In this document: in pieces, positions 1-64,000 of the stretch
Position numbering within the stretch: position 1 is the stretch's first letter
Layout: the number at the start of each line of letters is the position of its first letter
From: an uncultured Solirubrobacterales bacterium
GTDB lineage: Bacteria > Actinomycetota > Thermoleophilia > Solirubrobacterales > Solirubrobacteraceae
Direction of reading: 5' to 3'
Assembly (NCBI GenBank): GCA_963794845.1
Contig: CAWCFD010000002.1
Span: 890,960-954,959 of the forward strand
Length of the DNA stretch: 64,000 bases
Notes under the pieces: generated by a model
Told to the model about the DNA's origin: nothing
Database searches by the model: none
What the model saw: the letters and a program-made list of their open reading frames with translations, nothing else
Position numbers and translations under genes: made by a program

Positions 1-231
1 GATACGAGCTCGGGTGACGGCGTCTTGGACTTCGCTGATCGCGGTGCGGATGCTCTCGATCTCCTGTAGGTGCTCGTCGGTCAGGGGGAGTACGTCTTCG
101 GTGTCGGATGCCGCGTTGATGCGGGCTTGCAGTTGGGCTAGGTCCAGGCCACGCTCGCGAAGGTCGGCTGCTAGCTGACCGGCGACTTGGGGATCGCGAC
201 GGTCGTCTGCGCTCGGGTCGGTGGCGGTCAT
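1..231 (-). CDS. hypothetical protein, N-terminal part only (runs off left edge; not in ORF track)
   Basis: Minus-strand open frame from ATG at 229-231 (MTATDPSADDRRDPQVAGQLAADLRERGLDLAQLQ...) to the window edge. It is co-oriented and tightly spaced with the next small genes. Confidence 0.35.
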   Translation of the reverse strand, partial: MTATDPSADDRRDPQVAGQLAADLRERGLDLAQLQARINAASDTEDVLPLTDEHLQEIESIRTAISEVQDAVTRARI

Positions 232-244
232 CGAGGCGGTTGGG

Positions 245-511
245 TTAGAAGCTGAGGGAGTGCTCGGCCGCGAGCTTCTCGGCGGTTGATTCCAGGGCGA
301 CGGTCTCGCTCGTGGGCTCGTCGGCGCCGTCGTAGAGGCGAGCCGTCCAGGGACCGCCGGGGCGGTCCTGAGAGATGACGGCGGTGTCGATCCCGAGGTC
401 GGCGCGGGTGTAGATGGTGGTGACTTGCCCGCCGTAGGCGAGGGTCTGGATCGCCAGTGTCCTGTCCATATGGTCCATCTCCGTGGCTCCCGTGGTGGTG
501 TACGTGCTCAT
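245..511 (-). CDS. hypothetical small protein (88 aa)
   Basis: ATG at 509-511 overlaps the stop of the 508..834 gene (ATGA coupling). The Arg-rich N-terminal extension of the 152-aa track ORF overlaps that gene and is rejected. Confidence 0.45.
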   Translation of the reverse strand: MSTYTTTGATEMDHMDRTLAIQTLAYGGQVTTIYTRADLGIDTAVISQDRPGGPWTARLYDGADEPTSETVALESTAEKLAAEHSLSF

Positions 512-834
512 GCGCCTACTCCGAGGACCATCTCCAGGCGACCGACGAGCTGTCGCTGCGCGGAGACTACGCCGCAGAGGCGGTCCAGTTCTGGCCCCTG
601 CCCCTGTAGCTCGCCGAGGTCGTTGACTGACAGGGTCGAGGGGTCGGTCTCGCGCGAGCGAGCGATGCTCGCCCGCAGGCGCTCCATCTTGTCGGCGATC
701 CACTCCGCCTGTGTATCGAGCTTCTCGAGCAGCCGGTCGTAGTCGCGCGAGGCGTCGCGGAGCAGGTCGGCCAGCCGGTCGGCGTCGGGGTTGATCGCGG
801 CGGCGAGCTCGGCGTGTGTAAGGGTCGCTGTCAT
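508..834 (-). CDS. hypothetical coiled-coil-like protein (108 aa)
   Basis: AAGGAG lies 6 nt upstream of ATG 832-834 (MTATLTHAELAAA...). The longer 121-aa start lacks an RBS. Confidence 0.5.
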   Translation of the reverse strand: MTATLTHAELAAAINPDADRLADLLRDASRDYDRLLEKLDTQAEWIADKMERLRASIARSRETDPSTLSVNDLGELQGQGPELDRLCGVVSAQRQLVGRLEMVLGVGA

Positions 835-891
835 TGTCGGCTCCTTCGTTGTTCGGGGGTGGTTCGTGCTCATGCCCCCATTATGCCTAGC

Positions 892-940
892 GCACTAGAT
901 GAAGTCAAGAGCACTAGACTAATCTTTAGCAAGTCTTTAG
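892..940. promoter_or_regulatory. AT-rich intergenic region with two pairs of short direct repeats (GCACTAGA x2, TCTTTAG x2)
   Basis: GCACTAGA at 892-899 and 911-918, TCTTTAG at 923-929 and 934-940. This is the only low-GC stretch between two minus-strand gene blocks, so it is a likely promoter/operator for the 834->1 genes. Confidence 0.3.
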
Positions 941-974
941 GCGGGGGTTGGCCGGGTGGCACGGGCCAACGCGC

Positions 975-1760
975 CTAGCGAGCCCAGATCGGCTGTGGCA
1001 CGGTGGTCACTCGGACTGCCTGTAGGGTCGCCGGGTCAAGGATGATCTCGTGCTCGCCACGGCCGTTGGTGTAGGCGAGCAGCTGCGACTTCGGAAGCCT
1101 GGTGGTCGCTAGGTAGCCTCGCCGGTCGGGGCTGGTGAGCGCGGCGCGATTGGCGAACCACTCGGCTCTTGATCGGCTCAGTGACCAGCTCGGCGCGCGG
1201 TAGCTCCCCGGTCGCGCGAAGCCTCGGTAGATCATGACCTCCTCGCCCAGCTCGGCGAGCGTCGCGCGGTCCGCGTTGTCCATCAGCCATCTCGCGCGGC
1301 CGGGCCGGTGAGCGGTGAGCGCTCCCAGCCACTGCTCCTGATCGTCGTGGAGGTTCTCGGTCCCAATCCAGATGCTGCCGAGCGCCTCCCAATACTCCTG
1401 GTCGCTCAGCCGCTCGCGGATGGAGAGGAATGCGCCGAGCCGGTAGGGCTTCTCGTGCAGCCATACGATCTTGTGCCAGTTGCGCTCCGCTTCGGCACGA
1501 CGGATTCCCTGCGTCTTTGTGCGGTACATCTCATTGGCGAGGTGTGCCATCGCGGGGAGGTAGGGCACCATGAACACGAGCGGCGCCTTCAGCACTTCTC
1601 CGAGCACCTCGATCTCGGCCAGGTACGGCACCAAGTCGGGATGAAGCTCGACCTCGTCGGCTCCGGCTTGCATCGTCGCTGCGCTCGTTTCGCTCTGGGC
1701 CATCGGCACACACATGTAGCTCGATCCGCCAGCGAGTTCAAGCCCTTTCGCCGGCGACAC
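975..1760 (-). CDS. ADP-ribosyltransferase-like (R-S-ExE) domain protein
   Basis: The C-terminal ~90 aa carry, in order, MIYRG ... SWSLSRSRAEWFA ... GRGEHEIILDP (Arg / S-x-S / E-x-E as in exotoxin-type mono-ARTs). The N-terminal half is unassigned and the start codon is uncertain. Confidence 0.5.
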   Translation of the reverse strand: MSPAKGLELAGGSSYMCVPMAQSETSAATMQAGADEVELHPDLVPYLAEIEVLGEVLKAPLVFMVPYLPAMAHLANEMYRTKTQGIRRAEAERNWHKIVWLHEKPYRLGAFLSIRERLSDQEYWEALGSIWIGTENLHDDQEQWLGALTAHRPGRARWLMDNADRATLAELGEEVMIYRGFARPGSYRAPSWSLSRSRAEWFANRAALTSPDRRGYLATTRLPKSQLLAYTNGRGEHEIILDPATLQAVRVTTVPQPIWAR

Positions 1761-1890
1761 GAACTGGCCCGCTGGTCAGACTGGCGTGGTGGAAAGCGGT
1801 TTCGTCGCTTTCATGGACGTTTATCGGGCCCCAGGCGATCATCAAAGTCCTGCTCCCCATCTGCGCACGGCACGCGCCATCGTCCCCGAG

Positions 1891-2640
1891 TCAGGGGTGG
1901 CTGAGGAGATCGGTTCGGGTAATGATGCCGCGCTTGATCGCCTCCTCGACCAAGCGCTCGCGGCGCCTCGCGGGGGGCTGGAGTTTCTCGTGCAAGTCCT
2001 TGAGTTCCGTGTTGACTAGGGCGACCGGGATCGAGAGCGCAGTGGCTATCTCAGCGGTGCTAGCCGGGCGAGCAGATGGATCTGGCCCGGCGAGTGGCCT
2101 GGCGAGGGAGACGAGGATCTCGCGCTGAAGGCGTGTCAGCTCGGGGGGTCGCGGTCTTGGTGGCCGGTCGGGTGTGGGCGGTAGCGGCGGGAGTTCTCGT
2201 CGTATCGCCTCAAGCGCCGCGTGCGCATTGTCGAGTGCGATCAGCTCGATTCCACGCCTGCTAAGCGCGCGACGCGTGTAGGGGGCTTGCTGACGGATTT
2301 TGGACTCGGCAGCTTCCGCGTAGGGCGGCAGTTTCAGGACGGGCCGCCACTCGGGGAGGCGTAGGCCCTGCGCGTGCCATCTAATCTCGAGCATCCTGCC
2401 CTGTTCGGTAAATGCGTCCTCGGGTAGCCACTCGAACACCTCGAACTTGCTGCTGCCATCAAAGAATCTCACGGCGATCCCCGCGCAGACAAGCTCCAGT
2501 GCGTTCGTAACGGAGGTTCCTTTGTTGTCCTTGAGTTCGCCAAGGACGACGCCTTCACGGGCGACGAAGAGATGGCAGTAGCTCGGGCGTCCGGAAAAGC
2601 CGCCGAACCGGAGGAGATACTCGTTCGGGTCTTCAGGCAT
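1891..2640 (-). CDS. hypothetical protein with Pro-rich linker and C-terminal HTH-like segment
   Basis: 249-aa ORF that overlaps the end of 2633..3235 by 8 nt (operon). It has PPLPPTPDRPPRPRPP, then STAEIATALSIPVALVNTELKDLHEKL. Confidence 0.5.
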   Translation of the reverse strand: MPEDPNEYLLRFGGFSGRPSYCHLFVAREGVVLGELKDNKGTSVTNALELVCAGIAVRFFDGSSKFEVFEWLPEDAFTEQGRMLEIRWHAQGLRLPEWRPVLKLPPYAEAAESKIRQQAPYTRRALSRRGIELIALDNAHAALEAIRRELPPLPPTPDRPPRPRPPELTRLQREILVSLARPLAGPDPSARPASTAEIATALSIPVALVNTELKDLHEKLQPPARRRERLVEEAIKRGIITRTDLLSHP

Positions 2641-3235
2641 CCGTGTACTCGTCGGCGCGTCGGCGCGGTTGTAGGTTCTTGAGATCGTCTAGCTGCTCCT
2701 TGGTCTCTAGGCGAAGACCGCCGAGTCGCAACGTTACGTGTATCGCCGGGAGCACCCGGCTATCGAGATCTGCCTTTGCATCGGTGCTCGATGGGCCTGC
2801 GTAGTGGGAGACCTTGGAGCCAGGGAGGCACTCGAGCCGGTGAGCCGACTGGCAGACCTCGTGGAGCCGGGTCTCGAGGTAGCCGCTCTCTGCGCTGTCG
2901 AACCCACGGCTGGGCCGGCGGACGAGGATCACTTGTCGCCACCAGTTCTCCTTGGCGGGTAGATGCTCGTCCACGCGCTCGAGCAAAGGCCGCGTCTGAG
3001 TCGTGCCTGGCCGCACGCACGCATCGCAGCCGGGGCTGTTGCTGGGACCACTGAGGACGTAGACACCCCCTACGCTCCAGAGTTCGGCCGGCAGGTCTTG
3101 CTTGCTCGCATAGGTCTCGCGGGTGCAGATCGCTGTCTCGATCTCAACTCCCTCGAACCGCACGAAAACCGGGTGCGTAGCGTCGGGCGGGAATCGAACG
3201 ATCGCCAGCGGAGGGCCGTCGCCTTGGGACCACAC
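2633..3235 (-). CDS. GIY-YIG-like nuclease domain protein
   Basis: Ordered pattern GVYVLSG ... VRPGTT ... ERVDEH ... WWRQVILV ... SGYLETRLHE resembles the GIY / YIG / R / E core of GIY-YIG (DUF4357-type) proteins. Confidence 0.4.
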   Translation of the reverse strand: MWSQGDGPPLAIVRFPPDATHPVFVRFEGVEIETAICTRETYASKQDLPAELWSVGGVYVLSGPSNSPGCDACVRPGTTQTRPLLERVDEHLPAKENWWRQVILVRRPSRGFDSAESGYLETRLHEVCQSAHRLECLPGSKVSHYAGPSSTDAKADLDSRVLPAIHVTLRLGGLRLETKEQLDDLKNLQPRRRADEYTDA

Positions 3236-3479
3236 CCACGCGACTCTAGCCCCCTCAGAAGCAGCTCGGATGGCTCGTAGATATCGAACGGCTGGCTATC
3301 GCCCGACGGACTGCCGTGCGCAGAGTCTCGGCAGCTGCCCTGGCACGTGGTCTGCGCATCGACACTCACGCTAGAACCAAGCAGAGCTGCGCGCGGCCGA
3401 CGAAGCGCTGCTGCTGATTTCCGAATTTGCCAGGCGCCCACAACGCCAACTGGGCCGGGGCGCGAGGGACGACCACCGC

Positions 3480-4535
3480 ATGGGAGCGGATCAGAAAGCT
3501 GCACGCAGAACGCTTCCTAACAGGCGAGTAGGCTCGTCGCTCGTGGAGCAGAGCCCGAAGAAGATACACGTCGTGACCCGCACCTACCTGACGGGCTGGA
3601 CCCTTAACGGATTGCTGCGGCCGGTCAGCGTGCGCTACGGCCCGCAGAAGCTCAAGACGCCTGCCGCGGTGGCATGGGAGCACGAATGGTGGGGGGCGGG
3701 AGCCCCGGCCCTCAACGAGGCGTGCGAGGAGGCGTGCGCCAAGCTTGAGAACTTGCTGCCGGACACGCTCGCTGCCGTCGAGGCTGACTGGCCACTCGAC
3801 ACGCCGACGACGGCCGTCGTCGCTGAACTCATGGCTCTGCATGTCCTTCGCACGCGGGCGTTCCAACAGTGGTTCACTCCTGTTCGGGATGCGTCGCTCG
3901 CCGAGTATCGTGATCGCTTCCCCGACGAGCAGTCATTTGAGCGATGGAAGCGAGACATGCAGACTGATCGGCGGCGCGCAGAACGTTTGCTCAGTGCGAT
4001 GAACAAGCTGAGCACGGTCCTCGGGTCCATGCATTGGTCTCTACTGCGCTTTGACGAGCCGCTGCTGATAACCGGAGATCAGCCGGTCTGCCCGGTGTCT
4101 CTTCCCACGACGGCGCCGGTGCAGCCGATCTCGGCGATGCCGGGCGCCGGCTGGCTCGATACATACGAGGTTAGGTTTCCATTGACCCCGCGCCTCGCGC
4201 TCCTTGCGACGTGGTACATGGGAACAGAGACCGAGCCGATTGCAGGCACCCGGGAGCACGCTGCGAACCTGAACGCGAGCGTTGCTCGCCAAGCATCCGA
4301 GCAGTGGTTCCAAACTCCGGCGTGCGAGCCAGCCTGGCCGGCTGAGACGGAGGGACCGTCACTCCTACTCCCGCTCGCTGCCGACATCCTTCCGGGTTAT
4401 TCCACGGGAAGCGCGGTTGCGTCCCCGCTTCGCAGCCGAACGAGGAAACACGCCGAAGACTTGATCGAGCTACAGGACCACAAGACGGTGATGCTGACCA
4501 GACCAGAAGCTCTATCGCCGTCGGGCGCCGGCTGA
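3480..4535 (+). CDS. DUF4238-like protein
   Basis: HVVTRTYLTGW lies near the N-terminus, followed by LHVLRTRAFQQWF and WSLLRFDEPLLITGDQPV, matching the DUF4238 pattern as I remember it. The true start may be internal. Confidence 0.55.
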   Translation: MGADQKAARRTLPNRRVGSSLVEQSPKKIHVVTRTYLTGWTLNGLLRPVSVRYGPQKLKTPAAVAWEHEWWGAGAPALNEACEEACAKLENLLPDTLAAVEADWPLDTPTTAVVAELMALHVLRTRAFQQWFTPVRDASLAEYRDRFPDEQSFERWKRDMQTDRRRAERLLSAMNKLSTVLGSMHWSLLRFDEPLLITGDQPVCPVSLPTTAPVQPISAMPGAGWLDTYEVRFPLTPRLALLATWYMGTETEPIAGTREHAANLNASVARQASEQWFQTPACEPAWPAETEGPSLLLPLAADILPGYSTGSAVASPLRSRTRKHAEDLIELQDHKTVMLTRPEALSPSGAG

Positions 4536-4728
4536 ACGGGTGGGCTAGCGGAGAGGCTGTCAAGGATCGCACGAGCGCGTGCGTCGATCGGAAGGTCGGG
4601 CATCATCTGCGACGCCCGAACGCATGCTCGGTTGCCCCGCTCTCGGCGAGCATATTGCTAGAGCTATGATCGGTCGGCGCGGGTGCAGAGACTCGACGCG
4701 GGTCCAATCCTGCGCCTAGCATGGCCTG

Positions 4729-5080
4729 GTGAGCGAGCAGGCAACACTGGCGGCTGCCGGACCACTCAGTGGTTCGGGCAACGAGCAGGGAACCGAGCTT
4801 CGCGCGCGTGTCGGTGCGTGGGTGGGGAGTGCCATCATCGCCGAGCGACCGCTCGACGAGGTCGGGCTGCCGGTAATCGGTGCCGTTGGAGTGGCGGTCG
4901 CTGCCGAGGGTGACGACGCAGTCGATGATCTCGTGGTTCCTCTGCACGACGGCGGGCGTGTGTTCATCCAGAGCAAGCTTCGCGCAGGACTGGCCCAACG
5001 AGAAGGCACTCCTTTCGCGAAGGGCGGTCGCCCAGTTCGCGAGCACGGTGTGTGCAGGCGTCCATGACGACGATCGACTG
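4729..5080 (+). pseudogene. decayed paralog of the N-terminal (nuclease-like) domain of the 979-aa NTPase
   Basis: GTELRARVGAWVGSAIIAE..DDAVDDLVV..GGRVFIQSK aligns with GSEFQARVAAFFGVAMLSE..FAAVDDVRL..GRVDLQAK of 5406..8345. The continuation (AVAQFASTV ~ ALGQFVNAF) appears only after a frame change, and no NTPase part follows. Confidence 0.45.
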
Positions 5081-5089
5081 GTGGGTCCT

Positions 5090-5330
5090 GGCGGTTATGT
5101 TGCAGGTGGCGCAAACCCAGCGCGCTTGACGGTCATATGCCCGACCCTTCCACTCGCGTATCTCGCGCACCTCTCCTTCACGGTCAGAGAGATTGACAAT
5201 TGAACGCTGCTCGGAATCAGCGAACCGACCAGCCCAGCTGCCGACTACGTGCTCTTTGGTGAGCGGTGTTCGCCCGCAGAAGATGCACGTGCGAGGTGTC
5301 TGGCTGAGGCCAGCCTAGCGGCATTGCCGG
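5090..5330 (-). pseudogene. HNH/zinc-finger nuclease-like N-terminal remnant
   Basis: Start-less minus frame TCIFCGRTPLTKEHVVGSW ... ARWVCATCN (CxxC..EH..CxxC). Similarity is lost after the second Cys pair. Confidence 0.3.
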
Positions 5331-5405
5331 AGACGGTGCTCGGCTCAGAACGAGGAGCCCAGTGCAGAAAAGCGAAAATGGATCGCAGCCCGGCAGGCAG
5401 AGGAA

Positions 5406-8345
5406 GTGAGTAAGAATCATTCGGTCATGGGCACTTCTGGAAGACTTCGCTCAAGTGCGTCCAAAATGGGCGCCTCGGGTGGCGCCGCGGCATCGGCGGG
5501 CTCAGAGTTCCAGGCGCGTGTGGCCGCGTTCTTCGGGGTGGCGATGCTGTCCGAGCAGCTTGCCGTTGCCCGGTTTGATCTGCAGGAGGGGGTGCGCGTC
5601 GAGGCAGTGCGCTGCGAGCAGTTCGCCGCGGTCGACGATGTGCGCTTGGCGACCTCTGAGGCGGGCCGTGTCGACTTGCAGGCGAAGAACCGAGTGACTG
5701 CGAGTAAAGGCGAGCGGTCGCCTCTTGCAGGCGCGCTGGGACAGTTCGTCAACGCATTCCTCGACGCGCGTGATGGGGTCGACCCGCGCGGCGCATTGAG
5801 CAAACAGCGCGACCGTCTCGTGCTTGCGTGTGGACCCACCAGCTCGGCTTCGGTGCGCCGAGCGCTGCCGGCTCTGCTCGAACGCCTGCGCGAGGACCCA
5901 CCGGCGAGCCCCGATGAACTGACGTTGAGGAACAAGGACGAGCGGACGATCTGGCCGCTCTTGCTGATGCACCTGCGGCGTGTGTTCGCGGCGCGCACGG
6001 ACTCAGACCCGACGCCGGCGGAGCTGACCGAGCTGCTGTCGCTCATTCGGGTTCGTGAGTTCGAGTTCGACGGTGCCGGGCGGGACACCGAGGCGGCGAA
6101 GACGGCGCTCGCCTCGACCGTGCTCGCTGAGCCTGCGCAGGCCGAGCTTGCGTGGCAGCAAGTGGTGGCGTTGATGCTAAACGCAGCCTCCGGGCAGCGG
6201 GGCCTACGCCGCGAGGCGCTTGCGCAGAGGCTTGCTGGTGCTGGAGTGCAGATGCTGGCAGCCCCCAGCTTCCGAACCGACGTCGAGCGCTTGCGCAGCG
6301 AGACCGAGCGCAGCCGGGCGGTGCTACGTCGCTTCGGCGCGATCGAGCTGTCCTCGGGGGCGGTGAAGATCACCCGCTCCGTCGCGGCGGCCGCGCGCGC
6401 CCGCGCAGACGAGGCTCCGTGTCTGGTGATCTCGGTGCCCGGCGGCGGCAAGAGCGGCGTCGTCAGCGACGTGGTCGAGGCGCTGCTTGGTGACGCCCAA
6501 GACGTCGTTGCCCTGGCTGCTGACAGTTACAAGGTGGCTGACGAAGCTGAGCTTGCCGAGCGGCTGGGCCTGGAGCACCGCTTGGCCGATGTGCTCGCGG
6601 CCTGGCCGGGGGAGCGTAAGGGCGTGCTAGTGATCGACGGGTTGGACGCTGCGCGCGGAGGCGATGGGCTCGCGGTGTTCACGTCGCTCATCGAGACCGT
6701 TGCCGCGCGCGACGGACGCTGGACGGTGCTCGCGTCGATCCGCAGCTTCGACCTCCGCTACAACCCTCGCTTGCAGGAAGCATTCAGGCAGGGCGCGGGC
6801 GCGCTAGAGCTGGTGGACTCCGAGTTCGCCGGCACCCGGCACCTACTCGTGCCGGAGCTAGATGCGGAGGAGATCAGCCAGGCCGCCGCGCGAATCCCGC
6901 GGCTGGCTGAGCTGCTCGACGGAGCGCCGGAGGATCTGCGTCAGCTGGCGCGAAATCCGTTCAACCTGGCCAGGCTCGCCGAGCTGCTGGAGGCGGGTGC
7001 TGCTAGCGACGAGCTACGCCCGCTGCGCACGCGCCTTGAGCTATTGGAGGTCTACTGGAAGCATCGCGTGCTGTCACCGGCTGACGGCGCCGACAACCGT
7101 GTGCGGCTGGCACGAACGCTGTGCGATACAGCGACCCGAGCGCCTGCCCTGTTCGCTGTGCGTGCCGATGTGGCCACCGGCGAAGAAAACGATGCAGCGA
7201 TCCGCGACCTGCTCGGCTCGGGTGTGCTGGTCGAGGCCCAGAGCCAGACGGGTGCGGACACCCTTGCGTTCTCCCACCATGTCCTGTTCGATTATGCGGT
7301 CGCACGGCTGATGCTCCGCGTCGACCGGCTTCAACTGGCAGAGCTTGTCCGCGCGCGTCCTGAGCTTGCGCTGGTGGCAAGACCGAGCTTCACACTGCAC
7401 TTCCAGTACCTGTGGGAGCAACAGCGCGAGATGTTCTGGACGCTCACGCTTGAGCTGTCGGGAGACGCGTCGCTGCCATTGCTCGGAAGGATCGTGGCGC
7501 CAGCCGTCGCCGCCGATGCGGCGTCTGCCGATGATCTCGATCCGTTGATCGGTGCTCTCAGCTCCGGTGGCGAACGCCGGGAGCACGCACTGGCCGCGCT
7601 CGTGCATGTGGTCGGTGCGGCGCTCGCCGGCGGCAGCGACGGCCGCCCGCTGCAAAAAGCCAGCGTCCAGGTTTGGGCGAGCTTCGCCGACCGGCTAAGC
7701 GAGCATCTCGACGATCACATCGCCACGCAACTCCGGATACTGACCTGGGGGCTGATCGCGGAGCGCGAGCGACTAGGGGATGACGAGCTGGCGGCGGTGG
7801 GGCGAGTCGGCAGGCGCCTGCTGCGGCGAGCGCTCGACAACGAGCCCTATCGGTTCGACCTCGTCTACGTGGGCCTCGACGCGGTCGCTGCAACCTACGC
7901 GACAGACCCGCAGGGGTCTCGGGATCTACTCGGCCGGTTCGTCGCGCCGGAGAGGATGGCGAGGCTGGGCTGGCAGGAGCTTAGCTGGGTGATGGACGCG
8001 CTGTTCACCCTCCGGCGGGAGGAGCCGGAGCTTGTCGCGCAGCTGTATGCAAGTGCGTTCGCCGCGCCGGAACCCGACGGAACCGCAGTGCCGATGGGCG
8101 GCCCGGTGACGACGCTGATCTCCAACCGAGGCCAGGATTTCAGAGTCGCGCTTACGAACCTGGCCGAACGTTTCCCCGCGTTCTTGAAAGATGCTCCCGA
8201 GGCTGCGGTGGACGCGTTGATCGAGGTGTGCCGCGCCACCGGCGAGCAACGGTCCCTCGTCGCCGAAGCCCCTGAACGTGAGCTGCGCTGGCAAGGGCAG
8301 ACCGGCACGGTGATCGACGCCTTCAGTGTCGGGTTGGAACTGTGA
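5406..8345 (+). CDS. nuclease-like N-domain + NACHT/STAND-like P-loop NTPase + helical C-region (979 aa)
   Basis: N-terminal E..DD..QxK pattern (EQFAAVDDVRL..GRVDLQAKN), Walker A VPGGGKSGV, Walker B VLVIDGLDAARG, and a long Leu/Ala-rich helical C-terminus. A GTG/ATG start cluster lies at 5406-5470. Confidence 0.75.
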   Translation: MSKNHSVMGTSGRLRSSASKMGASGGAAASAGSEFQARVAAFFGVAMLSEQLAVARFDLQEGVRVEAVRCEQFAAVDDVRLATSEAGRVDLQAKNRVTASKGERSPLAGALGQFVNAFLDARDGVDPRGALSKQRDRLVLACGPTSSASVRRALPALLERLREDPPASPDELTLRNKDERTIWPLLLMHLRRVFAARTDSDPTPAELTELLSLIRVREFEFDGAGRDTEAAKTALASTVLAEPAQAELAWQQVVALMLNAASGQRGLRREALAQRLAGAGVQMLAAPSFRTDVERLRSETERSRAVLRRFGAIELSSGAVKITRSVAAAARARADEAPCLVISVPGGGKSGVVSDVVEALLGDAQDVVALAADSYKVADEAELAERLGLEHRLADVLAAWPGERKGVLVIDGLDAARGGDGLAVFTSLIETVAARDGRWTVLASIRSFDLRYNPRLQEAFRQGAGALELVDSEFAGTRHLLVPELDAEEISQAAARIPRLAELLDGAPEDLRQLARNPFNLARLAELLEAGAASDELRPLRTRLELLEVYWKHRVLSPADGADNRVRLARTLCDTATRAPALFAVRADVATGEENDAAIRDLLGSGVLVEAQSQTGADTLAFSHHVLFDYAVARLMLRVDRLQLAELVRARPELALVARPSFTLHFQYLWEQQREMFWTLTLELSGDASLPLLGRIVAPAVAADAASADDLDPLIGALSSGGERREHALAALVHVVGAALAGGSDGRPLQKASVQVWASFADRLSEHLDDHIATQLRILTWGLIAERERLGDDELAAVGRVGRRLLRRALDNEPYRFDLVYVGLDAVAATYATDPQGSRDLLGRFVAPERMARLGWQELSWVMDALFTLRREEPELVAQLYASAFAAPEPDGTAVPMGGPVTTLISNRGQDFRVALTNLAERFPAFLKDAPEAAVDALIEVCRATGEQRSLVAEAPERELRWQGQTGTVIDAFSVGLEL

Positions 8346-10309
8346 TCTACCGCGACGATCAGATGATGCTCGAGGCGTTCAGGGAGCGACTGATCGAGCT
8401 TGCCGGCGCGGGCGACAGCGAGGCGGTGCAGACGCTGCTCACGCCCCTAGCGGGCCGGGCTGTGGACGCGTCGTTGTGGCGGCAGATCCTTCAGGTCGCC
8501 GCCGAGCACCCGCCTGTGCTCGCGCCACTGCTGGCCGAGCCGCTTGCGTCGCCAGCGATCCTGGGAGCCATGAACACGAACGGCGCTGCAGCGGCTGCGC
8601 TCGACGCGTGCTTCCCGTTTCTCGGCAAGCGCGAGCGCGAGGCGGTCGAGACGGCGATCCTTGCTCTCGCCGTCGAGGACGAGTGGGACCAGCATCGGCG
8701 CGACCGTGTGCTGCTCGCGTTGCCGCAAGAGCTGCTTGTCACTGTCGCGGCGCGCGAGCAGCAGGCCCAGGCGGGCTCCCGGCACGAGGCCCGCGAGCGC
8801 CGCGAACGGGAAATGTATGAGCGCGCGGTCGATGAACACGGACAGCACGCGGCGCCGTCGCCACACTCTGACCCCGAGGACGCGATCCTGTCGAAGTTGA
8901 TCGGACGCGTGCAGATCGCGCAGCCGAGCACCGAAGCCGTGGACTGGGATGAGCTGGCGCAGGCGATGCGCGAGTTGAAGGCCCACCTCGATGGCTCGAA
9001 CGGTGTCAGCCAGCTGCGCTCGGAAGCGGGTGGCTGGCTCACGCACGCCGCCGTCGCGACAGCTGCGCGGACTCCGCTCCCAGCTGACGAGGCGACAAGG
9101 GTCGCAGGCGAAGTGCTGCTCGCAGCCAGCGATGACCCACGCCCACATCAGGAGGAGGACCCAGACAGCTTCGACAAGTTCCCGACCGGCGAGTTCCCGT
9201 CTGGCCGCACCGACGCGGCGCGCGGTCTTCTTGGACTTGCCCGCGACCCGGATCTGCTGCCCGATGGCGGGCTCGCCGCGATCGAGCAAATGGCAAACGA
9301 TGTCGCGGCAGCGGTGCGGCTCCCGGTTGCCGAGAATCTGCATCTCCTCGCAGTGAGCGATGAGCAGCTCGCGTGGCGATTGGCCGAGAAGATGACCGCC
9401 GATCCGCGGGCCGCAGTACGCCTGGCGCTGCAGCGCTCGCTCGCCAGCCTGTGCGCGCGTGACCGCGACCGCGCGCTCGACCTCGTGCTCGCGGTCTGCC
9501 GTGCGGAGGCCGCCCGTGAGCAGCCGAACGAGGGCGTGCTCGAGCACTTCAGCCGCCTGCTCCTCGAATCGTGGGTGTGGCAGGGCACATCGCAGGGCAA
9601 AGCGATGCTGGACGAGTTCCTGGCCGACCTGCCCCGCTACGCACACGCCGCGGCGCGCCTGCCCGGAGCGCTGCGAGCCCCCACCACCCACGGCGAAATC
9701 GGCGCAAACGACCTTGAGGCGGACGCCGTACGGGCGCGCGCGATCGACGCGTTCGCCCGCCTCGCGGAAGCCGGCCTGGCCTCACTGGCTGCCTCGTGGG
9801 ACGCCTATCGCGATGCGGCCGCCAAGGGCGAGCCTCTGGACGAGGAGCGCCTGAAGGCGGCCGGCAAGGTTGTCGACCACTGCTGCATGGAGCTGTATTT
9901 CGCGTCCGGCGCGTACCGTGACGGCCAGCACAAGATCAGCGACGCCAAGCGCAGGCGCTTCTACGGCGAGGCGCACGTGCTGATCGATGCGCTGTGCGAG
10001 GCCCCGATACCGCACGCTGCCCACCACGTCATGGAGACCCTCGAGGCTTCGATTGAGTTTGACCCACGCGGAGTGCTGATCCGCAGCGGGCGGTTGATGC
10101 AGGCCGCCCACGACTGGCAGTACGACACAGACGGCCAGGCGCTCAGCCTGTTTGTCAACATGACCCAGCGCTACCTGGCAGAGCACCGCGAGCTGCTCGC
10201 AGACGCCGAATGCCGCGCAAGCCTGCTGCGGTCCCTGGAGCTATTCGTGATGGCTGGCTGGCCTGCCGCGCGGCGTCTCATCTACCGTTTGGACGAGGCG
10301 TTTCGCTAA
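8342..10309 (+). CDS. all-helical repeat (HEAT/ARM-like) partner protein (655 aa)
   Basis: The GTG start overlaps the upstream TGA (GTGA at 8342-8345). The composition is Ala/Leu/Arg-rich with repetitive helices and no catalytic motif recognised. Confidence 0.65.
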   Translation: MIYRDDQMMLEAFRERLIELAGAGDSEAVQTLLTPLAGRAVDASLWRQILQVAAEHPPVLAPLLAEPLASPAILGAMNTNGAAAAALDACFPFLGKREREAVETAILALAVEDEWDQHRRDRVLLALPQELLVTVAAREQQAQAGSRHEARERREREMYERAVDEHGQHAAPSPHSDPEDAILSKLIGRVQIAQPSTEAVDWDELAQAMRELKAHLDGSNGVSQLRSEAGGWLTHAAVATAARTPLPADEATRVAGEVLLAASDDPRPHQEEDPDSFDKFPTGEFPSGRTDAARGLLGLARDPDLLPDGGLAAIEQMANDVAAAVRLPVAENLHLLAVSDEQLAWRLAEKMTADPRAAVRLALQRSLASLCARDRDRALDLVLAVCRAEAAREQPNEGVLEHFSRLLLESWVWQGTSQGKAMLDEFLADLPRYAHAAARLPGALRAPTTHGEIGANDLEADAVRARAIDAFARLAEAGLASLAASWDAYRDAAAKGEPLDEERLKAAGKVVDHCCMELYFASGAYRDGQHKISDAKRRRFYGEAHVLIDALCEAPIPHAAHHVMETLEASIEFDPRGVLIRSGRLMQAAHDWQYDTDGQALSLFVNMTQRYLAEHRELLADAECRASLLRSLELFVMAGWPAARRLIYRLDEAFR

Positions 10310-10431
10310 CTCGCGCCAGTTTCCTCTGCGATCGCCCTTTGCCGAGTTCGCATTCAACTGCAGGCGCGTACCGCCATCGCCACTCAGGCCCGCCCCCAAC
10401 TACGCCCAAAAGCCCTCCCAAGACCGACCGT

Positions 10432-10573
10432 CAAACCCTCAACCAACGTCGCCCGACTCGCGCCAAATCCGCGCCAGTTCAAGCGCGGATCGTGCGGTTT
10501 CGGGCGGTTAACAGCGGTCCCGCGGGGCTGGACACCCGCAGCCGCCAACCGGCCGAATGCGGCTCAACCATGC
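10432..10573. repeat. ~140-bp non-coding repeat, copy A (copy B at 24349..24489)
   Basis: Shared blocks: CAAACCCTCAACCAAC, TCGCGCCAAATCCGCGCCAGT..AGCGCGGATCG, GGCGGTT..CAGCGGTCCCGC, GCTCAACCATGC. The CCGCGC/GCGCGG stem is kept while its loop differs. Indels break every reading frame. Confidence 0.6.
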
Positions 10574-10587
10574 GGAAAACGGCTCAG

Positions 10588-10679
10588 GAAAGCCAAGAAT
10601 CCGGGCGCTGGCAAAAGGCGCGACTTTTCGGCCGGTGGGATTTCAAGACCGGTGCATTCAACCGCTCTGCCACCCTTCC
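10588..10679 (-). pseudogene. truncated tRNA-Ser(UGA)-like gene (intact 5' half only)
   Basis: The minus strand reads GGAAGGG TG GCA GAGCGGTTGAA TGC A CCGGT CTTGAAA, position-for-position like the 5' half of the genuine tRNA-Ser at 27367. After the loop the return strand is offset by 4 nt, and no GTTCGAATC T-arm or matching 3' acceptor strand follows. Confidence 0.45.
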
Positions 10680-10700
10680 GTGTGATCCACAAGGCTAGTC

Positions 10701-10823
10701 GATCCGTTGCGCTCGCTCACCCGGCGCTACGAGCGGCTCGCCCACACCCTCGACGAGCGGCTCGGGCTCAAGCCCGCGCGCGAGACGCGGATCATGTACC
10801 GTGACCTGCTCGGGCAGGGCTGA
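10701..10823 (+). pseudogene. C-terminal remnant of a SARP/BTAD-type activator
   Basis: Start-less frame DPLRSLTRRYERLAHTLDERLGLKPARETRIMYRDLLGQG* is the typical last helix pair of a bacterial transcriptional activation domain. There is no upstream coding continuation. Confidence 0.4.
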
Positions 10824-10834
10824 GGCGCCGGGGC

Positions 10835-10863
10835 TTGACAGTTGCGCATGGACCTGCTATGAA
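10835..10863 (+). promoter_or_regulatory. sigma70/SigA-type promoter of cassette copy 1
   Basis: TTGACA (10835-10840), a 17-nt spacer, then TATGAA (10858-10863). An equivalent TTGACA-N17-TATAAA sits at 41836-41864 in copy 2. Confidence 0.55.
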
Positions 10864-10869
10864 TAGACA

Positions 10870-11111
10870 GTCGCCGTCTGCGGGTGCAGATGGGGGCAAG
10901 AACATAAGACTGGGTTTGGGTCGATCCTCGTGGTCGACGGCAAGCGCTTTGGACGGGACCGTGGAGAGGGACCGGGTCAGAACAGAGAGGGAGTTGTAGT
11001 TCGCGTGGTTTCATTGGGGAATAGCGCAGTTGAGAGGTCGTGCGCGCCTGGCGGGTCCTTTATAGGACGTGTCAGCGTCGCTGACACGTCTCTCTCTCTC
11101 TCTCTCTCTCT
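10870..11111 (+). ncRNA. conserved structured non-coding domain (candidate sRNA or riboswitch-like leader), copy 1
   Basis: ~240 nt downstream of the promoter share long identical blocks with 41870..42110: CATAAGACTGG, GAGAGGGACC, GAGAGGGAG, TGTAGTTCGCGTGGTTTC, TTGGGGAATAGCGCAGTTGAGAG, GGCGGGTCCTTTATAGGACG. Stop codons and indels exclude a shared ORF. The domain ends in a palindrome plus CU tract. Confidence 0.5.
11089..11111 (+). repeat. (TC)11T dinucleotide tract
   Basis: Hand-counted 23 nt, the same length as the tract at 42088..42110. Confidence 0.9.
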
Positions 11112-11486
11112 GCGACTCAAGCGCTAGGCCCCTCCGTCCGGCCTTTCGGCCGGCCGGGATCCCCGAAGGGGGATATGGGGAGGGGCATGCCCTCCTCCGT
11201 CCGGCCCTAACGGGCCGTCCGGGCTCCCCCGAAGGGGGTAAGGGGAAGGCTGGGCTCCTCTGCGATCCTCGCCGCCGCGTAAGCCGGTCGGCGTCCTGCC
11301 CCCGTAGGGGAGGGGGGCTCTCTTGTCCTCTTAAGACGCGCGCGCAAGGCGCGCTGTCTGCCTTTCACGATCGTGGGACGGTCGCTGGCGACCCGGCCTC
11401 CGTTCTGCCTGCGCGGGCTTTGCCCCTGGGCGCCATCTCCCTACCGGGCGTCCAGGGGTCCGCGCGATCCGGGGGGGCATGGTGAG
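11112..11486 (+). promoter_or_regulatory. long GC-hairpin-rich 5' leader upstream of the regulator gene
   Basis: Tandem modules of two hairpins, for example CCGTCCGGCC-TTTC-GGCCGGCCGG followed by ATCCCC-GAAG-GGGGAT, occur twice, with GCGCGC-GCAAG-GCGCGC further downstream. The last ~70 nt (CTGGGCGCCATCTCC..GGGCGTCCAGGGGTCCG) are conserved with copy 2. Confidence 0.45.
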
Positions 11487-12515
11487 ATGGCGGGTGGGCG
11501 TCCAGCGAAGCGTCCCGGCGCGCGTGCGGCGCAGCGATACAACGGCGCTGTCCGCGAGCAGTTGGGTGAGCTTCAGCGCGCGCGGATCATCGGCGCGACG
11601 TTCGAGGTCACAGCGCAGCGGGGGGCGGGCAACGTGACCGTCGCGCACGTCGTGGAGCGCTCGGGCGTGTCGCGGCGCACGTTCTACGAGCATTTCTCCG
11701 ATCGCGAAGACTGCCTGCTGGCGGCGTTCGAGCACGCGCTGGCGCTCGCCTCGGAGCGTGTCGTCCCGGTCTATGAAGCCGAGCAGGGTTGGCGTGAGCG
11801 GATCAGGGCGGGTCTGCTCGCGCTGTTGGCCTTCTGCGATGAGCAGCCGAGCGTCGGGCGCTTGCTCGTGTGCGAGTCGCCGGCCGGTGGTCCGAGGGTC
11901 GATGAGCGCCGCCGGGACGCGATCGCGCTGCTCACCCGGATCGTGGATCGGGGGCGCGGTGAGACCAAGAGCGACACGCTCTCCCCGCTCGTGGCGGAGG
12001 GGACCGTCGGCGGTGTGCTCGCGGTTATCCAGGCGCGGTTGCTGGAATCGAAACGCACCCCGCTGCTTGGCCTGACCAACGAGCTGATGAGCATGATCGT
12101 CATGCCATATCTGGGCGCCTCGGCGGCCAGGCGCGAGCTCGACCGTCCAGTGCCCGCACCGGCGGGCGTCCAGCGCGACGGCGCGCTGCTCTCAGACCCC
12201 TTCAAAGACACCGGCATGCGCTTGACCTACCGCACGGTGCGCGTGCTGCTCGCCGTCTCCGAGCACCAGCGCGCCTCCAATCGCACGATTGGCCAGACCG
12301 CCGGCATCACAGACCCGGGCCAGATATCCAAGCTGCTCGGCCGCCTGGCGCGCCTCGGCCTGATCGAGAACACCGGCCTCGGCCCCGGTCAGGGAGCACC
12401 CAACGCGTGGACCTTGACCGACAAGGGCCGGCAGATCGCCGAGAACATCCGCGCCAACACCAAAGGCAGCCAAAGCACCCTGAAGCGCACAAGCCACGGA
12501 GCCAGCGAGCGATGA
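11487..12515 (+). CDS. TetR-family N-terminal HTH + C-terminal MarR-like winged-helix fusion regulator
   Basis: TVAHVVERSGVSRRTFYEHFSDREDCLL is a TetR_N HTH. The C-terminal LTYRTVRVLLAVSEHQRASNRTIGQTAGITDPGQISKLLGRLARLGLIENTG..NAWTLTDKGRQI is MarR/wHTH-like. Start set at MAGGRPAKR, conserved with copy 2. Confidence 0.7.
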   Translation: MAGGRPAKRPGARAAQRYNGAVREQLGELQRARIIGATFEVTAQRGAGNVTVAHVVERSGVSRRTFYEHFSDREDCLLAAFEHALALASERVVPVYEAEQGWRERIRAGLLALLAFCDEQPSVGRLLVCESPAGGPRVDERRRDAIALLTRIVDRGRGETKSDTLSPLVAEGTVGGVLAVIQARLLESKRTPLLGLTNELMSMIVMPYLGASAARRELDRPVPAPAGVQRDGALLSDPFKDTGMRLTYRTVRVLLAVSEHQRASNRTIGQTAGITDPGQISKLLGRLARLGLIENTGLGPGQGAPNAWTLTDKGRQIAENIRANTKGSQSTLKRTSHGASER

Positions 12516-12674
12516 GCCGCCGCCCACGCATCCTCGCTCCCACCGGCCGGGACGCCACACCAAAGCTTGTGTCTCACTGTGAAGTAGCAAGTAAACCTAA
12601 ATCAATCTCATTCTTACATCAATCTGTATCTGTGGACCCACGCGCTAGGCGCGCTTTCAGGAGGGGATGGCTCG

Positions 12675-15600
12675 ATGAACGCTCGTAGGCTCTATTTGGC
12701 GGTTGTGGCGTCGTTGTGCGCGCTGGGCGCCGCGCTTGCCGTGAGTGTGGCTCCCGCGGGGGCCGTGCTGCCGGCCCAGTTCGGTGAAGCGGGTGAACTG
12801 GCCGGTCAGTTCGAGGGGCCTACGGGTATCGCGGTGGATCAGACCAGTCAGGATGTGTATTTGATGGATCGTGGGAACCAGCGGGTCGATGAGTTCACTG
12901 GTGAAGGGCAGTTCCTGCGCGCGTGGGGGTGGGGTGTTCACAACGGTGCCGACGAATTTCAGATCTGTGGTCCTGGGGCGTCCCCGCCGACCAAGAGGTG
13001 TCAGGATGGAATTCCGCGACACGACCAGGGCGGCGTGGCGGACGGGGCGGGCCAGTTTGATTATCCGGAAGGTAACGGGGTTATCGCGGTAGATAACGCG
13101 TCGGGGGATCCGTTGGACATGTCCGTGGGGGATGTGTATGTAGCCGATATCAGAAACGGCCGTGTTGAGAAGTTCGGTCCGAACGGCGAATTCCTGGCGG
13201 CGTTGACCGAACATTTGGGTCGGCCGGAGTCGATCGCGGTCGGTGCGACGGGGACGCTGTTCGTAGGTGAAGCCGCCAGTGTTCAGGAGTTCTCCTCCGA
13301 AGGTACCTACGAGATGACCTTGGCGTTGGAAGGCGGCTCCGGGTCTGTCAAGGGTCTCGCGGTCGATGCGGCGGGCGATCTGATCGTCAACGCCGAAGAC
13401 GGCAGTGTGCGTGAGTACAGCGAATCGGGGACACTGCTGCAGACGCTCGTGGCCGAAGGCGCCAGCTCGATCGCGCTGGGGTCCCACGAAGAACTGTTCG
13501 CCAGCGTCGGCCGTGAATCAATCAGAATGTTGGAGTTCGCGCCCTCCGGTGAAGAGATCGCGAGCTTCGACACCACCGTCAGCAACTCAAAAGAAATACC
13601 AGGGCGCTATGGCCTTGCTTTCGGCGATGCGCTCGGCGGGCTATACGTCGCCACCCAGATTTACGAGCCCGAAACGAATAGCACGACAGACGATGTTGGT
13701 GTGGTGGCGCCGCCTCTAGGTCGGGAGCCTTATCTCCCTTCGGTTTCGGTTAGCGAAGTACAGCCGACTGGCGCGACGCTGCAAGCGAGAATCGACCCGG
13801 AGAATCACGCGACCAGCTACCGTTTCGAATACGGTCAAACGGAAGCGTACGGGTCGAGCGTGCCCGTGCCGGACGGCTCTCTGGCGGCGAGCTTCGAAGA
13901 AGAAACGGTCGCGCTGCCGATCGCGAAACTCCGTGCCGGCACGACCTACCACTACCGGCTGGTGGCCTCCAGCGAATGCGAACCGGAAGCACACCCCGGC
14001 ATACAGTGCCCCGTGCACAGCGAAGATCGCACGTTCTCGACGCTACCGGCCGTCTCGATCGACAGCGAGTACGCCACCGCGGTCGCCTCCACGAGCGCCA
14101 CGCTCGGCGCGCAGTTTAACCCGTTGGGCGCACCGGCGACGTACACCATCGAATACGGAGCCACGACGGCCTACGGTCACATGACGTCGCCGGCGTCGCT
14201 GAGCCCTGTCTCAACGGATGTGGGCGTGAGCGCGCATGTCGATGGGCTGGAACCCGACACGCTCTACCATTATCGTGTCGTCGCGCACGACGAACGCGAA
14301 GGGCAGACCTATACGGTCGAAGGGGCCGACGAGGCGTTCACGACTCAGCCGGCCGGCGCGCCGTTCGCACTGCCAGACGGCCGTGCTTGGGAACAGGTCT
14401 CGCCGGTGAACAAGCACGGAGCGCAAATCTTCGAACTGCCGCGCGCAGAAGAAAATGTCTATCCGATGCAGGCGTCGTTGGCTGGTGACGCGATCGCATA
14501 CACGGCGGGCACTCCAACCGAATCGAATCCGACGGGGTACCTCGCGTTTACGCAGGTGCTTTCCAGGCATGGCGTGGACGGGTGGACATCGCAGGATCTC
14601 GCGACGCCCAATGCATTGCTGGCGGGCGCTGAAATCAATTACATGGAATTCCCGATCTTCTCCGAAGATCTGTCCGGGGCGCTGGTTGAGCAGCTGGGGG
14701 CGGACGCTCCGCTGCTCTCACCGTTGGCGAGTGAATTGACGCCGTACGTGCGCCGGCAGAGCGCCTGTGAATCGCAGGCGAGTGCGAGCGAATGCTACAC
14801 GCCGCTGATCACCGGCAAGCAGGGGGACGCCGACGTGCCGGCAGGCACACACTTCGCCTACCCGGTTCCCAGCGAAATCGACCAAGAATTGAATCTTGAA
14901 GGGGCGACCGGCGATCTCAGTCATGTGGTGTTCGGATACGAGCACCACCAGAGCAGGTATTATGAGGAACCTAATCATCCTACGCCTGAATCGGCTTCGC
15001 TGACCGAAACGCCCGCGTCGACGGGCGGGTTGTATGAGTGGTCGGCGAGCGAACCGCCCGCGAAGCGGCTGCGGCTGGTGAGCGTGCTTCCCGACGGCAA
15101 AGCAGCGGAAGAAGATAGCGAACTCGGGGGAGATGTAGGCGGTGTTCTTGGGCTGCACACCAATGGTCGTGGGGCAATCGCGGCAAACGGTTCGCGCATA
15201 TTCTGGAGCGGGAGTAGGGGCAACGGAGAATCGCTTCACGTCTCGCTTTATATGCGCGATTTTGCCAGGGGCGAAAAGGGCGAAACGCTTGAAATCGGCG
15301 AACCGGAACCGGGGGAAGAAACGGAAGCCGGCAGTGCGCTCTATCAGTCGACTGCGAGCGATGGGTCGAAGGTCTTCTTCACCGATAGCGGGCGCCTGAT
15401 CGAAGGCGCGAGTAACGACAGTTTCTACGAGTGTGAAATCGTCGAAGTGGCCGGGAAGCTGAAGTGCAGGTACACGGATCTGACCCCGAGCGGCGGCGCG
15501 ACGAAATTGGAGTTGGGCTCCAACGCAGACGGCTCCTATGTGTATTTCGCGACGACGAAGAGCGAGGCGCTATTGCAGGATAATCTGTACGTACGTCACG

Positions 15601-16535
15601 AAGGCGTGACGAAGCTGATCGCCGAAGACGTGCAGCCCGGCGAACCATACGACTTCGCGGAAGGGACCTGGGAACAGAAAGAGATGAGGATGTCGCCGAG
15701 CGGGCGGTTCGCGGCATTTCTGTCCAAGGCGCCGTTGACCGGTTATGACAATGTGGATTTGGCGACGGGGCAGCCCGATTCAGAGGTGTTTGTGTATGAC
15801 GCGCAGACGGGCGATTTGGCGTGCGCCTCATGCAACCCGTCGGGCGCACGTCCGGTGCATGGGGGCGCGTGGGTTCCCGGTTGGACGACCTATGCTTACC
15901 AGTCGGCGTACCTGTCCAATAGCGGCCGGTTGTTCTTCAACACCGCCGAAGCGTTGGTGGCGCAGGACATCAATGGTGTGGCGGATGTGTATGAGTGGGA
16001 GCCTGCGGGTGTGGGCAGTTGCACGGTGGCGAGCTCGACCTATAGTCCCGCGTCGGGTGGTTGCGATGGGTTGATCTCCTCTGGCACGTCATCGGAAGCC
16101 TCGACGTTCGTGGACGCCAGCGAATCGGGCGATGATGTGTTTTTCTTGACGCTCGAAAAACTCGTGAAGCAGGACACGGATACGTCCTTCGATTTGTATG
16201 ACGCGCACGTGTGCGGGAGTGGCTGGCAGTGCGCGAGCCCGCCCGCGGCGGCGCGTGAATGCACGACCACGGATGCCTGTCGCGCGGCGCCACTCTCGCA
16301 GCCTGAGATCTATGGCGCGCCGTCGAGCGCGACGTTCACGGGCGCCGGCAACGTCAGCTCGTCGCCGCCGGCGTCTGGGAAGACGGTCAAGTCGAAGTCC
16401 GCGGCGAAACTGAGGGCCGAGAAGCTCGCGAAGGCATTGCGTGCCTGCGCTCGCAAGCCCAAGCGCAAGCGCAGGGCATGCAGACGCAGCGCGCGAGCGA
16501 AGTATGCGATCAGCGACAGGGGGGTACGGCGATGA
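12675..16535 (+). CDS. secreted NHL-repeat / Fn3-like x2 / PD40 (TolB-like) beta-propeller protein with Cys-rich, polybasic C-terminus
   Basis: RBS AGGAGGGGA precedes a signal peptide ending ...AVSVAPAGA. NHL-like blades (GQFEGPTGIAVD, VYVADIRNGRVEKF), two TxYRFEYG...YHYR(L/V)VA units, and DGSxVFF/DGSYVYF blades follow. The tail is KSKSAAKLRAEKLAKALRACARKPKRKRRACRRSARAKY. Confidence 0.75.
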   Translation: MNARRLYLAVVASLCALGAALAVSVAPAGAVLPAQFGEAGELAGQFEGPTGIAVDQTSQDVYLMDRGNQRVDEFTGEGQFLRAWGWGVHNGADEFQICGPGASPPTKRCQDGIPRHDQGGVADGAGQFDYPEGNGVIAVDNASGDPLDMSVGDVYVADIRNGRVEKFGPNGEFLAALTEHLGRPESIAVGATGTLFVGEAASVQEFSSEGTYEMTLALEGGSGSVKGLAVDAAGDLIVNAEDGSVREYSESGTLLQTLVAEGASSIALGSHEELFASVGRESIRMLEFAPSGEEIASFDTTVSNSKEIPGRYGLAFGDALGGLYVATQIYEPETNSTTDDVGVVAPPLGREPYLPSVSVSEVQPTGATLQARIDPENHATSYRFEYGQTEAYGSSVPVPDGSLAASFEEETVALPIAKLRAGTTYHYRLVASSECEPEAHPGIQCPVHSEDRTFSTLPAVSIDSEYATAVASTSATLGAQFNPLGAPATYTIEYGATTAYGHMTSPASLSPVSTDVGVSAHVDGLEPDTLYHYRVVAHDEREGQTYTVEGADEAFTTQPAGAPFALPDGRAWEQVSPVNKHGAQIFELPRAEENVYPMQASLAGDAIAYTAGTPTESNPTGYLAFTQVLSRHGVDGWTSQDLATPNALLAGAEINYMEFPIFSEDLSGALVEQLGADAPLLSPLASELTPYVRRQSACESQASASECYTPLITGKQGDADVPAGTHFAYPVPSEIDQELNLEGATGDLSHVVFGYEHHQSRYYEEPNHPTPESASLTETPASTGGLYEWSASEPPAKRLRLVSVLPDGKAAEEDSELGGDVGGVLGLHTNGRGAIAANGSRIFWSGSRGNGESLHVSLYMRDFARGEKGETLEIGEPEPGEETEAGSALYQSTASDGSKVFFTDSGRLIEGASNDSFYECEIVEVAGKLKCRYTDLTPSGGATKLELGSNADGSYVYFATTKSEALLQDNLYVRHEGVTKLIAEDVQPGEPYDFAEGTWEQKEMRMSPSGRFAAFLSKAPLTGYDNVDLATGQPDSEVFVYDAQTGDLACASCNPSGARPVHGGAWVPGWTTYAYQSAYLSNSGRLFFNTAEALVAQDINGVADVYEWEPAGVGSCTVASSTYSPASGGCDGLISSGTSSEASTFVDASESGDDVFFLTLEKLVKQDTDTSFDLYDAHVCGSGWQCASPPAAARECTTTDACRAAPLSQPEIYGAPSSATFTGAGNVSSSPPASGKTVKSKSAAKLRAEKLAKALRACARKPKRKRRACRRSARAKYAISDRGVRR

Positions 16536-19500
16536 GCGGCGTGTTGGAGAAGACGAACGACAGGCTGCTTGTTCGTGTTGGGCCGGCGCTTGTAGCAGTG
16601 CTGGTGGCGTGGTTGATTGGGACCGGGGTGGCGCGTGCGGAACAACCGTCGCCGTGGTGGGGCTTGACGTCGAGTGCGGCGCCGACTCATATCCAGCCGG
16701 GTGGTGCTCAAAGTGAGGTACAGGAAGCGAGCGGCGCCGTTGGCGGGGAAATCGAAGGTGAACCGGTGCTGTTGTTTGAACTGTCGGTCGGAAGTGGTCC
16801 GGTGTTGGGGTCCTTCGCGGTCGAACCGTTCTTGTCGGCGAATCCCTTGGGTCCCCTATACGAAGCGATTTTTGGGCTGAGTCCGGCGACCGATGAAAAC
16901 TTGCAGAAAGCGCTCGAATCCAGTCAGGCATACGGTCCGGGCGGCGTGAGCGTGACGGGCGGTCCGATCGGGACCGCGCCGATAACGATCACGGCGAGGG
17001 GTGGTGCTGCCGACGCGCCGCTGCCTGCGGTCAAAATAGTCCCGCTCATGGGCGAAGCGCAGACGAAAGTCCTCACGCCGGGTCGAGGTGACGGCACGAT
17101 CGTCTTGACGGCGCAGAATCTCGGCGATGCGGAAGCCAACGGTGGAGCTGATCCGATCGTCCTCACCGACCTGCTTCCCGCAGGGTGGCGTCCGGCCAGC
17201 TTTGTCGAAGCGGGTTATTGGCCACAGGTGGGGCTTTGGGGGGAGGAACTGCTCGTGCCGACCGAATGTCACAGCACCCCGGTGGGGCCGCGCCTGTCGT
17301 TGAGCTGCTCGTACGCCGCGCACCTGCCTGCCGGCGAGCTCTTGGAAGAGCGGGTCGCGGTAACCGACGCGGGCGCGACATCGGGTGCGATCAACGAAGC
17401 GAGCGTCTCAGGCGGCGGCGCGGCGACCGTGAAGAGGGCGAACCATCCGGTATTGATCGGTGGCGAAACGCCGTTCGGTATCGAAAACTACGAGATGACG
17501 GCTGAAGAACCGGGGGGAGCCCAGGATACGCAGGCGGGGTCGCACCCGTTCCAGTTGACGACGACGTTCACGTTGAATCAGAACGGCGAACGCGATCCGG
17601 CGGGCGCGGCGAACAAGGATCTGCGCTTCAACCTGCCGCCGGGGCTGATCGGCAACCCGACACCGTTCGCGCGGTGCACGACGCAACAGTTCCAAGAAAA
17701 CAAATGTCCGATCGGCTCGATCGTAGGGTATGGGAGCACCACATTTATCGGGCGTGGCTACGTCGCTCCCCAGAATACCGATAACGCGGTCTACAACATG
17801 GTTCCGAACGTCGGCGAGCCCGCGCGCTTCGCGTTCTACGCGTTCACCAACCCGGTGTACCTGGACACGTCGGTGCGTACCGGCAGCGATTATGGCGTGA
17901 CGGTGAGTACGGCCAACATCACCGAGAGCGTTGGGTTCATGGCGAGCAGGGTGACGTTCTGGGGCGTGCCGGGTGATCCGCGTCATGATGCGAAGCGCGG
18001 TGGCCCGTCTCCCGAAGCCGCCCATCCCGCGCCGCTGCTCTCGCTGCCGACCTCCTGCACCGGCCCGATGCAGAGCAGCATGGAAGCCGACTCGTGGACG
18101 CAGCCCGGAGTTTTCCTCTCCTCTGAAGCGAATGAACCGATGGCGGAGTTGGATGGCTGTAACCATCTGCCGTTCAACCCCGAAATCAGCGTCGCGCCCG
18201 ATGTGTCCTCCGCGAGCACGCCGTCGGGTTTGACGGTCGGGGTGCGCATCCCCCAGGCCGCGGCGCTGAACCCGACGGGCTTGGCGGAGTCGACGTTGAA
18301 GGATACAACGGTCACATTGCCCGAAGGCGTCGCGGTGAACTCTGGTGGCGCCGATGGCCTGGAAGCGTGCTCTGAGGGCCAGATCGGGTATCTGCAGGGG
18401 GAAAGCACGCCTGAAAATCTGCGCTTCACACCGGAAGAGGGCGAACCGTTCTGTCCCGACGCGTCGAAGGTCGGCACGGTCGAAATCGAAACGCCGCTGC
18501 TGCCGAACGCATTGAAGGGCGCGGTGTATCTGGGCACGCCCGCGCCGTTCGGGGAAGCGGGGATGAACCCGTTCGGGTCGCTGCTCGCGATGTACATCGT
18601 CGCGCACGACCCCGTATCCGGGGTGCTGCTCAAGCTCCCCGGCCAGGTCACGCTCGACCCGAACACGGGCCGGCTGGTCGCGACGTTCGATCACACGCCA
18701 CCTTTGCCGTTTGAAAACCTGCGCATGCACTTCTTCGGTGGTGCGCGCGCACCGTTGTCGACGCCGGCGAAGTGCGGGTCTTATGAAACACAAGCGTCGT
18801 TCGTACCGTGGACGGGGGAAGCGTCCGCGAACGTCGGCTCTACGTTCCGGGTCGACTCGGGTCCGAGTGGCGGTCCGTGCGAGAGCCCGTTGCCGTTCAG
18901 CCCGGCGTTGACGGCGGGCACGACGAGCGTGCAGGCGGGCGGGTTCAGCCCGTTCACGATGACGATGAGCCGCCCCGATGGCAGCCAGACGCTCAGCTCG
19001 ATCGCGCTGCGCATGCCCGACGGGCTCTCGGGGGAGCTCTCCAAAGTCGCGCTATGCTCCGAAGCTCAGGCCAACGAAGGGACCTGCGGTCCGGAAAGCC
19101 AGATCGGCGAATCGACCGTCAGCGTCGGCGTGGGCGGCAACCCGTTCACGGTGACGGGCGGCAAGGTGTTCATCACCGGCCCCTACCACGGAGCGCCGTT
19201 CGGCCTGTCGATACTCACCCCGGCGAAGGCCGGGCCGTTCGATCTCGGCCACGTCGTGGTGAGGGCGAAGATCGAAGTGGATCCGGTTACGGCGGCACTC
19301 ACGATCACGAGCAATCCCCCGGGCACGCAGTACTCGATCCCGACGATCCTGCACGGCATTCCATTGGAGATCCAGCACATCAACGTGACCGTCGGACGGC
19401 CCGAATTCACGTTCAACCCAACCGATTGCGAGAAGAGCGCGATCACCGGCACACTGTTCTCGACCGAAAACACAAGCGATCAGCTGTCGGTGCCCTTCCA

Positions 19501-20179
19501 GGTCACCAACTGCGCGGCGCTCGGCTTCAAACCCGGATTCAAGGTCTCCACGTCAGGAAAGACCAGTCGCGCGAACGGAGCGAGCCTGCGCGTCAAGCTC
19601 GTCTATCCCAAAGCGCCGTTCGGGTCGCAGGCGAACATCAAAAGCGTCAAGGTGGACCTCCCCAAGCAGCTGCCCTCGCGTTTGACGACGCTGCAGAAGG
19701 CGTGCACCTCCGCGCAGTTTGAAGCCAACCCGGCTGGATGCCCGCAAGCCTCGATCGTGGGACACGCCACCGCGATCACGCCCCTGATCCCGGTGCCGTT
19801 GACAGGACCGGCGTATTTCGTCAGCTACGGCGGCGCGAAGTTCCCCGAACTGGTGATCGTGCTCCAGGGTTACGGCGTCACGCTCGACCTGCACGGCGAA
19901 ACGTTCATCAGCAAAGCCGGGATCACCTCGAGCACGTTCCACACCGTCCCCGACGCGCCCGTCGGCAGCTTCGAGTTGACGTTGCCTCAGGGTAAATATT
20001 CGGCGCTGGCCGCGAACGGGAACCTCTGCAAGAGCAAACTCGCGATGCCCACAGCGTTCACCGCGCAGAACGGAGCGGTGATCCACCAGTCGACCAAGAT
20101 CAGCGTCACGGGCTGTGCGAAGACCAAGACGGCCAAGAAGAAGGGCAAGAAGGCCGGCAAGCGCCACAAGCACGGGTAG
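16532..20179 (+). CDS. large secreted protein of unknown family with four Cys-pair modules (paralog 1)
   Basis: The ATG overlaps the upstream stop (ATGA 16532-16535), and a signal-like segment LVAVLVAWLIGTGVARA follows. The motif C-x3-Q-(I/F)...C-P-x2-S-x-(V/I)-G...L-x-G-x-(V/A)-Y-(L/F) recurs four times. The tail is lysine-rich: KTKTAKKKGKKAGKRHKHG. Confidence 0.75.
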   Translation: MSGVLEKTNDRLLVRVGPALVAVLVAWLIGTGVARAEQPSPWWGLTSSAAPTHIQPGGAQSEVQEASGAVGGEIEGEPVLLFELSVGSGPVLGSFAVEPFLSANPLGPLYEAIFGLSPATDENLQKALESSQAYGPGGVSVTGGPIGTAPITITARGGAADAPLPAVKIVPLMGEAQTKVLTPGRGDGTIVLTAQNLGDAEANGGADPIVLTDLLPAGWRPASFVEAGYWPQVGLWGEELLVPTECHSTPVGPRLSLSCSYAAHLPAGELLEERVAVTDAGATSGAINEASVSGGGAATVKRANHPVLIGGETPFGIENYEMTAEEPGGAQDTQAGSHPFQLTTTFTLNQNGERDPAGAANKDLRFNLPPGLIGNPTPFARCTTQQFQENKCPIGSIVGYGSTTFIGRGYVAPQNTDNAVYNMVPNVGEPARFAFYAFTNPVYLDTSVRTGSDYGVTVSTANITESVGFMASRVTFWGVPGDPRHDAKRGGPSPEAAHPAPLLSLPTSCTGPMQSSMEADSWTQPGVFLSSEANEPMAELDGCNHLPFNPEISVAPDVSSASTPSGLTVGVRIPQAAALNPTGLAESTLKDTTVTLPEGVAVNSGGADGLEACSEGQIGYLQGESTPENLRFTPEEGEPFCPDASKVGTVEIETPLLPNALKGAVYLGTPAPFGEAGMNPFGSLLAMYIVAHDPVSGVLLKLPGQVTLDPNTGRLVATFDHTPPLPFENLRMHFFGGARAPLSTPAKCGSYETQASFVPWTGEASANVGSTFRVDSGPSGGPCESPLPFSPALTAGTTSVQAGGFSPFTMTMSRPDGSQTLSSIALRMPDGLSGELSKVALCSEAQANEGTCGPESQIGESTVSVGVGGNPFTVTGGKVFITGPYHGAPFGLSILTPAKAGPFDLGHVVVRAKIEVDPVTAALTITSNPPGTQYSIPTILHGIPLEIQHINVTVGRPEFTFNPTDCEKSAITGTLFSTENTSDQLSVPFQVTNCAALGFKPGFKVSTSGKTSRANGASLRVKLVYPKAPFGSQANIKSVKVDLPKQLPSRLTTLQKACTSAQFEANPAGCPQASIVGHATAITPLIPVPLTGPAYFVSYGGAKFPELVIVLQGYGVTLDLHGETFISKAGITSSTFHTVPDAPVGSFELTLPQGKYSALAANGNLCKSKLAMPTAFTAQNGAVIHQSTKISVTGCAKTKTAKKKGKKAGKRHKHG

Positions 20180-20702
20180 CCTTGATGCTCGATGTCTTCC
20201 CGTTCGCGCTCTGAGTCGCGCCGGGCCGCAGGCATTCAAGCAGGCGCTCTCCAGCTTCGCGTCGTGCTTGAGCCGCAACGGCGTGGCGCTGCCCCGGGCT
20301 CCGGGCGCAGCGGGGCTCAGCCTGAAGGGCGTGGACACGAAGAGCGCCACGTACAAGCGGGCGCTCGCCGCGTGCAGGCCCGTGATCGCCGCCGCCCTGA
20401 AGGCGATCTCCCCCGCGCGCTCGAAGCCCGTCTCGCCGTTGCATCCCGCCTCCCCGCCGGCGGCGCCGCCGAGCAGGCCGAGTGCGCCAACGCTGCCCGT
20501 GCACGTCCCGCCGGCGGTAACCGCCGTCATGAAACGTTTCACCGCGTGCATGCGCAAGGAAGGCGTCACGGCCTTCCCCGAACCGACCGGCGCGAGCTTC
20601 GAGCTGAGCGGCACCGGCGTCGATGCGACCAGCCCGCGGTACAAGACGGCCCAGACCCGCTGCAACCCGATCCTGAGCGGGATGTTCAAGGCGGGCGGGT
20701 GA
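20115..20702 (+). CDS. small protein with duplicated Cys-pair motif; N-terminus or start unclear
   Basis: Two repeats, F..C(L/M)(S/R)..GV..P......G.D..S..YK.A...C.P, at ~20230-20400 and ~20520-20690, resemble small secreted actinobacterial proteins. No signal peptide or clean start is present, and the only ATG lies inside the upstream gene. Confidence 0.35.
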   Translation: MRRPRRPRRRARRPASATSTGSLDARCLPVRALSRAGPQAFKQALSSFASCLSRNGVALPRAPGAAGLSLKGVDTKSATYKRALAACRPVIAAALKAISPARSKPVSPLHPASPPAAPPSRPSAPTLPVHVPPAVTAVMKRFTACMRKEGVTAFPEPTGASFELSGTGVDATSPRYKTAQTRCNPILSGMFKAGG

Positions 20703-20806
20703 GGGCCGTGCGGCGGTAGCGTGGGAGCCAGCTGACGTTTGTCTGCCGTCGCCGGCTGTATCGTGTCGCTGCGAAATGGCGATCTTCAAGCCAGGTCTGT
20801 CAAGCC

Positions 20807-21310
20807 GTGCCAGCTGAGCTGCCCGAGCACGAGCGAGAGATCGCGCGTGTCGCGTATGCCATCGCGCAGGCGGCACTCAATGAGCAGCACGAGTCGGTTC
20901 GCGATTTGCGTGCACGAACCGGTGCGCTTCTCACCGCCACGTCGGTGGTCGTCTCGCTCCTTGGGGCGCGAGCGCTGACGACAAGTCATCTGCGAGGCAT
21001 GGCGTTTGTCGGGCTTGGCGTGTTCGTGTTCTCGCTGGTGTTCTGTCTCTATGTGCTCCTGCCGACCAAGAAGATCGAGTCGTTGGCTCAGGGCGGCGCG
21101 CTCTTTGACTTGACGCTCGCCGACCCTGATCCAGCCACGGACGTGTACAGACGGCTCGCGGCCACGTGCGACACGATCGCCGCTGCCAACGAGTCCCATA
21201 TCGAGCGGCTCGGGCGGGTGTTCTCGCTGGCCTCGGCCGCGATAATCATCGAGGTCCTGTTGTGGGGGCTGCAGCTAGACCATATGGGTCGCCGTCTTGG
21301 CGTCCGTTGA
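20807..21310 (+). CDS. hypothetical membrane protein (2-3 predicted TM helices)
   Basis: 167-aa ORF with hydrophobic stretches LLTATSVVVSLLGA, AFVGLGVFVFSLVFCLYVLL and SAAIIIEVLLWGL. Confidence 0.5.
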   Translation: MPAELPEHEREIARVAYAIAQAALNEQHESVRDLRARTGALLTATSVVVSLLGARALTTSHLRGMAFVGLGVFVFSLVFCLYVLLPTKKIESLAQGGALFDLTLADPDPATDVYRRLAATCDTIAAANESHIERLGRVFSLASAAIIIEVLLWGLQLDHMGRRLGVR

Positions 21311-21326
21311 GGGTGTGAAGGTCGGC

Positions 21327-21349
21327 ACCCGCGCATGAGGTGCGCGGGT
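21327..21349 (+). terminator. 9-bp GC hairpin after 20807..21310 (weak T tail)
   Basis: ACCCGCGCA-TGAGG-TGCGCGGGT followed by TT. It could alternatively be the palindromic target of the adjacent IS110-family element. Confidence 0.3.
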
Positions 21350-22780
21350 TGAGGGTCCAGGAATGGCCTGGGCCCCGACCGCAATCATGGGGGTGCCGAC
21401 ATGACACAGGTTCGCAGTTGGGCTGGTTTGGATGTGCACGCGGCGAAGGTGCTCGCGGTGACGGTTGACGCGGTGTCGGGTGAACTCCGCTCGCGGACGC
21501 TTTCCGGGCGCACGAGCGAGGTGGTCGAGTTCTGTGGTTCGTTGCCCGGGCCGACGCGCGTGGCGTATGAGGCGGGGCCGACGGGGTTCGGGCTCGCGCG
21601 GGCGCTCGCGGCGGCCGGGGTGGGGTGCGTGGTCGCTGCGCCGGGCAAGATCGAGCGTCCCGCGCAGGACCGCGTCAAGACTGATCGTCGCGACGCGGAG
21701 CGCTTAGTGCGGTTGTTGATGGTCGGAGGCCTGTATCCGGTCAGGGTGCCGAGCACCGAGGAAGAGGCGCTGCGGGACCTCGTCCGAGCACGCGAGGACG
21801 TTCGTGGTGATCTGATGCGCGCACGCCACCGGATGAGCAAGCTGTTGCTGCGTCACGAGATCGTCTTCGAGGGTCCCGGCTCTAACTGGACGATCCGTCA
21901 CCGCGAGTGGCTCGGGCGCCTGGAGCTGAGCGACCGGGGTGCGCAGGTCACGCTGCTTGACTATCTCGGCGCGATCGACGCGCTGATCGTGCGCCGGACC
22001 GCGCTGGAGGGCACGATCGGCGAGCTCGTGCCCGCCTCGCCGTGGGCGCAGAGCGTCGCTCGGTTGCGCTGCCTGCGCGGGATGGACACGCTCAGCGCGG
22101 TAGGGCTGTGCGCGGAGATCGGCGACTGGCAGCGCTTCGCCAGGGCGGGACAGCTGATGAGCTTCGTCGGCCTGGTCCCCAGCGAGGACAGCTCCGGGGA
22201 GCGTCGCCGTCAAGGCTCGATCACCAAGACAGGGTCTCGCCACGCCCGCCGGCTCCTCGTCGAGGCCGCCTGGCACTACCGCAGAGCGCCCGCCAAGGGC
22301 ACCGCGCTCAAGCGCCGCCAAGACGGCCAGGACGCGCACGTGATCGCGCTCTCCTGGAAGGCTCAACAGCGCCTGCACCGCACCTGGCGGCGGCTCGACG
22401 CAGAACGAGGCAAGCGACGCACGATCGTCGCGGTCGCTGTCGCCCGCGAACTCGCCGGGTTCTGCTGGGCGATCGCCAACGCCGACTGACCCGACCAGCA
22501 CCACGTCGGTCAAGGAGGCGGCGGGAACAACCTGGCCACCACGCGCGAGAGCACCCGCGGTCGCGCTATGAGCAACCCCCCAACCGGGGGCCACGCTCGA
22601 TCCTAGACAGCGGGCTCTCACGACGAAACCCGGTCCTGCGGTACCCAACCCGCGCATATCAGCCTGACCGCGCGTCGCGCACCCGCCAGGCCCGCCGCCC
22701 CCTTGACCGACCAGGATGCCCGCCCCGTCGCGGGCATCCGGTGCTGGGCACTTGACAAACCGACGTCCATATCAGCGCTA
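21350..22780 (+). mobile_element. IS110-family insertion sequence (ends not determinable from sequence alone)
   Basis: Single DEDD-type transposase gene with ~50-90 nt upstream and ~300 nt of non-coding DNA downstream. No terminal inverted repeats were found, as expected for this family. Confidence 0.45.
21401..22489 (+). CDS. IS110-family (DEDD) transposase
   Basis: N-terminal WAGLDVHAAKVLAVTVD, and a C-terminal Transposase_20-type block LRCLRGMDTLSAVGLCAEIGDWQRFARAGQLMSFVGLVPSEDSSGERRRQGSITKTGSRHARRLLVEAAWHY. Confidence 0.9.
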   Translation: MTQVRSWAGLDVHAAKVLAVTVDAVSGELRSRTLSGRTSEVVEFCGSLPGPTRVAYEAGPTGFGLARALAAAGVGCVVAAPGKIERPAQDRVKTDRRDAERLVRLLMVGGLYPVRVPSTEEEALRDLVRAREDVRGDLMRARHRMSKLLLRHEIVFEGPGSNWTIRHREWLGRLELSDRGAQVTLLDYLGAIDALIVRRTALEGTIGELVPASPWAQSVARLRCLRGMDTLSAVGLCAEIGDWQRFARAGQLMSFVGLVPSEDSSGERRRQGSITKTGSRHARRLLVEAAWHYRRAPAKGTALKRRQDGQDAHVIALSWKAQQRLHRTWRRLDAERGKRRTIVAVAVARELAGFCWAIANAD

Positions 22781-23343
22781 ACATGACTGCGATGCCTGAA
22801 AAGCCAGCTCCCCGGCCAGCCCCACCGGCCCCGATCAAGACGATGATCAAGCCCGAGCCGGGTGCGATCATCGGCGGTCGCGGCAGCGCCGGGCAGTAGT
22901 CGCGTCAGCTCCACGCGGCGGAACGGTGCTCGCTGCTTCGCGACTCGACGGCGACGAGCAGGCTTCGCTCCCGCAGCCAGCTCGCGGCCTGCTGGGCGGC
23001 GTCACGCTCGCCCGCGTCAAACCGCGCCACCTCGCGCACAAGCTCCGGGTACTCGCGTCAGGAGCCCGTCACGCTCGCTGTCGTGCGCGTACGCGGGCGG
23101 CGCGATCGACCGCGGTCCTGTTCGCGCGGATGACCTGCGCCACGCTCCTGCAGCGCAGGCCGAACGTCCTCGCGATCCGTTCCGGCTCCTGGCCGTCGCG
23201 CCATGCCGCGAGCAGCTGCGCGGCGTGAGCCTGGTTCTCCTTCCGGTCTCGGCATCGAAGGAGGCGCGCAGCCGGCGAGCACCACGCGCCCCGGCCGTGA
23301 GCCGTCCCATACGGCCCGACGCGCGCGCTACGATGTGGGGACC

Positions 23344-23574
23344 ATGAAGGTCACCGAAACAGCAGCCGGCACGCCGATCGTCGAGTTCACCGAGGAGGAG
23401 GAAGCCGCGTACCTGGAGCGCCAGGTACAGCGCGAAATGGGCATGTCGGTCGCGGAGTTCACGCGGGCCTACCTGGCCGGCGAGCTTGCCGACATGGTTC
23501 CGGACGTCGACGACATCGTCGGCCTGCTGAGGATCGGACAGAACGGGCAGAACGGGCGGGCCCCTGCCGCGTAG
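23344..23574 (+). CDS. small acidic hypothetical protein (76 aa)
   Basis: ATG at 23344 (MKVTETAAGTPIVEFTEEEEAAYLERQVQREMGMSVAEFTRAYLAGEL...). No family recognised. Confidence 0.35.
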   Translation: MKVTETAAGTPIVEFTEEEEAAYLERQVQREMGMSVAEFTRAYLAGELADMVPDVDDIVGLLRIGQNGQNGRAPAA

Positions 23575-23579
23575 GGTCG

Positions 23580-24240
23580 CGCAGGGCCTGGCCGATGCTC
23601 TGAACGAAGTCCTGAACCGGACCGTCACGGTCAACCACCTGCATATTCCCACCCGCCGCCTCTCGCTCGAGCTCGTCATAAGGCACCTGATCACCGACTG
23701 GGGCGTTAAGCCACGAACCGATGATTGGGAAACCATTCTCGACGAGTCGGTCGCGGGCTTCGACTAAAGGGATAAACAGGAAACTCGCCAGAGGAGGAAG
23801 TTGAACGCGGCGTGTGGGAACGCAGCCCGCAGCCGGTGCCTCCACAGCTCCTCGTAGCGACGCCCGAAGAGCCCTGCCCAGAATCTGAAGGAGACGCCGG
23901 CGACGACGCGTCCGCGTGCCACGAGCTTGCCCTTCTCCAACCGTTAGATCGCGATGATGGCCTGCTTGATCCCGTCGGGCTGGAGAATCTCGAAGTCGAG
24001 CAGCCACGTGTCCTTGATCGGCGTCTGCGGCTGACGCGCACCGAGGACGCCATTGATGGTGTTGCGCAGGAGCACCTCGAAGTGGTGGATCAGGCCAAAT
24101 GACGCGACGCTGAGCTCAGCGTGCCACTCGTACAGCGCCACCGCGCGCTCATGGTCGCCGCCGGCAGCGTCGAGGAACCGTGCGTAGCGCGGCTCGGATA
24201 GCCAGGCGAGTGCTTGCTGCTCGTCTACGTTCGCGCTAAA
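23580..24240 (-). pseudogene. Abi-like (Abi_2/AbiD-F type) abortive-infection gene, inactivated
   Basis: LAWLSEPRYARFLDAAGGDHERAVALYEWHAELSVASFGLIHHFEVLLRNTINGVL, then an in-frame TAA at 23944-23946, then SFRFWAGLFGRRYEELWRHRLRAAFPHA. The remaining C-terminal similarity is only seen in another frame. Confidence 0.55.
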
Positions 24241-24348
24241 CTATCTAACGACGCCCCGGTCCCGCCTAGGACTCCTCGGAGTTATGCGGCGGGGCTTTGT
24301 CGTTCCATACACGGCCAGCGCAGACCAGCCCGCCACCGTGGTCAGCGG

Positions 24349-24489
24349 CAAACCCTCAACCAACTTCCCCGTTTTCGCGCCAAATCCGCGCCAGTCCGAG
24401 CGCGGATCGAGCGTTTCAGGCGGTTTCCAGCGGTCCCGCTGCGCATCCCACGCGGAGCGGGCGTCTCGCCGAATCCCGCTCAACCATGC
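24349..24489. repeat. ~140-bp non-coding repeat, copy B (copy A at 10432..10573)
   Basis: Same conserved blocks and same orientation as copy A. Confidence 0.6.
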
Positions 24490-24558
24490 CAAATCTCACC
24501 TATCTCCTGGACCAGCGAGCATAGGAGGATGACATGCCGGCGATCGACCGTGTGCGCA

Positions 24559-24972
24559 TCATGCGCTCGCGGAGGCGACGCGCTCCACGACGAGGGCGAG
24601 GCGCCGGCGCACATCGGCGGCGATCTCCGAGAGCGCGGGGTTGCCGACGATCGAGAGCATCTGCTCGGCGTCGATGGCGGCGAGGTGTGTCTTGCCGTCG
24701 CGCTCATAGACGATCACGTTGCACGGAAGCAGCGCGCCAAGCTCGGGCTCGGCGTCGAGCGCTTGGTGAGCGAGCGGAGGGTTGCAGGCGCCGAGGATGA
24801 CATAGGGCTCGCGATCGACGCCGAGCTTCTGCTCGAGCGTCGCTTGGACGTCGATCTCGCAGAGCACTCCGAAGCCCTCCGAGGCCAGCTCCTCGCGGGC
24901 TCGGGCGAGCGCGTCCGCGAATGGCAGCTCAGTGGTGGCGCTCAGGGTGTAGCCGTTGCCAGCTTGGGACAT
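24559..24972 (-). CDS. DUF302 domain protein
   Basis: FADALARAREELASEGFGVLCEIDVQATLEQKLG...YVILGACNPPLAHQAL...LLPCNVIVYE is the typical DUF302 pattern. Confidence 0.75.
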   Translation of the reverse strand: MSQAGNGYTLSATTELPFADALARAREELASEGFGVLCEIDVQATLEQKLGVDREPYVILGACNPPLAHQALDAEPELGALLPCNVIVYERDGKTHLAAIDAEQMLSIVGNPALSEIAADVRRRLALVVERVASASA

Positions 24973-25307
24973 GCCTCCTCCAGTTCTTTTCGTCTTGCCT
25001 TGTCCGCCCTTTCACGCTGCGCCGCCGCCTCGGCGGGCTCGGCGAAGGTGCAGCCGAGATAGGCGAGGATGCCCTCCTCGCCGGCGATCGTCTCCTCGCC
25101 GGCGACCAGCACCGGGATCGTGCTCGTGCCCGTCGCCTCGCGCAGCTCCGACCGGGCGTCCGGGTCGACGGCCACCTGGTGGGCGAGGAAGGCGAGGCCC
25201 AGCTCCGTCAGGCGCTGGCGCACCCGACGCGAGGAGGGACACCACTCGGTCTGCCAGAGCTCGAGCGGCGTCTCGGGGATCGTGTTCGCGGGGACGGCCA
25301 TGTTCAC
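24942..25307 (-). CDS. glutaredoxin/GST-N-like thioredoxin-fold protein
   Basis: LELWQTEWCPSSRRVRQRLTELGLAFLAHQV...TGTSTIPVLV. It forms an operon with DUF302 and is divergent from ArsR. Confidence 0.6.
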   Translation of the reverse strand: MNMAVPANTIPETPLELWQTEWCPSSRRVRQRLTELGLAFLAHQVAVDPDARSELREATGTSTIPVLVAGEETIAGEEGILAYLGCTFAEPAEAAAQRERADKARRKELEEACPKLATATP

Positions 25308-25417
25308 AGTCGAGATCTACACCTCGACAACTGTAAAGCAGTAGATGATGGGGGAGGATAGCGCGGCGTTCATCGCTTGTCAACTACACAACTGTGTGCT
25401 TGGGCTACCATCGCCCG

Positions 25418-25789
25418 ATGGCAACGGCGGCGGCCCCCCTGTCTGAGCCGATGATCGAGCTTGTGGCTCAGCGCTTTCGGGTGCTGGGCGAGCCGATGCG
25501 CATAAAGCTGCTCGACCGCCTGCGCGAGGGAGACGCCACGGTCGGCGAGCTGAGGGAGGCGCTCGGCGCCTCGCAGCAGAACGTTTCCAAGCACCTCAGG
25601 ATCCTGCTGGATGCCGGCATGGTCAGCCGTGCCAAGCAGGGAAACCGTGCCCGCTACGCGATCAGCGACCCGAGCGTGTTCGAGCTGTGCGACCAGGTCT
25701 GTGGCGGCGTGCGCCGGCGCGCCTCCGAGCTTGACGCCATCGTCACAGCCCCCACTCGCCCGCGAGCGCGCACGGCTCCGAAGACGTAG
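25418..25789 (+). CDS. ArsR/SmtB-family transcriptional regulator
   Basis: FRVLGEPMRIKLLDRLREGDATVGELREALGASQQNVSKHLRILLDAGMVSRAKQGNRARYAI. Confidence 0.85.
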   Translation: MATAAAPLSEPMIELVAQRFRVLGEPMRIKLLDRLREGDATVGELREALGASQQNVSKHLRILLDAGMVSRAKQGNRARYAISDPSVFELCDQVCGGVRRRASELDAIVTAPTRPRARTAPKT

Positions 25790-25840
25790 GAGCCGAGCAT
25801 TCGGCGAACGGTCGATTGTGGACGGCTGTCTGTCAAGCGG

Positions 25841-27307
25841 TTGGCGTGTGCTGCCGATCAAACGGTGGTGCGGAGCATTCGCCTACCCGTCGCCCTGATC
25901 GTCGCCGTCGCGACGGCGCTCACGCCCGCGGTGGAGTCCGCTCAGGGCGCGGAATCCGGCGTGGTGGTGAATGGCTCGGTGGGGTTCTCGCCGCAGAGCG
26001 ACGGCCTGATCGCCGGCCTTGGGGTGGGCTGGGTGAGGAGCTACGTGTCGTGGAGCGCATTCGAACCGTCGCGCGGCCACATCAGCCAGGCGCAGGTGAG
26101 CGCCCTCGAAACCGACCTGGCGGGCCTGCCGGCCGGGACGAAGGTGATCCTCGACGTCGTGGACACCCCCCAATGGGAGTCGGGCTCTCCCAACCAGGTG
26201 ACGCCGCCGCGCCGCCCCGCCGACTATGGGCGCTTCGTCGGCGCCATGGCAAGGCGCTTCGCCGGTCGCGTGGCGGCCTGGGAGATATGGAACGAGGAGG
26301 ACGACTCCCTGTGGTGGGCGGGCGGCCCGCAAGCGACCGTCTACACGGCGATGTTGAAGGCGACCCACACCGCCGTGGAGGCGGCCGACCCGCACGCGAC
26401 CGTGGTGCTCGGCGGCTTGACGGGCAACGACTACGAGTATCTGTCCCAGCTCTACGCCGATGGGGCGAAGGGTTCCTTCGACGCGGTGGCGGTGCACACG
26501 GACACGATCTGCAGCCTGGTGTCGCCCTACGAAGTGCTGCGCAACGGGCGCGTTGACCAGCGCATCAACCGCTGGGCGTTCCTGGGCTACCGGACGGTGC
26601 ACGAAGTGATGCGGGCTCACGGCGACCACAGTCCGATCTGGATGACCGAGCTCGGCTGGAGCACCACCTCGCAGATCTGCAACTCGGGCAGGTTCGCCGG
26701 CCAGAAGGCCGGCGGCGTGAGCCCCCAACAGGCCGCCGCCTTCCTGCTTCAGGCCTACCACTGCCTCGCACAGGACAGCTACGTGCAGGTGGGCATCTGG
26801 TACGGGCTGCAGGAAACGGCGCCCTTCGACAGCCCGCGCGGCAGCTACGGTCTGCTCGACGCCAACCTCGTCCCGAAGCCCGCGTATGCCGCGCTCGCCG
26901 ACTACTCCCGCAACGGAGATCGCCTCACCGAACCGTGCCAAAACAGGGGAGGCCCCGTGGTCAAGCTGGTGCGCCCGAAGACGGGGGTGCGCTACACCAA
27001 CACGCTGCCCATCGCGGTGACCGCGAGCGACAGCTGGGGGGTGTACGAGATCTCGCTCTACAGCGACGGGCACGCGATCCGCAACTTCTACGTGCACCGC
27101 GGCGTCCCCACGCTGAGCGGTCAGATGATGTGGTACGGCGCGCGTTTGCTGAAGCCCGGCAGGCATGTGCTCACGGCGAGGGCGTTCGACGAGAGAAACA
27201 ACTCGAACGCCACCTCGATCACGATCGTGCGCGGGGTCACTTCCAAGAAGGCCGCGCACAGGCGCCACCCTCGGGGCACGCGCCTCCAGCCTCACAAGCA
27301 CGGTTGA
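25841..27307 (+). CDS. secreted TIM-barrel glycoside hydrolase (GH5/GH39-like) with C-terminal Ig-like domain
   Basis: Signal-like LPVALIVAVATALTPAVESAQG, WEIWNEED (acid/base NE) and IWMTELGWS (nucleophile E). The C-terminal beta-rich ~90 aa are followed by a basic tail. Confidence 0.7.
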   Translation: MACAADQTVVRSIRLPVALIVAVATALTPAVESAQGAESGVVVNGSVGFSPQSDGLIAGLGVGWVRSYVSWSAFEPSRGHISQAQVSALETDLAGLPAGTKVILDVVDTPQWESGSPNQVTPPRRPADYGRFVGAMARRFAGRVAAWEIWNEEDDSLWWAGGPQATVYTAMLKATHTAVEAADPHATVVLGGLTGNDYEYLSQLYADGAKGSFDAVAVHTDTICSLVSPYEVLRNGRVDQRINRWAFLGYRTVHEVMRAHGDHSPIWMTELGWSTTSQICNSGRFAGQKAGGVSPQQAAAFLLQAYHCLAQDSYVQVGIWYGLQETAPFDSPRGSYGLLDANLVPKPAYAALADYSRNGDRLTEPCQNRGGPVVKLVRPKTGVRYTNTLPIAVTASDSWGVYEISLYSDGHAIRNFYVHRGVPTLSGQMMWYGARLLKPGRHVLTARAFDERNNSNATSITIVRGVTSKKAAHRRHPRGTRLQPHKHG

Positions 27308-27366
27308 GCGGCGTAGCGCGAGCCGTCGCGGCCGCCGATCCCTAAACTTGTGCTACCGGAGTCCTT

Positions 27367-27458
27367 GGAGAGGTGGCCGAGTGGCTGAAGGCACTCGCCT
27401 GCTAAGCGAGTATGGGGGTTAAACTCCATCGCGGGTTCGAATCCCGCCCTCTCCGCCA
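27367..27458 (+). tRNA. tRNA-Ser (anticodon GCU), CCA encoded
   Basis: GGAGAGG TG GCC GAGTGGCTGAA GGC A CTCGC CTGCTAA GCGAG, a long variable arm, GCGGGTTCGAATCCCGC and CCTCTCC G CCA. Confidence 0.95.
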
Positions 27459-27679
27459 TAAGGTCTTCACGTTTGAAGGCCTCTCCAGTTCACGTTTGGG
27501 CTTGCCGGCGTGTGTTGTGGTGGGCCTTCGTGCGTCGGGGGCGCTGATGGGGGGTACCGGCGGGCCGCCTGGAATCTTGTGGGAGGATCACAGGCCGCCC
27601 GGACGGGTTTTTGAGGCGCCGCGGGACGCTGAGGTCTGGTCGGCGTCGCTGGGAGGGTCTGCTTGGGTGTGTGTGAGGT

Positions 27680-29335
27680 TCAGGCCGCGAGGTGCGGCGG
27701 CGCGTTGGCCTGGCTGGTGAGGTCGTGGGGGCTGCGCCGGCGCCGGCGGCGTTTGCGCGGCGGCAGCCCGCAGGCGGCGCGGCGCTGGCTCTCGGCCTGG
27801 CGGGCGGCGAAGGCCTCCGCTGTGCGGATGTTGGTGATGATGAAGGCGCAGGTGAGCATGAGCGCGTTGGGGGTCAGGCCCATCAGGCGGCTCCATCCGC
27901 GGCTGGTGTCGATGCCGGCCGGGTCGCTCGTCTGCGAGAAGCTGCGCTCGGAGGCGGTGCGCCGGGCGTAGGAGACGCGGTGCGCTTTGGAGGGGTAGTC
28001 GTGCTTCTGGGCGGTCTTCGCGTTAACGCTTGCCGGCACGGTGATCGTCTGTTGGGTGCAGCAGAGGGGCGGGTGCTCTGGCGGGTTTGCGATCGTCGGG
28101 CGCTCATGGGAGAGCTGCATGGATGCCGGCCTGTGCGGGCAGCGGATCTTGCCGGCCGCGGCGGGGCAGATCACGCGGCGGTAGCCGTCTTGATCGGCGG
28201 CGGTGAGCGGGGAGAGCTTGTGGCGGGAGAGCTCTTCGCTCTTTTGGTCGTGGGCGGTGAGCTCGGTCTCTGTGGCTCCGGGAGCTGGCGGGCCGAGCTG
28301 GAAGAGCGCCCTGGGCGTGGCCGGACAGTAGAGGTTGCCGTTGCAGGCGATAGCGCCCTCATGGCTGCCGTTGATGCCGCGGTCGCCCGGGTGCAGGTCG
28401 ATGACGAGTGCTGCGCCGGCCGTGCGCATCGGCGTCGCGAAGGTCTCTGGGGCGCGGTAGGAGTAGCCGCAGTCGCCGAGCAGGTCGCCGAGCTTTATGC
28501 CTTCGGCTGCCATGCGCTCGATCACGGGCACGATCATCGCGGGCGGGTCGTGCTTGGCGGAGGCGAGCGTGATCCTGCGCACGAGCTCCGGCACCTCGGG
28601 GCCGCCCTCTTCCTTGACGATCGTGGCGGCCTGCAGGTGGTAGCCGAAGAAGATCTCCTTCTTGCCGAAGGAGTTGGCTTTGCGGTGCCCGAAGGCGGCC
28701 TCCGGGTCGGCGCAGCGCTCCTGCTGCTTCTGCTCCCCCGCCTGCTCCTCCTCCTGCTCCTGCTCGCCGTCTGCCTGCCGGGGCTCTGCCTGCTGGGGCG
28801 GGCCCGGGCTGGCATCGCCTGTGTCCTTGCCCTCTTTCTCTTGAAGCGTCTTGCGCCCTCTGCGCGGCGGCCGCGCGAATGTCTCATAGTCGGTCCAGTC
28901 CACGGCCAGCGCGCTTGACTGGGGGACCCTCCCCCCGCCGAGCACCTTCACGCTGGCCTCGATCAGCGCGTCCATCACTTCAGAGAGCGCCTGTGAGGGC
29001 CGCCCGTCGGGCTTCTGCCTTGAGAGCGCCTCCTTCACGAGGCGGTAGGTGCGCTCCACCTGGCGGTAGGTGAGCTCATGAGGGCCCTCCTTCCAGTCGG
29101 CGATCACGCCCAGGCGGCGCTGATCGGGCTCGCTCAGGCCGATCAGCGCCCGGTGCACCCGCACAAGATGCGCGGGGCGGTCATCGTCGAGCGTGATCAG
29201 GGTCCCGAGCAGCAGCGTCCTGACGGAGAGCTGGCGGGGTCTGACGCCGACCGGCAGCATCGCCTCTATGCGCCGCGGCTCGCCGGAGGCGTCGAGGATC
29301 GCCTCAAGGCGCGGCAGGTCGGCGGCGGCGCTCAC
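27680..29335 (-). CDS. DDE-type transposase (IS4/IS5-superfamily-like) with acidic low-complexity insert
   Basis: Candidate D/D/E: AVDWTDYETF, LLGDCGYSY, ARRTASERSFSQTSDP..RGWSRLMGLTPNALMLTCAFIITNIR (typical C-terminal E..F...K...rG...a.Nl.R block). The GTG start at 29333-29335 overlaps the upstream TGA. Confidence 0.6.
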   Translation of the reverse strand: MSAAADLPRLEAILDASGEPRRIEAMLPVGVRPRQLSVRTLLLGTLITLDDDRPAHLVRVHRALIGLSEPDQRRLGVIADWKEGPHELTYRQVERTYRLVKEALSRQKPDGRPSQALSEVMDALIEASVKVLGGGRVPQSSALAVDWTDYETFARPPRRGRKTLQEKEGKDTGDASPGPPQQAEPRQADGEQEQEEEQAGEQKQQERCADPEAAFGHRKANSFGKKEIFFGYHLQAATIVKEEGGPEVPELVRRITLASAKHDPPAMIVPVIERMAAEGIKLGDLLGDCGYSYRAPETFATPMRTAGAALVIDLHPGDRGINGSHEGAIACNGNLYCPATPRALFQLGPPAPGATETELTAHDQKSEELSRHKLSPLTAADQDGYRRVICPAAAGKIRCPHRPASMQLSHERPTIANPPEHPPLCCTQQTITVPASVNAKTAQKHDYPSKAHRVSYARRTASERSFSQTSDPAGIDTSRGWSRLMGLTPNALMLTCAFIITNIRTAEAFAARQAESQRRAACGLPPRKRRRRRRSPHDLTSQANAPPHLAA

Positions 29336-30237
29336 GATGAGCCCCCCAAGAGCGCGACTATCTCCCGCTCGGGCAGTGCGGGCAGGGAGAAGGCGATATC
29401 CCCCAGCCGCTGTGAGCAACAGACCCCGGCGGCGGCCATGAACGCCTGCAGGCCGATCGCCTTCGCGGCCTCAGAGAGCCAGGTCGATCTCAGCCGCCCG
29501 GTATCAAGCCGTGGCAGGCCGGGATCGCAGAAGAGGGCGGTGATCTCGCCGCTGAGGTTCTTGCGGTCAGGAGCTCTGCCGCCGAGCAGGTACCTTCCTC
29601 CCGCGAACGCGGCGGCCTGCCGCAGCGGCTCCTGGTAGCGGCAGAGCACCGGCACGCTGCGCGCCCTGCCGCCGCCGATCGCCACCAGAAGCCCGCCGGA
29701 GCGCTCGGCCACATCGATGCCGCGGACGTGGCGAAGCTCTGAGCCGATCACCCCCGCGCCCGCGCCCAGGCAGATCAGCGCCGTTGCGCGCACCCGCCTC
29801 GATTGCGTGGACAGCGCAGAGGCGGCCGCCAGGAACAGGCCGATCTCATGGTCGCTGTATGGGGGCTTGGCGCGCTCTCTTGGCAGCGGGGTCGGCCCCG
29901 GCGGCGGGTGGGTCTGAAGCGTCCGGGCGAGCGCGCGCAGGTTGCTGCGCAGCGTGCGGCGGGTTGCCGGCGAGAAGCCCTGCGTGCCGCAGAGGATGAA
30001 GCGCTCGATGACCGCGCCATCCAGCAGCGTCGAGGGCTCGAGTTCCAAGCCGACCGACTCCCCGAAGCCCGCCAGGCGACTTGCGGCGAACAGAAGCGCC
30101 TTCGCCCGCGCCGGGCTCTCGGGATCAGCAGCGCCCACCACCTCCCGCGCGAAGGCGCCCGCGGCATCGCTCACGCCGTGCGAGCGGTAGGCGCAGATCG
30201 CGGCTGATACCCCCGAGGCGGGGTCTCTCCCGCTCAT
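29332..30237 (-). CDS. degenerate tyrosine-recombinase-like protein
   Basis: YSDHEIGLFLAAASAL..RATALICLGAGAGVIGSELRHVRGIDV..LLVAIGGGRARSVPV..GRLRSTWL resembles an integrase catalytic-domain layout, but canonical R/H/Y residues are not all identifiable. Confidence 0.4.
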   Translation of the reverse strand: MSGRDPASGVSAAICAYRSHGVSDAAGAFAREVVGAADPESPARAKALLFAASRLAGFGESVGLELEPSTLLDGAVIERFILCGTQGFSPATRRTLRSNLRALARTLQTHPPPGPTPLPRERAKPPYSDHEIGLFLAAASALSTQSRRVRATALICLGAGAGVIGSELRHVRGIDVAERSGGLLVAIGGGRARSVPVLCRYQEPLRQAAAFAGGRYLLGGRAPDRKNLSGEITALFCDPGLPRLDTGRLRSTWLSEAAKAIGLQAFMAAAGVCCSQRLGDIAFSLPALPEREIVALLGGSS

Positions 30238-30299
30238 CGTACGAGAGATATACTGTACGGTCAAGACGTGATGACTGCTCTCTCTGCCAGACTGTGCCC

Positions 30300-30677
30300 G
30301 TGAGCCGCGATCAGCCGGCACGCGAGCAGGCCAGACAGATCGCGGGCGAGCTCGCCAAGATCGCCCGCACCGGCAAGGTGCTGCCCGGCTCGATCCAGCA
30401 GCGCCTCACGCGCTGCGGACGGCCAGGCTGTGCCTGCCAGGCCGACCCACCACGCCCGCACGGCCCTTACTGGCAGTGGACGCGCAAGCTCTCAGGCAAG
30501 ACCGTCAGTAGATGGCTGAACGCCAGCCACGCCGCCGACTATGAGCACTGGATCGCCAACGACCGGCGCATCCGCGAGCTGCTCTCAGCCCTGGAGGCAA
30601 TCGGCATCGCCCACCTGGAAGCCGACCACTCGGCGCTGGCAAAAGACAAGCGCCCATCCGCCCGCCGCAGCGCCTGA
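30300..30677 (+). CDS. small Cys-rich (zinc-ribbon-like, DUF6788-like) protein
   Basis: GSIQQRLTRCGRPGCACQADPPRPHGPYWQWTRKLSGKTVSRWL. It is divergent from the recombinase-like gene and lies inside the TIR-bounded element. Confidence 0.5.
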   Translation: MSRDQPAREQARQIAGELAKIARTGKVLPGSIQQRLTRCGRPGCACQADPPRPHGPYWQWTRKLSGKTVSRWLNASHAADYEHWIANDRRIRELLSALEAIGIAHLEADHSALAKDKRPSARRSA

Positions 30678-30923
30678 GGCACGCCAGTGTGGTCAAACGC
30701 CGCTAAAGGTGTGGTCAACGCGCCAAGACACCCGAAAAAGCCCTGCAAACAACGAAACGTGAAGACCTAGCCATCTGCTCGAAGTGCGAACCTTTGCTCT
30801 GAGAACCGGGGTCGGGGTTCGCACGTCGTACCGGTCTCCGCGTCTGTCCGTCCTTCCCCTCCGTCCCGCGGACGGGCTGGCCATGAAATCGCTCCACGAG
30901 CGAGCCCGGGTGGCCACCGGTCG

Positions 30924-31346
30924 TCAGGCGTCGTAGGGCAGGATCGTGAAGGCTCCGCCCTGCAGTGGCGTAACGGCACGGAAATGCCGCTCGTCGAAGC
31001 TGACGATGCGATTGGTCCCGTAGCGGCTCGCGATCACGACCAGCGCGCAATCGGCGAGCCCAAGCTCAAGATCCGCATAGCGTGCGTCGAGCTCTCCGAT
31101 CGTGGCATAGTCCTCGCGCTCCAGACAGGCGACCGTAAATCGCCCGGCGGCGAGGTCGGCGATGAAATTTCGCCGTGGCCCACGTCCAACCCGCTGTCCG
31201 AGTAGGTAGTCCACCTCTGCGGTGACGGGTGCTGGAATGATCAGCGGTCCATCGACAGTCCGCATCAGCTTGTCGATGCGGGCGAATTGCGGATCGTTGA
31301 CATCGCCAAACGCCACAAGGGGAGCGGCGTCGATGACGACGGTCAC
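30924..31346 (-). CDS. vapC: PIN-domain toxin (VapC-like)
   Basis: VVIDAAPLVAFGD...AEVDYLL...LADCALVVIASRYGTNRIVSFDERHF. There is a 4-nt overlap with the upstream antitoxin. Confidence 0.8.
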   Translation of the reverse strand: MTVVIDAAPLVAFGDVNDPQFARIDKLMRTVDGPLIIPAPVTAEVDYLLGQRVGRGPRRNFIADLAAGRFTVACLEREDYATIGELDARYADLELGLADCALVVIASRYGTNRIVSFDERHFRAVTPLQGGAFTILPYDA

Positions 31347-31576
31347 TCGCCGAAGCCCTTAAGCAGATCCGCCTCTGGTACGTCCGCGATCGATGAACCG
31401 TCACCGTGACCGGAGCCGGCCAGTGCGAAGTTCCGGTCCTGGGACGGCTTGGGCTGGTAGGTAGCGACGGCCTCGCGCAGCACCTCTGCCTGTGACCTGC
31501 CCTCCTCACGGGCAAGGCGGGCGAGGCGCTGGGCCTGATCCTCATCAAGATAGACGCTTGTCTTACGCATTGGCAC
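31343..31576 (-). CDS. vapB: ribbon-helix-helix (CopG-like) antitoxin
   Basis: RKTSVYLDEDQAQRLARLAREEGRSQAEVLREAV. Confidence 0.75.
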   Translation of the reverse strand: MPMRKTSVYLDEDQAQRLARLAREEGRSQAEVLREAVATYQPKPSQDRNFALAGSGHGDGSSIADVPEADLLKGFGE

Positions 31577-31810
31577 TAGTATAGGGCATCGGGTAGGGCA
31601 CTAAGTTCGGCCTGCCGCGGGCGCACTTGACCCGAGGTCCGCCCGTCAGCTCTCCGCTTGGCGGATCGCCTGAGCTGCTCGTCGGCGTGCCTCCCGCCCA
31701 GCCGGCTCCATCGGAAGCTGGACCAAAGCCTCAAGCTGGGCGTGACGGTTTGCAACGCGTCCCGAACTCTCCGTCCCTGTTCGCCCTGCGCAGGGGCTTC
31801 GCAGCACCGC

Positions 31811-33388
31811 CTATTTGATGCCCGGCAGGGATGGCAGGGGAAGGCCGGGGACGCTCGGGAGCGGCACCGGCACGCTGACCGGCAGTTCGGGCAGCGCTGG
31901 AGCTTCGGTAGCCGGGAGCGGAGTTTCCGGGGAGGTGGTGGTGGGCGGTGGTGTGGCCGCCGGTGTGGTCGCCGGTGAGCTTGTCGTGGGCGCGCCGGCG
32001 GCAGGTTCGGGCGGACTCGTGCGTGCGCCGCTCGTGGGGGTATTCGGTTGGCCTGTGGTTCGCCGCTTGGGCGCCGTCGTGCCGGGAGAGGTGGGCACGG
32101 CTCGGCGGCTTCTGTGGTGTACGGATGAGGTCGGACGAAGGCTCCCCACCCGCCTGGTGTGGCGCGTTGCGACTGTGGTTGGGGCCGCCGGAATGGTAAG
32201 CCGTTGGGAGCGTGCGGCTATGGGCCGGCGGTGTGCGCCCCGATCGACGCCCGTGCCGTGGCGCAAGCCGGGCGCGAAGGCGAGCAGGCCCGCGGCGCCC
32301 AGGGCCGGCAGTATCGAGGTGGTCCCCGCGGCGCCGGCTCCGAGGCTCGAGGAGGCTGCCTGCAGCCCCGTGAGGATACGCTCGGGGATGGCTGCGGCGA
32401 AAGCGAGCAAAGCGAGCGAGCGGCGAGCGGAGTAGCGGTGCAGGAAGGCCGCGACCGCGGCGCCGTCGAGTTGGGAGCCCGCCTCGCGGGAGAGAACGTC
32501 CAGCGCCTGCTTGTGGGTGCCCGCCGGTCGGTAGGCGCGGCTGGAGGTGATGGCGTCGAAAGTGTCGGCCACCGCGATGATGCGGGCGCCGAGCGGTATG
32601 TCCGAGCCTGCCAAACCGTCGGGATAGCCGCCGCCGTCGATGCGCTCGTGGTGATGGCGCACCATCGCCGCGATCTCGGGGTCCCCGACCTCCGCGAGCA
32701 TCTCGGCGCCGTCGCCGGGATGGAGCTTTACGATCGCGAATTCCCTGTCCGTGAGTTGCCCCGGGTTGTTGAGTATCTCTCTCGGGGTGTAGAGCTTGCC
32801 CACGTCATGGACCGTGGCGGCCGTGCGGATCTTGGCGATCTCAGTCGGGGAGAGGCGCATCGCGCTCGCGATGCGCCCCGCGTGGCGCGCCACCCGCCGG
32901 CTGTGCCCGTGGGTGTAGGCGTCGCGTGCTTCGAGCCGCCTGCTCAAACGTTGCAACAGCTCGATGCTCACCGTGGGGCCGGCCCTCCTGGCGGAGTCGT
33001 AGAGCTCTCGCGCCTGGGCCAAACGTCGCTCGGTCCAGCAGCGACGCAGCCATCCCCATAGCATCAAATCGGCGAACACGAGGTCGCGCGACCGGGGTTG
33101 CCGCGCCCACAGGGACGCCTCGGCGCTCGCGACGACGATCGCAACGGCCATCGCCAGGGCGGCGCAGGCCAGCGCCGAGAACGTGCCGCCCCACGGCACG
33201 ACGGCCGCCACGAGCGCCCCCGGCAGAACGACGATCGACCCGGTTGCGAGCATCGCCAACGGGAGATATCGCCACATGCGCACAGCCGCGGTCTCCGCGC
33301 CCTCGACGGCCGCATCGGCCATATTCCCGCGGCGCCTGAGGCCGTCGCCTCCGCGCATCGGCGCCAACAAATCGGCTGACCGGAACAT
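31811..33388 (-). CDS. membrane-associated HD-GYP domain protein with Pro/Thr-rich C-terminal tail
   Basis: HGHSRRVA..VHDVGKLYTP..HHHERIDGGGYPDG..AVADTFDAITSSRAY. N-terminal TM segments. The last ~150 aa are P/T/A-rich. Confidence 0.8.
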   Translation of the reverse strand: MFRSADLLAPMRGGDGLRRRGNMADAAVEGAETAAVRMWRYLPLAMLATGSIVVLPGALVAAVVPWGGTFSALACAALAMAVAIVVASAEASLWARQPRSRDLVFADLMLWGWLRRCWTERRLAQARELYDSARRAGPTVSIELLQRLSRRLEARDAYTHGHSRRVARHAGRIASAMRLSPTEIAKIRTAATVHDVGKLYTPREILNNPGQLTDREFAIVKLHPGDGAEMLAEVGDPEIAAMVRHHHERIDGGGYPDGLAGSDIPLGARIIAVADTFDAITSSRAYRPAGTHKQALDVLSREAGSQLDGAAVAAFLHRYSARRSLALLAFAAAIPERILTGLQAASSSLGAGAAGTTSILPALGAAGLLAFAPGLRHGTGVDRGAHRRPIAARSQRLTIPAAPTTVATRHTRRVGSLRPTSSVHHRSRRAVPTSPGTTAPKRRTTGQPNTPTSGARTSPPEPAAGAPTTSSPATTPAATPPPTTTSPETPLPATEAPALPELPVSVPVPLPSVPGLPLPSLPGIK

Positions 33389-33551
33389 GGCCCTTCGGAA
33401 ATCTACATCAAGCCGGCCGTCGAACGGGGGGCGGGGGACGTATGTTCTACACGCTACCCGTGCGGCCCGATCTTCATGGTGGCCACCATGCGGCTGCGCG
33501 TTCCCGCCGCCCCTGTGAGCCCCAGGCCCGGACGGTACACTAGGCGGCTCT

Positions 33552-33625
<74 letters not shown>

Positions 33626-33897
33626 CTCACCGTCTCGCCGCTTCTCGCCGTTTGCCCAATGCAAACAAGCTGGAAACGGCCTATCGGCCTCCAGCACCGG
33701 CGCCGTGCGTCGCCGGGCCTCGCACGGCCTCTCCGCGGGCCCGTGGTCACAAATTGGTCGCAAGAAAAGACCCAGCCGGCGGCACGGTTATCGTCGTCTG
33801 CGCGGGGCGGACGTTCGTGGAGCACACAGCTTCGTCCTCAAGCCCCGACGCTCGGCCTGTCGAGAAAGCACAGAAGCGACCAATGGCATGAGCGCGA

Positions 33898-34110
33898 ATG
33901 GCGAAGCGAAACACCTGGGACGGATTCTGCGGCGTGTGTGGCTCACAGGTGCGTGCGCTGGAGGGCATCGTCGAGGCGGCAGGTCCAGGGGAGGGCTATC
34001 GAATCCTCTGCGCCGAGCACATGCCCGCGGGAATCCTCGACCCGCCGAAGCCGCCTGACGCATCCAAGCTGCCCTCCATCCACCTCGGGGATGACCGCTA
34101 CGAGCGGTGA
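33898..34110 (+). CDS. small CxxC zinc-ribbon-like hypothetical protein
   Basis: 70-aa ORF with FCGVCGSQV...ILCAEHMP. No family recognised. Confidence 0.3.
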   Translation: MAKRNTWDGFCGVCGSQVRALEGIVEAAGPGEGYRILCAEHMPAGILDPPKPPDASKLPSIHLGDDRYER

Positions 34111-34701
34111 GCCGGGCTTCTGCTGGCAAGATCACGCCCGCGCTCGCTGTTTTGCCTCCCGGTTTCTGCGAACAGTCGTCCGGTAGGATGCAAAGGCGAT
34201 GCAGCGCAACGATGAACGTTTTGATCCCAGTGTTCGCGCCCGCGAGAAGCAGGCTTCTCGCGAAGCGGACGAGCGCGACCTGCGCTCGGGCCGCAAGTCA
34301 GCCGAGCAGTTGCGCAGGGAGAATGAGTTTCTCGCGCGGTTCGCGCATTCGGCGCGGGTTGACCTTGCCGCCTCGCGTTCTCTCGGGTAGGCGCCCGTGA
34401 CCGCCAAGCCGCCCCTCCGAGACGAGGAGGTGCACCGGATACTTGGGCTGCTGGAAGACCGGCGCGCCCACAACCGCAGAGCGCCCCATTCCTGACGCGG
34501 GGAGTATGTAGCCCGTCCCCGGGCGTCACTGCAAACATCGGCGCCAGGCCTCACTCGCCCGCCCCTACCCTTCTCCGCCCCCGCCCATGAGCGCCGGCGC
34601 CGCCGCGTCGCCCAACGCCCTCGCCGGCACGCTGACCTGCCGTTGAAGCGCGCGCCCGGCGCCCTTCCCCCGAAACCCGTTGGAGGTGACCTGCACGACC
34701 G

Positions 34702-35286
34702 TCATGCTCCGGGCAAATCGACGATCTGCTCGAGCAGCGCCCGAAGTTGGTCGTTCTGGCCGTTGAGACTGCGCACGTTGGCGGCGAAGCTCCGCTCGTG
34801 ATCGAGAGACCCCCAGGCGATCCGATACCCCGCCTGTCCGGCGAGCTGGCCCAGGAACACGCGCAGGCTGCGTGTGTTGCCCTCCCGGAACGGGTGAACC
34901 GCGTACATCTCGGCGTGGTAGTGCGTCAGCCGCTCCAGGAAGGCGCCGCGATTGAGACCCTCCAAGTACCGCTCACGAGCAAGCTCAGCGAAGATGCCCT
35001 GCGCGTAGGCCGCAATGTGCTCCGGGCGCGCGTAGAACGCACTCGGCTTTGCGATCTGCACGGTACGCAGCTCCCCCGCCCACGGGTAGAGCCCGCCGAA
35101 GATGCGGCGGTGAAACGCCTGCCAATGCGCCAGGTCATAGACGCCGGGAAGCGGACGACCGGCCAGGACGGCGAGGCCGGCACGAACGACGTCCGCCTCG
35201 ACCTGCAAGAGCTCCCGGGGATCACGAATCTCCAGGTTGTTGCGCAGGACACCGGTGCCCGGATAGACATACGGATCCTCCGCCAT
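34702..35286 (-). CDS. Fic/DOC family protein (FicT-like toxin)
   Basis: Fic motif HPFREGNTRSLR. Start set at MAEDPYVYPGTGVLRNN (the N-terminal extension in the track is rejected). Confidence 0.85.
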   Translation of the reverse strand: MAEDPYVYPGTGVLRNNLEIRDPRELLQVEADVVRAGLAVLAGRPLPGVYDLAHWQAFHRRIFGGLYPWAGELRTVQIAKPSAFYARPEHIAAYAQGIFAELARERYLEGLNRGAFLERLTHYHAEMYAVHPFREGNTRSLRVFLGQLAGQAGYRIAWGSLDHERSFAANVRSLNGQNDQLRALLEQIVDLPGA

Positions 35287-35299
35287 CAGGGCTGAGCAG

Positions 35300-35533
35300 C
35301 TATCGACCGGGGGTGGCAGCCAGACGCTCGCGCACTTGCTCCAAGTTGAGACGCTCGAACTGCTCGTCGTCGATCTCGCCAGCCACCCAGCGGGCAGCAA
35401 GCGCCTGGTGCGCGGGACTCGGCTCAAGCCCCTCGGCGCGCAGCAAGCCCAGCGCGTCCGCCGCCGCCTGCTCGCGGCTCACATGGACCGCACTCGGCGC
35501 GGCGCCATTACGTGCGACGGCGGAGCGTTGCAT
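35300..35533 (-). CDS. VbhA-like antitoxin
   Basis: ALGLLRAEGLEPSPAHQALAARWVAGEIDDEQF lies immediately upstream of the Fic gene. Confidence 0.6.
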   Translation of the reverse strand: MQRSAVARNGAAPSAVHVSREQAAADALGLLRAEGLEPSPAHQALAARWVAGEIDDEQFERLNLEQVRERLAATPGR

Positions 35534-35682
35534 CCCTCCATTGTAAACCAGTGATCGGTTTGCAGCAGGGTGTGCCAGAAGCCGCGGCTGGCGGTCCTAA
35601 CGCAGCAGCGCGCTTACGCTACGGACAAACTCACCGCCGTGAAGGCCGCGTCGGGAGGTCGCTGTCGCGGCTGCCATCACAC

Positions 35683-36000
35683 CTACGACTTCCGCCGATA
35701 GAGCACCGGCGCGATGAGCCCCACAGCCCCCACGACGATCAACACCAGCGGCCAGCCGACTACGCCCGCGGTCGGTGCCCGCCCGGCCTCCAGTCGCGTG
35801 ATCTGCGCCGCGACGCTGATGACGAAGGCGAGCAGCCCGATCGCGCCGGCCGTGGCGATCTCGCTCGCTCCGATCGCCCTCGCGCGAGCGAGCCCGACCG
35901 CGACGATCACAAGCAGAGCTCCCGCGGCGACGAGCAGCCAGCGCCCTGTGTTTGCGGAAGGGTGGTGGAGGATCTTCTCCCAGGCATACAGCCACGCCAA
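35683..36000 (-). CDS. hypothetical membrane protein (start uncertain)
   Basis: Hydrophobic helices LLVAAGALLVIVAVGL, AIGLLAFVISVAA, WPLVLIVVGAVGLIAPVL. The frame stays open and hydrophobic upstream to ~36270 but contains no ATG/GTG/TTG there. Confidence 0.35.
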   Translation of the reverse strand: MAWLYAWEKILHHPSANTGRWLLVAAGALLVIVAVGLARARAIGASEIATAGAIGLLAFVISVAAQITRLEAGRAPTAGVVGWPLVLIVVGAVGLIAPVLYRRKS

Positions 36001-36284
36001 CAGCGCGGAGAGTCCCGCGAGCAGCGCGGCGTATGGAATGCGTGCTCCGCGAGCCGCATAGGCCGCGAGCAGGCCGGTGACCGCGAAGACCGCCGCGACG
36101 TACAGCGGCTGCCGGTAGGTGCCGTTGTGCGCGACTTGGAGGCGTCCAGCGAGCGCAGCGCCGCGCTGTATGATCGGCTCGGCTTTCAGATCACGAGCGA
36201 GCTGCGCGTTGCCGGCAGCCCGCCGCTGCGCCTCATGCGACGGCCTCCAAGCCCACTGACGGACATCCCCGCAACGCCAGAGTC

Positions 36285-38453
36285 ATGATCAGACGGTTCA
36301 CGATGCTCGCCACCGGGCGTACCCGGCGCGTTCTGGTCGCGGCAGGCGTGCTGTTCCTGCTGGCAGCGGGACTCGGCGCGCCCGTGACCGGGATGCTCGG
36401 CTCGAGCGGAGAAGACTTTCAGGATCCCGCCTCGCAGTACGAACGGGCGAACGACGCGCTGAGGGCGGCCACGGGGCAGAGCCCGTATTTCAACGTGGCT
36501 GTGCTGCTGCGCGGGGAGCACCCGGTCGAGACCCACCCGGCCGAGCAGCATGCCGCCGTGACGCTCGCGGCGCTGCTCGCCGTGCAGAAAGGCTTCCAGC
36601 GCGCGGTGGACTACCCGGCGACGCGCTCGAGCACGTTGCTGTCGCGCGACGGCCGCGAGACGGTTGTACTGGCGGCGTTCGCTTCCACGGGCGATGCGAC
36701 GGCGGCGACATCGCGTGTGGAAGACGCGCTGTCGAGGCAGCCGGCGAAGGCGGAGCTGGCCGGGATGAGCCCCCGGTTCGGCGGGTATGCGCTGACCACC
36801 AAGGAACTGAACGAGCGCACGACCAGCGATCTGACGCGCGCCGAGCTGCTCGGCTTCCCGTTCCTTCTGCTGCTGTCGTTCTGGTTCTTCAGGGGGCTCG
36901 TCGCCGCGCTGCTGCCGCTGCTGGTCGGTGGTTTCGCGATCTTGTTGACGTTCCTCGCGCTGCGCCTGGTCGACCAATTCACGCCGCTCTCGGTCTTTTC
37001 GCTGAATCTCGTCAGCGGCATGGGTCTCGGTCTCGGGATCGACTACAGCCTGTTCGTGCTCTACCGCTATCGCGAGGAGCTGGCGGGAGGCGTGAGCGCG
37101 CGCGAGGCGATCGGGCGCATGCTGCAGACCACGGGGCGCACGGTGTTGTTCAGCGCTCTGACCGTCGCGGCGGCGATGATGAGCCTGCTCGTGTTCCCGC
37201 TGCGCTTCCTCTACTCGATGGGCATCGGCGGGGCGATCGTCACGCTGTGCGACGGCGCTGTCGCGCTGCTGCTGCTACCGGCGGTGCTGATCGCGCTCGG
37301 ACCGCGCATCAATGCGCTGTCGCCCGCGTGGATGCAGCGCCGCGCGGCGCGCACCGCACGGACAACGCAAGCAGGCGGCTGGTGGAGGCTCGCGCACGGC
37401 GTCGTGCGCCGACCCGCCCCGGTCGCGGTTCTCAGCGCGATCGCGCTGCTCGCCGCGGCGACGCCCGCGCTGCATGTTTTGTTCACATCTCCCGGCGCCA
37501 ACCTGCTGCCGGCCGGCGCGGCAAGCCGTCAGGTCGAAACCGCGCTTGCACATGACTTTTCGGCCAATGCCGGCGAATCGACCGAAATCGTGCTGAAAGG
37601 GGACGGTGCGTCCGCGCGGCGCCTCGCCGCGGCCGCGGCGAGAACGGCGGGCAACCTTGCGAGCGCCGCACCGCCGCGCTATGTCGGCCGCGGCACGTGG
37701 GCGACCACTCTGTTCCCACACGGCTCCCCGTACTCGGACTCCCAGCAGCGGCTGCTGTCCGGGCTGCGTGCGCTCGCGCGGCCCTACGGCGCGCTGGTCG
37801 GCGGCGCGAGCGCGTTCTTCGCAGACCAGAAGAGCTCGATCGCAGCGCACATTCCGCTCGCGCTACTGATCCTGATACCGCTGACGGCTGGCTTCCTGTT
37901 CCTGATGACCGGCTCGATCGTGATCCCGGTGAAGGCGCTCGTGATGAACATGCTGAGCGTGAGCGTCGCCGTCGGGCTGCAGGTTCTCATCTTCCAGGAC
38001 GGCCACCTCTCGGGCCCGCTTGGATTCACGCCGATCGGCGGCCTTGAAGAGTCGAGCCTGGTGCTGATGATCGTGCTCGCGTTCGCGCTCGCCACCGACT
38101 ACGAGGTGTTCGTGCTCGCCCGCATCAAGGAGGCGCACGACCGTGGCCTGCCCAACCGCGAGGCGATCGCGCTCGGGATCGAGCGCACCGGACGGATCGT
38201 GACCGCCGCCGCGCTGCTGTTCTGCGTAGCGATCGGGGCTCTGAGCACCTCTGAGCTGTTCTTCACCAAGCAGCTCGGACTCGGCGCCGCGCTCGCCGTC
38301 GCGGTTGACGCGAGCATCGTCAGGGCGCTGCTCGTCCCCTCGCTGATGGCGCTGATGGGCAAGTGGAACTGGTGGGCGCCAAAGCCACTGCGACGCCTGC
38401 ACGACCGTATCGCGCTGCGGGAGTCAATTCCGCCCGGCGTGGAGCTTCAGTAA
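36285..38453 (+). CDS. MMPL-family (RND superfamily) membrane transporter
   Basis: Two MMPL halves with GIDYSLFVLYRYREEL and ATDYEVFVLARIKEAHDRG, 12-TM-like hydropathy. Confidence 0.88.
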   Translation: MIRRFTMLATGRTRRVLVAAGVLFLLAAGLGAPVTGMLGSSGEDFQDPASQYERANDALRAATGQSPYFNVAVLLRGEHPVETHPAEQHAAVTLAALLAVQKGFQRAVDYPATRSSTLLSRDGRETVVLAAFASTGDATAATSRVEDALSRQPAKAELAGMSPRFGGYALTTKELNERTTSDLTRAELLGFPFLLLLSFWFFRGLVAALLPLLVGGFAILLTFLALRLVDQFTPLSVFSLNLVSGMGLGLGIDYSLFVLYRYREELAGGVSAREAIGRMLQTTGRTVLFSALTVAAAMMSLLVFPLRFLYSMGIGGAIVTLCDGAVALLLLPAVLIALGPRINALSPAWMQRRAARTARTTQAGGWWRLAHGVVRRPAPVAVLSAIALLAAATPALHVLFTSPGANLLPAGAASRQVETALAHDFSANAGESTEIVLKGDGASARRLAAAAARTAGNLASAAPPRYVGRGTWATTLFPHGSPYSDSQQRLLSGLRALARPYGALVGGASAFFADQKSSIAAHIPLALLILIPLTAGFLFLMTGSIVIPVKALVMNMLSVSVAVGLQVLIFQDGHLSGPLGFTPIGGLEESSLVLMIVLAFALATDYEVFVLARIKEAHDRGLPNREAIALGIERTGRIVTAAALLFCVAIGALSTSELFFTKQLGLGAALAVAVDASIVRALLVPSLMALMGKWNWWAPKPLRRLHDRIALRESIPPGVELQ

Positions 38454-38469
38454 CCGCGGCGCCCTATAT

Positions 38470-38757
38470 TTACGGCTTAGTGAAGTTGTGAACCGGGAAC
38501 TCCTTGATCTCCGGCGGGCTGGGGAACGCCCGATCGCCGAGCTCCTGGGCGGCCGGCATGAGCTGACTCTGGGCGAAGCTGTCGAACGCCTCGCGCGACT
38601 CCCAGACGTCGATCACCCCCCAGCCCCCCTCGATCGGGCCGGCCGCATGGAAGATCATGCCCTGCGGCGGATTGGCGTCGATGCTCATATGCCCGTGAAT
38701 CGCGTCGTACTGCTGCTGCGTGCCTCCGCTGAACTTCGCTCTGATGCCGACAGCCAT
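38470..38757 (-). CDS. small alpha+beta hypothetical protein (95 aa)
   Basis: GAGGAG RBS lies before ATG 38755-38757 (MAVGIRAKFSGGTQQQYDAIHGHM...). The N-terminal extension in the track is rejected. Confidence 0.5.
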   Translation of the reverse strand: MAVGIRAKFSGGTQQQYDAIHGHMSIDANPPQGMIFHAAGPIEGGWGVIDVWESREAFDSFAQSQLMPAAQELGDRAFPSPPEIKEFPVHNFTKP

Positions 38758-38866
38758 TGCGGCTCCTCTGCTCGGGTGTGTCCAGCGACCATACCCGCTC
38801 GTCTCCGGCCGCACACCATGGGCAGGACGCCCCATATGCGGACGAGCAAGCGAGTGGGGGAGGGCC

Positions 38867-40453
38867 ATGTCCGGTCACAGGGTCGTTCTGAGAACAGTTC
38901 TGGCGCTGCTGCTCGCGTCGGCGATCGTGCCGGCGGCGGCGAGCGCGGCTCCCGGATGGGCGCGGGCCGTCACATTCCCCGTGCCCGGCAACGCCTTCGG
39001 CGGCCAGGACACGGTCGCCTATCAGAACGGTGGTGTCGCCACCGAGGCGTTCTTGGAAGTGCCGTCGCTCTCGCCTCTACGGACCGTGCTGCACGTCGGC
39101 ACGCTCGCACCGGGCGGCAGCTACGCCGACCAGCTCACGATCCCCTCCGTCGAAGGCGCGATCCCGACCGGAGCGCAGATCGCCGTCGCACCCGACGGCG
39201 CCGCGGTGGCCACGTGGGTCGAGCTCACCGGCGCCAACCTCGAAACCTCGCCCTATCGCTACCGAGCCGCCTACCGGCCAGCGGGCAGCGCCGCGTGGGA
39301 AGCGCCGTTCACGATCGCGACCGACGCCGAACGCAACAAAGAAATCTACGAGTACCTCACGCCCGTGATCAGCCCTGACGGCACGGCCGCGGTCGGCGTA
39401 CAGCACATCGCCAGCGGTGAGAAAGGAGCAGGGCAGAGCGAGCCTGTCTACCGAGTCGATGTCGCTGTGCACCCGGCGGGCGCGACCTGGCAAGCTCCGA
39501 CGCGGATCAGTCCTCCTTCTGAATCCGGTGAGAGCCTGGCGCTCGGTCTTGACGGTCAGGGCGACATCACAGTGGCCTACACGCTGCGCTTCAGCGAAGG
39601 CGGGACGAGCGCGATGACAGACGACAGCTACACCGTGATCGTCCGTCGACGCCCGGCCTCCAGCGGCGTGTGGGGGCCTGAAGAAAACGTCACCGGCTCG
39701 GAAATCCTGTGGACAGCCGACGCGCTGCACCTCGGCGAGAACGAAGCCGGCGACGCCGTCGTGACGTACCAGTACGTGCGCAAATCGCCGCAGAGCCTCG
39801 ACGTCTGGGGAGTGACGCGCCAGGGACCGAACGGCTCCTGGACCACGCCGGCGCAGCTCGTCACCGGCAGCGGCGCACCGGAGGCCGCCGGCGTCGCGCC
39901 GAACGGGATGGCTTACATCCTCTACTCCTTCCAGGGAACCAGCAGTAGCGAAAGCTGCGAGGGCGTCCTGCGCGGTCCAACAGGCGGCAGCTTCATCGCT
40001 CAGCGCTGCGTGTCGCCCACGAACGAGGACACCTTCTCGGGCTCGATGGCGTTCCTCGGCAACGACGCCTACTTCGCCTGGAAGGGCAACGTGCCTGGCG
40101 AATCGAGCAACGCGACGATCCAGGGCGCGCGTTGGCCGGATGGCGCGACGCTGCCCGAGGTGGCCCGCAACCTCGACCTGACGGGCGTGCCCTACGGCAG
40201 CCCGACGCTGCTTCCCGACCGTCAGGGCAGCGTGGTGGCGTTCTACACCAACCAGGCAAACCAGCTGCGTGCCGCGGCGGCTATGCAGGTAGCCCTCGGC
40301 CGCCAGCTGCGCGTAGGTCCACGGCTCGGCGGCCGGCTGTGCATCGCCGGCCGCCTTGTGCATCGCTACCAGATCGTGGCGCGAGGATCGAACTCGCGCA
40401 GGCTCCTGTCGCGAGTGACCAGGCGCGCTCCGGCAAAGCGGGCGGTGGCGTAG
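38867..40453 (+). CDS. secreted beta-propeller-like repeat protein; 3' end overlapped by a TA module
   Basis: Signal peptide VLRTVLALLLASAIVPAAASAAP. Blade-like repeats IAVAPDGAAVATW, VISPDGTAAVGV, LGLDGQGDITVAY, NEAGDAVVTY, VAPNGMAYILY, DRQGSVVAFY. The last ~30 codons overlap the convergent vapC and look non-native. Confidence 0.6.
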   Translation: MSGHRVVLRTVLALLLASAIVPAAASAAPGWARAVTFPVPGNAFGGQDTVAYQNGGVATEAFLEVPSLSPLRTVLHVGTLAPGGSYADQLTIPSVEGAIPTGAQIAVAPDGAAVATWVELTGANLETSPYRYRAAYRPAGSAAWEAPFTIATDAERNKEIYEYLTPVISPDGTAAVGVQHIASGEKGAGQSEPVYRVDVAVHPAGATWQAPTRISPPSESGESLALGLDGQGDITVAYTLRFSEGGTSAMTDDSYTVIVRRRPASSGVWGPEENVTGSEILWTADALHLGENEAGDAVVTYQYVRKSPQSLDVWGVTRQGPNGSWTTPAQLVTGSGAPEAAGVAPNGMAYILYSFQGTSSSESCEGVLRGPTGGSFIAQRCVSPTNEDTFSGSMAFLGNDAYFAWKGNVPGESSNATIQGARWPDGATLPEVARNLDLTGVPYGSPTLLPDRQGSVVAFYTNQANQLRAAAAMQVALGRQLRVGPRLGGRLCIAGRLVHRYQIVARGSNSRRLLSRVTRRAPAKRAVA

Positions 40454-40755
40454 ATGATCCTGTCGGCCGGGTCGCCGACGAACCCCTCGCGACCGAGCAG
40501 CGCGGCTTGAACAGCCACGGCGCTCGTGAGCGGAAGCGATTGGGTACGCGAATCCGCGAGCGCCTGCTCGATCCACGCTCCGGCGGGGCGGTCGAGCTCG
40601 ATACGCCCGGCCTCGGCGAGCATCGCGACCTCCCAGCAGCTGATCGTGGCGACGGCGATCCGGTCCGCGTGGTCGATCGCGTCCTGAGCCGGCAGACTGA
40701 GCTTTGCGGGCTCGGCGGTCCACCACAGCCATGCGTGCGTGTCGAGAACGATCAC
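40366..40755 (-). CDS. vapC: PIN-domain toxin (VapC-like)
   Basis: MIVLDTHAWLWW...SCWEVAMLAEAGRI...DPADRIIYATARFAGARLVTRDRSL. Confidence 0.85.
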   Translation of the reverse strand: MIVLDTHAWLWWTAEPAKLSLPAQDAIDHADRIAVATISCWEVAMLAEAGRIELDRPAGAWIEQALADSRTQSLPLTSAVAVQAALLGREGFVGDPADRIIYATARFAGARLVTRDRSLREFDPRATIW

Positions 40756-40758
40756 CGG

Positions 40759-40980
40759 CTACGCGGCGTCCCACTGCTCGGGCAGCGGCGCGATCAGCTC
40801 CTCGTCGCTGCTCGCAAACGTGACGCTCCCGCGCAGCGAGGCCGGCGGTGCAACCGGATCGACGCGCGCCACCGGCCGGCCGCGCTTGGTGATGAGCAGC
40901 GACTCGCCCGTCTCGGCGACCTCGTCGAGCAGGGCGAGGCATTGGGCCTTGAAACGAGTTGCCGTCAAGGTCTTGTCCAT
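40759..40980 (-). CDS. Phd/YefM-type antitoxin
   Basis: LTATRFKAQCLALLDEVAETGESLLITKRGRPVARV. Confidence 0.8.
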   Translation of the reverse strand: MDKTLTATRFKAQCLALLDEVAETGESLLITKRGRPVARVDPVAPPASLRGSVTFASSDEELIAPLPEQWDAA

Positions 40981-41005
40981 ATGACCATAGTAGCATGGTC
41001 ATATG
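40978..41005. promoter_or_regulatory. palindromic operator at the antitoxin start
   Basis: CATATGACCAT-AGTAG-CATGGTCATATG (11/12 matching arms) spans the antitoxin start codon. Confidence 0.45.
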
Positions 41006-41238
41006 TGTGCGAACTCGCCCAGCGCATCCCCCTCCCGCCCCTGTCATGGAAGCTTATTTCCCGCGCTTCTGTGAGCGTGCGAGGACTTCTCGATCAGGTG
41101 CACGGTCCTGGCCTGCGTCTCGCCGGAGGTCTCTTCGATCGCCAAGCGCGCGGTGAGCCGTCCTCCTTTGCAACCGTTGTCAGCGTCTTGAGACCCTGAT
41201 AGAGCGTGAGTGGCTCAACTCGGGGATGAGTGCGGCCG

Positions 41239-41505
41239 TCAGGCGTATACGAGCTCGGAGCTGGCGGTCGTCGCGACCGGCTCCGGATGCAGCGCGGCCA
41301 GCGTCACCGCGGGTGGCTCTTGGCCGGGGGAGGCGAGCATGAGCGCGATACCCTCCCGCAGGCTCTCACGCAACTCGTCGAGGTCATCGCCCGTAGCCGG
41401 GACGCCCGGGAACTCGTCGACGGTGGCCCACAGCGCATCGTCCTCGAGACGCACGTGGACATGCAGTTGCTGGGACTCTGGCATCGTGCTCTGCATCATA
41501 GACAT
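41239..41505 (-). CDS. hicB: HicB-like antitoxin
   Basis: HVHVRLEDDALWATVDEFPGVPATGDDLDELRESLREGIALML (UPF0150/HicB N-domain pattern). Confidence 0.7.
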   Translation of the reverse strand: MSMMQSTMPESQQLHVHVRLEDDALWATVDEFPGVPATGDDLDELRESLREGIALMLASPGQEPPAVTLAALHPEPVATTASSELVYA

Positions 41506-41515
41506 CGGTCAAGGC

Positions 41516-41625
41516 TACTTGTCCTGTAGGCCGGCCTCACGGCGCAGCTGCGCCTCAAAGTCCTTGGAGTAGGCGCGGCGCTTGTTCTCCGGGAGCGTGA
41601 CGGGCCGATGCCCGGGCTTGGTCAT
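41516..41625 (-). pseudogene. possible truncated HicA-like toxin (36 aa)
   Basis: MTKPGHRPVTLPENKRRAYSKDFEAQLRREAGLQDK lies 10 nt upstream of hicB. It resembles only the C-terminal half of HicA, and an upstream N-terminal-like piece is in another frame. Confidence 0.3.
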
Positions 41626-41835
41626 CTTGACCTGGTGCCAGCCTCCTCGTGCCGGACACCTCCTCCGTCGTCGGCTTCAGCGACGACATGTGGTTCAGCT
41701 CGCGGCCCCGGACGGAACTTCGTCGCGGGGCCTCGACCCGCGTTTCGCGCTGCGCCGCTCCACGCTCGAAAGCCCCGGCGCCGGCGGGTTCGTGGCGCCT
41801 CGCGCGCGGCTTCTTAAAGATTCTCGCTCAGGTAC

Positions 41836-41864
41836 TTGACACGAGCAGCGTGGTGGTGTATAAA
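41836..41864 (+). promoter_or_regulatory. sigma70/SigA-type promoter of cassette copy 2
   Basis: TTGACA (41836-41841), a 17-nt spacer, then TATAAA (41859-41864). Confidence 0.55.
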
Positions 41865-41869
41865 GACCC

Positions 41870-42110
41870 CATGCCTCGATCCGAAAGGGATCGGGGAAGA
41901 CATAAGACTGGTTTGGGCCGGCCCTGTGGCTAGCCGCAAACGTTTTAGACGGGGAACCTTGGGAGAGGGACCAAGTCGCAACTGAGAGGGAGCTGTAGTT
42001 CGCGTGGTTTCTTTGGGGAATAGCGCAGTTGAGAGTCGTTGTGCGCGTGGCGGGTCCTTTATAGGACGCGTCAGCGGCGCTGACGCGTCTCTCTCTCTCT
42101 CTCTCTCTCT
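41870..42110 (+). ncRNA. conserved structured non-coding domain, copy 2
   Basis: Homologous to 10870..11111 (same blocks). It ends in the palindrome ACGCGTCAGCG-G-CGCTGACGCGT (42066-42088) and the (TC)11T tract. Confidence 0.5.
42088..42110 (+). repeat. (TC)11T dinucleotide tract
   Basis: Hand-counted 23 nt, identical in length to 11089..11111. Confidence 0.9.
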
Positions 42111-42521
42111 GGCCGCCTCAGCCTTCACGGCTTAGGCCGCTCCGCTCCGGCCGCGTCTCGCGGCCGCTTCACCCCGAAGGGGGTGGGGGCATGAGCTGTT
42201 CTTCTCGCGCTCACGCGTCTGCGTGTTGCGCGCACTTGTCGTACCCACGGCCTCAGGCCCCCCTCCGTCCGGCAAGCCGGACGGGATCCCCCCAAGGGGG
42301 GAGATTGAGTGGGTCTCCGGCCTGCAGCCGGACGGGTTCCCCCCTCGGGGGGAGTTTCTCTTTCAAAGTGTCGTACCCACGCGGGATGGTCGCACTAGAC
42401 CCTGCCTCTGTTCTGCTGGACGGGCAACCCCTGGGCGCCATCTCCACGAGGGCGCCTGCGCTCTTGGGCGTCCAGGGGTCCGTCCTACCCATTGTGTGCG
42501 GGTGTGGGAGGAGCCGGTGAG
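42111..42521 (+). promoter_or_regulatory. GC-hairpin-rich 5' leader, copy 2
   Basis: Three double-hairpin modules: CGGCCGCG-TCT-CGCGGCCG + CACCCC-GAAG-GGGGTG; CCGTCCGG-CAAG-CCGGACGG + TCCCCCC-AA-GGGGGGA; TCCGGC-CTGCA-GCCGGA + TCCCCCC-TC-GGGGGGA. TGTCGTACCCACG occurs twice. Confidence 0.45.
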
Positions 42522-43619
42522 ATGGCCGGTGGTAAACGAGCGTCACGGTCTGCTCACGCCGGTACAGGTGACCGGATCGGTCATGGCGCGCGTATCGCGC
42601 AGGCGTATAACGGCGCCGTGCGTGAGCAGCTCGCTGATCTTCAGCGCGCGCGGATCCTCAGCGCGACGTTCGACGTCGTGGCGCAACGGGGGGCGGGGAG
42701 CGTGACCGTCGCTCACGTCGTGGAGCGCTCGGGTGTGAGCCGGCGCACGTTCTACGAGAACTTCGATGATCGTGACGACTGTCTGCTCGCCTCCTTCGAG
42801 CGCGCAGTGACGCTCGCCTCGCAACGGGTCATCCCGGCGTATGAGTCCGAGAAGGGTTGGCGGGAGCGAATCGGGGCCGGCCTGGTCGCGCTGCTCGCCT
42901 TCTGCAATGAGCAGCCGAGCGTTGCTCGGATGCTCGTGTGCGAGTCACTCACAAGCGGCGAGAGAGTCGCCCAGCGCCGGACGGAAATCCTGGCGCGCCT
43001 CACACGGATCGTCGATCAGGGCCGCACCCTTACGGGCACACCCAAAGGGCGCCCGGCAGGCAACTCGGGTATGGCCACGAACGTCTCCCCGCTCGCGGCG
43101 GAGGGGACCGTCGGTGGCGTGCTCGCGGTCATCCAGGCACGGCTGACAGCCTGTCCCCGTGTGGGGGAAGCGAAGCGTGAGCCTCTCATCGTCCTGACTA
43201 ACGAGCTGATGAGCATGATCGTCCTTCCGTACCTCGGTGCTGCAGCAGCGAGGCGCGAGCTCGAGCGTCCGCTGCCCACCTCGGTGAGCGCACCGCGCGA
43301 GGACGCACTCATCTCAGACCCCTTCAAAGCCGCCGGCATGCGCCTCACCTACAGGACGGTGCGGGTATTGATGGCCATCGCCCAGCACCCGGATGGGTCA
43401 AACCGTGTGATCGGTGAGACGGCCGGGATCACAGACCAGGGCCAGATATCGAAGCTGCTCGGTCGCTTGGAGCGGATCGGCCTCGTGTCGAACACGGGGA
43501 TCCACCCCGGTAAGGGCGCCCCGAACTCATGGACCCTCACAGAGGAGGGCCAGCGGATCGCGCAGAACATCCGCGCCAACACCGAAGGCAGCCAAGGCCA
43601 CGGAGCCAGCGAGCGATGA
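42522..43619 (+). CDS. TetR-N / MarR-like-C fusion regulator, paralog 2
   Basis: Colinear with 11487..12515. Shared stretches include TVAHVVERSGVSRRTFYE, AEGTVGGVLAVIQARL, TNELMSMIV, GMRLTYRTVRVL and GQISKLLGRL. Confidence 0.7.
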   Translation: MAGGKRASRSAHAGTGDRIGHGARIAQAYNGAVREQLADLQRARILSATFDVVAQRGAGSVTVAHVVERSGVSRRTFYENFDDRDDCLLASFERAVTLASQRVIPAYESEKGWRERIGAGLVALLAFCNEQPSVARMLVCESLTSGERVAQRRTEILARLTRIVDQGRTLTGTPKGRPAGNSGMATNVSPLAAEGTVGGVLAVIQARLTACPRVGEAKREPLIVLTNELMSMIVLPYLGAAAARRELERPLPTSVSAPREDALISDPFKAAGMRLTYRTVRVLMAIAQHPDGSNRVIGETAGITDQGQISKLLGRLERIGLVSNTGIHPGKGAPNSWTLTEEGQRIAQNIRANTEGSQGHGASER

Positions 43620-43940
43620 GCCACCACGCACGCATCCTCGCCGCCCTGGCCGGCGCCGAACCACAAGCTTGTAATCAAAAAGGAAGCAAGCAAGTAAAGG
43701 CTCTCTCACTGAGTCCGTTGCCCTTGATCTCAATAGCAGAGCGTTTCGCTCCTAGAAATGCAATTGGGATGTTCAAACAATGCACAGGCGACTTTTGGGA
43801 GTAACAAAGGTATGCAGTTCAGAAGAGAGACAAAGCTGAGGGTTCTTTGGCAGGTTGTGTTGGCGGAGAGGTGCTCTTCGCGGCGGGCCATGCCAGTTCG
43901 GAGCCGGGTATTGACACGTAGGCAGAGAGGGGATGGCTTG

Positions 43941-45040
43941 ATGGGTTCTCGCAGGCTGGCATTGACGGTCACGATCGCGCTGTGCATATGGGGGTGGGGA
44001 CTCGCCTGGGCAGGCTCCGCGTTGGCGGCTAGCGCTCCGACGATCGAACTCGAGGCTGTGTCCGACGTGGAATATGCGGGCGCCACGCTGAGTGCGACGA
44101 TCAAGCCAAACGAAGCGGCGACTACATATCGGTTCGAATACGGCAGCAGTGTCTCCTACGGCACGAGCCTGCCCTCCTCGGAAGCCCAAGTCGGGTCGGG
44201 TACGGAAGCTGTGACAGTCAAACAGCTGGCGTTGGGACTCACACCGGGCAGCACCTATCACTATCGGGTCGTAGCGGTCAGCGCCGAAGGCACGACGTTT
44301 GGACCGGACAAGGTGTTTAGGACGTTCCCTGAGCCCGTCGCTGAAACAGAAACATGTAGCAACGCGGGGATCCGCGCTAAGCAGTTCGCCTCTTATCTTC
44401 CCGACTGCCGTGCTTACGAGATGGTTTCGCCGCTCGATAAGAACGGCGGGAACATCTCAGCGGTCGAGAGCATGACTCAATCTTCGATCACCGGCGACGC
44501 GGTCAAGTACGTTTCTCCCGCTGCGTTCGGCGACACGGTGGGAATGCAGGCCAGCGGAAACGAATACGTGGCTCAGCGCGGGCCGGAAGGCTGGATCAGC
44601 CACTCGATAACTCCGCATCAGCCGGCAGAACCCTATCCTTTCGTCACACCCGAGTACACACTGATCTCCGAAGATCTGTCCAAGGGCGTGTACTACGCGA
44701 TATCGCCGCTTGCCGGGACCGATCCCAACGTCGCCGGCGTGCACAACCTCTACCTGCGCAAGGATCTGCTGTCGGCGCCTCCCGGCAGCTACGAACTTTT
44801 GAGTGACTCCATAGAACCTCTGCCGGCCAGGGAACAGCTGGGCTTCAAACACTCCATAGCGGTCGCTGCCGCGTCCAAGGATCTGACTCACATCGTGTTC
44901 GAGTCGTTGGACGATCTGACGCCGGAAGCGAAAGGCCTGCCGGCAGGCGCAAAGACTTACGAATGGCACAACGGTACGGTGCACCTGGTGGGCATACTGC
45001 CCGATGGGCAGCCGGCCGAAAACTCGGTCGCAGGTCAGGG
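43941..45040 (+). pseudogene. N-terminal fragment of Fn3/beta-propeller secreted protein (paralog of 12675..16535, lacks the NHL part), interrupted by IS
   Basis: Signal peptide LALTVTIALCIWGWGLAWAGSALAASA, one TTYRFEYG..YHYRVVA unit, then propeller-type sequence. The frame is broken at 45040/45041 by the IS. Confidence 0.7.
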
Positions 45041-46613
45041 CTCGACTTTCGCGGTTTAGGCAGCCGCGAGTGCTGATGAGAGCTGGGGTTCTCTGATTTG
45101 TTGATGCGTGGTCATCGGGTGTGCTTGTGCATGAAACTCCTGCCGGATGAGCTCGCGGCGTAGCGCTGCGAGCATGTCGGCGTAGCTGACGGTGGCCTTC
45201 TGGCGGTACCACGGAGCCCGGCGGCGGCGCTCGATCAGGTCGGCCTGCGGGTCGCCGCAGAGCTGGTACCAGAGGATCGTGATCGTGATCGTCAGGAAAC
45301 CGAACGGCACGGTGCGCTCCACGGCTCCCTTGACTCTGTTGCGGGCGTCGCCGACGCCATGGGCCTTGGCCTCTTGGTGGACGGTCTCGATCACCCAGCG
45401 CCCGTCGTAGCGTTCGATGGTCTGTACGGCGGTGGCGGTGGTGTCGGTTGATGCCATCGCGATGTCGAAGCTGTCGGTCTTTGTGCTGTTGGGGCTGCGG
45501 ACGAGGATCACCTTGATCGGCCGCGTGTGAAACGGCTTGTACCACAGGCACACAAACTCGTGGATGAGGGCGGTGCGGCTCCGCCCGTCGCGTCCGGTGA
45601 GCGTGACGGGCGTGAAGGTCGCGGCTTTGGCGATCTCGGCGAGGCTCCCCATCCTCTTGCCCTTCAGCGGCGTGCGGCCGTGCTGGTGTGGCCGGCGTGC
45701 CAGGGGGAGCTCGTGGATCGCGGCGTTTGCGCGCATCCTGGTTGTCAGGCTGACGTGATCGGGCAGGCTCCGCCAGGCCCTGGAGGCGTAGGCGCCGTCC
45801 ATCACCAGCTCGACCTGGCGGCCGGGGAAGCGCTTGATGACCAGGTCGATGAGCGTTCGTCCGAGCTCGGGTTGGGAGGGCCGGCCGGGGTGCTCATCGT
45901 CCTTCGGTCGGAAGAGCCGGCAGAGGACCGGCAGGCCGATCGTCCGCCCGCCGGTGCATGGCAGCGCCACGACGAGCACGACCGTAACGAAGCAGTTGCC
46001 GAAGCGGGTGCGCCTGCCCGAGCCCTCCGGTTGCGCGCCGTCGTGCAGGTAGTGCGCCCCCCACACGCGCTTTCCCGTGCGCCCGAAGAGGGTGTCGTCC
46101 ACGGCCAGAGAGATCGGGCCGTCGGCTCCGATCAGCAGCGAGACCAGGAGGTCCAGCAGCCGCAGCCCGAGCTCATCCGGGCACCACCGGCGATAGGCGA
46201 AGAACGCGTGCGCGCGGCTGTGATGCCAGACGCCCGCCAGGCCCGCTGCCTGCAGCATCCCCGTGACCGTGTTCTCGCGGATGCGCGCGATGAAGCCGAC
46301 CGTGAGCATGCAGAACGTCCGGTACGTGGGTGCCGTGAAGCACGGCGCAAGCAGGGACAGCAAGCCGGCGAGCGAACTGGGAACCTGAGGCATGGCGGCG
46401 ACCCCCCGATGGGCAGGCCGCGGGAACGCTCACTACGCCCCGCGGCCGATGGACTTTGTCGCCCACCGGATTCGGGGTCGCCGCCAGCCCTCCTGCGGTC
46501 GCGCTCAACCCACACCAACCCCGCCGCTCAGCCAGCCAGACGCACCCGCCGCGCGCCGACCACACCAGTCATCACTACACCACGCTCAGACCTCGAAAAA
46601 CCCGAAACTCGAG
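45041..46613 (-). mobile_element. IS4/IS701-like insertion sequence (1573 bp) with imperfect 17-bp terminal IRs and 6-bp TSD
   Basis: Left end CTCGACTTTCGCGGTTT versus reverse complement of right end CTCGAGTTTCGGGTTTT. TCAGGG is duplicated at 45035-45040 and 46614-46619. Confidence 0.8.
45056..46393 (-). CDS. DDE transposase (IS701/IS4-like)
   Basis: 445-aa ORF filling the element: LAVDDTLFGRTGKRVWGA, ELVMDGAYAS, RWVIETVHQEAKAHGVGDARNR (D, D, E regions). Confidence 0.8.
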   Translation of the reverse strand: MPQVPSSLAGLLSLLAPCFTAPTYRTFCMLTVGFIARIRENTVTGMLQAAGLAGVWHHSRAHAFFAYRRWCPDELGLRLLDLLVSLLIGADGPISLAVDDTLFGRTGKRVWGAHYLHDGAQPEGSGRRTRFGNCFVTVVLVVALPCTGGRTIGLPVLCRLFRPKDDEHPGRPSQPELGRTLIDLVIKRFPGRQVELVMDGAYASRAWRSLPDHVSLTTRMRANAAIHELPLARRPHQHGRTPLKGKRMGSLAEIAKAATFTPVTLTGRDGRSRTALIHEFVCLWYKPFHTRPIKVILVRSPNSTKTDSFDIAMASTDTTATAVQTIERYDGRWVIETVHQEAKAHGVGDARNRVKGAVERTVPFGFLTITITILWYQLCGDPQADLIERRRRAPWYRQKATVSYADMLAALRRELIRQEFHAQAHPMTTHQQIREPQLSSALAAA

Positions 46614-46619
46614 TCAGGG

Positions 46620-48054
46620 GGCGGGTGTTGAATTCTCTCAAAATGCGATCTCCACCGCCGATGCAGTCAATATTCCTGGCACGGTCTCAGACGACGGGTC
46701 ACGAATAGTTTTTGCGACTCCTCCTTACGCGATAACCGCCGAAGGCATCGACAAAGAAGGAATGGGCGGCCAGCTTTACATGCGTGTGAACGGATCGGAA
46801 ACGATCTATTTGAATGAAAGCGAGCGCTCCTCGCCGGATCCCAACGGTACTAAGCCTGCGTTCTTCTGGGCTGCCACTTCGGACGACTCCAAGCTCTTCT
46901 TCACGAGTTCCGAGATGCTGACCGAAGATGCGCCCGAAACGGGCGTGAAGTACTACATGTACGATGTAAACGCCCCTGCGAAAAAACACCTCACGCTGCT
47001 GGTGTCGGGTCCGCCAGGCGAACAGAACGGCAAAATCAACGGTATCAGCGCCGACGGCAGTTACGTCTATTTCACGTCATCCGCGCCGCTTCGCCCACAA
47101 GACCAGATTGAAGTCGAAGGCAGGTCGGGTCACTTCCTGGGGTATGTCTATGTACTGCACCAGGGAGAACTCCGCTTCATTACTACGCACACTTGGCAGG
47201 AAAATGAACTGTGGGAAGAAGGGGGTCTCGAATATGGTCACGGCCTGCGAATCTCGGCCGACGGCAAGACGGTGCTGTTCACAAATGAAGATCCGGCGAC
47301 CGCCGAGCAGGCAGGCTATGAAAACGACCCGTATCCAAAGAAGTTGAAAGACACTGAGGTTTACCTCTATCGTTACGACTCGAACAAGATAACCTGCGTC
47401 TCGTGCGACCCCAGCGGCGCGTATCCGGTCAGTTTCGCCGGGTTCTCCGGTGGTTTCAGCGTCGACGCCAATGCATTCTCGATTCTGGTGAGTCCAACCC
47501 ATTATCGCGCGCATGCGCTCAGCGACGACGGCCGCTATGTATTCTTCGATACCGCAGACGCTCTGACTCCGCAGGACGTCAACAAACAGCGCGATGTCTA
47601 TGAGTACGATATTGCGACCGGCAAGATCCATCTGATCTCAAGCGGCACCTGTAACTGCGGATCGTTCTTCGTGGACGCGTCGCCCGACGGGCGCAACGTA
47701 TTCTTCACGACCTATCAAAAACTGGTGCGGTCGGACATCGACGACAGCGCGGACCTGTACGACGCGCGCATCGAAGGGGGAATACCGGCCCAGAATGTGC
47801 CGCCAAGCGTGCCCTGCATCGGAGACGACTGCCAGGCTCCTGCCAGTTCCGCTCCACCGCTCTCGGTGGCAGCGTCATCGACGTTCTTTGGCGCCGGCAA
47901 TCCCCTGACACCTGTCGTGAAAGCGAAGCCCAAACCAAAGGCCAAGCACACCAGGCACGGGAAAGCTAAGCGCAAGCATAAGTCGAGGCAGGGGCGCAAG
48001 AGTCGCAGAGCCGCCAAGGCGCGCCACACCACACTACGTCGAGCCGCGCGTTAG
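46620..48054 (+). pseudogene. C-terminal fragment of the IS-disrupted beta-propeller protein
   Basis: Removing 45041-46619 joins ...VAGQG|AGVEFSQNAIS... in frame. PD40-like blades (DGSRIVF, DDSKLFF, DGSYVYF, DGKTVLF, DGRYVFF, DGRNVFF) and a polybasic tail KAKPKPKAKHTRHGKAKRKHKSRQGRKSRRAAKARH. Confidence 0.75.
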
Positions 48055-48069
48055 GGAGAGGACGAACCA

Positions 48070-51000
48070 ATGTATCTAAAGACTATGAAGATGGACAGGC
48101 TCAGGACTGTGCTCGCGCTCGCAGTAGCGGTGGTCGTGACTGTCGCGATGGTCCTAGGCGCAGACTCAGCTAGCGCCAATTTCGGTATCGAAGGCTTCGA
48201 TCAGCAGATCACTGCGGGTCCCGCCGGTGGAGTATTCACGCAAGCAGGTGGACACCCATATGAAATCATCACCGAAATAGAGCTCAACCATCATGAACAG
48301 ACGTTGTTCGGGACCAAAATTCAGATGCCCGACGCGGACGCCAGAGACATCGTCACGAAGCTCCCGCCGGGACTGTTCGGAAACCCGACCGGGATCGAGC
48401 AGTGCACGATCGAACAGTTGTCCGGCGCCAATGAGCCTCTGCACACATCTCACTACGCAGAATGCCCCATCGCATCCCAGGTCGGCTATATCGAACTGCA
48501 TATCCCGCTCGCCGAACTGTTTGGCCGCCCCGCTGCCGTGGCGCAGCTCTACAACATCGTCCCCGCGTTCGACCAGCCGGCGGCGTTTGGGTTCGATGTG
48601 GCGGGACAGTCGATCATATTGACGGGAAATGTGCGCAACGGTGGCGACTTTGGCATCAACGTCATCTCGCCGAAAATTCCGGACGCCCTGCCGATCACCG
48701 GCATCAAGGTCGTCTTTTGGGGTGTGCCGGGAGACCCGAGGCACGACTTCCAGAGATGCCAATATTCTCTTGCCCACGAAGAAGGCGAAACCGGTCCGCC
48801 TCGTTGCGGAAGTGCTACAGAAGAACATCCACTTGCCGGGCCCAGTAAAGACCCGGAAGCGCCGAGAGCTTTCTTGACGCTCCCGGTTTCCTGTACCGCC
48901 ATCGGTTCGGGTGTTCAGACGACGCTACAGACGGATGCCTGGTCTGCTCCCGGTGTGTTTGCCGAACAAAGCATGTTCAGCCACGAACCCCCCGGCTATC
49001 CGCTCGCGCCCAGCGAATGGGGCGCGCAGATCGGTACGACCGGTTGCCCGATCGTGCCCTTCAAACCGGCGGTCGACATCGAGCCGAGCACCCAACAGGC
49101 CGATACGCCGGCGGGGTTGAACATAGATTTCTCGCTGCCCCAAGAAGGGCTGTTGGCTCCCGAAGGAATCGCGACCTCGGATGTTCGCAAGACAGTCGTA
49201 ACGCTGCCCGCAGGCGTTTCGGTCTCGCCGTCGGCCGCCGATGGCTTGGGTGCATGCACGCTCGCGCAGATCGGCTTGGGCAGCGGCGAAACACCGTCAT
49301 GCCCCGACTCCGCGAAGATGGGCACAGTAGAGATAGACACGCCGTTGCTCTCCGAACCGTTGCATGGCGCGATCTATCTGGCCAAGCAGAACGAAAACCC
49401 CTTCCATTCCTTGATCGCGCTGTATCTCGTGGCGGAAGGTCATGGTGTGGTCTTGAAGCTGGCCGGCCAGGTCAATCTTGACCCGGTGACCGGTCAGCTA
49501 CAGAGCACGTTCGACAACAGCCCCGAGTTGCCATTCAACGATCTGAAGATCGACTTCAAGGGCGGACCCAGGGCGCCGCTTGTCACGCCCCATGAATGTG
49601 GCACCTACACCAGCACCGCGACCATGACCCCGTGGTCGGGCAACGCTCCGGCGACTGTCTCGAGCTCCTTTGAGATCACCTCCGGTCCTGGCGGAAAGCC
49701 GTGTCCTTCGCCGCGACAGTTCGCGCCTGGCTTCACGATGGGTACCACCAGCATCCAGGCTGGAGGCTTTAGTCCCCTGACGATGACGATGAGCCGCCCC
49801 GACGGGGACGAGCAGCTTGGAGGGGTGTCACTCAAGACTCCACCCGGCCTGCTGGGAACACTCTCTACGGTCGCGTTGTGTGGGGAACCACGGGCCGCCC
49901 AGGGCACTTGCGGTCCGGAATCCCAAATAGGCACTGTCGTGGCAGCAGCGGGCGCCGGGGCGAACCCGTTCTACGTAAACGGCGGCAAGGTGTTCATCAC
50001 GCAGTCCTACCACGGAGCGCCGTTCGGTCTGTCCGTGGTCGTCCCTGCCGTCGCGGGCCCGTTCGATCTCGGCACTGTCGTCGTCAGAGGAACGATTGCG
50101 GTGGATCCACATACTGCTGCACTTACGATTACCACGGACCCTCTACCGACGATCCTTGATGGCATACCTCTGGACATTAGAGTGGTAAACGTAAATATTG
50201 ACAGGCCTGGCTTCGTCTTCAACTCGACCAACTGTGAACCACAGGCGATCACCGGGACACTGAGTGGTGGACTAGGGGATACGGAGAGCGTTGGGGCTCA
50301 CTATCAGGTGACGAACTGCGCGAGTCTCGGGTTCAAGCCGGTGTTCAAAGTGGCGACGAACGGGCACACTTCGAGAGCCAACGGTGCGAGCCTGCATGTG
50401 TCTCTTCTCTATCCGAAAGCGCCGTTCGGTACGCAGGCCAACATTGCGAAAGTGCATATTGAACTTCCTAAGGCTCTTCCTTCTCGTTTGAGCACCCTCA
50501 ACCATGCTTGCTTGGATTCTGTTTTCAATCAGAATCCTGCCAGTTGTCCTTCTCAATCAAGAGTTGGATTTGCTAAGGCTGTGACTCCAGTACTTCCTGT
50601 TCCTCTAGAAGGTCCAGCTTATTTTGTGAGTCATGGAGGACAAAAGTTTCCTGAATTGATAGTTGTTCTTCAAGGTTATGGAGTAACTGTCGACCTTCAG
50701 GGCGAAACGTTCATCAGCAAGGCTGGTATAACCTCCTCAACCTTCAAGACCGTGCCGGACGTACCGGTAGGGTCCTTCGAACTGACGCTACCGGAGGGCC
50801 CGTTCTCAGCCCTGGCGGCCAACACCGATCTCTGTACGGCGAACCTCGTGATGCCGAACACCTTCGACGCGCAGAACGGGGCTCAGATCAAGCAGAACAC
50901 CCCGATCGAAGTGCAGGGCTGCCAGTACTCGCTGCGGATCGTGCACCGGGCCGTCAAGAGGCGCACGTTGACGGTGAAGGTGTCGGTGCCTGCCGCCGGG

Positions 51001-51207
51001 AGGCTCGTCGCTAGCGGGAAGGGCGTCTCGAAGGCCGCCAAGACGGCCAAGGGCCGCTCTACGCTCACCCTGACCCTCGAAGAGGGTCACGCCGGCAAGC
51101 TGCGCACGAAGGTTCAGCTGCGCTTCACGCCGAGTGGCGCCGCCGGCAAGCAGCGCGGCAAGCAGGCGAAGATCCTGCGCAAGAGCCTCACCGTCACGTT
51201 CGGATAA
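48070..51207 (+). CDS. large secreted four-Cys-pair-module protein, paralog 2 (extra C-terminal beta-sandwich-like domain)
   Basis: RBS GGGAGAGGA, signal LALAVAVVVTVAMVLGADSASA. It is colinear with residues ~340-1215 of paralog 1, for example TQAGGHPYE, GTCGPESQIG, GAPFGLS, GPAYFVSHGG, GETFISKAGITSSTF. Confidence 0.8.
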   Translation: MYLKTMKMDRLRTVLALAVAVVVTVAMVLGADSASANFGIEGFDQQITAGPAGGVFTQAGGHPYEIITEIELNHHEQTLFGTKIQMPDADARDIVTKLPPGLFGNPTGIEQCTIEQLSGANEPLHTSHYAECPIASQVGYIELHIPLAELFGRPAAVAQLYNIVPAFDQPAAFGFDVAGQSIILTGNVRNGGDFGINVISPKIPDALPITGIKVVFWGVPGDPRHDFQRCQYSLAHEEGETGPPRCGSATEEHPLAGPSKDPEAPRAFLTLPVSCTAIGSGVQTTLQTDAWSAPGVFAEQSMFSHEPPGYPLAPSEWGAQIGTTGCPIVPFKPAVDIEPSTQQADTPAGLNIDFSLPQEGLLAPEGIATSDVRKTVVTLPAGVSVSPSAADGLGACTLAQIGLGSGETPSCPDSAKMGTVEIDTPLLSEPLHGAIYLAKQNENPFHSLIALYLVAEGHGVVLKLAGQVNLDPVTGQLQSTFDNSPELPFNDLKIDFKGGPRAPLVTPHECGTYTSTATMTPWSGNAPATVSSSFEITSGPGGKPCPSPRQFAPGFTMGTTSIQAGGFSPLTMTMSRPDGDEQLGGVSLKTPPGLLGTLSTVALCGEPRAAQGTCGPESQIGTVVAAAGAGANPFYVNGGKVFITQSYHGAPFGLSVVVPAVAGPFDLGTVVVRGTIAVDPHTAALTITTDPLPTILDGIPLDIRVVNVNIDRPGFVFNSTNCEPQAITGTLSGGLGDTESVGAHYQVTNCASLGFKPVFKVATNGHTSRANGASLHVSLLYPKAPFGTQANIAKVHIELPKALPSRLSTLNHACLDSVFNQNPASCPSQSRVGFAKAVTPVLPVPLEGPAYFVSHGGQKFPELIVVLQGYGVTVDLQGETFISKAGITSSTFKTVPDVPVGSFELTLPEGPFSALAANTDLCTANLVMPNTFDAQNGAQIKQNTPIEVQGCQYSLRIVHRAVKRRTLTVKVSVPAAGRLVASGKGVSKAAKTAKGRSTLTLTLEEGHAGKLRTKVQLRFTPSGAAGKQRGKQAKILRKSLTVTFG

Positions 51208-51370
51208 GCGTTTTTCTCCCCCCGAGGGTGCTCCCGGGCTGAAGCAGAGGCTCGGGGGCGTCTCGGCGCGGGGCCGCCGATCGGAAGGCTGAGACGGGTC
51301 GCTGAGGCCCGCTGAGGGAGGCCGTGACGGAATACCGTCGCCCACGTTTGCAAAGCTGGGACGCATGTCC
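51205..51370. repeat. diverged direct repeat flanking the VapBC cassette, left copy (right copy 52096..52226)
   Basis: Both copies start at a stop codon followed by GCGTTT. Both contain GCGTCTCGGCG, CGCTGAGG and CCGTC.CCA..GTTTGCAAA.CTGGG, and both end with ATGTCC. Confidence 0.6.
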
Positions 51371-51463
51371 GTTCGCGAACGAGATCAGCCGGTGGCTTGC
51401 GCTGCACGCGAGGAGCCCGACGCCCCGGATCGTGCCCCACGCGGCGGGTGCTACGCTGCGCGT

Positions 51464-51679
51464 ATGCCCACGACGAAGAAGCCCACCGCCGCCGCCAAGC
51501 CCGCGTCCGGTTCCAACGGCTATTCGACTGCGACCCGCCCTGGACGGATCCGCTCCAAGGCTCGCCGCGAAGCGATCGAGGCGCTGATCGAGCGGACAAC
51601 GAAGGGCCCAGGACCGACCCCCGAGATGGAAGCCCGGTTGAAGGACGACGCTTGGGGCAAGCGCCTCGTCGATCCGTGA
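51464..51679 (+). CDS. vapB: antitoxin of VapBC-type module
   Basis: MPTTKKPTAAAKPASG...RSKARREAIEALIERTTKG. Its stop overlaps the vapC GTG (GTGA at 51676-51679). Confidence 0.55.
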   Translation: MPTTKKPTAAAKPASGSNGYSTATRPGRIRSKARREAIEALIERTTKGPGPTPEMEARLKDDAWGKRLVDP

Positions 51680-52098
51680 GCCTGCCGGCCGACCGGATCT
51701 ACCTGTTCGACACGTCGGTCTGGCTTCGCACAAAGCATCCGCTGATCGCCTCCGACTGGGAAGCGGCGCTGCGGAACGACCAGCTGGCCGTCTCGCCGAT
51801 CGTCGCCTTCGAGGCTTTCTACGACGCCCAGAGCCAGGCTGACTTCGAGCATCTCGAAAGGCAACTCGACGCTCTGCGGCAGGCGCCGCTGACGCAGGGG
51901 ATCGTCCGTGACGCCCGCCGTGCGCTGCACGACCTCTCGGCGAAGGCGAACCATCGGCTGCCGTTCCCGGACGCGCTGCTCGCCGCGACGGCCGCGCACA
52001 AGAACATGACCGTGCTGCACTACGACGGGCATTTCGACACGCTCAGCAAAGTGCTCGGCTTCGAGAGTCGCTGGATCGCCGCGCCAGGATCGCTCTAG
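51676..52098 (+). CDS. vapC: PIN-domain toxin (VapC-like)
   Basis: IYLFDTSVWLR...SPIVAFEAFY...FPDALLAATAAHKNMTVLHYDGHFD. Confidence 0.8.
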   Translation: MSLPADRIYLFDTSVWLRTKHPLIASDWEAALRNDQLAVSPIVAFEAFYDAQSQADFEHLERQLDALRQAPLTQGIVRDARRALHDLSAKANHRLPFPDALLAATAAHKNMTVLHYDGHFDTLSKVLGFESRWIAAPGSL

Positions 52099-52226
52099 CG
52101 TTTCCGAACCTGAGGGAGCGTCTCGGCGTGGGTTCGCTCGAGCGGGGTGAGGAGTGTCGCTGGGGGCCGCTGAGGGGTCCGCGGAAAAATTCCGTCCCAG
52201 TCGTTTGCAAATCTGGGTCGATGTCC
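52096..52226. repeat. diverged direct repeat flanking the VapBC cassette, right copy
   Basis: See 51205..51370. This copy leads into the ATG (52221) of the repeat-protein gene. Confidence 0.6.
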
Positions 52227-52900
52227 ACGACGGCGACGATCGAGCCGGCCGGCGCCTGCCAAGCGTTCCGGCCCACGTTCAGCGAGCTGCTCGCTAGCGA
52301 AGACCGTGAGCTTTTGCGCGAGCCGCTGCGTCGGTGGATGGCCAAGCGCGAGGAGCGGGCGAGTGCGGCGTTCATCTACGAGGGGTGTTTGAGGGCCGGC
52401 GGCGAGCCCGGGTTCGTGCGCGATTCGATCCGCGAGTGGCTCCAGAGCAACGCCGAGGCGCAGAGCGCGCGGGCCGTCTACGCGGCGTGGCTTGCGGCCG
52501 GCGGGGAGCCTGCACTCCTGCAGGGACCGATCGGCCGGTGGGTCGCTGTGCACGGCGATGAGCCGGCGGCGCGGTTCGTGTACGTCACATGGCTGATGGC
52601 CGCGAAAGACGTGCGGCCGTTCGCCGAGCCGATCAGCGCCTGGCTTGCCGCACACGTCGATGAGCCGGACACCCACTACGTGCTCGTCGAGCGGCTGCGG
52701 GCGGCGATCCCGACGTTGCCGGTGGCCACGTCGAGCGGTGGCTTTCCCTGCACGGTGAGCGTCCCGAGGCGAGCTTCCTGTTCACCGCATGGCTCACGAA
52801 GGAGGGTGAGCACGAGCTGGTGGCAGCACCTGTGCGGCGCTGGCTGGCGCTCCGCGGCGACACTCGCGGTCGGTTAGGGCAGTTGCGCCGGATCGCGTTC
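52221..52900 (+). pseudogene. ~35-aa tandem-repeat protein (W-L-x-A-G-G-E-P type repeats), frameshifted and 3'-truncated
   Basis: Repeats RRWMAKRE..FIYEGCLRAGGEPGF, REWLQSNAE..VYAAWLAAGGEPAL, GRWVAVHGD..FVYVTWLMAAKD, SAWLAAHVD. After ~52705 the repeat continues only in another frame (GDPDVAGGHVERWLSLHGERPEASFLFTAWLTKEGE..VRRWLALRGD). Confidence 0.55.
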
Positions 52901-52902
52901 GC

Positions 52903-53193
52903 TCACTCCCCAACCGGCCAGTGCTCGACGTCGAGCCCTGCCATCGGGAAGCGCTTGGGGGTGCCCGTCGCCAGTCGCGCGCCGATTCCGGCGGCGGCGG
53001 CGGCGATGAAGCAGTCCGCCTGGCTGAGGGTGATGCCCTTGCGCGCGTGCGCCCTGCGCCAGCGGCCCGCGCGCAAGCCCTCCGCCCGTCCGAGCGGCGC
53101 GAGCTGCATGCCTTGCAGGAATTGCGTTACCACCGGCTCCTCCTCATCGCGTGTTCCGTGCAGCACCTCCTCGACGTTGTAGCGTAAGCGCAT
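52903..53193 (-). pseudogene. 5'-truncated PIN (VapC-like) gene
   Basis: C-terminal PIN half GITLSQADCFIAAAAAGIGARLATGTPKRFPMAGLDVEHW. An in-frame stop 8 codons upstream of the Met removes the N-terminal Asp-containing strand. No antitoxin is adjacent. Confidence 0.5.
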
Positions 53194-54112
53194 GCACTCG
53201 GCATGGCCTGCGCTTCCCTACGAGCAGTGGAGCGACACCTGCGACACGCTGCACGCTCACACGCAGGTGCTCGGCAAGCTGGCTGCGACGCTCGCCCCGC
53301 CGGAGCCCCAGCTCCAGCACGCCGCGCTGCGGCTCACCGCGCGCGGCTGGGAGACGCTCGCGCTGCCCGCGCCGGATGGCTCGGGCGCGCTCGTCGTGGC
53401 GCTCGACCTGCACGCCCACGAGGCGATCGCGGAGCACGGCGACGGGCGCGCGCTGCGCGTCGCGCTCACCCCCAACCGGCCGGTGGGGGAGGTCACGCGC
53501 GATCTGCTTCAGGCGGTCAGAACGCTCGCGGGCGCGGTCGAGATCGACCCCACCCCGCAGGAGGTGTCGTGGACCGTGCCGCTCGACGAGGACCACGAGC
53601 ACACGCGCTACGACCCCTCCCAGGTGGCCTCCTACTTCGCCGCGGCGACCCGTGCCGCGCTTGTGCTCGCCGCGTTCAGGGCGCCCTATCGCGGACGCTC
53701 CACGCCCGTCAACGCCTGGTGGGGCTCGTTCGACCTCGCGGTCAACCTCTTCTCCGGCCTTCCCGCCGACCCGCCGTCGAAGGACTTCATCATGCGCAAC
53801 GCCATGGACGCCCAGGAGGTGGCCGTGGGGTGGTGGCCCGGAGACTCCCGCTACGAAAAGGCCGCCTTCTACGCCTACGCCCACCCGGCCCCTGACGGGT
53901 TCGCCTCCGCGACGCTCTCGCCTCCCGCCGCGCGCTGGGAGGCGTCGCTCGGCGAGTACGTGCTCGACTGGGACGACGTCCGCGCGAGTCCCGACCCGCA
54001 CGCGTTCGCGCTCGACTTCGCGCGCTCTGCCTTCCGCCACGCCTGCCTGGTGTGCGAGTGGGACCCGGCGCTGGGCGCCAGCGCCGAAGGAACGCCCCCG
54101 CCGGTGGCCTGA
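53192..54112 (+). CDS. conserved hypothetical protein (DUF5996-like)
   Basis: WPALPYEQWSDTCDTLHAHTQVLGKL...NAWWGSFDLAVNLFSG...AFYAYAHPAP matches my recollection of the DUF5996 family. The 865-aa track ORF in another frame is rejected. Confidence 0.55.
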   Translation: MHSAWPALPYEQWSDTCDTLHAHTQVLGKLAATLAPPEPQLQHAALRLTARGWETLALPAPDGSGALVVALDLHAHEAIAEHGDGRALRVALTPNRPVGEVTRDLLQAVRTLAGAVEIDPTPQEVSWTVPLDEDHEHTRYDPSQVASYFAAATRAALVLAAFRAPYRGRSTPVNAWWGSFDLAVNLFSGLPADPPSKDFIMRNAMDAQEVAVGWWPGDSRYEKAAFYAYAHPAPDGFASATLSPPAARWEASLGEYVLDWDDVRASPDPHAFALDFARSAFRHACLVCEWDPALGASAEGTPPPVA

Positions 54113-54114
54113 CC

Positions 54115-54489
54115 TCACTCCGTTTCGATCTGCTCCCGAAACCACTGGGAGGGCTCGACGCTCGCTCCCTCCGCGTGCACGCGGTCCGACAGCCAGTGGT
54201 CGGAGGTCACCACGCGCACCAATCCCGGCTCGGGCTCGGCCTTCAGCAGGCGCACGATCTCGTCGTCGGCGGAGTCGCGTCGCGGCCGGGGGGCGTGCTT
54301 CACCTCGATCACGCTCGAGCGGATCGGGGGCCTCGGCGGCTGCTCGAACACGACGGTCACGTCCTCCCCGCCGCAGGACGCCCACAGCTCGAGCTGGCCC
54401 ACGAGCCTCACCATCGCTCCGTGGCGATCGTTCCACCACCCGTCGGGCCTCGTGCCGATCACGTTCATACCGTCCACCAGCCAGCGCAT
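54115..54489 (-). CDS. NYN/YacP-like RNA-binding (PIN-like) domain protein
   Basis: MRWLVDGMNVIGTRPDGWWNDR...VVTSDHWLSDRV. Confidence 0.65.
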   Translation of the reverse strand: MRWLVDGMNVIGTRPDGWWNDRHGAMVRLVGQLELWASCGGEDVTVVFEQPPRPPIRSSVIEVKHAPRPRRDSADDEIVRLLKAEPEPGLVRVVTSDHWLSDRVHAEGASVEPSQWFREQIETE

Positions 54490-54575
54490 TGGGCTCAGCC
54501 TATGCCGTCCGTAGTCTCTACGCCTCACACACGGGACTACCACCGAGGTCGCGCCACCGTGGTGGGTCTAGCGTG

Positions 54576-55748
54576 ATGCTCGTGCCAGGCCGCAGCTATC
54601 GGATCGCCCGCATCGCCGGCATCCCGGTCGGCGTGAGCCCTTGGTGGCTCGTGATCGTCGGCCTCATCACCTGGACGCTCGGCGACAGCTACTTCCCGAG
54701 CGTGGTCCACAACATCTCGCCCGGCCTCTCCTACGCGCTCGGTCTCGCCTCGGCGCTGCTCTTGTTCGTGAGCATCCTCGCGCACGAGTTCGGCCACGCG
54801 ATCGTAGCCCGCCGTCACGGCATCGAAGTGGAGGAGATCGACCTGTGGCTGCTCGGCGGGGTCTCCAAGATGCGCGACGAGGCCCACGATCCCGACGACG
54901 AGCTGCGCTACGCGCTCGCCGGCCCCGCCGTCACCGCCGTTGTGGCGGTCGTGTTCGGCGCCATCTCGCTCGCGCTCCCGGAATCGAGCCCCTCGGTGTT
55001 GCGCGCGCTCGTCGACTATCAGCTGCTCGTCAACGTGCTCATCCTCGGCTTCAACCTGCTGCCCGCCTTCCCGCTCGACGGCGGGCGCGTGCTGCGCTCG
55101 CTGATGTGGCGCCATAACCACGACCTGGAGCGCTCGACCAACACGGCGGCGGGCGTGGGGCGCATGTTCGGGTACCTGATGATCGGCTTCGGCCTGCTCG
55201 AGCTGTTCGCCGGCTATGCGGGTGGTCTGTGGCTGGCGGTGATAGGGCTGTTCATCGTGGCGGCCGCCGGGGCGCAGGCGGTGAGCGCCCAGGTTCAGGC
55301 CACCTTCTCGGGCGTGCACGCGCGCGAGCTAATGTCCACCCCGGTCGTGTCCATCCCGCTCGACGTGTCGCTCGAGCAGGCGGGCGTCGACTACTTCCTG
55401 CCCTACCTCTACACCGCCTTCCCCGTGGTCGACGCGGCCGGGCATTTCGGCGGCGTGATCGCCGTCAACCGCGTCGAGGCCATCCCGCGGCCCGAGCGCT
55501 CCTCGCGGCTCGTGGCCGACGTCGCCGACCGCGACCCCGAGCTCGCGATCGGGGAAGAGGAGGACGTCGCCACGCTGCTCTCGCGCCCCGCCTTCGGCCG
55601 CGTCGGGCGCGCGGTCGTGGTGGACGCCTCGGGCTCGCCCGTGGGGCTGCTGTCGATCACCGACATCCAGCGCACCCTGCGCGCGGCTCGCCTCGGCAAC
55701 GGTGGCGTCAGGTCCCCGAAAGCGCCTTCAAGGGTGTCATCCGGGTGA
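54576..55748 (+). CDS. site-2 (M50) metalloprotease with tandem CBS domains
   Basis: HEFGHAIVARRHG, FNLLPAFPLDGGRVLRS, multiple TM helices, and a C-terminal CBS pair (MSTPVVSIPLD..., VVVDASGSPVGLLSITDI). Confidence 0.85.
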   Translation: MLVPGRSYRIARIAGIPVGVSPWWLVIVGLITWTLGDSYFPSVVHNISPGLSYALGLASALLLFVSILAHEFGHAIVARRHGIEVEEIDLWLLGGVSKMRDEAHDPDDELRYALAGPAVTAVVAVVFGAISLALPESSPSVLRALVDYQLLVNVLILGFNLLPAFPLDGGRVLRSLMWRHNHDLERSTNTAAGVGRMFGYLMIGFGLLELFAGYAGGLWLAVIGLFIVAAAGAQAVSAQVQATFSGVHARELMSTPVVSIPLDVSLEQAGVDYFLPYLYTAFPVVDAAGHFGGVIAVNRVEAIPRPERSSRLVADVADRDPELAIGEEEDVATLLSRPAFGRVGRAVVVDASGSPVGLLSITDIQRTLRAARLGNGGVRSPKAPSRVSSG

Positions 55749-56814
55749 CGCGCCAGGCTGGGTAGATGCCGCCGAGCACGCCGATGGCCACGCCCACCAG
55801 CAGTCCGCGGCCGAGGCCCCACGCCGTCACCGACGGCGAAACGTAGCCGCTCACGCCGAGCGCCCTCACGAGCTCCTCGCCGCCGATCACGCCCAGCAGC
55901 AGCCCGCCCGTGGCGCCGAGGATGCTCACCGCTATACCCTCGCCGAGGATCAGGGTCGCAACCCGTCCCGGGGACCAGCCGACGGTGCTGAGCAGCCCCA
56001 GCTCGCCGCGGCGTTCGGCGATCGCCATCGCCATCGTGTTCGTCACGCCGATGATGCCCACGATGATCGCGATCGCCACGATCACGAGGATCGCCTTGGA
56101 GATGAGCGTCCCGTTGGCGCCCGCCCGCAGCGCCTGCTCGGGAGTCGTGATCGCCTGAGTGCCGGGGAAGCTCCGTTCGATCGCCCTGCCCGCGACGTCC
56201 GCGCGCGTGCCCGAGGAGAGCTGCGCGATCACGTTCGTCACCTCGCCGGAGCGTTCGATGAGCCGCTGAGCCTCGCCGAGGTCCAGGATGGCGCCGGAGT
56301 CCTCGAACAGGATGCCCGAGTGATAGACGCCCGCCACCCTGAAGCGGCGGCCCTTGACGGCGAGCACGCTTCCGGGGGAGAGATGCCGCTGGGCGGCGAG
56401 CCGATCTCCCACGAGCGCTTCGCGGTGCGGGGCGATTGGCCGCGCGCCGCCGACCATCACGAGTTGTTTTGCGAAGAACCCACTCGACTGCGCCCCGAAC
56501 ACGACGGCCGAGGGATCGGACTTGACGCCTTCGACGATCAACAGCAGCGGCGTCGCCTGCGCCACCTGCGGGAGCCCCCTGAGTCGTTCAACCATCAATT
56601 CGGGCAGCACGGAGGTCGTGGGGTCCGAGACGTTGGCCTGGAACACTCCCAGCTCGGACCCACCGAGGTGTACGAACCCCGCGGCGCTTTCGCGCAGGCC
56701 CTGCGTGAACGACAGCAGCGCCACGATCGTGGCCACGCCCACGGCGATCCCGGCCGCCGTGAGCAGCGTGCGCGCCGGCCGCCGCCTCAGGTTGGTGACG
56801 ATGATCGACAGCAT
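55708..56814 (-). CDS. ABC transporter permease (FtsX/MacB-type)
   Basis: N-terminal TM, a large periplasmic-type domain, then a C-terminal FtsX-like 3-TM block (IVAIAIIVGIIGVTNTMAMAIAERRGELGLL). Confidence 0.8.
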   Translation of the reverse strand: MLSIIVTNLRRRPARTLLTAAGIAVGVATIVALLSFTQGLRESAAGFVHLGGSELGVFQANVSDPTTSVLPELMVERLRGLPQVAQATPLLLIVEGVKSDPSAVVFGAQSSGFFAKQLVMVGGARPIAPHREALVGDRLAAQRHLSPGSVLAVKGRRFRVAGVYHSGILFEDSGAILDLGEAQRLIERSGEVTNVIAQLSSGTRADVAGRAIERSFPGTQAITTPEQALRAGANGTLISKAILVIVAIAIIVGIIGVTNTMAMAIAERRGELGLLSTVGWSPGRVATLILGEGIAVSILGATGGLLLGVIGGEELVRALGVSGYVSPSVTAWGLGRGLLVGVAIGVLGGIYPAWRVTRMTPLKALSGT

Positions 56815-56818
56815 CCGC

Positions 56819-57511
56819 TCAGCCCGCCGGCGCCCGCGCGTCGCTGTCGCGGATCAGCCCGTCGACGATCGTCACCGTCTGGTCGGCGCGGGCACCGACC
56901 GCGCTGTCGTAGCTGACGAGAATCATCGTCATGCCGAGTCGGTCGCGCAACCCGAACAGCAGGTCGAGCACGCGCTCGGAGGTGGCGGAGTCGAGTGCTC
57001 CCGTCGGCTCGTCGGCGAGCAGCAGGCGCGGTTCGTTGGCGAGCGCCCTCGCCACCGCCACGCGCTGACGCTCGCCACCGGAGAGCTGTGCGGGGATGTG
57101 CTCCGCGCGCTCTGCCAAACCCACCTGCTCGAGCAGCCGCTGCGCTCGCATGCGACGCTCGGAGCGGCGCATGCCCGCTCCGAGCAGCGGCACTTCGACG
57201 TTCGCCCGCGCCGAGAGCGTCTCGAGCAGCAGGTGGCGCTGGAACACGAAGCCCACCACTTCACGGCGCGCCCGCGCGGTGCGCGGCTCGCTCCAGACCG
57301 CCCGTCCGTCGATCAGCACCCTGCCCGCGTCGGGTCGCTCCAGACCGCCGATCAGGGCGAGCAGCGTGCTCTTGCCCGAGCCGCTGCGCCCGGTGACGAG
57401 CACCACCTCGCCGGGGGCGACGTGCAGGGATGCCTCGCGCAGCGCGCTGATCCTTCCGAAGCTCTTGGCGACGCGCTCGACGAGAACCTCTGCGCCGGCG
57501 TGCGCGCTCAC
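56819..57511 (-). CDS. ABC transporter ATP-binding protein (MacB/LolD-like)
   Basis: GRSGSGKSTLL, LSGGERQRVAVARAL, LLLADEPTGALD. Confidence 0.92.
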   Translation of the reverse strand: MSAHAGAEVLVERVAKSFGRISALREASLHVAPGEVVLVTGRSGSGKSTLLALIGGLERPDAGRVLIDGRAVWSEPRTARARREVVGFVFQRHLLLETLSARANVEVPLLGAGMRRSERRMRAQRLLEQVGLAERAEHIPAQLSGGERQRVAVARALANEPRLLLADEPTGALDSATSERVLDLLFGLRDRLGMTMILVSYDSAVGARADQTVTIVDGLIRDSDARAPAG

Positions 57512-57595
57512 GTGAGGATCCGAGCGGCGTTGTGGAGACTGCTCACTGCAGCCATCATGATGAGCGAATCGGCGGCGGAAGGGCTCGGTCGGGCC

Positions 57596-57847
57596 TCAAG
57601 CGGCCGCCGGCATGAGCGGCCGCACGGGACGCATGCCGAGCTCTGCCACCGACTGCGCCGAGCACACGATCAGCTCGAGCGTGGCGCAGTCCTCGATCTC
57701 GACGAGCAGCTCTCCGCGCGGGTCGTCGAGGAGCGTGCGCTCGACATGGAACAGCATCGTGCCGTCGGTCAGATAGCCGCGGTCCAAGCGGGCGGGCCGG
57801 ACGTCCCCGGCCCTGCGCCTTGGATTTGTCTGGCGTACACGGGGCAT
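57596..57847 (-). CDS. hypothetical small protein
   Basis: 83-aa ORF in an otherwise unassigned gap. No motif recognised. Confidence 0.3.
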   Translation of the reverse strand: MPRVRQTNPRRRAGDVRPARLDRGYLTDGTMLFHVERTLLDDPRGELLVEIEDCATLELIVCSAQSVAELGMRPVRPLMPAAA

Positions 57848-57955
57848 GACACGAACCTACCCTTCCGGGCCGCCTCCGCCGTCGGTAGGGGGTGCTGGTC
57901 TGTATGCGGGAAATCACGGAAACCGTCTCTGCGTGACCCACGGAGCTCATGGAGC

Positions 57956-59101
57956 TCATGGCGTTCGCGGGCGCTCGCGCGCCAGTCCCAGCGCGCCGAC
58001 CGAGCAGGCCACGATGCTGAGCAGCGCCGCGACCACGATCGCCGCCGCCTGGGGCGGCGTCAGCACGTGAGCGGGCACGCCCAGCGCCACCAGCGCAGCG
58101 GGCACGCCGAGCTGCGCGGATGCCACCAGACCCGCGGCCCTGGGGAGGCGCACGATCCGCGCGCCAAGCACGTGCACCGCCACATTGAGCGCCGCCAGGG
58201 CGCCGGCGAGCGCGATCAGGGCCGGATCTGAGAACAGCCCGCGCAGGTCCAGGCGCGCCCCGAGCACCACGAAGAACAGCGGGATGAAGAAGCCGCCGGC
58301 GATCCCAAGCACCTCGTTGGACAAACGTTTAGGACCACCGATCGAGGCCACCATCAGCCCCGCTCCGAATCCGGCGATCAGCAGGCTCGCGCCGCTGCGC
58401 TCGGTCAGCCAGGCCAGCCCGAACAGCACGATCAGCGCCATGCGCAGGTCCACGGCCCAGCCGCGCCGCTTGCCGAGCTGCCTGAGCTTCTGCACGTCGG
58501 CACGCCGGCGAAGGTGTCGCGCGGCCATCAGCATCGCGATCACGCAGGCGGCCACGATCGCGCTACCCACCACTATTCGGTCGGTGCGCGCCGGAGCGAG
58601 CACGAGCGGCACCGCCACCATCGCGCCGATGTCGGCCACCGTCACCTGCGCCATCACCGCGAGCGCCGTCGGTCCGGTCAAGCCGCGTTCCTGCAGGATC
58701 GGCAGCACCACGGCGGCCGACCCGGAGGCGATCAACACCGCATACACCGCCGGGTGCCCGGCGCCCCCGATGCGCGACACGAGCAGCCCGGCGCCGACCG
58801 CGATCGCCGCCACGATCGCGGCGGTCGTGGCGCCTGTGCCGAGCGACTCCCGTATCCCGCGCTCGCGCAGCGGGACGCTCATGCCGACCGCGAACATCAG
58901 CATCGCGAAGCCGATTTCCGACAGGAATGCGAGCGTCGCGTTGCCCGTGTCGATCGCATCGAGGCCGCTGCGTCCGAGCACGATCCCCGCCAGCAGCTCT
59001 CCCACGACCACCGGCACCGCGCCGCGGCCGGCCGCCGCCAGCAGCGGTCCGGCAAAGCCGCACAGGCCGATCAGCGCGAGCGTGCCGAAGCTCATGTCCA
59101 C
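57956..59101 (-). CDS. cation:proton antiporter (CPA-type Na+/H+ or K+/H+ exchanger)
   Basis: Polytopic membrane protein: VVGELLAGIVLGRSGL..LSEIGFAMLMFAVGMSV. Confidence 0.8.
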   Translation of the reverse strand: MDMSFGTLALIGLCGFAGPLLAAAGRGAVPVVVGELLAGIVLGRSGLDAIDTGNATLAFLSEIGFAMLMFAVGMSVPLRERGIRESLGTGATTAAIVAAIAVGAGLLVSRIGGAGHPAVYAVLIASGSAAVVLPILQERGLTGPTALAVMAQVTVADIGAMVAVPLVLAPARTDRIVVGSAIVAACVIAMLMAARHLRRRADVQKLRQLGKRRGWAVDLRMALIVLFGLAWLTERSGASLLIAGFGAGLMVASIGGPKRLSNEVLGIAGGFFIPLFFVVLGARLDLRGLFSDPALIALAGALAALNVAVHVLGARIVRLPRAAGLVASAQLGVPAALVALGVPAHVLTPPQAAAIVVAALLSIVACSVGALGLARERPRTP

Positions 59102-59105
59102 CTGC

Positions 59106-60584
59106 TCATGCCGGGTCCAGCAGGTGCAGATTCAGCTCCTGCGTCCGCTCGGGAGTGACGAGGGCATTGGTCTGGCTCAGCAGTTCCAGCACCCGGTCGT
59201 GGTCGCTCCAGCTCATCAGCGACGCCCAGCGTTGAGCGCGGTCGATCATGCGCCATAGGGGCGTCGGGTTGTCGTTGTGGCTGAGCGCGCGCAGCGCGCT
59301 CATGTACTCGTCGCGATAGGACAGGGGCACCATCACGCGGCACATCCCCGCGGCGCTCAGCTCCGCGTTCATCAGCGCGCGCGCCACACGTCCGTTGCCG
59401 TCCGCAAACGGGTGGACCTCGGCGATCAGGAACATCGCATAGATGGCCCGCGGCATTCCTGCGGGCAGCGTTCGGTAGAGCGTAAAGCCCTCGTGCAGCG
59501 TCCCGCGCACGAGATCGGGGTGAACGAACACGGTCATGCCCGCTCTGTTGCTCTGCTGCTTGTACTCGCCCGGCTCCATCTCCGGGCGTCCGACCATGAT
59601 CTGCCGGTGGGCCTCGCGAACGTAGTTCTCGAGCTGCTCGGCGCTGCTCGGCGCCGCCCTGCCCAGCCCAGGGTCGGTGATGACCTCGAAGGTGCCCTGG
59701 ACGTCGTGTGCGTCGGCGGGGCGCTGGGTGGGGATGCGTCCCTCGAAGACGATCTCCTCGGCCTGCTCGATCTCGAAGACGGTTCCCTCGATCCAGTTGG
59801 AGAAGTAGGCCTCGAAGAACGCGAACAGACGCTTCGGGTCCTCGGGCGCCGCTCGCCGCGAGAGCTCCTGACGGGCGAGCTCCGATCTGAGCGTCTCGAA
59901 AAGCCGCAGCCGGTCGCCGTCATAGCCCAGGCCCGCACGGCGTGCCCTTGCGGCCGGTGTGCGCAGTTCGTCCTCGCGGGTGCCAAGCAGCGCCCCGATG
60001 AGACGCTCGAGCGCGGTGAGCTGCTCCTCGGCGCCAAGCGCGGGAGCGATGGCGCGGGCTTCGTCGCGCAGCTCGTTCAGCGCCTCGTCGCCTCGGATGC
60101 GCGCCAGGCGGTCGAGGCGCTCCTCCTGCTCCTCGCGGCGCAGGGTGCGTCGCACGCCCATGCGTTCGCGCGAGGGCCGCATGTTCTCCAGAGCGGTGCG
60201 CGCCGGGCCGGCGATGTGCACGCGGGCGAACTCGACGTCGCCCTTGACGGGTCCCGGGCCCCTGCGCGGCCTGAGCGTCAGGCCGGGGAGCTCCACCGGC
60301 CGCGACCTGGCGGGTGTGGGGCCGCTGTCGAGGAACAGCGACCCATCGGACGCGGGCCCCGAGAGCACGGCGCTGCGGTCGACGACCACCGCCCCCGGGA
60401 AGTAGAGCGCGGCGACGTCATACCAGCGCCGACGCAACAGCTGCTCGGCGGGCTCGTCGAGATTGGTCGAATACAGCCCCCGCGCCAGGCGCCGGATCTC
60501 CCCCCGCCCCGCCGCGCGGCTGGCCCACCGCGGGTCCTCGGGGTTGAAGATCTCGGGCAGGTTCTCGCGCTTAGGGGTGGCCAT
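59106..60584 (-). CDS. AbiEi-like N-terminal domain fused to Fic domain
   Basis: N-terminal GEIRRLARGLYSTN...YFPGAVVVDRSA (AbiEi antitoxin-like) and a C-terminal Fic motif HPFADGNGRVARALMN. Confidence 0.7.
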   Translation of the reverse strand: MATPKRENLPEIFNPEDPRWASRAAGRGEIRRLARGLYSTNLDEPAEQLLRRRWYDVAALYFPGAVVVDRSAVLSGPASDGSLFLDSGPTPARSRPVELPGLTLRPRRGPGPVKGDVEFARVHIAGPARTALENMRPSRERMGVRRTLRREEQEERLDRLARIRGDEALNELRDEARAIAPALGAEEQLTALERLIGALLGTREDELRTPAARARRAGLGYDGDRLRLFETLRSELARQELSRRAAPEDPKRLFAFFEAYFSNWIEGTVFEIEQAEEIVFEGRIPTQRPADAHDVQGTFEVITDPGLGRAAPSSAEQLENYVREAHRQIMVGRPEMEPGEYKQQSNRAGMTVFVHPDLVRGTLHEGFTLYRTLPAGMPRAIYAMFLIAEVHPFADGNGRVARALMNAELSAAGMCRVMVPLSYRDEYMSALRALSHNDNPTPLWRMIDRAQRWASLMSWSDHDRVLELLSQTNALVTPERTQELNLHLLDPA

Positions 60585-60594
60585 GGGTGGGCTA

Positions 60595-60648
60595 TGGTGG
60601 AAGAAGTCGTACTTAGCGCCGCGATTTGGTGGAAGAAGTCGTACTTAG
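60595..60648. repeat. two 22-bp perfect direct repeats upstream of the AbiEi-Fic gene
   Basis: TGGTGGAAGAAGTCGTACTTAG at 60595-60616 and 60627-60648 (32-bp period), 11-64 nt upstream of the minus-strand ATG. Confidence 0.85.
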
Positions 60649-60699
60649 TATAGGGCGCCCCATCGACTGGCCATCCGCGTTGAGAACACTTGGGCGATC

Positions 60700-60739
60700 A
60701 GACGATTATGCGTCTACACGAGTAGACGTTGAATCGTCT
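60700..60739. promoter_or_regulatory. 40-nt nested palindrome with GTCTAC motifs
   Basis: AGACGATT-ATG-CGTCTAC-ACGA-GTAGACG-TTG-AATCGTCT. Further GTCTA(C/G)A-like copies occur at ~60737 and ~60893, between the Fic gene and paralog 3. Confidence 0.4.
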
Positions 60740-60954
60740 AGATGCATATGCGGCTGACCATGCCCCACCTTGCAGTGGGCACGACGGAAGAGGGTATTTG
60801 GACGACAAACGAGGCTTCGGATGGTGCGGCAATCCAGGGTGGGGGCCTGCCCCGGCGACTGAGACCGCATCGAAGCGGGTAGATGAGGGTTGTCTACAGA
60901 AACACTGGTCGCTACATAGATGGTGTGGTTCGGCTTTTCACGGAGGAGGACGGC

Positions 60955-63900
60955 ATGAAGGCGAGGGCTCGCATTTGGCTTCTAGGGATGGTGGCCTGCG
61001 CGGTCATGGGCCTCTCGGCGCCGGTGGCGTGGGGCGGCGAATTCGGCGTGAAACGCTTCGTCGCGGCCAACTGCAAGGTCGGAGCCCCATTCGAAAAATG
61101 CGCTGAAGAAGAAGTCAAAGTCGGGCCGCTCACCTACTCCCTCCCGAAGGAACCGACCAAGGCCGAAGCCGAACTAGGCGGCTATACGCAGGCCGCCGGT
61201 CATCCGGGCTGGGGCCTTACGGCATTCGAAGTCAACACGGAAGGCGAAGCATTTCCCAACGCTACTCCTGCGGGTATCGGCAGTGGCGGCGTCGTTACGC
61301 ACGTGCGAACGGATGTCGCGCCGGGAGTGAGTACGAACCCAGAGGCCGTAAAGAAGTGCAAGATGAGCGAATTCGAAGGCACGAAAGTCGGGGCCGGCGT
61401 CTTCACGCCGCCGACGTGCAACGCGGAAACCGAAATAGGCTTCAACAACGTTGTCGTCTTCCTGGGTCCGACACCCCCTGGCGTCCCTAAAGATTATCCG
61501 CTGAAAGGCAAGGTCTACAACATCGAACAGCCCAACGGGCTCGCGTCCTTGTTCGGTGTCGCGCTGGAACTCCCCGAATTCATAACCGGCTTTCCCGGAC
61601 TGGTGGCGCACACCCTGATCGAAGGTCATATCGAATGGGCCGGCAACTACCACGACTACTACGAAATCGAAGTGTCGCCGACGCTGCCGCTGATCGCCTC
61701 GCGACTTGAGCTGTTCGGCAACAAGGGCAACACCGGGCAAGGCGGCTTCATCACCAACCCGAGCCGCTGCGCCGGGTCGGGACCGTTCACCGAAAACACC
61801 GTGACGCTCAAATCGGCCGCCAGCCAGGAAGGCGCCAGGACCTTCACCACCCCGATCGGCCCAGAAGGCTGCCTCGGCGAAGCCGGCTTCACGGCCCCGC
61901 CGTTCGAACCGGAATTCAAGCTGATCGCCGCGACGACGCAATCCGATCAGCCTGACGGGATCACGACCGAAGCGATCGGCCCGCACGATCCGAGCGCGAG
62001 TGGGATCGACAGCTCGCAGGTGCGCAACGCGAGCGTCACGCTTCCCGAAGGCATGACGTTGAACCCGGCGGCGGCCCAAGGGATGAAGGCGTGCACGCCG
62101 GAACAGATCGGCATCAAAACCCGCAATCCGGTTACATGTCCGGCCGAATCGAAGCTCGGCACGGTCACGCTCACGGTCCCGGATCTGCCGGCAGGCGAAC
62201 CGCTGGAAGGCAATGTCTACCTGGGCGGTGGGCCGACGATCACCAATCCGCCGTTCAAGGTCTACGTCGACGCCGAGACGGCTCGCTACGGCATCTCCAC
62301 GCGGCTGGAAGGAACTGTCAAAGTCAACGAATCGACGGGCCAGCTGACGACCGAATTCCTGGAGAACCCCGAACAGCCGTTCAGCGACATCAAGATCGCC
62401 TTCAACGGCGGCGCGTTGGCGCCGATCGCCAACCCCCTGACGTGCGGACCGGCGTTGACGGCGACCAGCTTCGTTCCGTACACGGGCGGCGCCACGAAGA
62501 CGCCCTCCTCGGCCTTTACCGTCGACAGCAACAACGCCGGCGGCGCCTGCCCCTCGCCGCTGCCCTTCTCGCTGGGCCAGAGCGCTGAAGCTCACCCGAC
62601 GAACGGTGGCGCCGCCACCAACTTCACGTTGAACCTCACGCGCCCCGACGGGCAGCAGTACCTCTCCAGGGTCAGCACCACCCTGCCCGCCGGGCTCGTC
62701 GGGAAGATCCCGGCCGTCCCGCTCTGCCTCGAGCCGCAGGCGACGCTCGGCACGTGCTCCTCGACGAGCCAGATCGGGATCGCGACCACCACGGTCGGGT
62801 CCGGCCCCACCCCGGTCCACTTCTCGGGGCCCGTCTACCTCACCGGCCCGACGGGCGGAGCTCCCTACGGCATGACCGTTGTGGTCAACGCGGAAGTCGG
62901 GCCTTTCAGCCTCGGCAACGTCATCACGCGCGCAGGGATCGAAGTCGACCCGTTCACCGCGCGCGTCACGGTGTCCAGCACGCTGCCCACGATCTTCAAG
63001 GGCATCCCGCTGCGCCTCAAAACGCTCAACGTCGCGATCACCAGGCAGGGCTTCCTGGTCAACCCGACCAACTGCGGCGCGCTCACCACGAACACGCTGC
63101 TCACGTCCACGTTCGGCGCGACGCAGAGCCTGTCCACGCCGTTCCAGGCGACCGGCTGCGGCTCGCTCGGCTTCAAACCGCGCTTCTCGGTCTCCACGAA
63201 CGCGAAGACCTCGCGCAGGAACGGGCCGCCCCTGTTCGTCAAAGTGGGCTATCCGGCGGGGTCGCAGGCCAACATCTCCTCGGTGTTCGTGACCCTGCCC
63301 AAACAGCTCCCCTCGCGTCTGAGCACGCTTAAAAACGCATGTCGCGAAGCCGTGTTCAACGCCAATCCGTGGAACTGTCCGGCCAACTCGCGGGTGGGCG
63401 GCGCGACCGCCTACACGCCCACGCTCCCATCCAAGCTCACCGGTCCCGCGTTCTTCGTGTCGCACGGCGGAGCCGCGTTCCCCGACCTCGACCTGGTGCT
63501 GACGGGCAACGGTGTGGAGACCATCCTCGTGGGCAACACCAACATCAGCAAAGGCATCACCTCCACGAAGTTCGCCGCCCTGCCGGACGTGCCCGTGTCG
63601 AGGTTCGAAATGAACCTCTCGAGAGGACCCAACTCGGCGCTCGCCGCGATCGGCAATCTCTGCAAGCCGACGCTCGTGATGCCCACCACGATCACCGCCC
63701 AGAACGGCAAGGTGACCAAGCAGAACACGCGAATATCGGTCTCCGGCTGCCCGGTGGCGATCCTCTCCCACCGCGTCAGCGGCCACAGGGCGATCATCAC
63801 CGTCAAGGCGCCCGCTGCGGGGCGCGTGAGCGGTGGCGGCTCGAAGCTCAAGACCGTCTACAAGCGCCCCGGCAAAGCCCAGAAGGTCACGCTCGAAGTG

Positions 63901-64000
63901 CCGCTCTCGAGCGCCGGCCTCAGGGCGCTCGCCCGCGGCCCGCTCGTGGTGCGCGTGCGCGTCGGCTTCATCCCGAAGACGAAAGAAAAAGGCTCGGTGG
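60955..64000 (+). CDS. large secreted four-Cys-pair-module protein, paralog 3 (3' end beyond window; absent from ORF track)
   Basis: GGAGGAGGA RBS, ATG 60955, signal IWLLGMVACAVMGLSAPVAWG. I translated it by hand to the window end with no stop. Family motifs are conserved: YTQAAGHPGW, MKACTPEQIG..CPAESKLGTV, GTCSSTSQIG, GAPYGMT, LKNACREAVFNANPWNCPANSRVG, GPAFFVSHGG. Confidence 0.8.
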   Translation, partial: MKARARIWLLGMVACAVMGLSAPVAWGGEFGVKRFVAANCKVGAPFEKCAEEEVKVGPLTYSLPKEPTKAEAELGGYTQAAGHPGWGLTAFEVNTEGEAFPNATPAGIGSGGVVTHVRTDVAPGVSTNPEAVKKCKMSEFEGTKVGAGVFTPPTCNAETEIGFNNVVVFLGPTPPGVPKDYPLKGKVYNIEQPNGLASLFGVALELPEFITGFPGLVAHTLIEGHIEWAGNYHDYYEIEVSPTLPLIASRLELFGNKGNTGQGGFITNPSRCAGSGPFTENTVTLKSAASQEGARTFTTPIGPEGCLGEAGFTAPPFEPEFKLIAATTQSDQPDGITTEAIGPHDPSASGIDSSQVRNASVTLPEGMTLNPAAAQGMKACTPEQIGIKTRNPVTCPAESKLGTVTLTVPDLPAGEPLEGNVYLGGGPTITNPPFKVYVDAETARYGISTRLEGTVKVNESTGQLTTEFLENPEQPFSDIKIAFNGGALAPIANPLTCGPALTATSFVPYTGGATKTPSSAFTVDSNNAGGACPSPLPFSLGQSAEAHPTNGGAATNFTLNLTRPDGQQYLSRVSTTLPAGLVGKIPAVPLCLEPQATLGTCSSTSQIGIATTTVGSGPTPVHFSGPVYLTGPTGGAPYGMTVVVNAEVGPFSLGNVITRAGIEVDPFTARVTVSSTLPTIFKGIPLRLKTLNVAITRQGFLVNPTNCGALTTNTLLTSTFGATQSLSTPFQATGCGSLGFKPRFSVSTNAKTSRRNGPPLFVKVGYPAGSQANISSVFVTLPKQLPSRLSTLKNACREAVFNANPWNCPANSRVGGATAYTPTLPSKLTGPAFFVSHGGAAFPDLDLVLTGNGVETILVGNTNISKGITSTKFAALPDVPVSRFEMNLSRGPNSALAAIGNLCKPTLVMPTTITAQNGKVTKQNTRISVSGCPVAILSHRVSGHRAIITVKAPAAGRVSGGGSKLKTVYKRPGKAQKVTLEVPLSSAGLRALARGPLVVRVRVGFIPKTKEKGSV

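Follow-up and report, generated by a model that had tools for sequence, protein, structure and literature searches.

One of the described systems closest to the locus considered here is Avs7, a capsid-sensing STAND nuclease whose structure was solved in 2026 (Lee et al., Nature 2026, PMC13581612). According to that work, the bilobed sensor that Avs7 has in common with Dsr1 is the defining domain of the Avs7 family; in SeAvs7 the C-lobe of this sensor autoinhibits both the NTPase and the Cap4 nuclease, capsid binding clamps the lobes together, and ATP-dependent tetramerisation is then followed by DNA cleavage by Cap4. Another is PDC-M54 (components A and B), a phage-defence candidate predicted through “guilt-by-embedding” (Payne, Hughes, Fineran & Jackson, bioRxiv 10.1101/2024.01.29.577857).

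The window analysed here, i.e. the whole 64,000-nucleotide stretch of DNA from an uncultured Solirubrobacterales bacterium, contains a pair of overlapping ORFs (Table 1) that represents an already known type of immune protein, naturally divided in two, and not a new system. Quite probably the pair arose by fission of the gene for an Avs-type antiviral STAND receptor, belonging to family PDC-M54A and distantly related to Avs7.

The two open reading frames and their family

The ORFs and the overlap between them that were reported in the original prediction are present in the sequence, as are all of the motifs quoted there from the translation (GSEFQARVAAFFG, AAVDDVRL, GRVDLQAKN, VPGGGKSGV and VLVIDGLDAARG). 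The pair had not been recognised at that stage as any named system, a view that did not survive the PADLOC search suggested alongside it: ORF1 matches PDC-M54A (PDLC04700) over profile positions 2–958 of 1657 (E 1.4e-211) and ORF2 matches the same profile over positions 977–1657 (E 1e-87), the two following one another colinearly and covering it from end to end, with the split falling at profile position 966|975. Matches of this strength imply that both are real genes and not chance ORFs in high-GC DNA. About 65 of 80 genomic relatives consist of one ORF of ~1,650 aa spanning profile positions ~4–1640, and the profile matches show ORF1 and ORF2 to be colinear halves of this one catalogued family, ORF1 accounting for the first 59%, counted from the N-terminus, of a PDC-M54A / Avs7-like protein. 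All 44 of the sensor halves examined in PADLOC matched PDC-M54A alone, with no match from any of them to the Dsr1 or Avs models.

The relationship to Avs7 emerges from profile comparison. Using hhalign, the family aligns with Avs7 at a probability of 99.7% (E 9.8e-27) over 1180 colinear columns, reaching Avs7 position 1325 of 1536, and SeAvs7 (9n00) is the best PDB match by sequence profile (E 1.2e-21; NTPase stretches 8e-7 and 1e-7); on these alignments the PDC-M54A family is a distant homologue of Avs7. The pair is thus not an unrecognised system, since both ORFs are halves of PDC-M54A and the family as a whole is related to Avs7 in this way.

Members of the family occur in many bacterial and archaeal phyla, and in some relatives the N-terminal effector is exchanged for CHAT, caspase or trypsin-like domains. 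The second component, PDC-M54B, is a protein of ~480–505 aa with no Pfam domain that lies directly next to A in some 30 of 85 loci and was confirmed in two of them (L009, E 1e-228; L075, E 1e-188). No match to it was found by PADLOC among the neighbours in the window, nor when one M54B protein was compared by tblastn with the complete window and with loci L001–L007.

With respect to ORF1, ORF2 is read in the −1 frame. Several aspects of the layout at the junction suggest that the two genes are translationally coupled: their stop and start codons overlap on one strand, the overlap is conserved in relatives, and no terminator-like or promoter-like sites were found across positions 5000–10800, including between the two ORFs. 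The exact start codons are uncertain: ORF2 may begin either at the GTG at 8342 or further on, at an invariant ATG in the same frame (8366), where GATG shows no variation in an alignment of the split loci and which gene callers chose in L004/L005 (leaving a 20-nt spacer after ORF1), and by eye no clear Shine-Dalgarno sequence was seen in the window upstream of either candidate. Similarly, ORF1 may begin at GTG 5406, ATG 5427 or ATG 5466; its conservation starts at about residue 24, and residues 1–27 have pLDDT values below 50 in the model.

Table 1 Features of the gene pair and its immediate surroundings in the window.
Feature	Position	Strand	Description
Diverged second N-domain, Cap4/HamA-like (relic)	4726..5019	+	~95 aa, family HMM positions 7–93
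ORF1	5406..8345	+	GTG start, 979 aa; predicted nuclease effector, STAND NTPase and proximal sensor
Predicted Cap4/HamA-like PD-(D/E)xK nuclease core	5475..5900	+	aa ~24–165: GG..G.EFQ helix, E71, D77/D78, Q92-A-K94
STAND NTPase module	6396..7325	+	aa ~331–640: NBD, HD1, WHD
Proximal sensor on ORF1	7326..8342	+	aa ~641–979, helical repeats, terminal beta-hairpin (957–970); ~Avs7 560–855
GTGA overlap, ORF2 start/ORF1 stop	8342..8345	+	Fission junction
ORF2	8342..10309	+	GTG start, 655 aa; distal sensor, all-alpha HEAT/ARM-type solenoid
Alternative ORF2 start	8366..8368	+	In-frame ATG, 24 nt 3' of the GTG

Domains and the position of the cut

The effector-NTPase-repeat architecture originally proposed is correct. 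Its central element is the NTPase of ORF1, which sequence and model alike place in the STAND superfamily, as a NACHT-like member. The NBD carries G346-G-G-K349-S as Walker A, D411-G-L-D414 as Walker B and R446 as sensor-1, the WHD carries H624, and in a 53-sequence family alignment G346, G348, K349, D411, D414, R417, R446 and H624 are all invariant. In SeAvs7 the Lys of Walker A corresponds to K291/292, the Asp of Walker B to D358, the Arg of sensor-1 to R395 and the His of the WHD to H545 (residue roles as given by Lee et al., Nature 2026, PMC13581612), which points to homology between the two NTPase modules. The AF2 model of ORF1 (pLDDT 88.2) shows NBD strands, a helical domain and a winged helix. 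Foldseek, another of the checks initially suggested and applied to AlphaFold models of both proteins, matched the ORF1 model to Avs4 (E 1e-10) and to NLRC4, NLRP9, NOD2 and NLRP3 (E 1e-8 to 1e-7). In the searches with the two models, SeAvs7 9N00 was absent among the 50 matches listed. Pfam matches to AAA_16, NPHP3_N and nSTAND3 were found in relatives.

For the N-terminal domain, the PD-(D/E)xK-style pattern first noticed in the translation is borne out by the model, in which an alpha-beta-beta-beta-alpha-beta arrangement (H28–48, E65–70, E79–83, E88–94, H106–122, E137–142) places D77/D78 just before strand 2 and Q92-A-K94 within strand 3. D77, D78 and K94 are invariant in the same 53-sequence alignment and E71 and Q92 are at least 90% conserved; in hhalign, D77/D78 fall on D45/D46 of the Avs7 Cap4 domain and Q92/K94 on Q60/K62. 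Database matches are marginal by sequence, the best for the N-domain profile against the PDB being AbpA/HamA (8zue, E 0.005), with SeAvs7 Cap4 at E 1.2; the PADLOC HamA model gives weak matches (E 0.03), and Pfam Cap4_nuclease matches 2 of 37 family members (E 0.025) with no match for the protein of the window. Taken with the model, these alignments argue for a PD-(D/E)xK core of Cap4/HamA type and a predicted nuclease.

The sensor is where the original description has to be modified. It had the repeat sensor as a separate ORF, which holds for the distal part: ORF2 is all-helical, as had been predicted, with helices throughout its AF2 model (pLDDT 89.2) and karyopherins and PP2A-A as its Foldseek matches. 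However, ORF1 retains some 340 residues of sensor helices. The hhalign correspondence between ORF1 and Avs7 runs from 700 (Avs7 619) through 940 (818) to 979 (855), and ORF2 is equivalent to Avs7 residues ~860–1523, residues 1–389 aligning directly with 860–1311 and the invariant R326 with the invariant R1249. On this mapping the cut lies inside the sensor, at about Avs7 residue 855–860, and not at the border between NTPase and sensor. In fused relatives the junction is a short Gly/Ser linker (...VIDDYSLSWDL-GSTGM-AYRDEETML...), and alignment with these shows the cut to fall in a short linker of the predicted helical sensor; compared with them, the split locus has a small deletion and a start codon, which is beyond a mere slip.

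The most conserved segment of ORF2 is its C-terminal helix (F635, G639, A643, L646, L650), within the last ~265 residues that remain unaligned with Avs7 (hhalign stops at about residue 389). With a profile of the ORF2 half, PP2A-A and INTS4 reach scores that equal or exceed that of SeAvs7. A capsid trigger for this pair is therefore a guess, since the homology to the Avs7 sensor is partial, generic HEAT proteins match equally well and the Dsr1 and Avs models of PADLOC gave no match.

Persistence of the split and its possible meaning

The same-position split is found in four independent loci, from five assemblies (JGI, ENA, Logan), at 71–97% identity and with different neighbours. The corresponding ORF1 proteins (P0001–P0005) are of 941–973 aa at 97–71% identity, while relatives at or below 66% identity are mostly of ~1,590–1,700 aa. 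In a survey of co-occurrence, also among the checks initially suggested, ORF1 was always accompanied by ORF2 in the split loci examined (L001–L005), ORF2 being intact in each, and the TGTGA at the junction is invariant in the 5 split loci. Values of dN/dS are 0.17–0.33 for ORF1 and 0.17–0.32 for ORF2, at dS of up to 1.0–1.45, showing both halves to be under purifying selection as estimated from these comparisons; because dS exceeds 1, the split loci cannot be one clonal sequence. The two-ORF layout with its stop/start overlap, noted in the original prediction, is thus conserved, and, given the shared position in four loci together with these dN/dS values, the split is kept by selection and is neither an error nor a pseudogene. 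Homology with all four split relatives is restricted to 5407/5476–10308/10314, the flanks being unrelated even at 97% cassette identity, and such sequence comparisons show the two-ORF cassette to move as a unit between unrelated contexts, with no other partner.

Fission within the sensor is, on profile evidence, recurrent in the PDC-M54A family. Among the best 150, stand-alone C-terminal pieces with true N-termini number about 27 at profile positions 757–812 and 7 at 938–981; the main fission hotspot thus lies ~200 residues upstream of the cut in the window, and ATGA/GTGA overlaps occur there too. Clusters of split members often have fused proteins as their nearest neighbours.

If the pair is a fission variant of this kind, coupled translation would supply ORF1 and ORF2 in roughly equal amounts, and their products would reassemble non-covalently into the full receptor. 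In a resting, ADP-bound state the distal sensor on ORF2 would keep the NTPase and the Cap4-like nuclease off; binding of a conserved phage protein (capsid being the precedent) could then clamp the proximal and distal parts of the sensor together and so leave the NTPase free to exchange ADP for ATP and to oligomerise, whereupon the N-terminal nuclease domains would assemble and cut DNA and the infection would be aborted.

The alternative that survives best is that the fission re-wired function, ORF2 being a separable, antitoxin-like trans-inhibitor and sensor and ORF1 an intrinsically active, toxin-like nuclease-NTPase. This is unlikely, though far from negligible, and about the same weight attaches to the corresponding mode of firing, in which ORF2 would be lost, sequestered or under-produced during infection, instead of or besides ligand-induced clamping. 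The C-lobe that autoinhibits SeAvs7 has its equivalent on ORF2, the C-terminal helix is the best-conserved part of ORF2, fission recurs and is retained, and at the deepest comparison dN for ORF2 is about twice that for ORF1; however, the same data are explained by neutral fission with tight reassembly, while the constant company of the two ORFs is predicted by both models. There is perhaps an outside chance that fission created a two-component device, with guard or toxin-antitoxin-like logic operating through titration, degradation or under-translation of ORF2 and with exchangeable sensor halves; were this so, the fact that fission took place repeatedly and independently at two linkers of the sensor would reflect adaptation and not neutral change.

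That the pair is not immune at all, but a STAND NTPase pair with some regulatory or housekeeping role beside defence genes, is very improbable. Admittedly defence is not the role of many STAND clades (Lee et al. 2026, PMC13581612), and PDC-M54 is itself a prediction from guilt-by-embedding; but against these stand the nuclease-type N-terminal effector and its replacement in relatives, the patchy distribution over phyla, the unrelated flanks of near-identical cassettes, homology with the experimentally validated Avs7, and the neighbours. In the window, PDC-S14 and DUF4238 genes lie upstream of the pair (DUF4238 at 3480–4535; PF14022, E 8e-13), and relatives have CBASS, an MmeI-type methyltransferase with SNF2 helicase, and TIR genes nearby. 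A defence-island-like setting is thus supported, as originally claimed. Of the neighbours then listed, the DUF4238 gene is real and so is the decayed paralogue, a relic of a second N-domain that keeps VDD..QSK with no NTPase behind it (36% identity by blastp, E 4e-7; 33% by tblastn, E 2e-5). Others could not be reproduced: the GIY-YIG-like and ART-like genes had no Pfam match at E ≤ 1 among ORFs scanned between 245 and 11485, and in place of the truncated tRNA said to lie nearby, ARAGORN found tRNAs only at 27367 and 33552, an Rfam scan of positions 1–13000 (E ≤ 1) being empty. As a defence-island STAND gene, the locus in itself is an ordinary one.

Programmed −1 ribosomal frameshifting or other recoding, giving a full-length fused protein from genes that are split merely at the genomic level, is hardly credible. 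ORF2 is indeed in the −1 frame and open from 8282, which gives a 60-nt overlap window, and the junction is conserved; but 8282–8343, read by eye, contains no slippery heptamer of the form X-XXY-YYZ and varies in sequence among split loci, the end of ORF1 and the beginning of ORF2 both align with the fused sequence without any shifted read, and the spaced ATG start called in L004/L005 also tells against it. At each of the split sites a start codon stands exactly at the stop or beside it (GTGA, ATGA, GTGATG), a hallmark of coupled reinitiation. Hardly more tenable is a frameshift artefact or recent pseudogene, in which a single-base indel broke a fused PDC-M54A gene and left ORF2 dead: although a single ORF is the norm for the family, scattered error- or decay-like frameshifts occur in relatives (L006, L042, L056, L065, mostly long-read MAGs) and decayed Avs7 copies are known elsewhere, this is essentially refuted by the conserved split, the intact ORF2 under purifying selection, the deletion and start codon at the junction, and the existence of several stand-alone ORF2-type clusters.

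Comparison with known systems

Antiviral STAND/NLR-type receptors have been seen as single chains in which a sensor both detects the invader and restrains the effector. The PDC-M54A family supplies naturally split receptors, kept by selection and cut at defined sensor linkers; if the halves do reassemble, they would offer a system for studying in trans, with the SeAvs7 structures as precedent, how the distal lobe inhibits and releases the NTPase and nuclease, and would reveal whether mixing sensor halves changes specificity. The PDC-M54A candidate is also now linked with the experimentally characterised Avs7, which provides a concrete mechanism to test and a hypothesis for the trigger.

With HamA/AbpA (Hachiman DUF1837) and Cap4 (DUF4297), ORF1 has in common a GG..G..FQ helix at the N-terminus and, after it, D...Q/E-x-K on a PD-(D/E)xK core, but the likeness is marginal and limited to ~70 residues, and the domain does not partner a helicase in ORF1 but serves a STAND protein as its effector at the N-terminus. 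Avs4 (8DGF), NLRC4, NLRP3, NOD2 and bNACHT share with the pair the NBD-HD1-WHD fold and a Walker B of the DGxD type, as well as the logic of effector, NTPase and repeats; however, they are single polypeptides with TPR or LRR sensors, in contrast to a HEAT/ARM-like sensor divided over two ORFs, and they have no close kinship to the family in sequence (Avs4, sequence profile E 0.07). Within PDC-M54 as known, the A component is normally one polypeptide of ~1,600–1,700 aa and its usual partner is PDC-M54B, whereas the window and its clade have two overlapping ORFs and are without PDC-M54B.

Avs7 (SeAvs7; PDB 9N00, 9N01, 9YIX) has the same order of Cap4-type PD-(D/E)xK nuclease, STAND NBD-HD1-WHD and long helical sensor, and swapping of the N-terminal effector is seen both there and among PDC-M54A relatives. 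Identity is nevertheless only ~15%, and SeAvs7 fragments match PDC-M54A weakly in PADLOC (E 2e-5 to 1e-4). SeAvs7 is a single chain with a capsid-protein trigger and EF-Tu as cofactor, while its distant relative in the window is encoded in two ORFs.

Division of one family between two reading frames

Both open reading frames were found exactly as originally predicted (see the table of features), with the GTG of ORF2, which lies in the -1 frame, sitting on the TGA of ORF1 to form GTGA, and with all of the quoted motifs present in the translation. Local GC content is 65-69%; judged from their matches in PADLOC-DB, where ORF1 aligns with positions 2-958 of the 1657 in the PDC-M54A profile (E = 1.4e-211) and ORF2 with positions 977-1657 (E 1e-87), the two are real genes rather than chance high-GC ORFs. 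Pfam and NCBIfam gave nothing useful for either. The matches are colinear on a single profile, so the pair represents one protein family cut in two, and what had been put forward as an unrecognised system belongs instead, as a split-gene variant, to a STAND family that is already catalogued and is related to Avs7. The PDCs are 145 predicted candidates, derived from their embedding in BREX, DISARM, type I RM and Hma loci (bioRxiv 10.1101/2024.01.29.577857); a literature search for 'PDC-M54' found no papers.

Scanning genomes yielded 425 confirmed relatives, spread over Solirubrobacterales (which include the closest, at 62-66% identity), Acidobacteriota, many Proteobacteria, Chloroflexota, Bacillota and several archaea; 80 of these loci were fetched, and in about 65 of them a single ORF spans profile positions ~4-1640. 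In roughly 30 of 85 loci the fused gene is adjoined by the second component of the candidate, PDC-M54B, a conserved gene of ~480-505 aa (identified at E 1e-228) in which Pfam recognises no domain and which carries an ExK-like 'LIVETKRP' motif and is Cys-rich at its C-terminus. Neither the window nor any of L001-L007 contains this gene, and it is missing from the split clade to which the pair belongs.

Structure prediction for ORF1 was confident (pLDDT 88.2, pTM 0.75). Residues ~24-165 form an alpha-beta-beta-beta-alpha-beta core in which, taking the model with the family alignment, the invariant D77/D78 precede strand 2 and Q92-x-K94 is part of strand 3; with the N-domain profile, AbpA/HamA ranked first in the PDB (E 0.005) and the Cap4 domain of SeAvs7 (the Avs7 reference) came next, a likeness that is remote, yet motif, order and topology are consistent with it. 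The proposed P-loop NTPase corresponds to a STAND NTPase at residues ~331-640, the top Foldseek matches for ORF1 being Avs4 (1e-10) and then NLRC4, NLRP9, NOD2 and NLRP3, and residues ~641-979 are modelled as helical repeats. ORF2, as expected of an all-helical protein, is modelled as an all-alpha HEAT/ARM-type solenoid (pLDDT 89.2), and its C-terminal helix is highly conserved. The effector-NTPase-repeat reading was largely right. In some relatives (P0093, P0124, P0195, P0085) the same NTPase-sensor chassis carries HEAT+CHAT, caspase (Peptidase_C14), trypsin-like or CHAT domains in place of the nuclease; Avs/NLR-like immune receptors typically shuffle their effectors in this way.

The junction and the recurrence of the split

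Fused relatives read without interruption across the junction (...VIDDYSLSWDL-GSTGM-AYRDEETML...), where the window has ...VIDAFSVGLEL* and then V-IYRDDQMML..., which places the cut in a short Gly/Ser linker. The five homologs closest to ORF1 (97, 94, 85, 74 and 71% identity) are all of 941-973 aa, those at 66% identity or less being mostly of ~1,590-1,700 aa, and a partner ORF of 646-655 aa directly follows the ORF1 homolog in four independent loci (five assemblies). The 4-nt overlap is conserved in L001, L002 and L003, while the gene calls for L004 and L005 leave a spacer of 20 nt between the two ORFs. All five junctions carry TGTGA without variation, and 24 nt further downstream (window 8366) all have an in-frame ATG that constitutes an alternative start for ORF2. 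The Nei-Gojobori method puts dN/dS at 0.17-0.33 in ORF1 and 0.17-0.32 in ORF2, with dS of up to 1.0-1.45 (in the deepest pair dN of ORF2 is about twice that of ORF1), implying that purifying selection on both persisted long after the fission. For each relative, DNA homology to the window is limited to the two ORFs (in L001, 5444-10314 at 97%), and the flanks differ each time, comprising TrwC relaxase and flagellar genes, a type II CBASS, or an MmeI-type methyltransferase with SNF2 helicase and TIR genes; the two-ORF cassette is therefore a self-contained mobile unit. Scans for flanking repeats, promoters and terminators around the pair gave nothing informative, and no promoter-like or terminator-like site was found between ORF1 and ORF2.

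Programmed -1 frameshifting, which would yield a single product from the two frames, is unlikely, as no slippery heptamer was seen by eye in the overlap window (8282-8343) and the start codon falls exactly at the stop in every split site. Sequencing error or a pseudogene is excluded by the conservation of the split in relatives of 71-97% identity, together with the dN/dS values.

An exhaustive profile search with ORF2-type proteins gave 1,519 cluster representatives (485 at E <= 1e-30), the best 150 of which were placed on the full-length family profile. Fused proteins with the nuclease N-domain (starting before position 60) accounted for 58 of these 150, and fused proteins with unrelated N-termini ahead of a start at 260-279 for a further 12. 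Stand-alone C-terminal pieces with true N-termini begin at 757-761, 774-779 or 801-812 in ~27 cases, and at 938-981, at or near the fission site of the window, in seven. There is a second, commoner fission hotspot at profile positions ~757-812 (~Avs7 residues 685-740; P0090-P0092 and P0102 are among its members), with overlaps of GTGA in L044, ATGA in L085 and GTGATG in the cultured Solirubrobacter taibaiensis KCTC 29222 (L049). Split clusters often have fused proteins as their closest relations (on a rough nearest-neighbour test, not a phylogeny), which suggests that fission arose several times independently in the family. Separately, scattered frameshifts at non-recurrent positions were seen in family genes of L006, L042, L056 and L065 (mostly long-read MAGs); these are likely to be assembly errors or pseudogenes, so that not every split in public data is a true fission.

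Surroundings of the pair

Two genes directly upstream, PDC-S14-like and DUF4238, together with the pair make up a small defence island. Of the neighbours originally proposed, the DUF4238 gene and a decayed N-domain paralog were recovered, but no support was found for GIY-YIG or ART genes in the ORFs near the pair, nor was any truncated tRNA or tRNA fragment found near the locus. The paralog probably survives from an earlier M54A-type gene that occupied this site, suggesting turnover at a defence hotspot. Elsewhere in the window there are an IS110-family transposase gene, two very large adjacent ORFs in a stretch of lower GC content (0.62-0.65), and a further lower-GC block (0.61-0.65, against ~0.70 in the next block), which may be another acquired region.

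Features of the window and of related loci (window positions unless a locus is named)
Feature	Position	Strand	Remarks
PDC-S14-like gene	2633-3235	-	PADLOC E 2.5e-20
DUF4238 protein	3480-4535	+	PF14022, E 8e-13; weak DUF4238-Pers match
Relic of second Cap4/HamA-like N-domain	4726-5019	+	95 aa, 33-36% identity; keeps VDD..QSK; no NTPase after
ORF1	5406-8345	+	GTG start, 979 aa
ORF2	8342-10309	+	GTG start, 655 aa
Very large ORF	12675-16535	+	1286 aa; NHL, PhoD_N, purple-acid-phosphatase-N, fn3 domains
Very large ORF	16478-20179	+	1233 aa, no Pfam match
IS110-family transposase	21401-22489	+	DEDD_Tnp_IS110 + Transposase_20
Lower-GC block	~42000-52000		
PD40-repeat ORF	46456-48054		within block
ORF without Pfam match	48070-51207		1045 aa, within block
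PDC-M54B	L009:12926-14440; L075:12809-14233; ~28 other loci		abuts fused A gene
Avs7-type gene, fragmented	L086:8001-12572		apparently decaying
Avs7-type gene, fragmented	L087:7403-11398		apparently decaying; Yersinia nurmii

Relation to Avs7 and a possible mode of action

In SeAvs7 a Cap4 nuclease and a STAND NTPase are joined to a bilobed helical sensor; the sensor binds phage major capsid protein and host EF-Tu, whereupon tetramer formation leads to DNA cleavage, and "split proteins" are mentioned in the Methods only (Lee et al., Nature 2026, PMC13581612). If the pair behaved likewise, coupled translation would supply near-equimolar ORF1 and ORF2 for reassembly, and the distal sensor (ORF2, including its C-terminal helix) would hold the ADP-bound NTPase and the nuclease off. 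A phage protein, putatively a capsid protein solely on the precedent of SeAvs7, would then clamp the sensor parts of ORF1 and ORF2 together, and nucleotide exchange and oligomerisation would assemble the nuclease, so aborting infection. That ORF2 is instead a detachable inhibitor, in a toxin-antitoxin-like arrangement with ORF1, seems rather improbable. If the halves do reassemble, a fission that is conserved, recurrent and located inside the sensor opens trans-autoinhibition and sensor modularity to direct testing.

When the family profile was compared with the PDB, the SeAvs7 structures 9n00, 9n01 and 9yix stood far above all others (E 1.2e-21); 9N00 was not among the 50 Foldseek matches listed, Foldseek being informative on fold class only. 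A homolog search with a SeAvs7 fragment returned short fragments only, and an Avs7 comparison profile was built from 24 intact Avs7-type genes found in a metagenome scan. Profile-profile comparison aligned family positions 13-1382 with Avs7 positions 20-1325 of 1536 (probability 99.7%, E 9.8e-27, 1180 colinear columns). Fragmented Avs7-type genes were also seen in two loci (L086 and L087), one adjoining RHS toxin and Imm58 genes and the other a phage-type integrase.

Correspondence between the window protein and the Avs7-type protein L088 (profile-profile alignment)
Window residue	L088 residue	Site
D77/D78	D45/D46	Cap4 active site
Q92/K94	Q60/K62	Cap4 active site
K349	K291	Walker A
D411	D358	Walker B
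R446	R395	Sensor 1
H624	H546	WHD His
ORF1 L979	855	end of ORF1
ORF2 residue 1	860	start of ORF2
ORF2 R326 (invariant)	R1249 (invariant)	sensor

The residues bordering the cut place it within the sensor, so that the original prediction of a sensor encoded as a separate ORF holds for the distal sensor, carried by ORF2, but not for the sensor as a whole. In SeAvs7, the contacts reported for EF-Tu (residues 999-1059) and for capsid protein (1204, 1289, 1361) map to the ORF2 side.

As against this, identity is ~15%, SeAvs7 fragments match PDC-M54A weakly, the alignment to Avs7 leaves out ~265 residues at the C-terminal end of ORF2, and the profile of the ORF2 half matched generic HEAT proteins in the PDB as well as it matched SeAvs7, giving no signal specific to Avs7 or Dsr1 in PDB or PADLOC; no Dsr1 or Avs PADLOC model was matched by the sensor halves of the family. 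For these reasons the family would, on sequence comparison, best be described not as a proven member of Avs7 but as a distant relative having the same architecture.

Follow-up and report, generated by a model that had tools for sequence, protein, structure and literature searches.

The window analysed here is a stretch of 64,000 nt from an uncultured Solirubrobacterales bacterium (GCA_963794845.1, contig CAWCFD010000002.1, positions 890,960-954,959, + strand). It carries two copies of a conserved element on the + strand, with cores at 10869-11111 (copy 1) and 41870-42110 (copy 2, spanning 41836..42135 as a whole and scoring 244 bits with our covariance model). The gene downstream of copy 1 (11487..12515, +) encodes a regulator of 342 aa in which Pfam identifies a fusion of TetR_N with a MarR-like winged helix, and public data hold an identical protein with the same called start (P0001). 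Long identical blocks common to both copies had been reported in a first-pass annotation of this DNA, and each of the six is present in precisely two places in the window, near 10.9 and 41.9 kb; for three of the six blocks searched, the chance expectation was 0-0.03 matches. The two cores are 89% identical and the downstream genes 76-80%. Searching the 64 kb with the covariance model returned only the two known copies and no third.

Both copies stand behind a consensus-like promoter on the + strand. In copy 1 it occupies 10835..10863, with the −35 TTGACA at 10835-10840, a 17-nt spacer and the −10 TATGAA at 10858-10863, just as the first-pass annotation had described it; in copy 2, TTGACA lies at 41836-41841 and TATAAA at 41859-41864. 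A generic promoter scan misses the copy 1 promoter because its −10 ends in A. Both window copies have a −35 of the TTGAC type at a fixed distance of 270-290 nt from the end of the pyrimidine tract described below, and so do 49 of 50 genome loci; the remaining one is cut by a contig end. Transcription of copy 1 would start at about 10870. Between the element and the downstream gene, neither window copy shows a promoter-like site.

The search for further homologs and covariation that the first-pass annotation recommended was productive: the family numbers more than 170 elements, drawn from genomes of Solirubrobacterales and from soil metagenomes, with several copies per genome and a fold backed by covariation. 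Among 80 related regulator loci in genomes, the element is present at 50 with 76-90% nucleotide identity, which exceeds the 50-70% identity of the regulator proteins encoded there. Of the other loci, 28 gave no BLAST match and were confirmed to lack the element, and two begin inside the tract at a contig end. A metagenome scan added at least 120 further loci. The genes downstream of the element encode either TetR-MarR fusion regulators, whose recognition helices are invariant, or very large secreted proteins with NHL-, FN3- or PD40-like repeats, and in about half of the metagenome copies the next gene is not a regulator. In the loci examined, the element is co-oriented with a long gene 50-480 nt downstream.

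The first-pass annotation did not recognise the element as an Rfam family, and our scans agree. Rfam 15 at gathering threshold finds two tRNAs in the whole window and no match to the element, and a permissive scan of 10700-11600 yields only miRNA and sRNA models that score well under threshold, at the level expected by chance. A tRNA-Ser-like fragment 5' of copy 1 was confirmed by neither ARAGORN nor Rfam and was dropped. An origin from phages or plasmids was likewise set aside, as viral contigs and PLSDB plasmids contain no match to the element.

The element folds into a series of hairpins on the + strand. The first, P0 (10874..10893), has a variable sequence and a preserved stem, with double changes at 6/6 pairs and 87-92% of cells paired. 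It is followed by a single-stranded ACAUAAG (10902..10908), whose columns are invariant in alignment A3 and form a sharp 5' edge of high conservation; BLAST matches start at query positions 66-68, equivalent to 10900-10902 of the window. P1 (10920..10938) pairs GUCGAU with GUCGAC around a pyrimidine-rich loop, CCUCGUG; 95-97% of its cells are paired, 6/7 pairs carry double changes in an alignment of 102 sequences, and its G.U pairs are compatible with the + strand only. P2 (10957..10978) closes an 8-nt loop, GAGAGGGA (10964-10971), with 93-96% of cells paired and compensatory variants in homologs L070, L013 and W2. P3 (11003..11027) is a composite hairpin with a GTG start codon in its basal stem; 95-96% of its cells are paired and one pair flips from U-A to A-U.

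Further 3', the P4 hairpin (11037..11052, GUCN.../...NGRC) slips in register among homologs; its outer 3 pairs are well kept, the inner ones align poorly (69-77% paired), and compensatory variants can be seen by eye in alignment A3. A proposed helix P5 received little support, with no covariation and 13-22% of cells unpaired. The last, P6 (11068..11088), has a 9-bp stem, hardly varies and lies within a perfect palindrome of 25 nt; all of its cells are paired, and its variation amounts to a single compensated change from C-G to U-A. Directly behind it begins a perfect (TC)11.5 tract, so that the strong hairpin plus pyrimidine tract that the first-pass annotation placed at the end of the domain is indeed there. 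Conservation falls sharply at the end of the tract.

Over 45 pairs, 92-93% of cells are paired as against 26-44% in slid controls, none of 500 shuffles reaches the observed value, and 17-24 of the pairs show changes on both sides. For the compensatory helix changes that the first-pass annotation had claimed, the figures are 93% against 34-43%, again with 0/500 shuffles. Covariation supports P0-P4 as a structured domain, within which many unpaired bases are invariant, and the use of G.U pairs in the helices points to RNA of the + strand. The evidence supports the view that the element is a transcribed, structured RNA behind a conserved promoter, outside Rfam. Three GA-rich segments, namely the P2 loop, GAGAGGGAG and UUGAGAG, add up to about 22 nt, compared with 23 nt for the tract, and RNAalifold and minimum-energy folds predict that they pair with it; covariation has no purchase on this pairing because both sides are invariant.

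A small open reading frame runs through the 3' half of this fold, which the first-pass annotation overlooked. In copy 1 it occupies 11005..11127 (+; 40 codons, GTG...TAG) and in copy 2 42004-42135 (+), in both cases in the short form that we call frame A. Its GTG is preceded by a Shine-Dalgarno-like purine motif, GAGAGGGAG (10985..10993, +), that ends 11 nt before it, and homologs have a purine-rich motif at the same fixed position. From the GTG, the ORF passes through P4-P6 and into the tract, which encodes (Ser-Leu)4. It contains no stop in any of 156 distinct homologs, whereas column shuffles give 12.0±2.4 sequences with a stop and never fewer than 5; stop counts in the other two frames match their own shuffles. 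The start codon is GTG in 156 cases and ATG in 5, the ATG variants arising in at least three sequence backgrounds and being uncompensated in P3. Ribosomes would start at this codon, which lies in P3, with the 5' fold probably controlling initiation.

What is selected here is the open frame and not the peptide sequence. The product has no match in Pfam or NCBIfam, variability at the three codon positions (0.698, 0.700 and 0.739) shows no codon periodicity, the frames that contain stops have a synonymous fraction at least as high, synonymous sites in the hairpin are invariant, and the C-terminus varies in both sequence and frame. We rejected a functional small protein on the grounds of the missing periodicity, synonymous excess and family match, and the peptide does not explain the nucleotide conservation. 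These results qualify the first-pass annotation, which had held that an ORF at 10930..11127 is destroyed by stops in copy 2 and that the conservation is not protein-coding. The first statement is true of the 5' third only, since from the GTG at 11005 the frame is open in copy 2 and in every homolog. The second is right about the absence of codon periodicity and the invariant synonymous sites of the hairpin, but it passes over an ORF that is kept open everywhere. Nor can coding be said to play no part, with the start kept as GTG or ATG and with tract length, stop positions and the frame of the spacer tied together.

The tract, which we propose as the frame-setting repeat, lies at 11089..11111 (+) in copy 1 and, with the same length, at 42088-42110 (+) in copy 2. 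It is present in every homolog found (168 elements), is 19-31 nt long, perfect and almost always uninterrupted, and most often measures 23 nt (104 loci), followed by 29 (24), 25 (17) and 27 (13). Where the small ORF stops depends on tract length modulo 3. With 23 nt the stop falls 22 nt after the tract (+22) in 75/104 loci, as it does with 29 nt in 21/24; with 27 nt it falls at +15 in 10/13, and with 25 nt the ORF continues for 80-386 nt in 14 of the 16 loci with data. Tract lengths differ between nearest relatives in most cases, and of 15 tight clusters whose members differ at no more than 6 of 89 nt, 11 contain more than one length. Only three pairs of near-identical elements (≤4 differences in 200 nt) are available, and the one that differs, 26 against 29, comes from a long-read assembly, in which repeat lengths are error-prone. 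The genome DASZGH01, assembled from Illumina reads, has two loci in each of frames A and C. In-frame lengths are favoured: 29 outnumbers 25 or 27 and accounts for 20 of the 36 expansions, where one third would be expected (binomial p = 0.005). The repeat is perfect and long enough for hypermutability, as in simple-sequence-repeat contingency loci, and, as in those loci, it lies inside an ORF, presumably translated, whose frame is altered by the gain or loss of units.

Behind the tract, the three frames fare very differently, two of them running into conserved TAGs some 15 and 22 nt beyond it. Frame A, which corresponds to tracts of 23 or 29 nt, is found in 77% of loci, both window copies included; frame B corresponds to 27 or 21 nt, and frame C, in 12% of loci, to 25, 31 or 19 nt. 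Frame C is open across the whole spacer, for a median of 224 nt and up to 440 nt after the tract (136 loci), without a single stop in 10,504 codons, while the same stretches contain 333 stops in frame A and 264 in frame B. In 117 of the 136 loci its end falls between −4 and +12 nt relative to the start codon of a long ORF, with junctions of the types UGAnAUG, AUGA and UGAUG. In copy 1, frame C (11066..11485, +) opens after a TAG in the P5 loop (11063-11065) and continues through P6, the tract and a 375-nt spacer to a TGA at 11483-11485, a single base before the regulator ATG at 11487. The arrangement in copy 2 is the same (42065..42520, +), with its TGA at 42518-42520 one base before the regulator ATG at 42522. 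That frame C ends exactly on the main start codon suggests translational coupling.

The spacers themselves are modular and rich in hairpins. In the commonest type, a GC-rich hairpin that covaries and carries a U-rich tail begins 57 nt past the tract and 35 nt past the frame-A stop, and such a hairpin occurs within 170 nt of the tract in 110/150 loci; hairpins of this kind would terminate transcription. The spacers of both window copies belong to another modular type and so have neither the TAG at +15 nor the hairpin at +57; for these copies the terminator step would depend on weaker hairpin matches. In copy 1 the modules span 11131..11357 (+) and include a hairpin-pair repeat of two units, starting at 11131 and at 11194 (+), and a hairpin at 11299-11316 (+) followed by a U-rich tail, GCTCTCTTGT.

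The conserved stretch is best read as the front part of a cis-acting mRNA leader rather than as an sRNA. With the fold, the constrained ORF, the three-frame layout and the polymorphic tract as observed features, we infer which frame is ON, how the frame changes and what the 5' fold does. We propose, at about even odds and from the sequence data, that slippage in the repeat switches the frame of a leader ORF whose translation is coupled to attenuation, much as in the pil1 pilus operon. Transcription would begin at the conserved promoter, and the first ~135 nt would fold as P0-P3, displaying the GA-rich ribosome-binding motif and the GTG at the base of P3. Ribosomes would translate the small leader ORF across P4-P6 into the (UC)n tract, where, the repeat unit being 2 nt, tract length would fix the frame in which they leave it. 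In frame A translation would end at the conserved UAG ~22 nt past the tract and in frame B at the other UAG, ~15 nt past it. Stops in these short frames would lie about 35 nt or more 5' of the terminator-like hairpins and would leave the gene in a low or OFF state. In frame C the ORF would span the entire spacer and end on the main-gene start codon; a ribosome in this frame would open up the hairpins of the spacer, prevent premature termination and pass to the main gene by termination-reinitiation, giving the ON state. The main cause of frame changes would be slipped-strand mutation that adds or removes TC units in the DNA, which would amount to heritable phase variation at many paralogous loci. 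The large conserved 5' fold and the near-invariance of P6 are not needed by this model, so that part of the element is unaccounted for, and we know of no contingency loci of this kind in soil Actinobacteria.

In pil1 of S. gallolyticus, GCAGA repeats lie in a leader peptide; the short peptide ends 39 bp ahead of a terminator, and when the repeats are out of frame, long peptides are made that override this terminator (Danne et al. 2014, PMC3894217). Our element similarly has a repeat tract within a leader ORF, a promoter upstream, and a surface or secreted-protein locus as its target. In both, the common frame gives a short peptide whose stop lies a few tens of nt before a terminator-like hairpin (39 bp in pil1, 35 nt here in the main spacer type), and an out-of-frame tract gives a long peptide reaching into or past the hairpin, which for our element is read from the sequence. 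The differences are that the unit here is 2 nt, (TC)11-15 as against (GCAGA)22 in pil1; that, of the two alternative frames, one alone is long, staying open for up to 440 nt; that a large, conserved and covarying RNA fold precedes the ORF; and that the genomes, which are those of uncultured soil Actinobacteria, each have many paralogous copies.

Other known systems share parts of the layout. H. pylori oipA is switched by CT dinucleotide repeats in its 5' coding region (PMC10564699). As there, a pyrimidine repeat encoding a Leu/Ser-rich peptide, hypermutable in oipA and probably so here, would set the frame, and multi-copy families of exported proteins would be under its control; the oipA repeat, however, is inside the structural gene, in the signal-peptide part, whereas ours is in a separate upstream ORF, and its effect would have to reach the main gene by coupling or attenuation. 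The CTCTT repeats of Neisseria opa are a case similar to oipA. The mycobacterial leaders Mbox-rv1805A and B12-ppe2 are also actinobacterial 5' leaders in which a structured domain is followed by an upstream ORF (presumably translated in our case), and there main-gene expression needs translation of that ORF, by termination-reinitiation in ppe2 (PMC12810186, PMC11260477). Their structures are known aptamers (Mbox, B12) without a repeat tract, in contrast to our fold, which matches no Rfam model and suggests no ligand. In the ribosome-mediated attenuators and arrest-peptide leaders trpL, hisL, tnaC and speFL (reviewed in PMC12360218), translation of a short leader ORF chooses between termination and read-through, as we propose here, but our ORF has no operon-related run of regulatory codons and no conserved arrest motif, and its variable is the reading frame instead of ribosome speed.

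The three-frame leader could also be used without mutation, its frame being changed during expression by a −2 slip of the ribosome on (UC)n, equivalent to +1, or by a slip of RNA polymerase, with the upstream fold tuning the efficiency, for example through pairing of the three GA-rich segments with the tract. We think this rather unlikely, although it has several attractions. A shift of 2 nt lets UCU and CUC codons pair again perfectly, a hairpin (H7) lies 3' of the tract, the conserved fold would gain a role, and the prevalence of frame A (77% of loci) with its strong mode at 23 nt is what a single functional configuration would lead one to expect. The 23-nt mode could also be a sign that a fixed length is under purifying selection, as would be expected of a ribosomal frameshifting site or of a tract that pairs with the GA-rich segments, whose ~22 nt come close to it in length. 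A 7-nt slippery site suffices for ribosomal frameshifting, however, and perfect tracts as long as these (19-31 nt), with lengths that vary among close relatives, are typical of DNA slippage. Moreover, 23% of loci are in other frames, with direct in-frame fusions in 12%, and the predicted pairing, invariant on both sides, leaves no covariation signal. A more specific version, in which the 5' fold is a sensor that sets 2-nt slippage of ribosomes or RNA polymerase on the tract, seems to us a long shot. The GA-segment pairing may then form an RNA-controlled −2/+1 frameshift switch from the leader ORF to the main gene, and tract mutation would be a second, heritable layer of control at dozens of paralogous secreted-protein loci of soil Actinobacteria.

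The 5' fold might instead be a riboswitch or protein-responsive leader that gates initiation on the small ORF, the frames being incidental; when the ORF is untranslated, Rho would load on the exposed (UC)n and terminate transcription before the main gene. The conserved, covarying domain with its many invariant unpaired bases and the start codon within P3 would suit such a mechanism, and mycobacterial leaders combining an aptamer, an upstream ORF and Rho are documented (PMC12810186, PMC11260477). There is also a precedent for the tract: according to PMC5021804, which cites Guerin et al. 1998, an artificial (rUrC)15 Rho-utilisation site is efficient and terminates only when uncoupled from translation. 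Like that site, as it is presented there, our UC repeat lies within a region that would be translated, but ours is natural, has 11.5-15.5 repeats against 15, and is flanked by G-rich hairpins. The Rho primary-binding site has a footprint of ~57 nt (PMC6144790), and in place of a C-rich, G-poor and unstructured region of ~57-80 nt we find only a UC repeat of 23-29 nt, with a GC hairpin 5' of it and G-rich hairpins 3' of it. The downstream regulator and secreted-protein genes, which form no association with one pathway or transporter, suggest no single ligand. Rho is not needed to explain the frame layout, and it leaves unexplained the 10,504 stop-free codons of frame C, their ending on the main start and the two closing TAGs, for which reason we demoted this reading, once considered as a Rho site or terminator tail, to an improbable alternative. 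A mechanism of this kind may nevertheless operate besides the frame switch.

The first-pass annotation had offered a stand-alone sRNA or an attenuator acting on the genes downstream, and it is the second half of that suggestion that our data favour, the element acting towards those genes. A trans-acting sRNA of ~240 nt ending at P6, with a CU-rich tail that pairs with GA-rich ribosome-binding sites of its targets, would fit the strong conserved promoter, the drop in conservation at the tract end and the several copies per genome, as in other sRNA families. We regard it as very improbable: in the loci examined, the element always points at a long gene on the same strand 50-480 nt away, with no promoter-like site between them in the window copies; P6 is followed by UCUC... 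and not by the U run of a terminator; and the constraints on ORF and frame continue across the supposed 3' end, past 11111. A functional protein of 40-45 aa, or binding of the adjacent TetR-MarR regulator to DNA operators, for instance the 25-bp palindrome of P6, is scarcely credible as the source of the conservation: the ORF is open in all homologs, the palindrome nearly invariant and the regulator's recognition helices unchanged, but the ORF lacks 3-nt periodicity, a raised synonymous fraction, a stable C-terminus and any protein-family match, the G.U pairs are meaningful only in + strand RNA, and in roughly half of the metagenome copies the next gene is something other than a regulator.

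Detailed descriptions of expression control through slipping repeats in a leader peptide exist for one streptococcal pilus operon, and contingency loci are generally regarded as a trait of host-adapted pathogens. The frame switch that we prefer would extend the logic of pil1 to a large, sequence-conserved family of more than 170 copies in soil Solirubrobacterales, placed before giant secreted proteins and unusual TetR-MarR regulators. If it is correct, free-living soil bacteria also use stochastic ON/OFF switching of their surface and secreted repertoires, and a new structured RNA motif is added to those known. It would further provide an unusually clean test case of a frame kept open for hundreds of nucleotides only to bring ribosomes to the next start. 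For annotation, it means that 'intergenic' leaders of this type contain constrained frames that gene callers miss or miscall; at the loci with a 25-nt tract, one continuous ORF runs from the leader through the spacer.

The conserved element stands twice in the window and appears to be the conserved head of a repeat-controlled leader. The promoter, identical blocks, hairpin and second copy described in the first-pass annotation were all confirmed on the sequence: in copy 1, a promoter-like TTGACA-N17-TATGAA (10835-10863, + strand) precedes the fold, whose last hairpin, P6 (11068-11088, +), is followed directly by a perfect (TC)11.5 tract (11089-11111, +), and copy 2, including its promoter, lies at 41836-42110 (+) with a tract of identical length. 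The Rfam check proposed there was also run, and a scan of the window with Rfam 15 found no family matching the element. The two copies head a larger paralogous duplication (~11.5-19.6 kb versus 42.5-50.4 kb), in which the element cores are 89% identical and the genes behind them 76-80%.

Both copies are followed by a gene (11487-12515 and 42522-43619) encoding a TetR N-terminal helix-turn-helix (HTH) domain fused to a C-terminal MarR-like winged helix, an unusual architecture with the invariant motifs SGVSRRTFY and GMRLTYRTV. This regulator family is very large (>5,000 members below E = 1e-10, the named ones being Solirubrobacteraceae), and the leader precedes only one of its sub-clades. Among 80 related regulator loci, all from Solirubrobacterales metagenome-assembled genomes, the element was found in 50, at 76-90% nucleotide identity, with regulator proteins only 50-70% identical; 28 loci are without it and 2 more start inside the tract at a contig end. 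It always lies on the regulator's strand, 150-650 nt upstream in 48 of the 50 and downstream of the fetched regulator in two (L075, L080). A pattern scan of metagenomes for hairpin plus tract gave at least 120 loci, and there was no match to the element in viral contigs or plasmids. The regulator is the next gene in only 35 of the 74 metagenome elements with enough flank; in the remainder that place is taken by genes for very large secreted proteins that combine a signal peptide with NHL-, FN3- or PD40-like repeats. Contigs often end in or beside the element or tract (L017 and L045 at the locus start; metagenome loci L081, L097, L117, L123 and others). A multi-copy element probably breaks short-read assemblies, so that per-genome copy numbers are likely to be underestimated. 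One locus, L143, carries a degenerate, shortened second copy (4516-4673, -; 158 nt, covering the full length of the covariance model at 58.8 bits) ~170 nt upstream of its intact copy (4107-4349).

Both window copies and 49/50 genome loci have a -35 box, TTGACA, and a -10 box resembling TAnnnT at a constant distance. The fold behind them comprises P0, a 5' hairpin of variable sequence; an invariant ACAUAAG; P1, a hairpin whose loop is rich in pyrimidines; P2, with the loop GAGAGGGA; the GA-rich motif GAGAGGGAG; helices P3 and P4; a weak helix, P5; and the nearly invariant P6 directly 5' of the tract. Many of its unpaired bases do not vary either. In a MAFFT alignment of 51 sequences, 93.0% of cells are paired (slid controls 34-43%), the covariation score is 0.216 (controls 0.05-0.07) and 17 pairs have changed on both sides. 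An alignment of 102 sequences fitted with a covariance model, and so biased towards structure by construction, gives 92.3% (26-44%), 0.278 (0.015-0.066) and 24 pairs. None of 500 shuffles reached the observed values in either alignment. The compensatory helix changes noted initially from two copies thus hold in both alignments, and further homologs as well as covariation were found. Most of the covariation is carried by P0 and P1, while P6 hardly varies and is therefore scarcely informative for or against the fold. G.U pairs are frequent and compatible with the + strand only; the alignments point to a structured + strand RNA.

A small ORF crosses P4-P6 and the tract, which encodes (Ser-Leu)n. 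It runs from a GTG at 11005, 11 nt after the end of GAGAGGGAG, to a TAG at 11125-11127 in copy 1 (+), and from 42004 to a TAG at 42133-42135 in copy 2 (+). Of 161 homologs, 156 start with GTG and 5 with ATG; the latter occur on at least three sequence backgrounds and without compensation in P3. In 156 distinct sequences the ORF's frame is free of stops, against 12.0±2.4 sequences with a stop in column shuffles (minimum 5); the two other frames have stops as in their shuffles, gained or lost at 10-11 codon positions. Variability shows no 3-nt periodicity across the homologs, synonymous sites within P6 are invariant, and the peptides matched no protein family. Given the missing stops, the lack of periodicity and the invariant P6 sites, selection acts to keep the frame open rather than to preserve a peptide, and the cause of the nucleotide conservation lies elsewhere, in the RNA or the DNA. 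The view that this conservation is not protein-coding therefore stands as regards codon periodicity and peptide family, but misses an apparent coding role, the ORF being kept open in all homologs.

Tract length appears to set the frame of this ORF. Among 168 elements the tract measures 23 nt in 104, 29 in 24, 25 in 17 and 27 in 13; some lengths come from long-read assemblies and are possibly wrong, and Illumina metagenome contigs alone give the same pattern. After 23 or 29 nt the ORF stops at +22 (96/128), after 27 nt at +15 (10/13), and after 25 nt it continues for 80-386 nt in 14 of 16 loci with data, as a single ORF from the GTG to the main gene's start codon. Length evolves faster than the flanks: nearest neighbours are mostly unequal and 11/15 tight clusters mixed. 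Expansions to 29, which keep the frame, outnumber those to 25 or to 27 (binomial p = 0.005) and arose on many backgrounds.

We regard the open third frame as the decisive result for the element. Defining frames relative to the base that follows the tract, with A entered after 23 or 29 nt, we find that A and B close at median positions of +22 and +15, mostly at conserved TAGs, and that C is open across the entire spacer to the main gene in 136 loci, irrespective of present tract length (median 224 nt, interquartile range 139-272, maximum 440). Over the same stretches (10,504 codons), frame A has 333 stops, B 264 and C none. The first frame-C stop falls -4 to +12 nt from the start codon of a long downstream ORF in 117/136 loci, at TGAnATG, ATGA or GTGA overlaps, TGATG or TAGATG, and at least four of the remaining 19 have it immediately ahead of a ribosome-binding site plus ATG. 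In copy 1 the frame is open over 11066-11482 (TGA 11483-11485, regulator ATG 11487) and in copy 2 over 42065-42517 (TGA 42518-42520, ATG 42522). Upstream, frame C meets a TAG or TAA in the loop of P5, and frame B a TGA in the 3' arm of P6, so that from an upstream start the tract can be entered only in the small-ORF frame. A compensated C-to-U variant of P6 (GACGUGUC) at 11069 in copy 1, also seen in L008 and L025, makes a GUG in frame C, and an ORF listing consequently gives a 138-codon ORF (11069-11485), which no obvious ribosome-binding site precedes.

The spacer is modular and hairpin-rich. Its commonest type has a GC hairpin followed by UUGGUUUCU, starting +57 nt from the tract and 35 nt past the frame-A stop; this hairpin covaries, with compensated changes in 4/7 pairs. 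The window spacers are built from other modules, among them hairpins at 11299-11316 and 42337-42353 that have U-rich tails. Another of these modules is a hairpin-pair repeat, CCTCCGTCCGGC-loop-GCCGGNCGG then (A/G)TCCCC-loop-GGGGGAT, inserted once or twice between tract and remaining spacer in some leaders (window 11131-11190, 11194-11255 and 42262-42353; also L025, L084, L153, L164 and L167). Within the window its exact 12-mer is restricted to the two leaders, and all copies leave frame C open.

This layout reads as a leader-ORF frame switch, in which translation in the short frames would end before the terminator-like hairpins and the long frame would take ribosomes past these hairpins as far as the start codon of the main gene. 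As the process changing the frame we favour DNA slippage, because the tract is perfect and far longer than a ribosomal slip site needs, because its length differs between close relatives, and because 23% of loci are in another frame, with 2/4 loci of one Illumina-assembled genome in frame C. Ribosomal -2/+1 slippage, a less probable alternative, would provide a role for the conserved 5' fold. A model with Rho alone, loading on the tract, could draw on (UC)n being a known artificial Rho loading site when untranslated (PMC5021804). Against it stand the shortness of the tract and the G-rich hairpins on its flanks, and frame C would be left unexplained. The stand-alone sRNA of the first-pass annotation is not supported, since frame C stays open through the spacer to the main start codon and no sigma-70-like promoter is predicted between element and regulator in either window copy; the element would instead head a leader whose frame constraints continue past the tract. 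The alternative offered with it, a riboswitch-like attenuator, was right about a structured leader RNA, but repeat-controlled frames make it not simply a riboswitch.

Among documented systems, S. gallolyticus pil1 comes nearest: GCAGA repeats in its leader peptide determine whether translation ends 39 bp short of a terminator or continues into it (PMC3894217). CT repeats act as a frame switch in H. pylori oipA (PMC10564699), and in mycobacteria a main gene can depend on uORF translation and termination-reinitiation (PMC11260477, PMC12810186). The element would represent a novel form of a mechanism that is rare but already documented.

Behind the window leaders, the paralogous clusters (11.5-20.2 kb and 42.5-51.2 kb) open with the regulator and continue with large secreted proteins (1000-1300 aa), most of which have no Pfam match. 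The last cluster gene has a third partial paralog at 62.4-63.3 kb, with no leader within the window. The - strand at ~10610-10690 may resemble tRNA-Ser(UGA) over its 5' half, with the anticodon loop enlarged; neither ARAGORN nor Rfam called a tRNA there, and the likeness was not confirmed. A 38-codon ORF (10707-10823, +) ends just before the copy 1 promoter. Since it matches the Pfam BTAD domain over the final 30 positions only (E = 0.003), it is probably what is left of a SARP-type activator gene. A ~145-nt repeat at 10429-10573, immediately upstream of the promoter region of copy 1, recurs 13.9 kb away at 24346-24489; the pair is 75-85% identical and has GCTCAACCATGC as its 3' end.

Follow-up and report, generated by a model that had tools for sequence, protein, structure and literature searches.

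What do two large, adjacent genes for exported proteins encode when neither product resembles a described family, and what controls them? The question is posed by positions 12,675–20,179 of a 64,000-nt stretch of Solirubrobacterales DNA, analysed at its full length and hereafter called the window. A clade-specific operon of Solirubrobacterales has genes 1 and 2 as its structural genes: a promoter and a structured leader of ~600 nt come first, followed by a TetR-type regulator, gene 1 and gene 2 (Table 1). The initial annotation described a two-gene module; the actual unit is three genes and a leader. The gene 2 reading frame spans 16478/16532–20179, and the ATG at 16532, which overlaps the gene 1 TGA, gives a protein of 1215 residues. 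These reading frames agree with the ATGA junction noted initially, and the 4-nt overlap couples the two genes translationally. The spacer between the regulator and gene 1 contains a AAGCTTGT palindrome, a GAAG.AGCAAGTAAA box, a CGCGC-TAG-GCGCG hairpin and a strong Shine–Dalgarno (SD) sequence, GGAGGGGA.

Table 1. Features of the operon and its copies in the window
Feature	Position	Strand	Basis or remark
Sigma-70-like promoter, cassette 1 (TTGACA-N17-TATGAA)	10835..10863	+	predicted from sequence
Leader core, cassette 1: ACATAAG..., hairpin H1, GA boxes, CGCGUG...hairpin, terminal hairpin, (TC)11	10902..11110	+	
GA boxes, cassette 1 leader	10963-10972, 10985-10993	+	
Terminal hairpin, cassette 1 leader	11066-11090	+	covarying
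(TC)11 tract, cassette 1 leader	11089-11110	+	
Distal leader, cassette 1: GC-rich hairpin series reaching regulator start	11111..11486	+	alignment of the two window leaders
Single predicted terminator-like site, cassette 1 distal leader	11299-11316	+	
Regulator 1: TetR_N HTH and C-terminal MarR-like winged helix	11487..12515	+	Pfam
Regulator–gene 1 spacer	12516..12674	+	elements common to cassette 2 at 43660-43700 and 43925-43943
Gene 1 (1286 aa): signal peptide, NHL propeller, two Fn3-like units, putative PD40-type region, polybasic tail	12675..16535	+	
Gene 2 (1215 aa): signal peptide, N1, N2 (DUF11-like motif), modules A-D, polybasic tail	16532..20179	+	
Putative promoter, cassette 2	41836-41864	+	
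Leader core, cassette 2	41900-42109	+	(TC)11 at 42088-42109
Regulator 2 (TetR_N and MarR-like)	42522..43619	+	
Gene 1-like N-terminal part (Fn3 region), cassette 2	43941..45059	+	BLASTP to gene 1 residues 358-812; fn3 match
DDE_5 transposase (IS element) inside cassette 2 gene 1-like gene	45056..46393	-	Pfam DDE_5, E 5.7e-24
Gene 1-like C-terminal part, cassette 2: PD40 repeats, Cys-rich end, polybasic tail	46456..48054	+	
Gene 2 paralog (1045 aa), lacking N1/N2 and beginning at module A	48070..51207	+	
Third gene 2 paralog, continuing past window end	60955..64000	+	

The window holds two or more copies of the operon. Both gene 2 paralogs reported in the initial annotation are confirmed, with 49.6% identity to gene 2 over 946 residues (48070–51207) and 38% over 915 residues (60955–>64000). 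In cassette 2, the start context of the N-terminal gene 1-like fragment agrees with that of gene 1, and the C-terminal fragment is 31.7% identical to gene 1 residues 830–1285 and contains PD40 repeats (E 1.9e-6). The propeller gene of this cassette is split by the IS element and the cassette is inactivated. Neither a gene 1-like partner nor a leader was found upstream of the third paralog. The window neighbourhood is rich in defence, toxin–antitoxin and IS genes, and a candidate defence gene (PDC-M54A) adjoins the locus.

The gene 2 family comprises 11,418 clusters at 50% identity. The operon occurs in hundreds of related genomes; species-representative genomes contain at least 576 loci, and all 80 of the loci retrieved come from Solirubrobacterales MAGs. 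A gene 1-like gene lies directly upstream of gene 2 at about 75 of these 80 loci, the 4-nt overlap is present at 62 of 77 junctions, and a TetR-type regulator is found within 7 kb at about 64 of the 80; in other genomes it is located 3′ of gene 2. Several divergent paralogous cassettes occur per genome, with their own TetR-type regulator and leader. Loss of the pairing elsewhere had been named at the outset as evidence against the proposed module; because the propeller gene and the regulator accompany it in other genomes as well, that objection falls away. A conserved, dedicated and duplicated extracellular module is supported. The neighbours of the cassette are not conserved along with it: no fourth gene recurs beside the cassettes, transporter, hydrolase and other catabolic genes included, and the cassette contains no sortase gene.

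The regulators of the two window cassettes are 65% identical and share the start context GAGATGGC. Regulator 1 probably starts at the ATG at 11487, within a longest open reading frame from 11373. The TetR half of the TetR–MarR assignment made initially is secure in both proteins (TetR_N, 44.5 and 38.6 bits against a cut-off of 24; E 1.4e-11 for regulator 1). The MarR half is represented by a MarR-like winged helix-turn-helix at positions 284–332 of both copies, which scores below the MarR/MarR_2 cut-off (22.6 and 23.9 bits against 27; MarR_2 E 1.2e-4 in regulator 1).

Sec signal peptides are present on both large proteins. In gene 1, the signal peptide is followed by the NHL blades recognized in the initial annotation (PF01436, 30.9 bits against a cut-off of 20; Pfam E 2.5e-7). 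The NHL domains of TRIM71, TRIM2 and Brat in the PDB match at E 1e-14 to 1e-9, TRIM71 at E 1e-14, and a gene 1 family profile matches solved NHL propellers at E 1e-36 to 1e-49. NHL/teneurin-like propellers are among the matches. Two Fn3-like units were also correctly seen: the first is a PhoD_N domain (residues 361–437, 34.9 bits, cut-off 30) and the second is an fn3/Pur_ac_phosph_N domain (residues 471–545; fn3 28.3, cut-off 25; Pur_ac_phosph_N 31, cut-off 30). The C-terminal ~700 residues form a putative PD40-type repeat region with a Cys-rich end. Here the claim of PD40 blades holds for relatives, namely the 46456–48054 paralog and the many homologs with precomputed PF07676 matches; gene 1 itself gives no Pfam match to PF07676 at E ≤ 0.1, and the repeat motif is visible in it by eye.

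Since propellers and Fn3 units often act as binding scaffolds, the cassettes might serve in substrate or polymer capture, with a genomic logic like that of polysaccharide utilisation loci, in which each paralogous cassette answers to its own small-molecule inducer through TetR and the propellers bind a specific extracellular polymer. Such a role would fit the presence in one genome of several diverged cassettes, each with its own ligand-type regulator, and the variability of the N-terminal heads. We judge it unlikely, as genes for transporters, hydrolases or other catabolic functions do not recur beside the cassettes and no carbohydrate-binding or enzyme domain was detected in the proteins.

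Neither large exported protein belongs to a described family. Gene 2 and its paralog match no family in Pfam or NCBIfam at E ≤ 0.1, gene 2 has no match in PADLOC or PHROGs, and its best phmmer match among PDB sequences has an E-value of 0.93; the clear homology to a characterised family that was named initially as a refuting outcome was not found. ClpB, the best family-profile match in the PDB, reaches only E 0.22 and was set aside as spurious. Giant relatives of gene 2 have no match above cut-off among curated profiles. No adhesive or anchoring domain was recognized in the proteins with Pfam and NCBIfam, and no toxin, peptidase, nuclease or other enzyme domain was found. These searches make a secreted toxin, which the initial annotation had entertained, or a phage-derived or anti-phage module very improbable, despite the size and export of the proteins, the NHL/teneurin-like propeller matches, and the PDC-M54A, toxin–antitoxin and IS genes that adjoin the locus. 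Gene 1 and gene 2 both lack a PADLOC match or a meaningful PHROG match, both proteins carry Sec signal peptides, and conservation of the cassette does not extend to the adjoining genes.

Gene 2 contains four related modules (A–D) of ~200 residues with two Cys pairs each: 382/392 and 509/543, 613/641 and 748/783, 842/852 and 966/994, and 1058/1070 and 1166/1195. The modular organization described initially is borne out, with all 18 cysteines of gene 2 conserved at 97–100% in 62 sequences; the C-x3-Q signature is not, since its Gln position is variable in the family consensus. In profile–profile comparisons, module B matches D at 97% (E 2e-11) and A matches C at 93% (E 2.5e-7), with 62% for A and B and 68% for B and C; the four modules trace back to duplication of a two-module unit. 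In giant relatives of up to 7,161 residues, with 8–15 matched stretches, the modules are repeated further; one of them (P0246) has the layout A followed by (B-C)n, in which the B-C modules are iterated. Sequence identity in gene 2 climbs steadily from 40% at the N terminus to 82% in module D. Both proteins end in polybasic tails, and LP.TG is absent from the last 60 residues of 122 gene 2 and 51 gene 1 family members.

The AlphaFold model of mature full-length gene 2 is all-β (pLDDT 87.4, pTM 0.73), and module D modelled alone gives a pLDDT of 88.3 and a pTM of 0.85. In these models gene 2 is a chain of predicted Ig-like β-sandwiches. The full-length model matches the Ig-like domains of PrgB (E 5.5e-13), MG-domain chains and integrin legs, and the best matches to module D are the CppA pilin, ACE19, SSA1632 and EbpB (E 3e-4 to 3e-2, TMq 0.35–0.45). 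The module had been considered unplaceable; its predicted fold is nearest, at a distance, to Gram-positive pilin and MSCRAMM adhesin domains, with a TM-score of only ~0.44, and fold matches at this level (TM <0.5) are generic; a CnaA/CnaB/DEv-IgG fold for the module is tentative.

Three known groups of proteins invite comparison. Gene 2 resembles fibrillar adhesins, MSCRAMMs and pilins, which provide its best structural matches (CppA, Ace, EbpB, PrgB), in being exported, in its long chain of Ig-like β-sandwiches forming a stalk, in the iteration of stalk modules to variable length among its relatives, and in combining a variable distal part with a conserved proximal part. It differs from them in matching no Pfam stalk or adhesive domain, in having two Cys pairs per module (putative staples) and a polybasic C-terminal tail, and in module TM-scores of only 0.35–0.45; the cassette lacks LPXTG, a sortase signal and a sortase gene, and has an obligatory double-propeller partner whose gene is coupled to gene 2 in translation. 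With respect to DUF11/CARDB surface proteins, the best structural match to gene 2 in BFVD is a DUF11 protein (E 2e-17), and the N2 domain and L-P-x-G-L/V strands resemble the DUF11 motif, yet even at E ≤ 0.1 neither gene 2 nor its paralog is matched by the Pfam DUF11 and CARDB models, and each gene 2 module, roughly double a DUF11 repeat in length, contains Cys loops. The α2-macroglobulin/complement C3 proteins share a chain of β-sandwich (MG) domains with gene 2 (Foldseek E ~1e-7), but TM-scores are <0.1, and the CGEQ thioester motif, bait region and TED domain of α2-macroglobulin, C3 and TEP proteins are lacking. Tandem stalk modules, an all-β model and a signal peptide place gene 2 within the tandem-stalk definition of fibrillar adhesin-like proteins (PMC8286594); in place of the adhesive domain and surface anchor of that class, variable N-terminal domains and polybasic tails are observed.

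The Ig-like stalk, iterated modules, C-terminal conservation gradient and polybasic tails favour a fibrillar adhesin-like appendage. Our leading reading, to which we give not quite an even chance, is that genes 1 and 2 encode a surface fibre or adhesin that is anchored non-covalently and expressed only under certain conditions; since the family has no characterised homolog, we infer adhesion from architecture. Gene 2 would form a rod-like stalk whose modules are stapled outside the cell by putative disulfides between the Cys pairs. Its conserved C-terminal module and cationic tail would sit at the anionic cell envelope, the tail as anchor being a conjecture, and/or dock onto the C-terminal propeller and Cys-rich region of gene 1, which are just as conserved. 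The variable heads at the N termini, N1/N2 in gene 2 and the NHL propeller with the Fn3 units in gene 1, would face outward and bind a target. The two proteins would be produced in roughly 1:1 amounts, with expression made conditional by the leader RNA and by a TetR-type repressor that responds to a ligand.

Two co-translated, large, β-rich exported proteins with basic C-termini, in a huge clade-wide family, could instead self-assemble into a lattice that covers the cell as a surface layer or coat, attached through the basic tails in the manner of Lactobacillus-type S-layers. This arrangement seems to us improbable: no SLH or other S-layer anchoring domain was found with Pfam or NCBIfam, the several divergent cassettes, each with a TetR-type repressor and leader, point to conditional and not constitutive expression, the iterated-module giants suit fibres and not lattices, and one window cassette is inactivated by an IS element.

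A conserved putative promoter is followed by a structured, previously undescribed leader RNA, whose core closes with the covarying hairpin and an uninterrupted (TC)11 tract; the "elaborate leader" of the initial annotation is real and much more remarkable than was stated. A TTGACA...TAT..T block can be aligned across the majority of 57 leaders. Covariation is seen in the terminal hairpin (UA to CG exchange, 31:20), and in cassette 2 a compensatory GCG/CGC replaces the GTG/CAC of cassette 1. Leader folding energies are unexceptional (z −2.2 and −0.3). An Rfam search of the window and four leader-carrying loci at the gathering score returned only two tRNAs and no match to the leader. All 61 tracts of at least eight TC units precede the regulator or gene 1 and are on the same strand as the cassette. 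In an unbiased metagenome sample, the first gene after the leader is the regulator or gene 1 in 60 of 81 leaders and encodes a collagen-like anchored protein in five. The product of this collagen-like gene, co-regulated through the leader, is itself a fibre-type protein.

The (TC)n tract is uninterrupted although the proteins of these loci are only ~50% identical, indicating selection on the sequence itself. Its 8–15 units peak sharply at 11 (104/169), with a second peak at 14, and the number of units is uncorrelated with the length of the GA boxes (rho −0.05). A perfect dinucleotide repeat of variable length in every cassette's leader, several paralogs per genome, and surroundings rich in defence, toxin–antitoxin and IS genes bring to mind phase-variable surface antigens or phage-receptor decoys, switched on and off by slippage. 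We regard such switching as quite unlikely, because the peaked unit numbers are unlike the spread at contingency loci, the uninterrupted conservation argues against it, and the tract lies within the transcribed leader downstream of the putative promoter, so that a change in its length would affect neither promoter spacing nor reading frame. The (UC)11 tract could pair with the GA-rich boxes and is the strongest candidate for a switch, for example as a site that loads Rho or masks the SD. Known leader RNAs that act on termination or translation include riboswitches and Rho-dependent attenuators, among them those of mgtA and ribB. The present leader resembles these systems in its length and position at the 5′ end of an operon, conserved junction sequences, covarying hairpins, and a YC-rich pyrimidine tract with the potential for Rho loading or SD masking; it differs in matching no Rfam family. 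To our knowledge, an invariant (UC)11 dinucleotide tract is a feature of no known riboswitch class, and the leader is a candidate for a new class of cis-regulatory RNA with an unprecedented tract of this kind.

Codon usage also sets the structural genes apart. Of the preferences noted initially, GAA is strongly borne out: its share of Glu codons is 0.70–0.88 in the window structural genes and 0.00–0.54, mostly ≤0.31, in the remaining window genes that have 10 or more Glu codons (pooled, 0.77 against 0.17). AAA enrichment is mild in the window (0.29 against 0.21) and about twofold across all loci, whereas the supposed TTC preference reflects a higher Phe content (synonymous fraction 0.85 against 0.92). 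CAA is unaffected. Overall, the GAA fraction is ~0.75 in structural genes and ~0.15 in regulators, neighbours and DnaK, compared with ~15–20% of Glu codons genome-wide. By class, it is 0.10–0.19 in cytoplasmic genes (including DnaK and the operon regulator), ~0.56–0.73 in other genes with signal-peptide-like starts, and 0.73–0.94 in the fibre genes (gene 1, gene 2, collagen-like). Overall GC3 is unchanged between the exported and cytoplasmic sets despite the Glu-codon switch, and the DDE_5 transposase is host-like (0.12). Because DnaK uses GAG, the signature, opposite to that of DnaK, does not point to expression at the very high level that a coat protein should show, a further point against a surface layer.

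A possible but doubtful reading is that GAA, and to a lesser degree AAA, marks the mRNAs of exported proteins, the GAA-richest genes forming a (UC)11-leader regulon gated in both translation and transcription. This regulon would consist of gene 1, gene 2 and the collagen-like fibres, driven by the new structured-leader class; translation of secreted and surface-fibre proteins would be gated by tRNA-Glu(UUC) supply or U34 modification, and transcription by a riboswitch-like or Rho-dependent leader. In Streptomyces, bldA and TTA codons define a codon-gated gene set. As there, a coherent gene set, here of exported proteins, uses a genome-minor codon, but GAA is not rare enough for on/off gating. 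Cytoplasmic effector mRNAs of Magnaporthe oryzae use AA-ending codons (bioRxiv 10.1101/2025.11.10.687658); the codons favoured here, GAA and to a lesser degree AAA, likewise end in AA. The present case is bacterial. A targeted full-text search found no earlier report of such codon marking in bacteria.

Solirubrobacterales are abundant in soil and almost uncultured, and this cassette is among their most expanded gene families, without any annotation. If the products are surface fibres, they are probably a main interface of these bacteria with soil particles, plants or phages. The leader and the Glu-codon switch may matter more than the proteins themselves: if genome-wide, the switch would be a bacterial example of codon-based secretome marking and a simple sequence rule predicting exported proteins in Solirubrobacterales.

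The two exported proteins are encoded by overlapping genes, exactly where the initial annotation had placed them: gene 1 (1286 aa) is coupled through an ATGA to gene 2 (1215 aa), whose ATG at 16532 overlaps the gene 1 TGA. Both translations begin with Sec-type signal peptides, that of gene 1 ending ...APAGA/VLP and that of gene 2 ...GVARA/EQP. As had been read from the sequence, gene 1 has a propeller of the NHL type (E 2.5e-7 in Pfam; E 1e-14 to the TRIM71 NHL domain in the PDB) and two Fn3-like units (residues 361–437 and 471–545). Its C-terminal ~700 aa consist of repeats of the form S-x-D-G-x-x-V-F-F...D-x-Y. PD40 blades had also been assigned; the Pfam PD40 model matches the window paralog (E 1.9e-6) and many gene 1 homologs, and gives no match at E 0.1 in gene 1 itself.

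Gene 2 is divided into N1, N2 (with a DUF11-like motif), modules A to D and a polybasic tail. All 18 of its cysteines are conserved at 97–100% among 62 family members, with one pair in N2 and two pairs in each of the four segments. Profile–profile comparison relates B to D (97% probability, E 2e-11) and A to C (93%, E 2.5e-7) more strongly than A to B (62%) or B to C (68%). These results confirm the earlier view that one module is repeated four times; the four copies arose when a unit of two modules was duplicated. The C-x3-Q element proposed as part of the module signature does not hold, as its Gln position varies across the family. For the same reason a thioester can be set aside (CGEQ is absent), and sortase anchoring is rejected by the absence of LPXTG throughout the family.

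Searches of Pfam, NCBIfam, PADLOC and PHROGs gave no profile that matches gene 2, and comparison with PDB sequences, including by family profile, returned nothing. A confident AlphaFold2 model of the mature protein from a 122-sequence alignment is all-beta (pLDDT 87.4, pTM 0.73). Foldseek matches this full-length model solely to generic Ig-like domain chains at TM ≤0.2, among them the PrgB Ig-like domains (E 5.5e-13), integrin legs and the MG domains of complement and alpha-2-macroglobulin; a DUF11 protein matches in a viral structure library. The full-length searches were set aside, their matches being generic multi-Ig ones (TM <0.2). Modelled alone (pLDDT 88.3, pTM 0.85), module D resembles Gram-positive pilin and adhesin domains in predicted fold, but its best matches, CppA, ACE19, SSA1632 and EbpB, reach only E 3e-4 or weaker and TM of 0.35–0.45. 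By sequence the module is a new family, with a predicted generic Ig-like sandwich fold of the pilin/MSCRAMM-like kind. It belongs to no characterised family, in agreement with the initial annotation.

The unit is a three-gene cassette that occurs twice in the window. In cassette 2, regulator 2 (65% identity to regulator 1) comes first, then a gene 1-like gene split by a DDE_5 transposase, and last a gene 2 paralog; this cassette is probably inactive through the insertion. Both gene 2 paralogs noted earlier are genuine homologs, with 49.6% identity for the cassette 2 copy and 38% for the third, each over >900 aa. The third paralog is solitary and lies outside any cassette. On its 5' side lie two direct repeats of 21 bp (GGTGGAAGAAGTCGTACTTAG) and a composite palindrome of 40 bp (AGACGATT..CGTCTAC..GTAGACG..AATCGTCT), which may be operators of another regulator. 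A Fic/DOC gene diverges from this region.

Positions of features in the window and, where a locus is named, in that locus
Feature	Position	Strand	Remark
Putative promoter, cassette 1	10835-10863	+	TTGACA-N17-TATGAA
Putative promoter, cassette 2	41836-41864	+	TTGACA-N17-TATAAA
Leader core, cassettes 1 and 2	10902-11110, 41900-42109	+	conserved
Promoter plus structured leader	10835-11486, 41836-42521
Gene 1	12675-16535	+	ORF
Gene 2	16532-20179	+	ORF
Regulator 2	42522-43619
Gene 1-like gene, cassette 2	43941-45059 + 46456-48054		two pieces
DDE_5 transposase	45056-46393	-	inserted in gene 1-like gene
Gene 2 paralog, cassette 2	48070-51207
Third gene 2 paralog	60955->64000		solitary
21-bp direct repeats	60596-60616, 60628-60648
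40-bp palindrome	60700-60739
Fic/DOC gene	59106-60584	-
Shared palindrome and GAAG box, regulator-gene 1 spacers	12560-12600, 43665-43700
Glu codon switch regions	12675-20179, 43758-51207, 60955-64000
Collagen-like proteins, genome loci	L008 1961-2893; L026 16274-17071; L037 10178-10930
Collagen-like proteins, metagenome loci	L084 331-1119; L168 595-1344; L194 928-1710
DUF4238 protein	3480-4535	+	weak PADLOC match 'DUF4238-Pers'
PDC-M54A, first ORF	5406-8345	+	profile 2-958, E 1.4e-211
PDC-M54A, second ORF	8342-10309	+	profile 977-1657, E 1e-87
IS110-family transposase	21401-22489	+	DEDD_Tnp_IS110 + Transposase_20
tRNA-Ser(GCU)	27367-27458	+
tRNA-Arg(ACG)	33552-33626	+
PIN/VapC-like N-termini	30924-31346, 40366-40755	-	by eye only
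PIN-domain ORF	51397-52098	+	Pfam E 3e-12

The gene 2 family is large and taxonomically confined. A homologous-protein search gave >3,397 matches, every one annotated 'hypothetical', and those with an organism name are without exception Solirubrobacteraceae MAGs; an exhaustive profile search yielded 11,418 clusters at 50% identity, 4,634 of them with E ≤1e-30. The profile matches include giants of 3,400–7,161 aa with 8–15 matched stretches. Among the giant relatives P0241–P0247 (2,112–7,161 aa, 5–15 matched stretches), P0246 is laid out as module A followed by (B-C)n, an arrangement suggesting that the modules behave as a stalk repeat. GTDB species representatives hold at least 576 loci with gene 2 relatives; the context counts rest on the 80 of these that were retrieved, every one of them in a Solirubrobacterales MAG, and single genomes carry several. 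The gene 2-like gene is immediately preceded by a gene 1-like gene in ~75 of the 80, the latter always with the C-terminal domain and optionally with the NHL domain, and a regulator homolog is found within 7 kb, 5' of gene 1 or 3' of gene 2, in ~64. The start codon overlaps the gene 1 stop by 4 nt at 62 of 77 junctions (ATGA 26, GTGA 36). A fourth conserved cassette gene was sought among 458 clustered flanking ORFs and none recurs. Given this shared context, the pairing with the propeller gene and regulator that the initial annotation proposed stands. Clear homology of the modules to a characterised family was looked for and not found.

A conserved putative promoter precedes the leader core, which comprises, in order, a 5' hairpin, GA boxes (GGGAGAGGGA and GAGAGGGAG), a CGCGUG...hairpin, a variable hairpin, a terminal hairpin and (TC)11. 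The terminal hairpin directly abuts the perfect (TC)11 tract in both window leaders, and ~375 nt of GC-rich hairpins separate the core from the regulator start. Across the 80 genome loci and the window there are 61 tracts of (TC)≥8, all on the cassette strand and all with the terminal hairpin just before them. In loci with an identified downstream gene they lie 58–702 nt 5' of the first detected regulator or gene 1 homology; in a few loci the distance is greater. Covariation is seen in the terminal hairpin (UA to CG, 31:20; also GC to AU and AU to GC). RNAalifold on a MAFFT alignment of the whole leader recovers this hairpin and one 4-bp helix and nothing more, while sub-family consensus folds share a predicted multi-branch structure in which the GA boxes would pair with the (UC) tract. 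The energies of folding do not stand out (z -2.2 and -0.3), and the leader matches no Rfam family.

When metagenome contigs were scanned without bias for the pattern of hairpin plus (TC)8, at least 120 matched. Among the 81 leaders that are followed by at least 700 nt, the first ORF is a regulator in 29, gene 1-like in 31, a collagen-like, N-terminally anchored protein in 5 and another short ORF in 6; no ORF was called in 10. The leader is dedicated to this cassette and the collagen-like gene family. The collagen-like proteins have ~250–310 aa, an N-terminal anchor MF..RRRLTYANV..LALVFAMSGGAYAA and GXY repeats; their genes have a GAA fraction of 0.76–0.95, and several stand right behind a cassette-type leader. 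The commonest number of TC units is 11 (104 of 169), and there is a further peak at 14; this distribution argues for selection on length over free slippage. A match between tract length and total GA-box length was rejected, the two being uncorrelated (rho -0.05). By analogy with Rho and riboswitches in general, we favour a tract that would act by Rho loading (it is YC-rich) or by masking the Shine–Dalgarno sequence, and would be exposed or hidden by the GA boxes. Between regulator and gene 1, both cassettes have a palindrome centred on AAGCTTGT (12560-12575 in cassette 1) and a GAAG.AGCAAGTAAA box; these elements may serve the TetR-MarR protein as an internal promoter or operator.

The structural genes are also set apart by their glutamate codons. 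In the window, GAA/(GAA+GAG) is 0.70–0.88 for each of the five structural genes and 0.00–0.31 for most other genes, both regulators included; a few membrane or exported genes reach 0.41–0.54. The switch extends to the loci collected from genomes and metagenomes (L001–L200), with median GAA fractions of 0.79 for gene 2-like genes (n=111), 0.73 for gene 1-like genes (n=117), 0.16 for regulators (n=116), 0.14 for cytoplasmic-like ORFs (n=425) and 0.25 for multi-TM ORFs (n=25). In these cassette neighbourhoods, with ORFs called by simple rules and signal peptides by a crude heuristic, other ORFs with a signal-peptide-like start and no further TM segment have a median of 0.73 (n=32; Mann–Whitney p 3e-17 against cytoplasmic-like ORFs), and still 0.56 (n=21) once collagen-like and leader-linked ORFs are removed. 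GC3 without Glu codons is 0.81 in both classes. The initial annotation had seen enrichment of GAA, AAA and TTC by eye: GAA is borne out, as is AAA (about twofold up over all loci), while the TTC fraction is lower in the window's structural genes, where synonymous families other than Glu hardly shift.

As sources of the switch, a remnant left by horizontal transfer and an overall shift in AT3 were both rejected. The signature is kept in the gene 1-like and gene 2-like genes of many genomes, the CAA fraction is unaltered over all loci, and the regulator adjoining the structural genes is host-like in codon use; GC3 without Glu codons is 0.74–0.79 in structural genes, 0.78 in adjacent regulators and 0.81 in other ORFs. 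Nor is GAA the optimal codon of highly expressed genes, since its fraction in DnaK is 0.10–0.11 in two cassette-bearing genomes; approximate queries for EF-Tu, GroEL, AtpD, enolase, RpoB, S12, L2 and S3 gave nothing further usable in 1.2 Mb. The window contains no tRNA-Glu gene, its tRNAs being those for Ser and Arg. The nearest precedent found is in Magnaporthe, whose effector mRNAs are enriched in AA-ending codons (bioRxiv 10.1101/2025.11.10.687658).

Two overlapping ORFs 5' of cassette 1, which have no Pfam match, jointly match the PADLOC candidate defence protein PDC-M54A and represent either a split gene or a two-gene form. The DUF4238, PDC-M54A, PIN and Fic genes, with the IS elements, suggest a defence/mobile island 5' of cassette 1. 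An IS110-family transposase lies ~1.2 kb 3' of gene 2, PIN/VapC-like N-termini occur between the cassettes, and toxin–antitoxin genes adjoin the cassettes of the genome loci L001 and L002.

Identity of gene 2 to its homologs climbs steadily along the chain (N1 0.40, N2 0.41, A 0.59, B 0.61, C 0.68, D 0.82), and many relatives lack N1 and N2. Both tails are polybasic: among the last 25 residues of gene 2 the median number of K/R is 10, and 93% of homologs have at least 7, while gene 1 has a median of 17 K/R in its last 40 residues and two conserved cysteines. The combination of conserved, cationic C-terminal parts with N-terminal heads that vary points to a base attached to the anionic envelope or to the partner protein, from which the heads of both proteins would be exposed outward. 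Actinobacterial pilins fold oxidatively, and stapling outside the cell by the nine predicted disulfides would agree with this. The products form a new family within a known kind of protein, that of Ig-like stalks, and have a propeller as partner. From this architecture we tentatively read them as a conditionally expressed surface fibre or adhesin, a reading that falls somewhat short of probable. Formation of an S-layer, capture of a polymer, a phase-variable antigen and a toxin or defence module are each less well supported than a fibre or adhesin; the literature yielded nothing on the gene 2 family, nor on a Solirubrobacterales S-layer or adhesin.

The secreted system first noticed here is real and its components are conserved. 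As far as our searches show, neither its leader RNA nor the export-linked GAA switch has been described, and these two features make the locus more interesting than one more large hypothetical surface protein would be.
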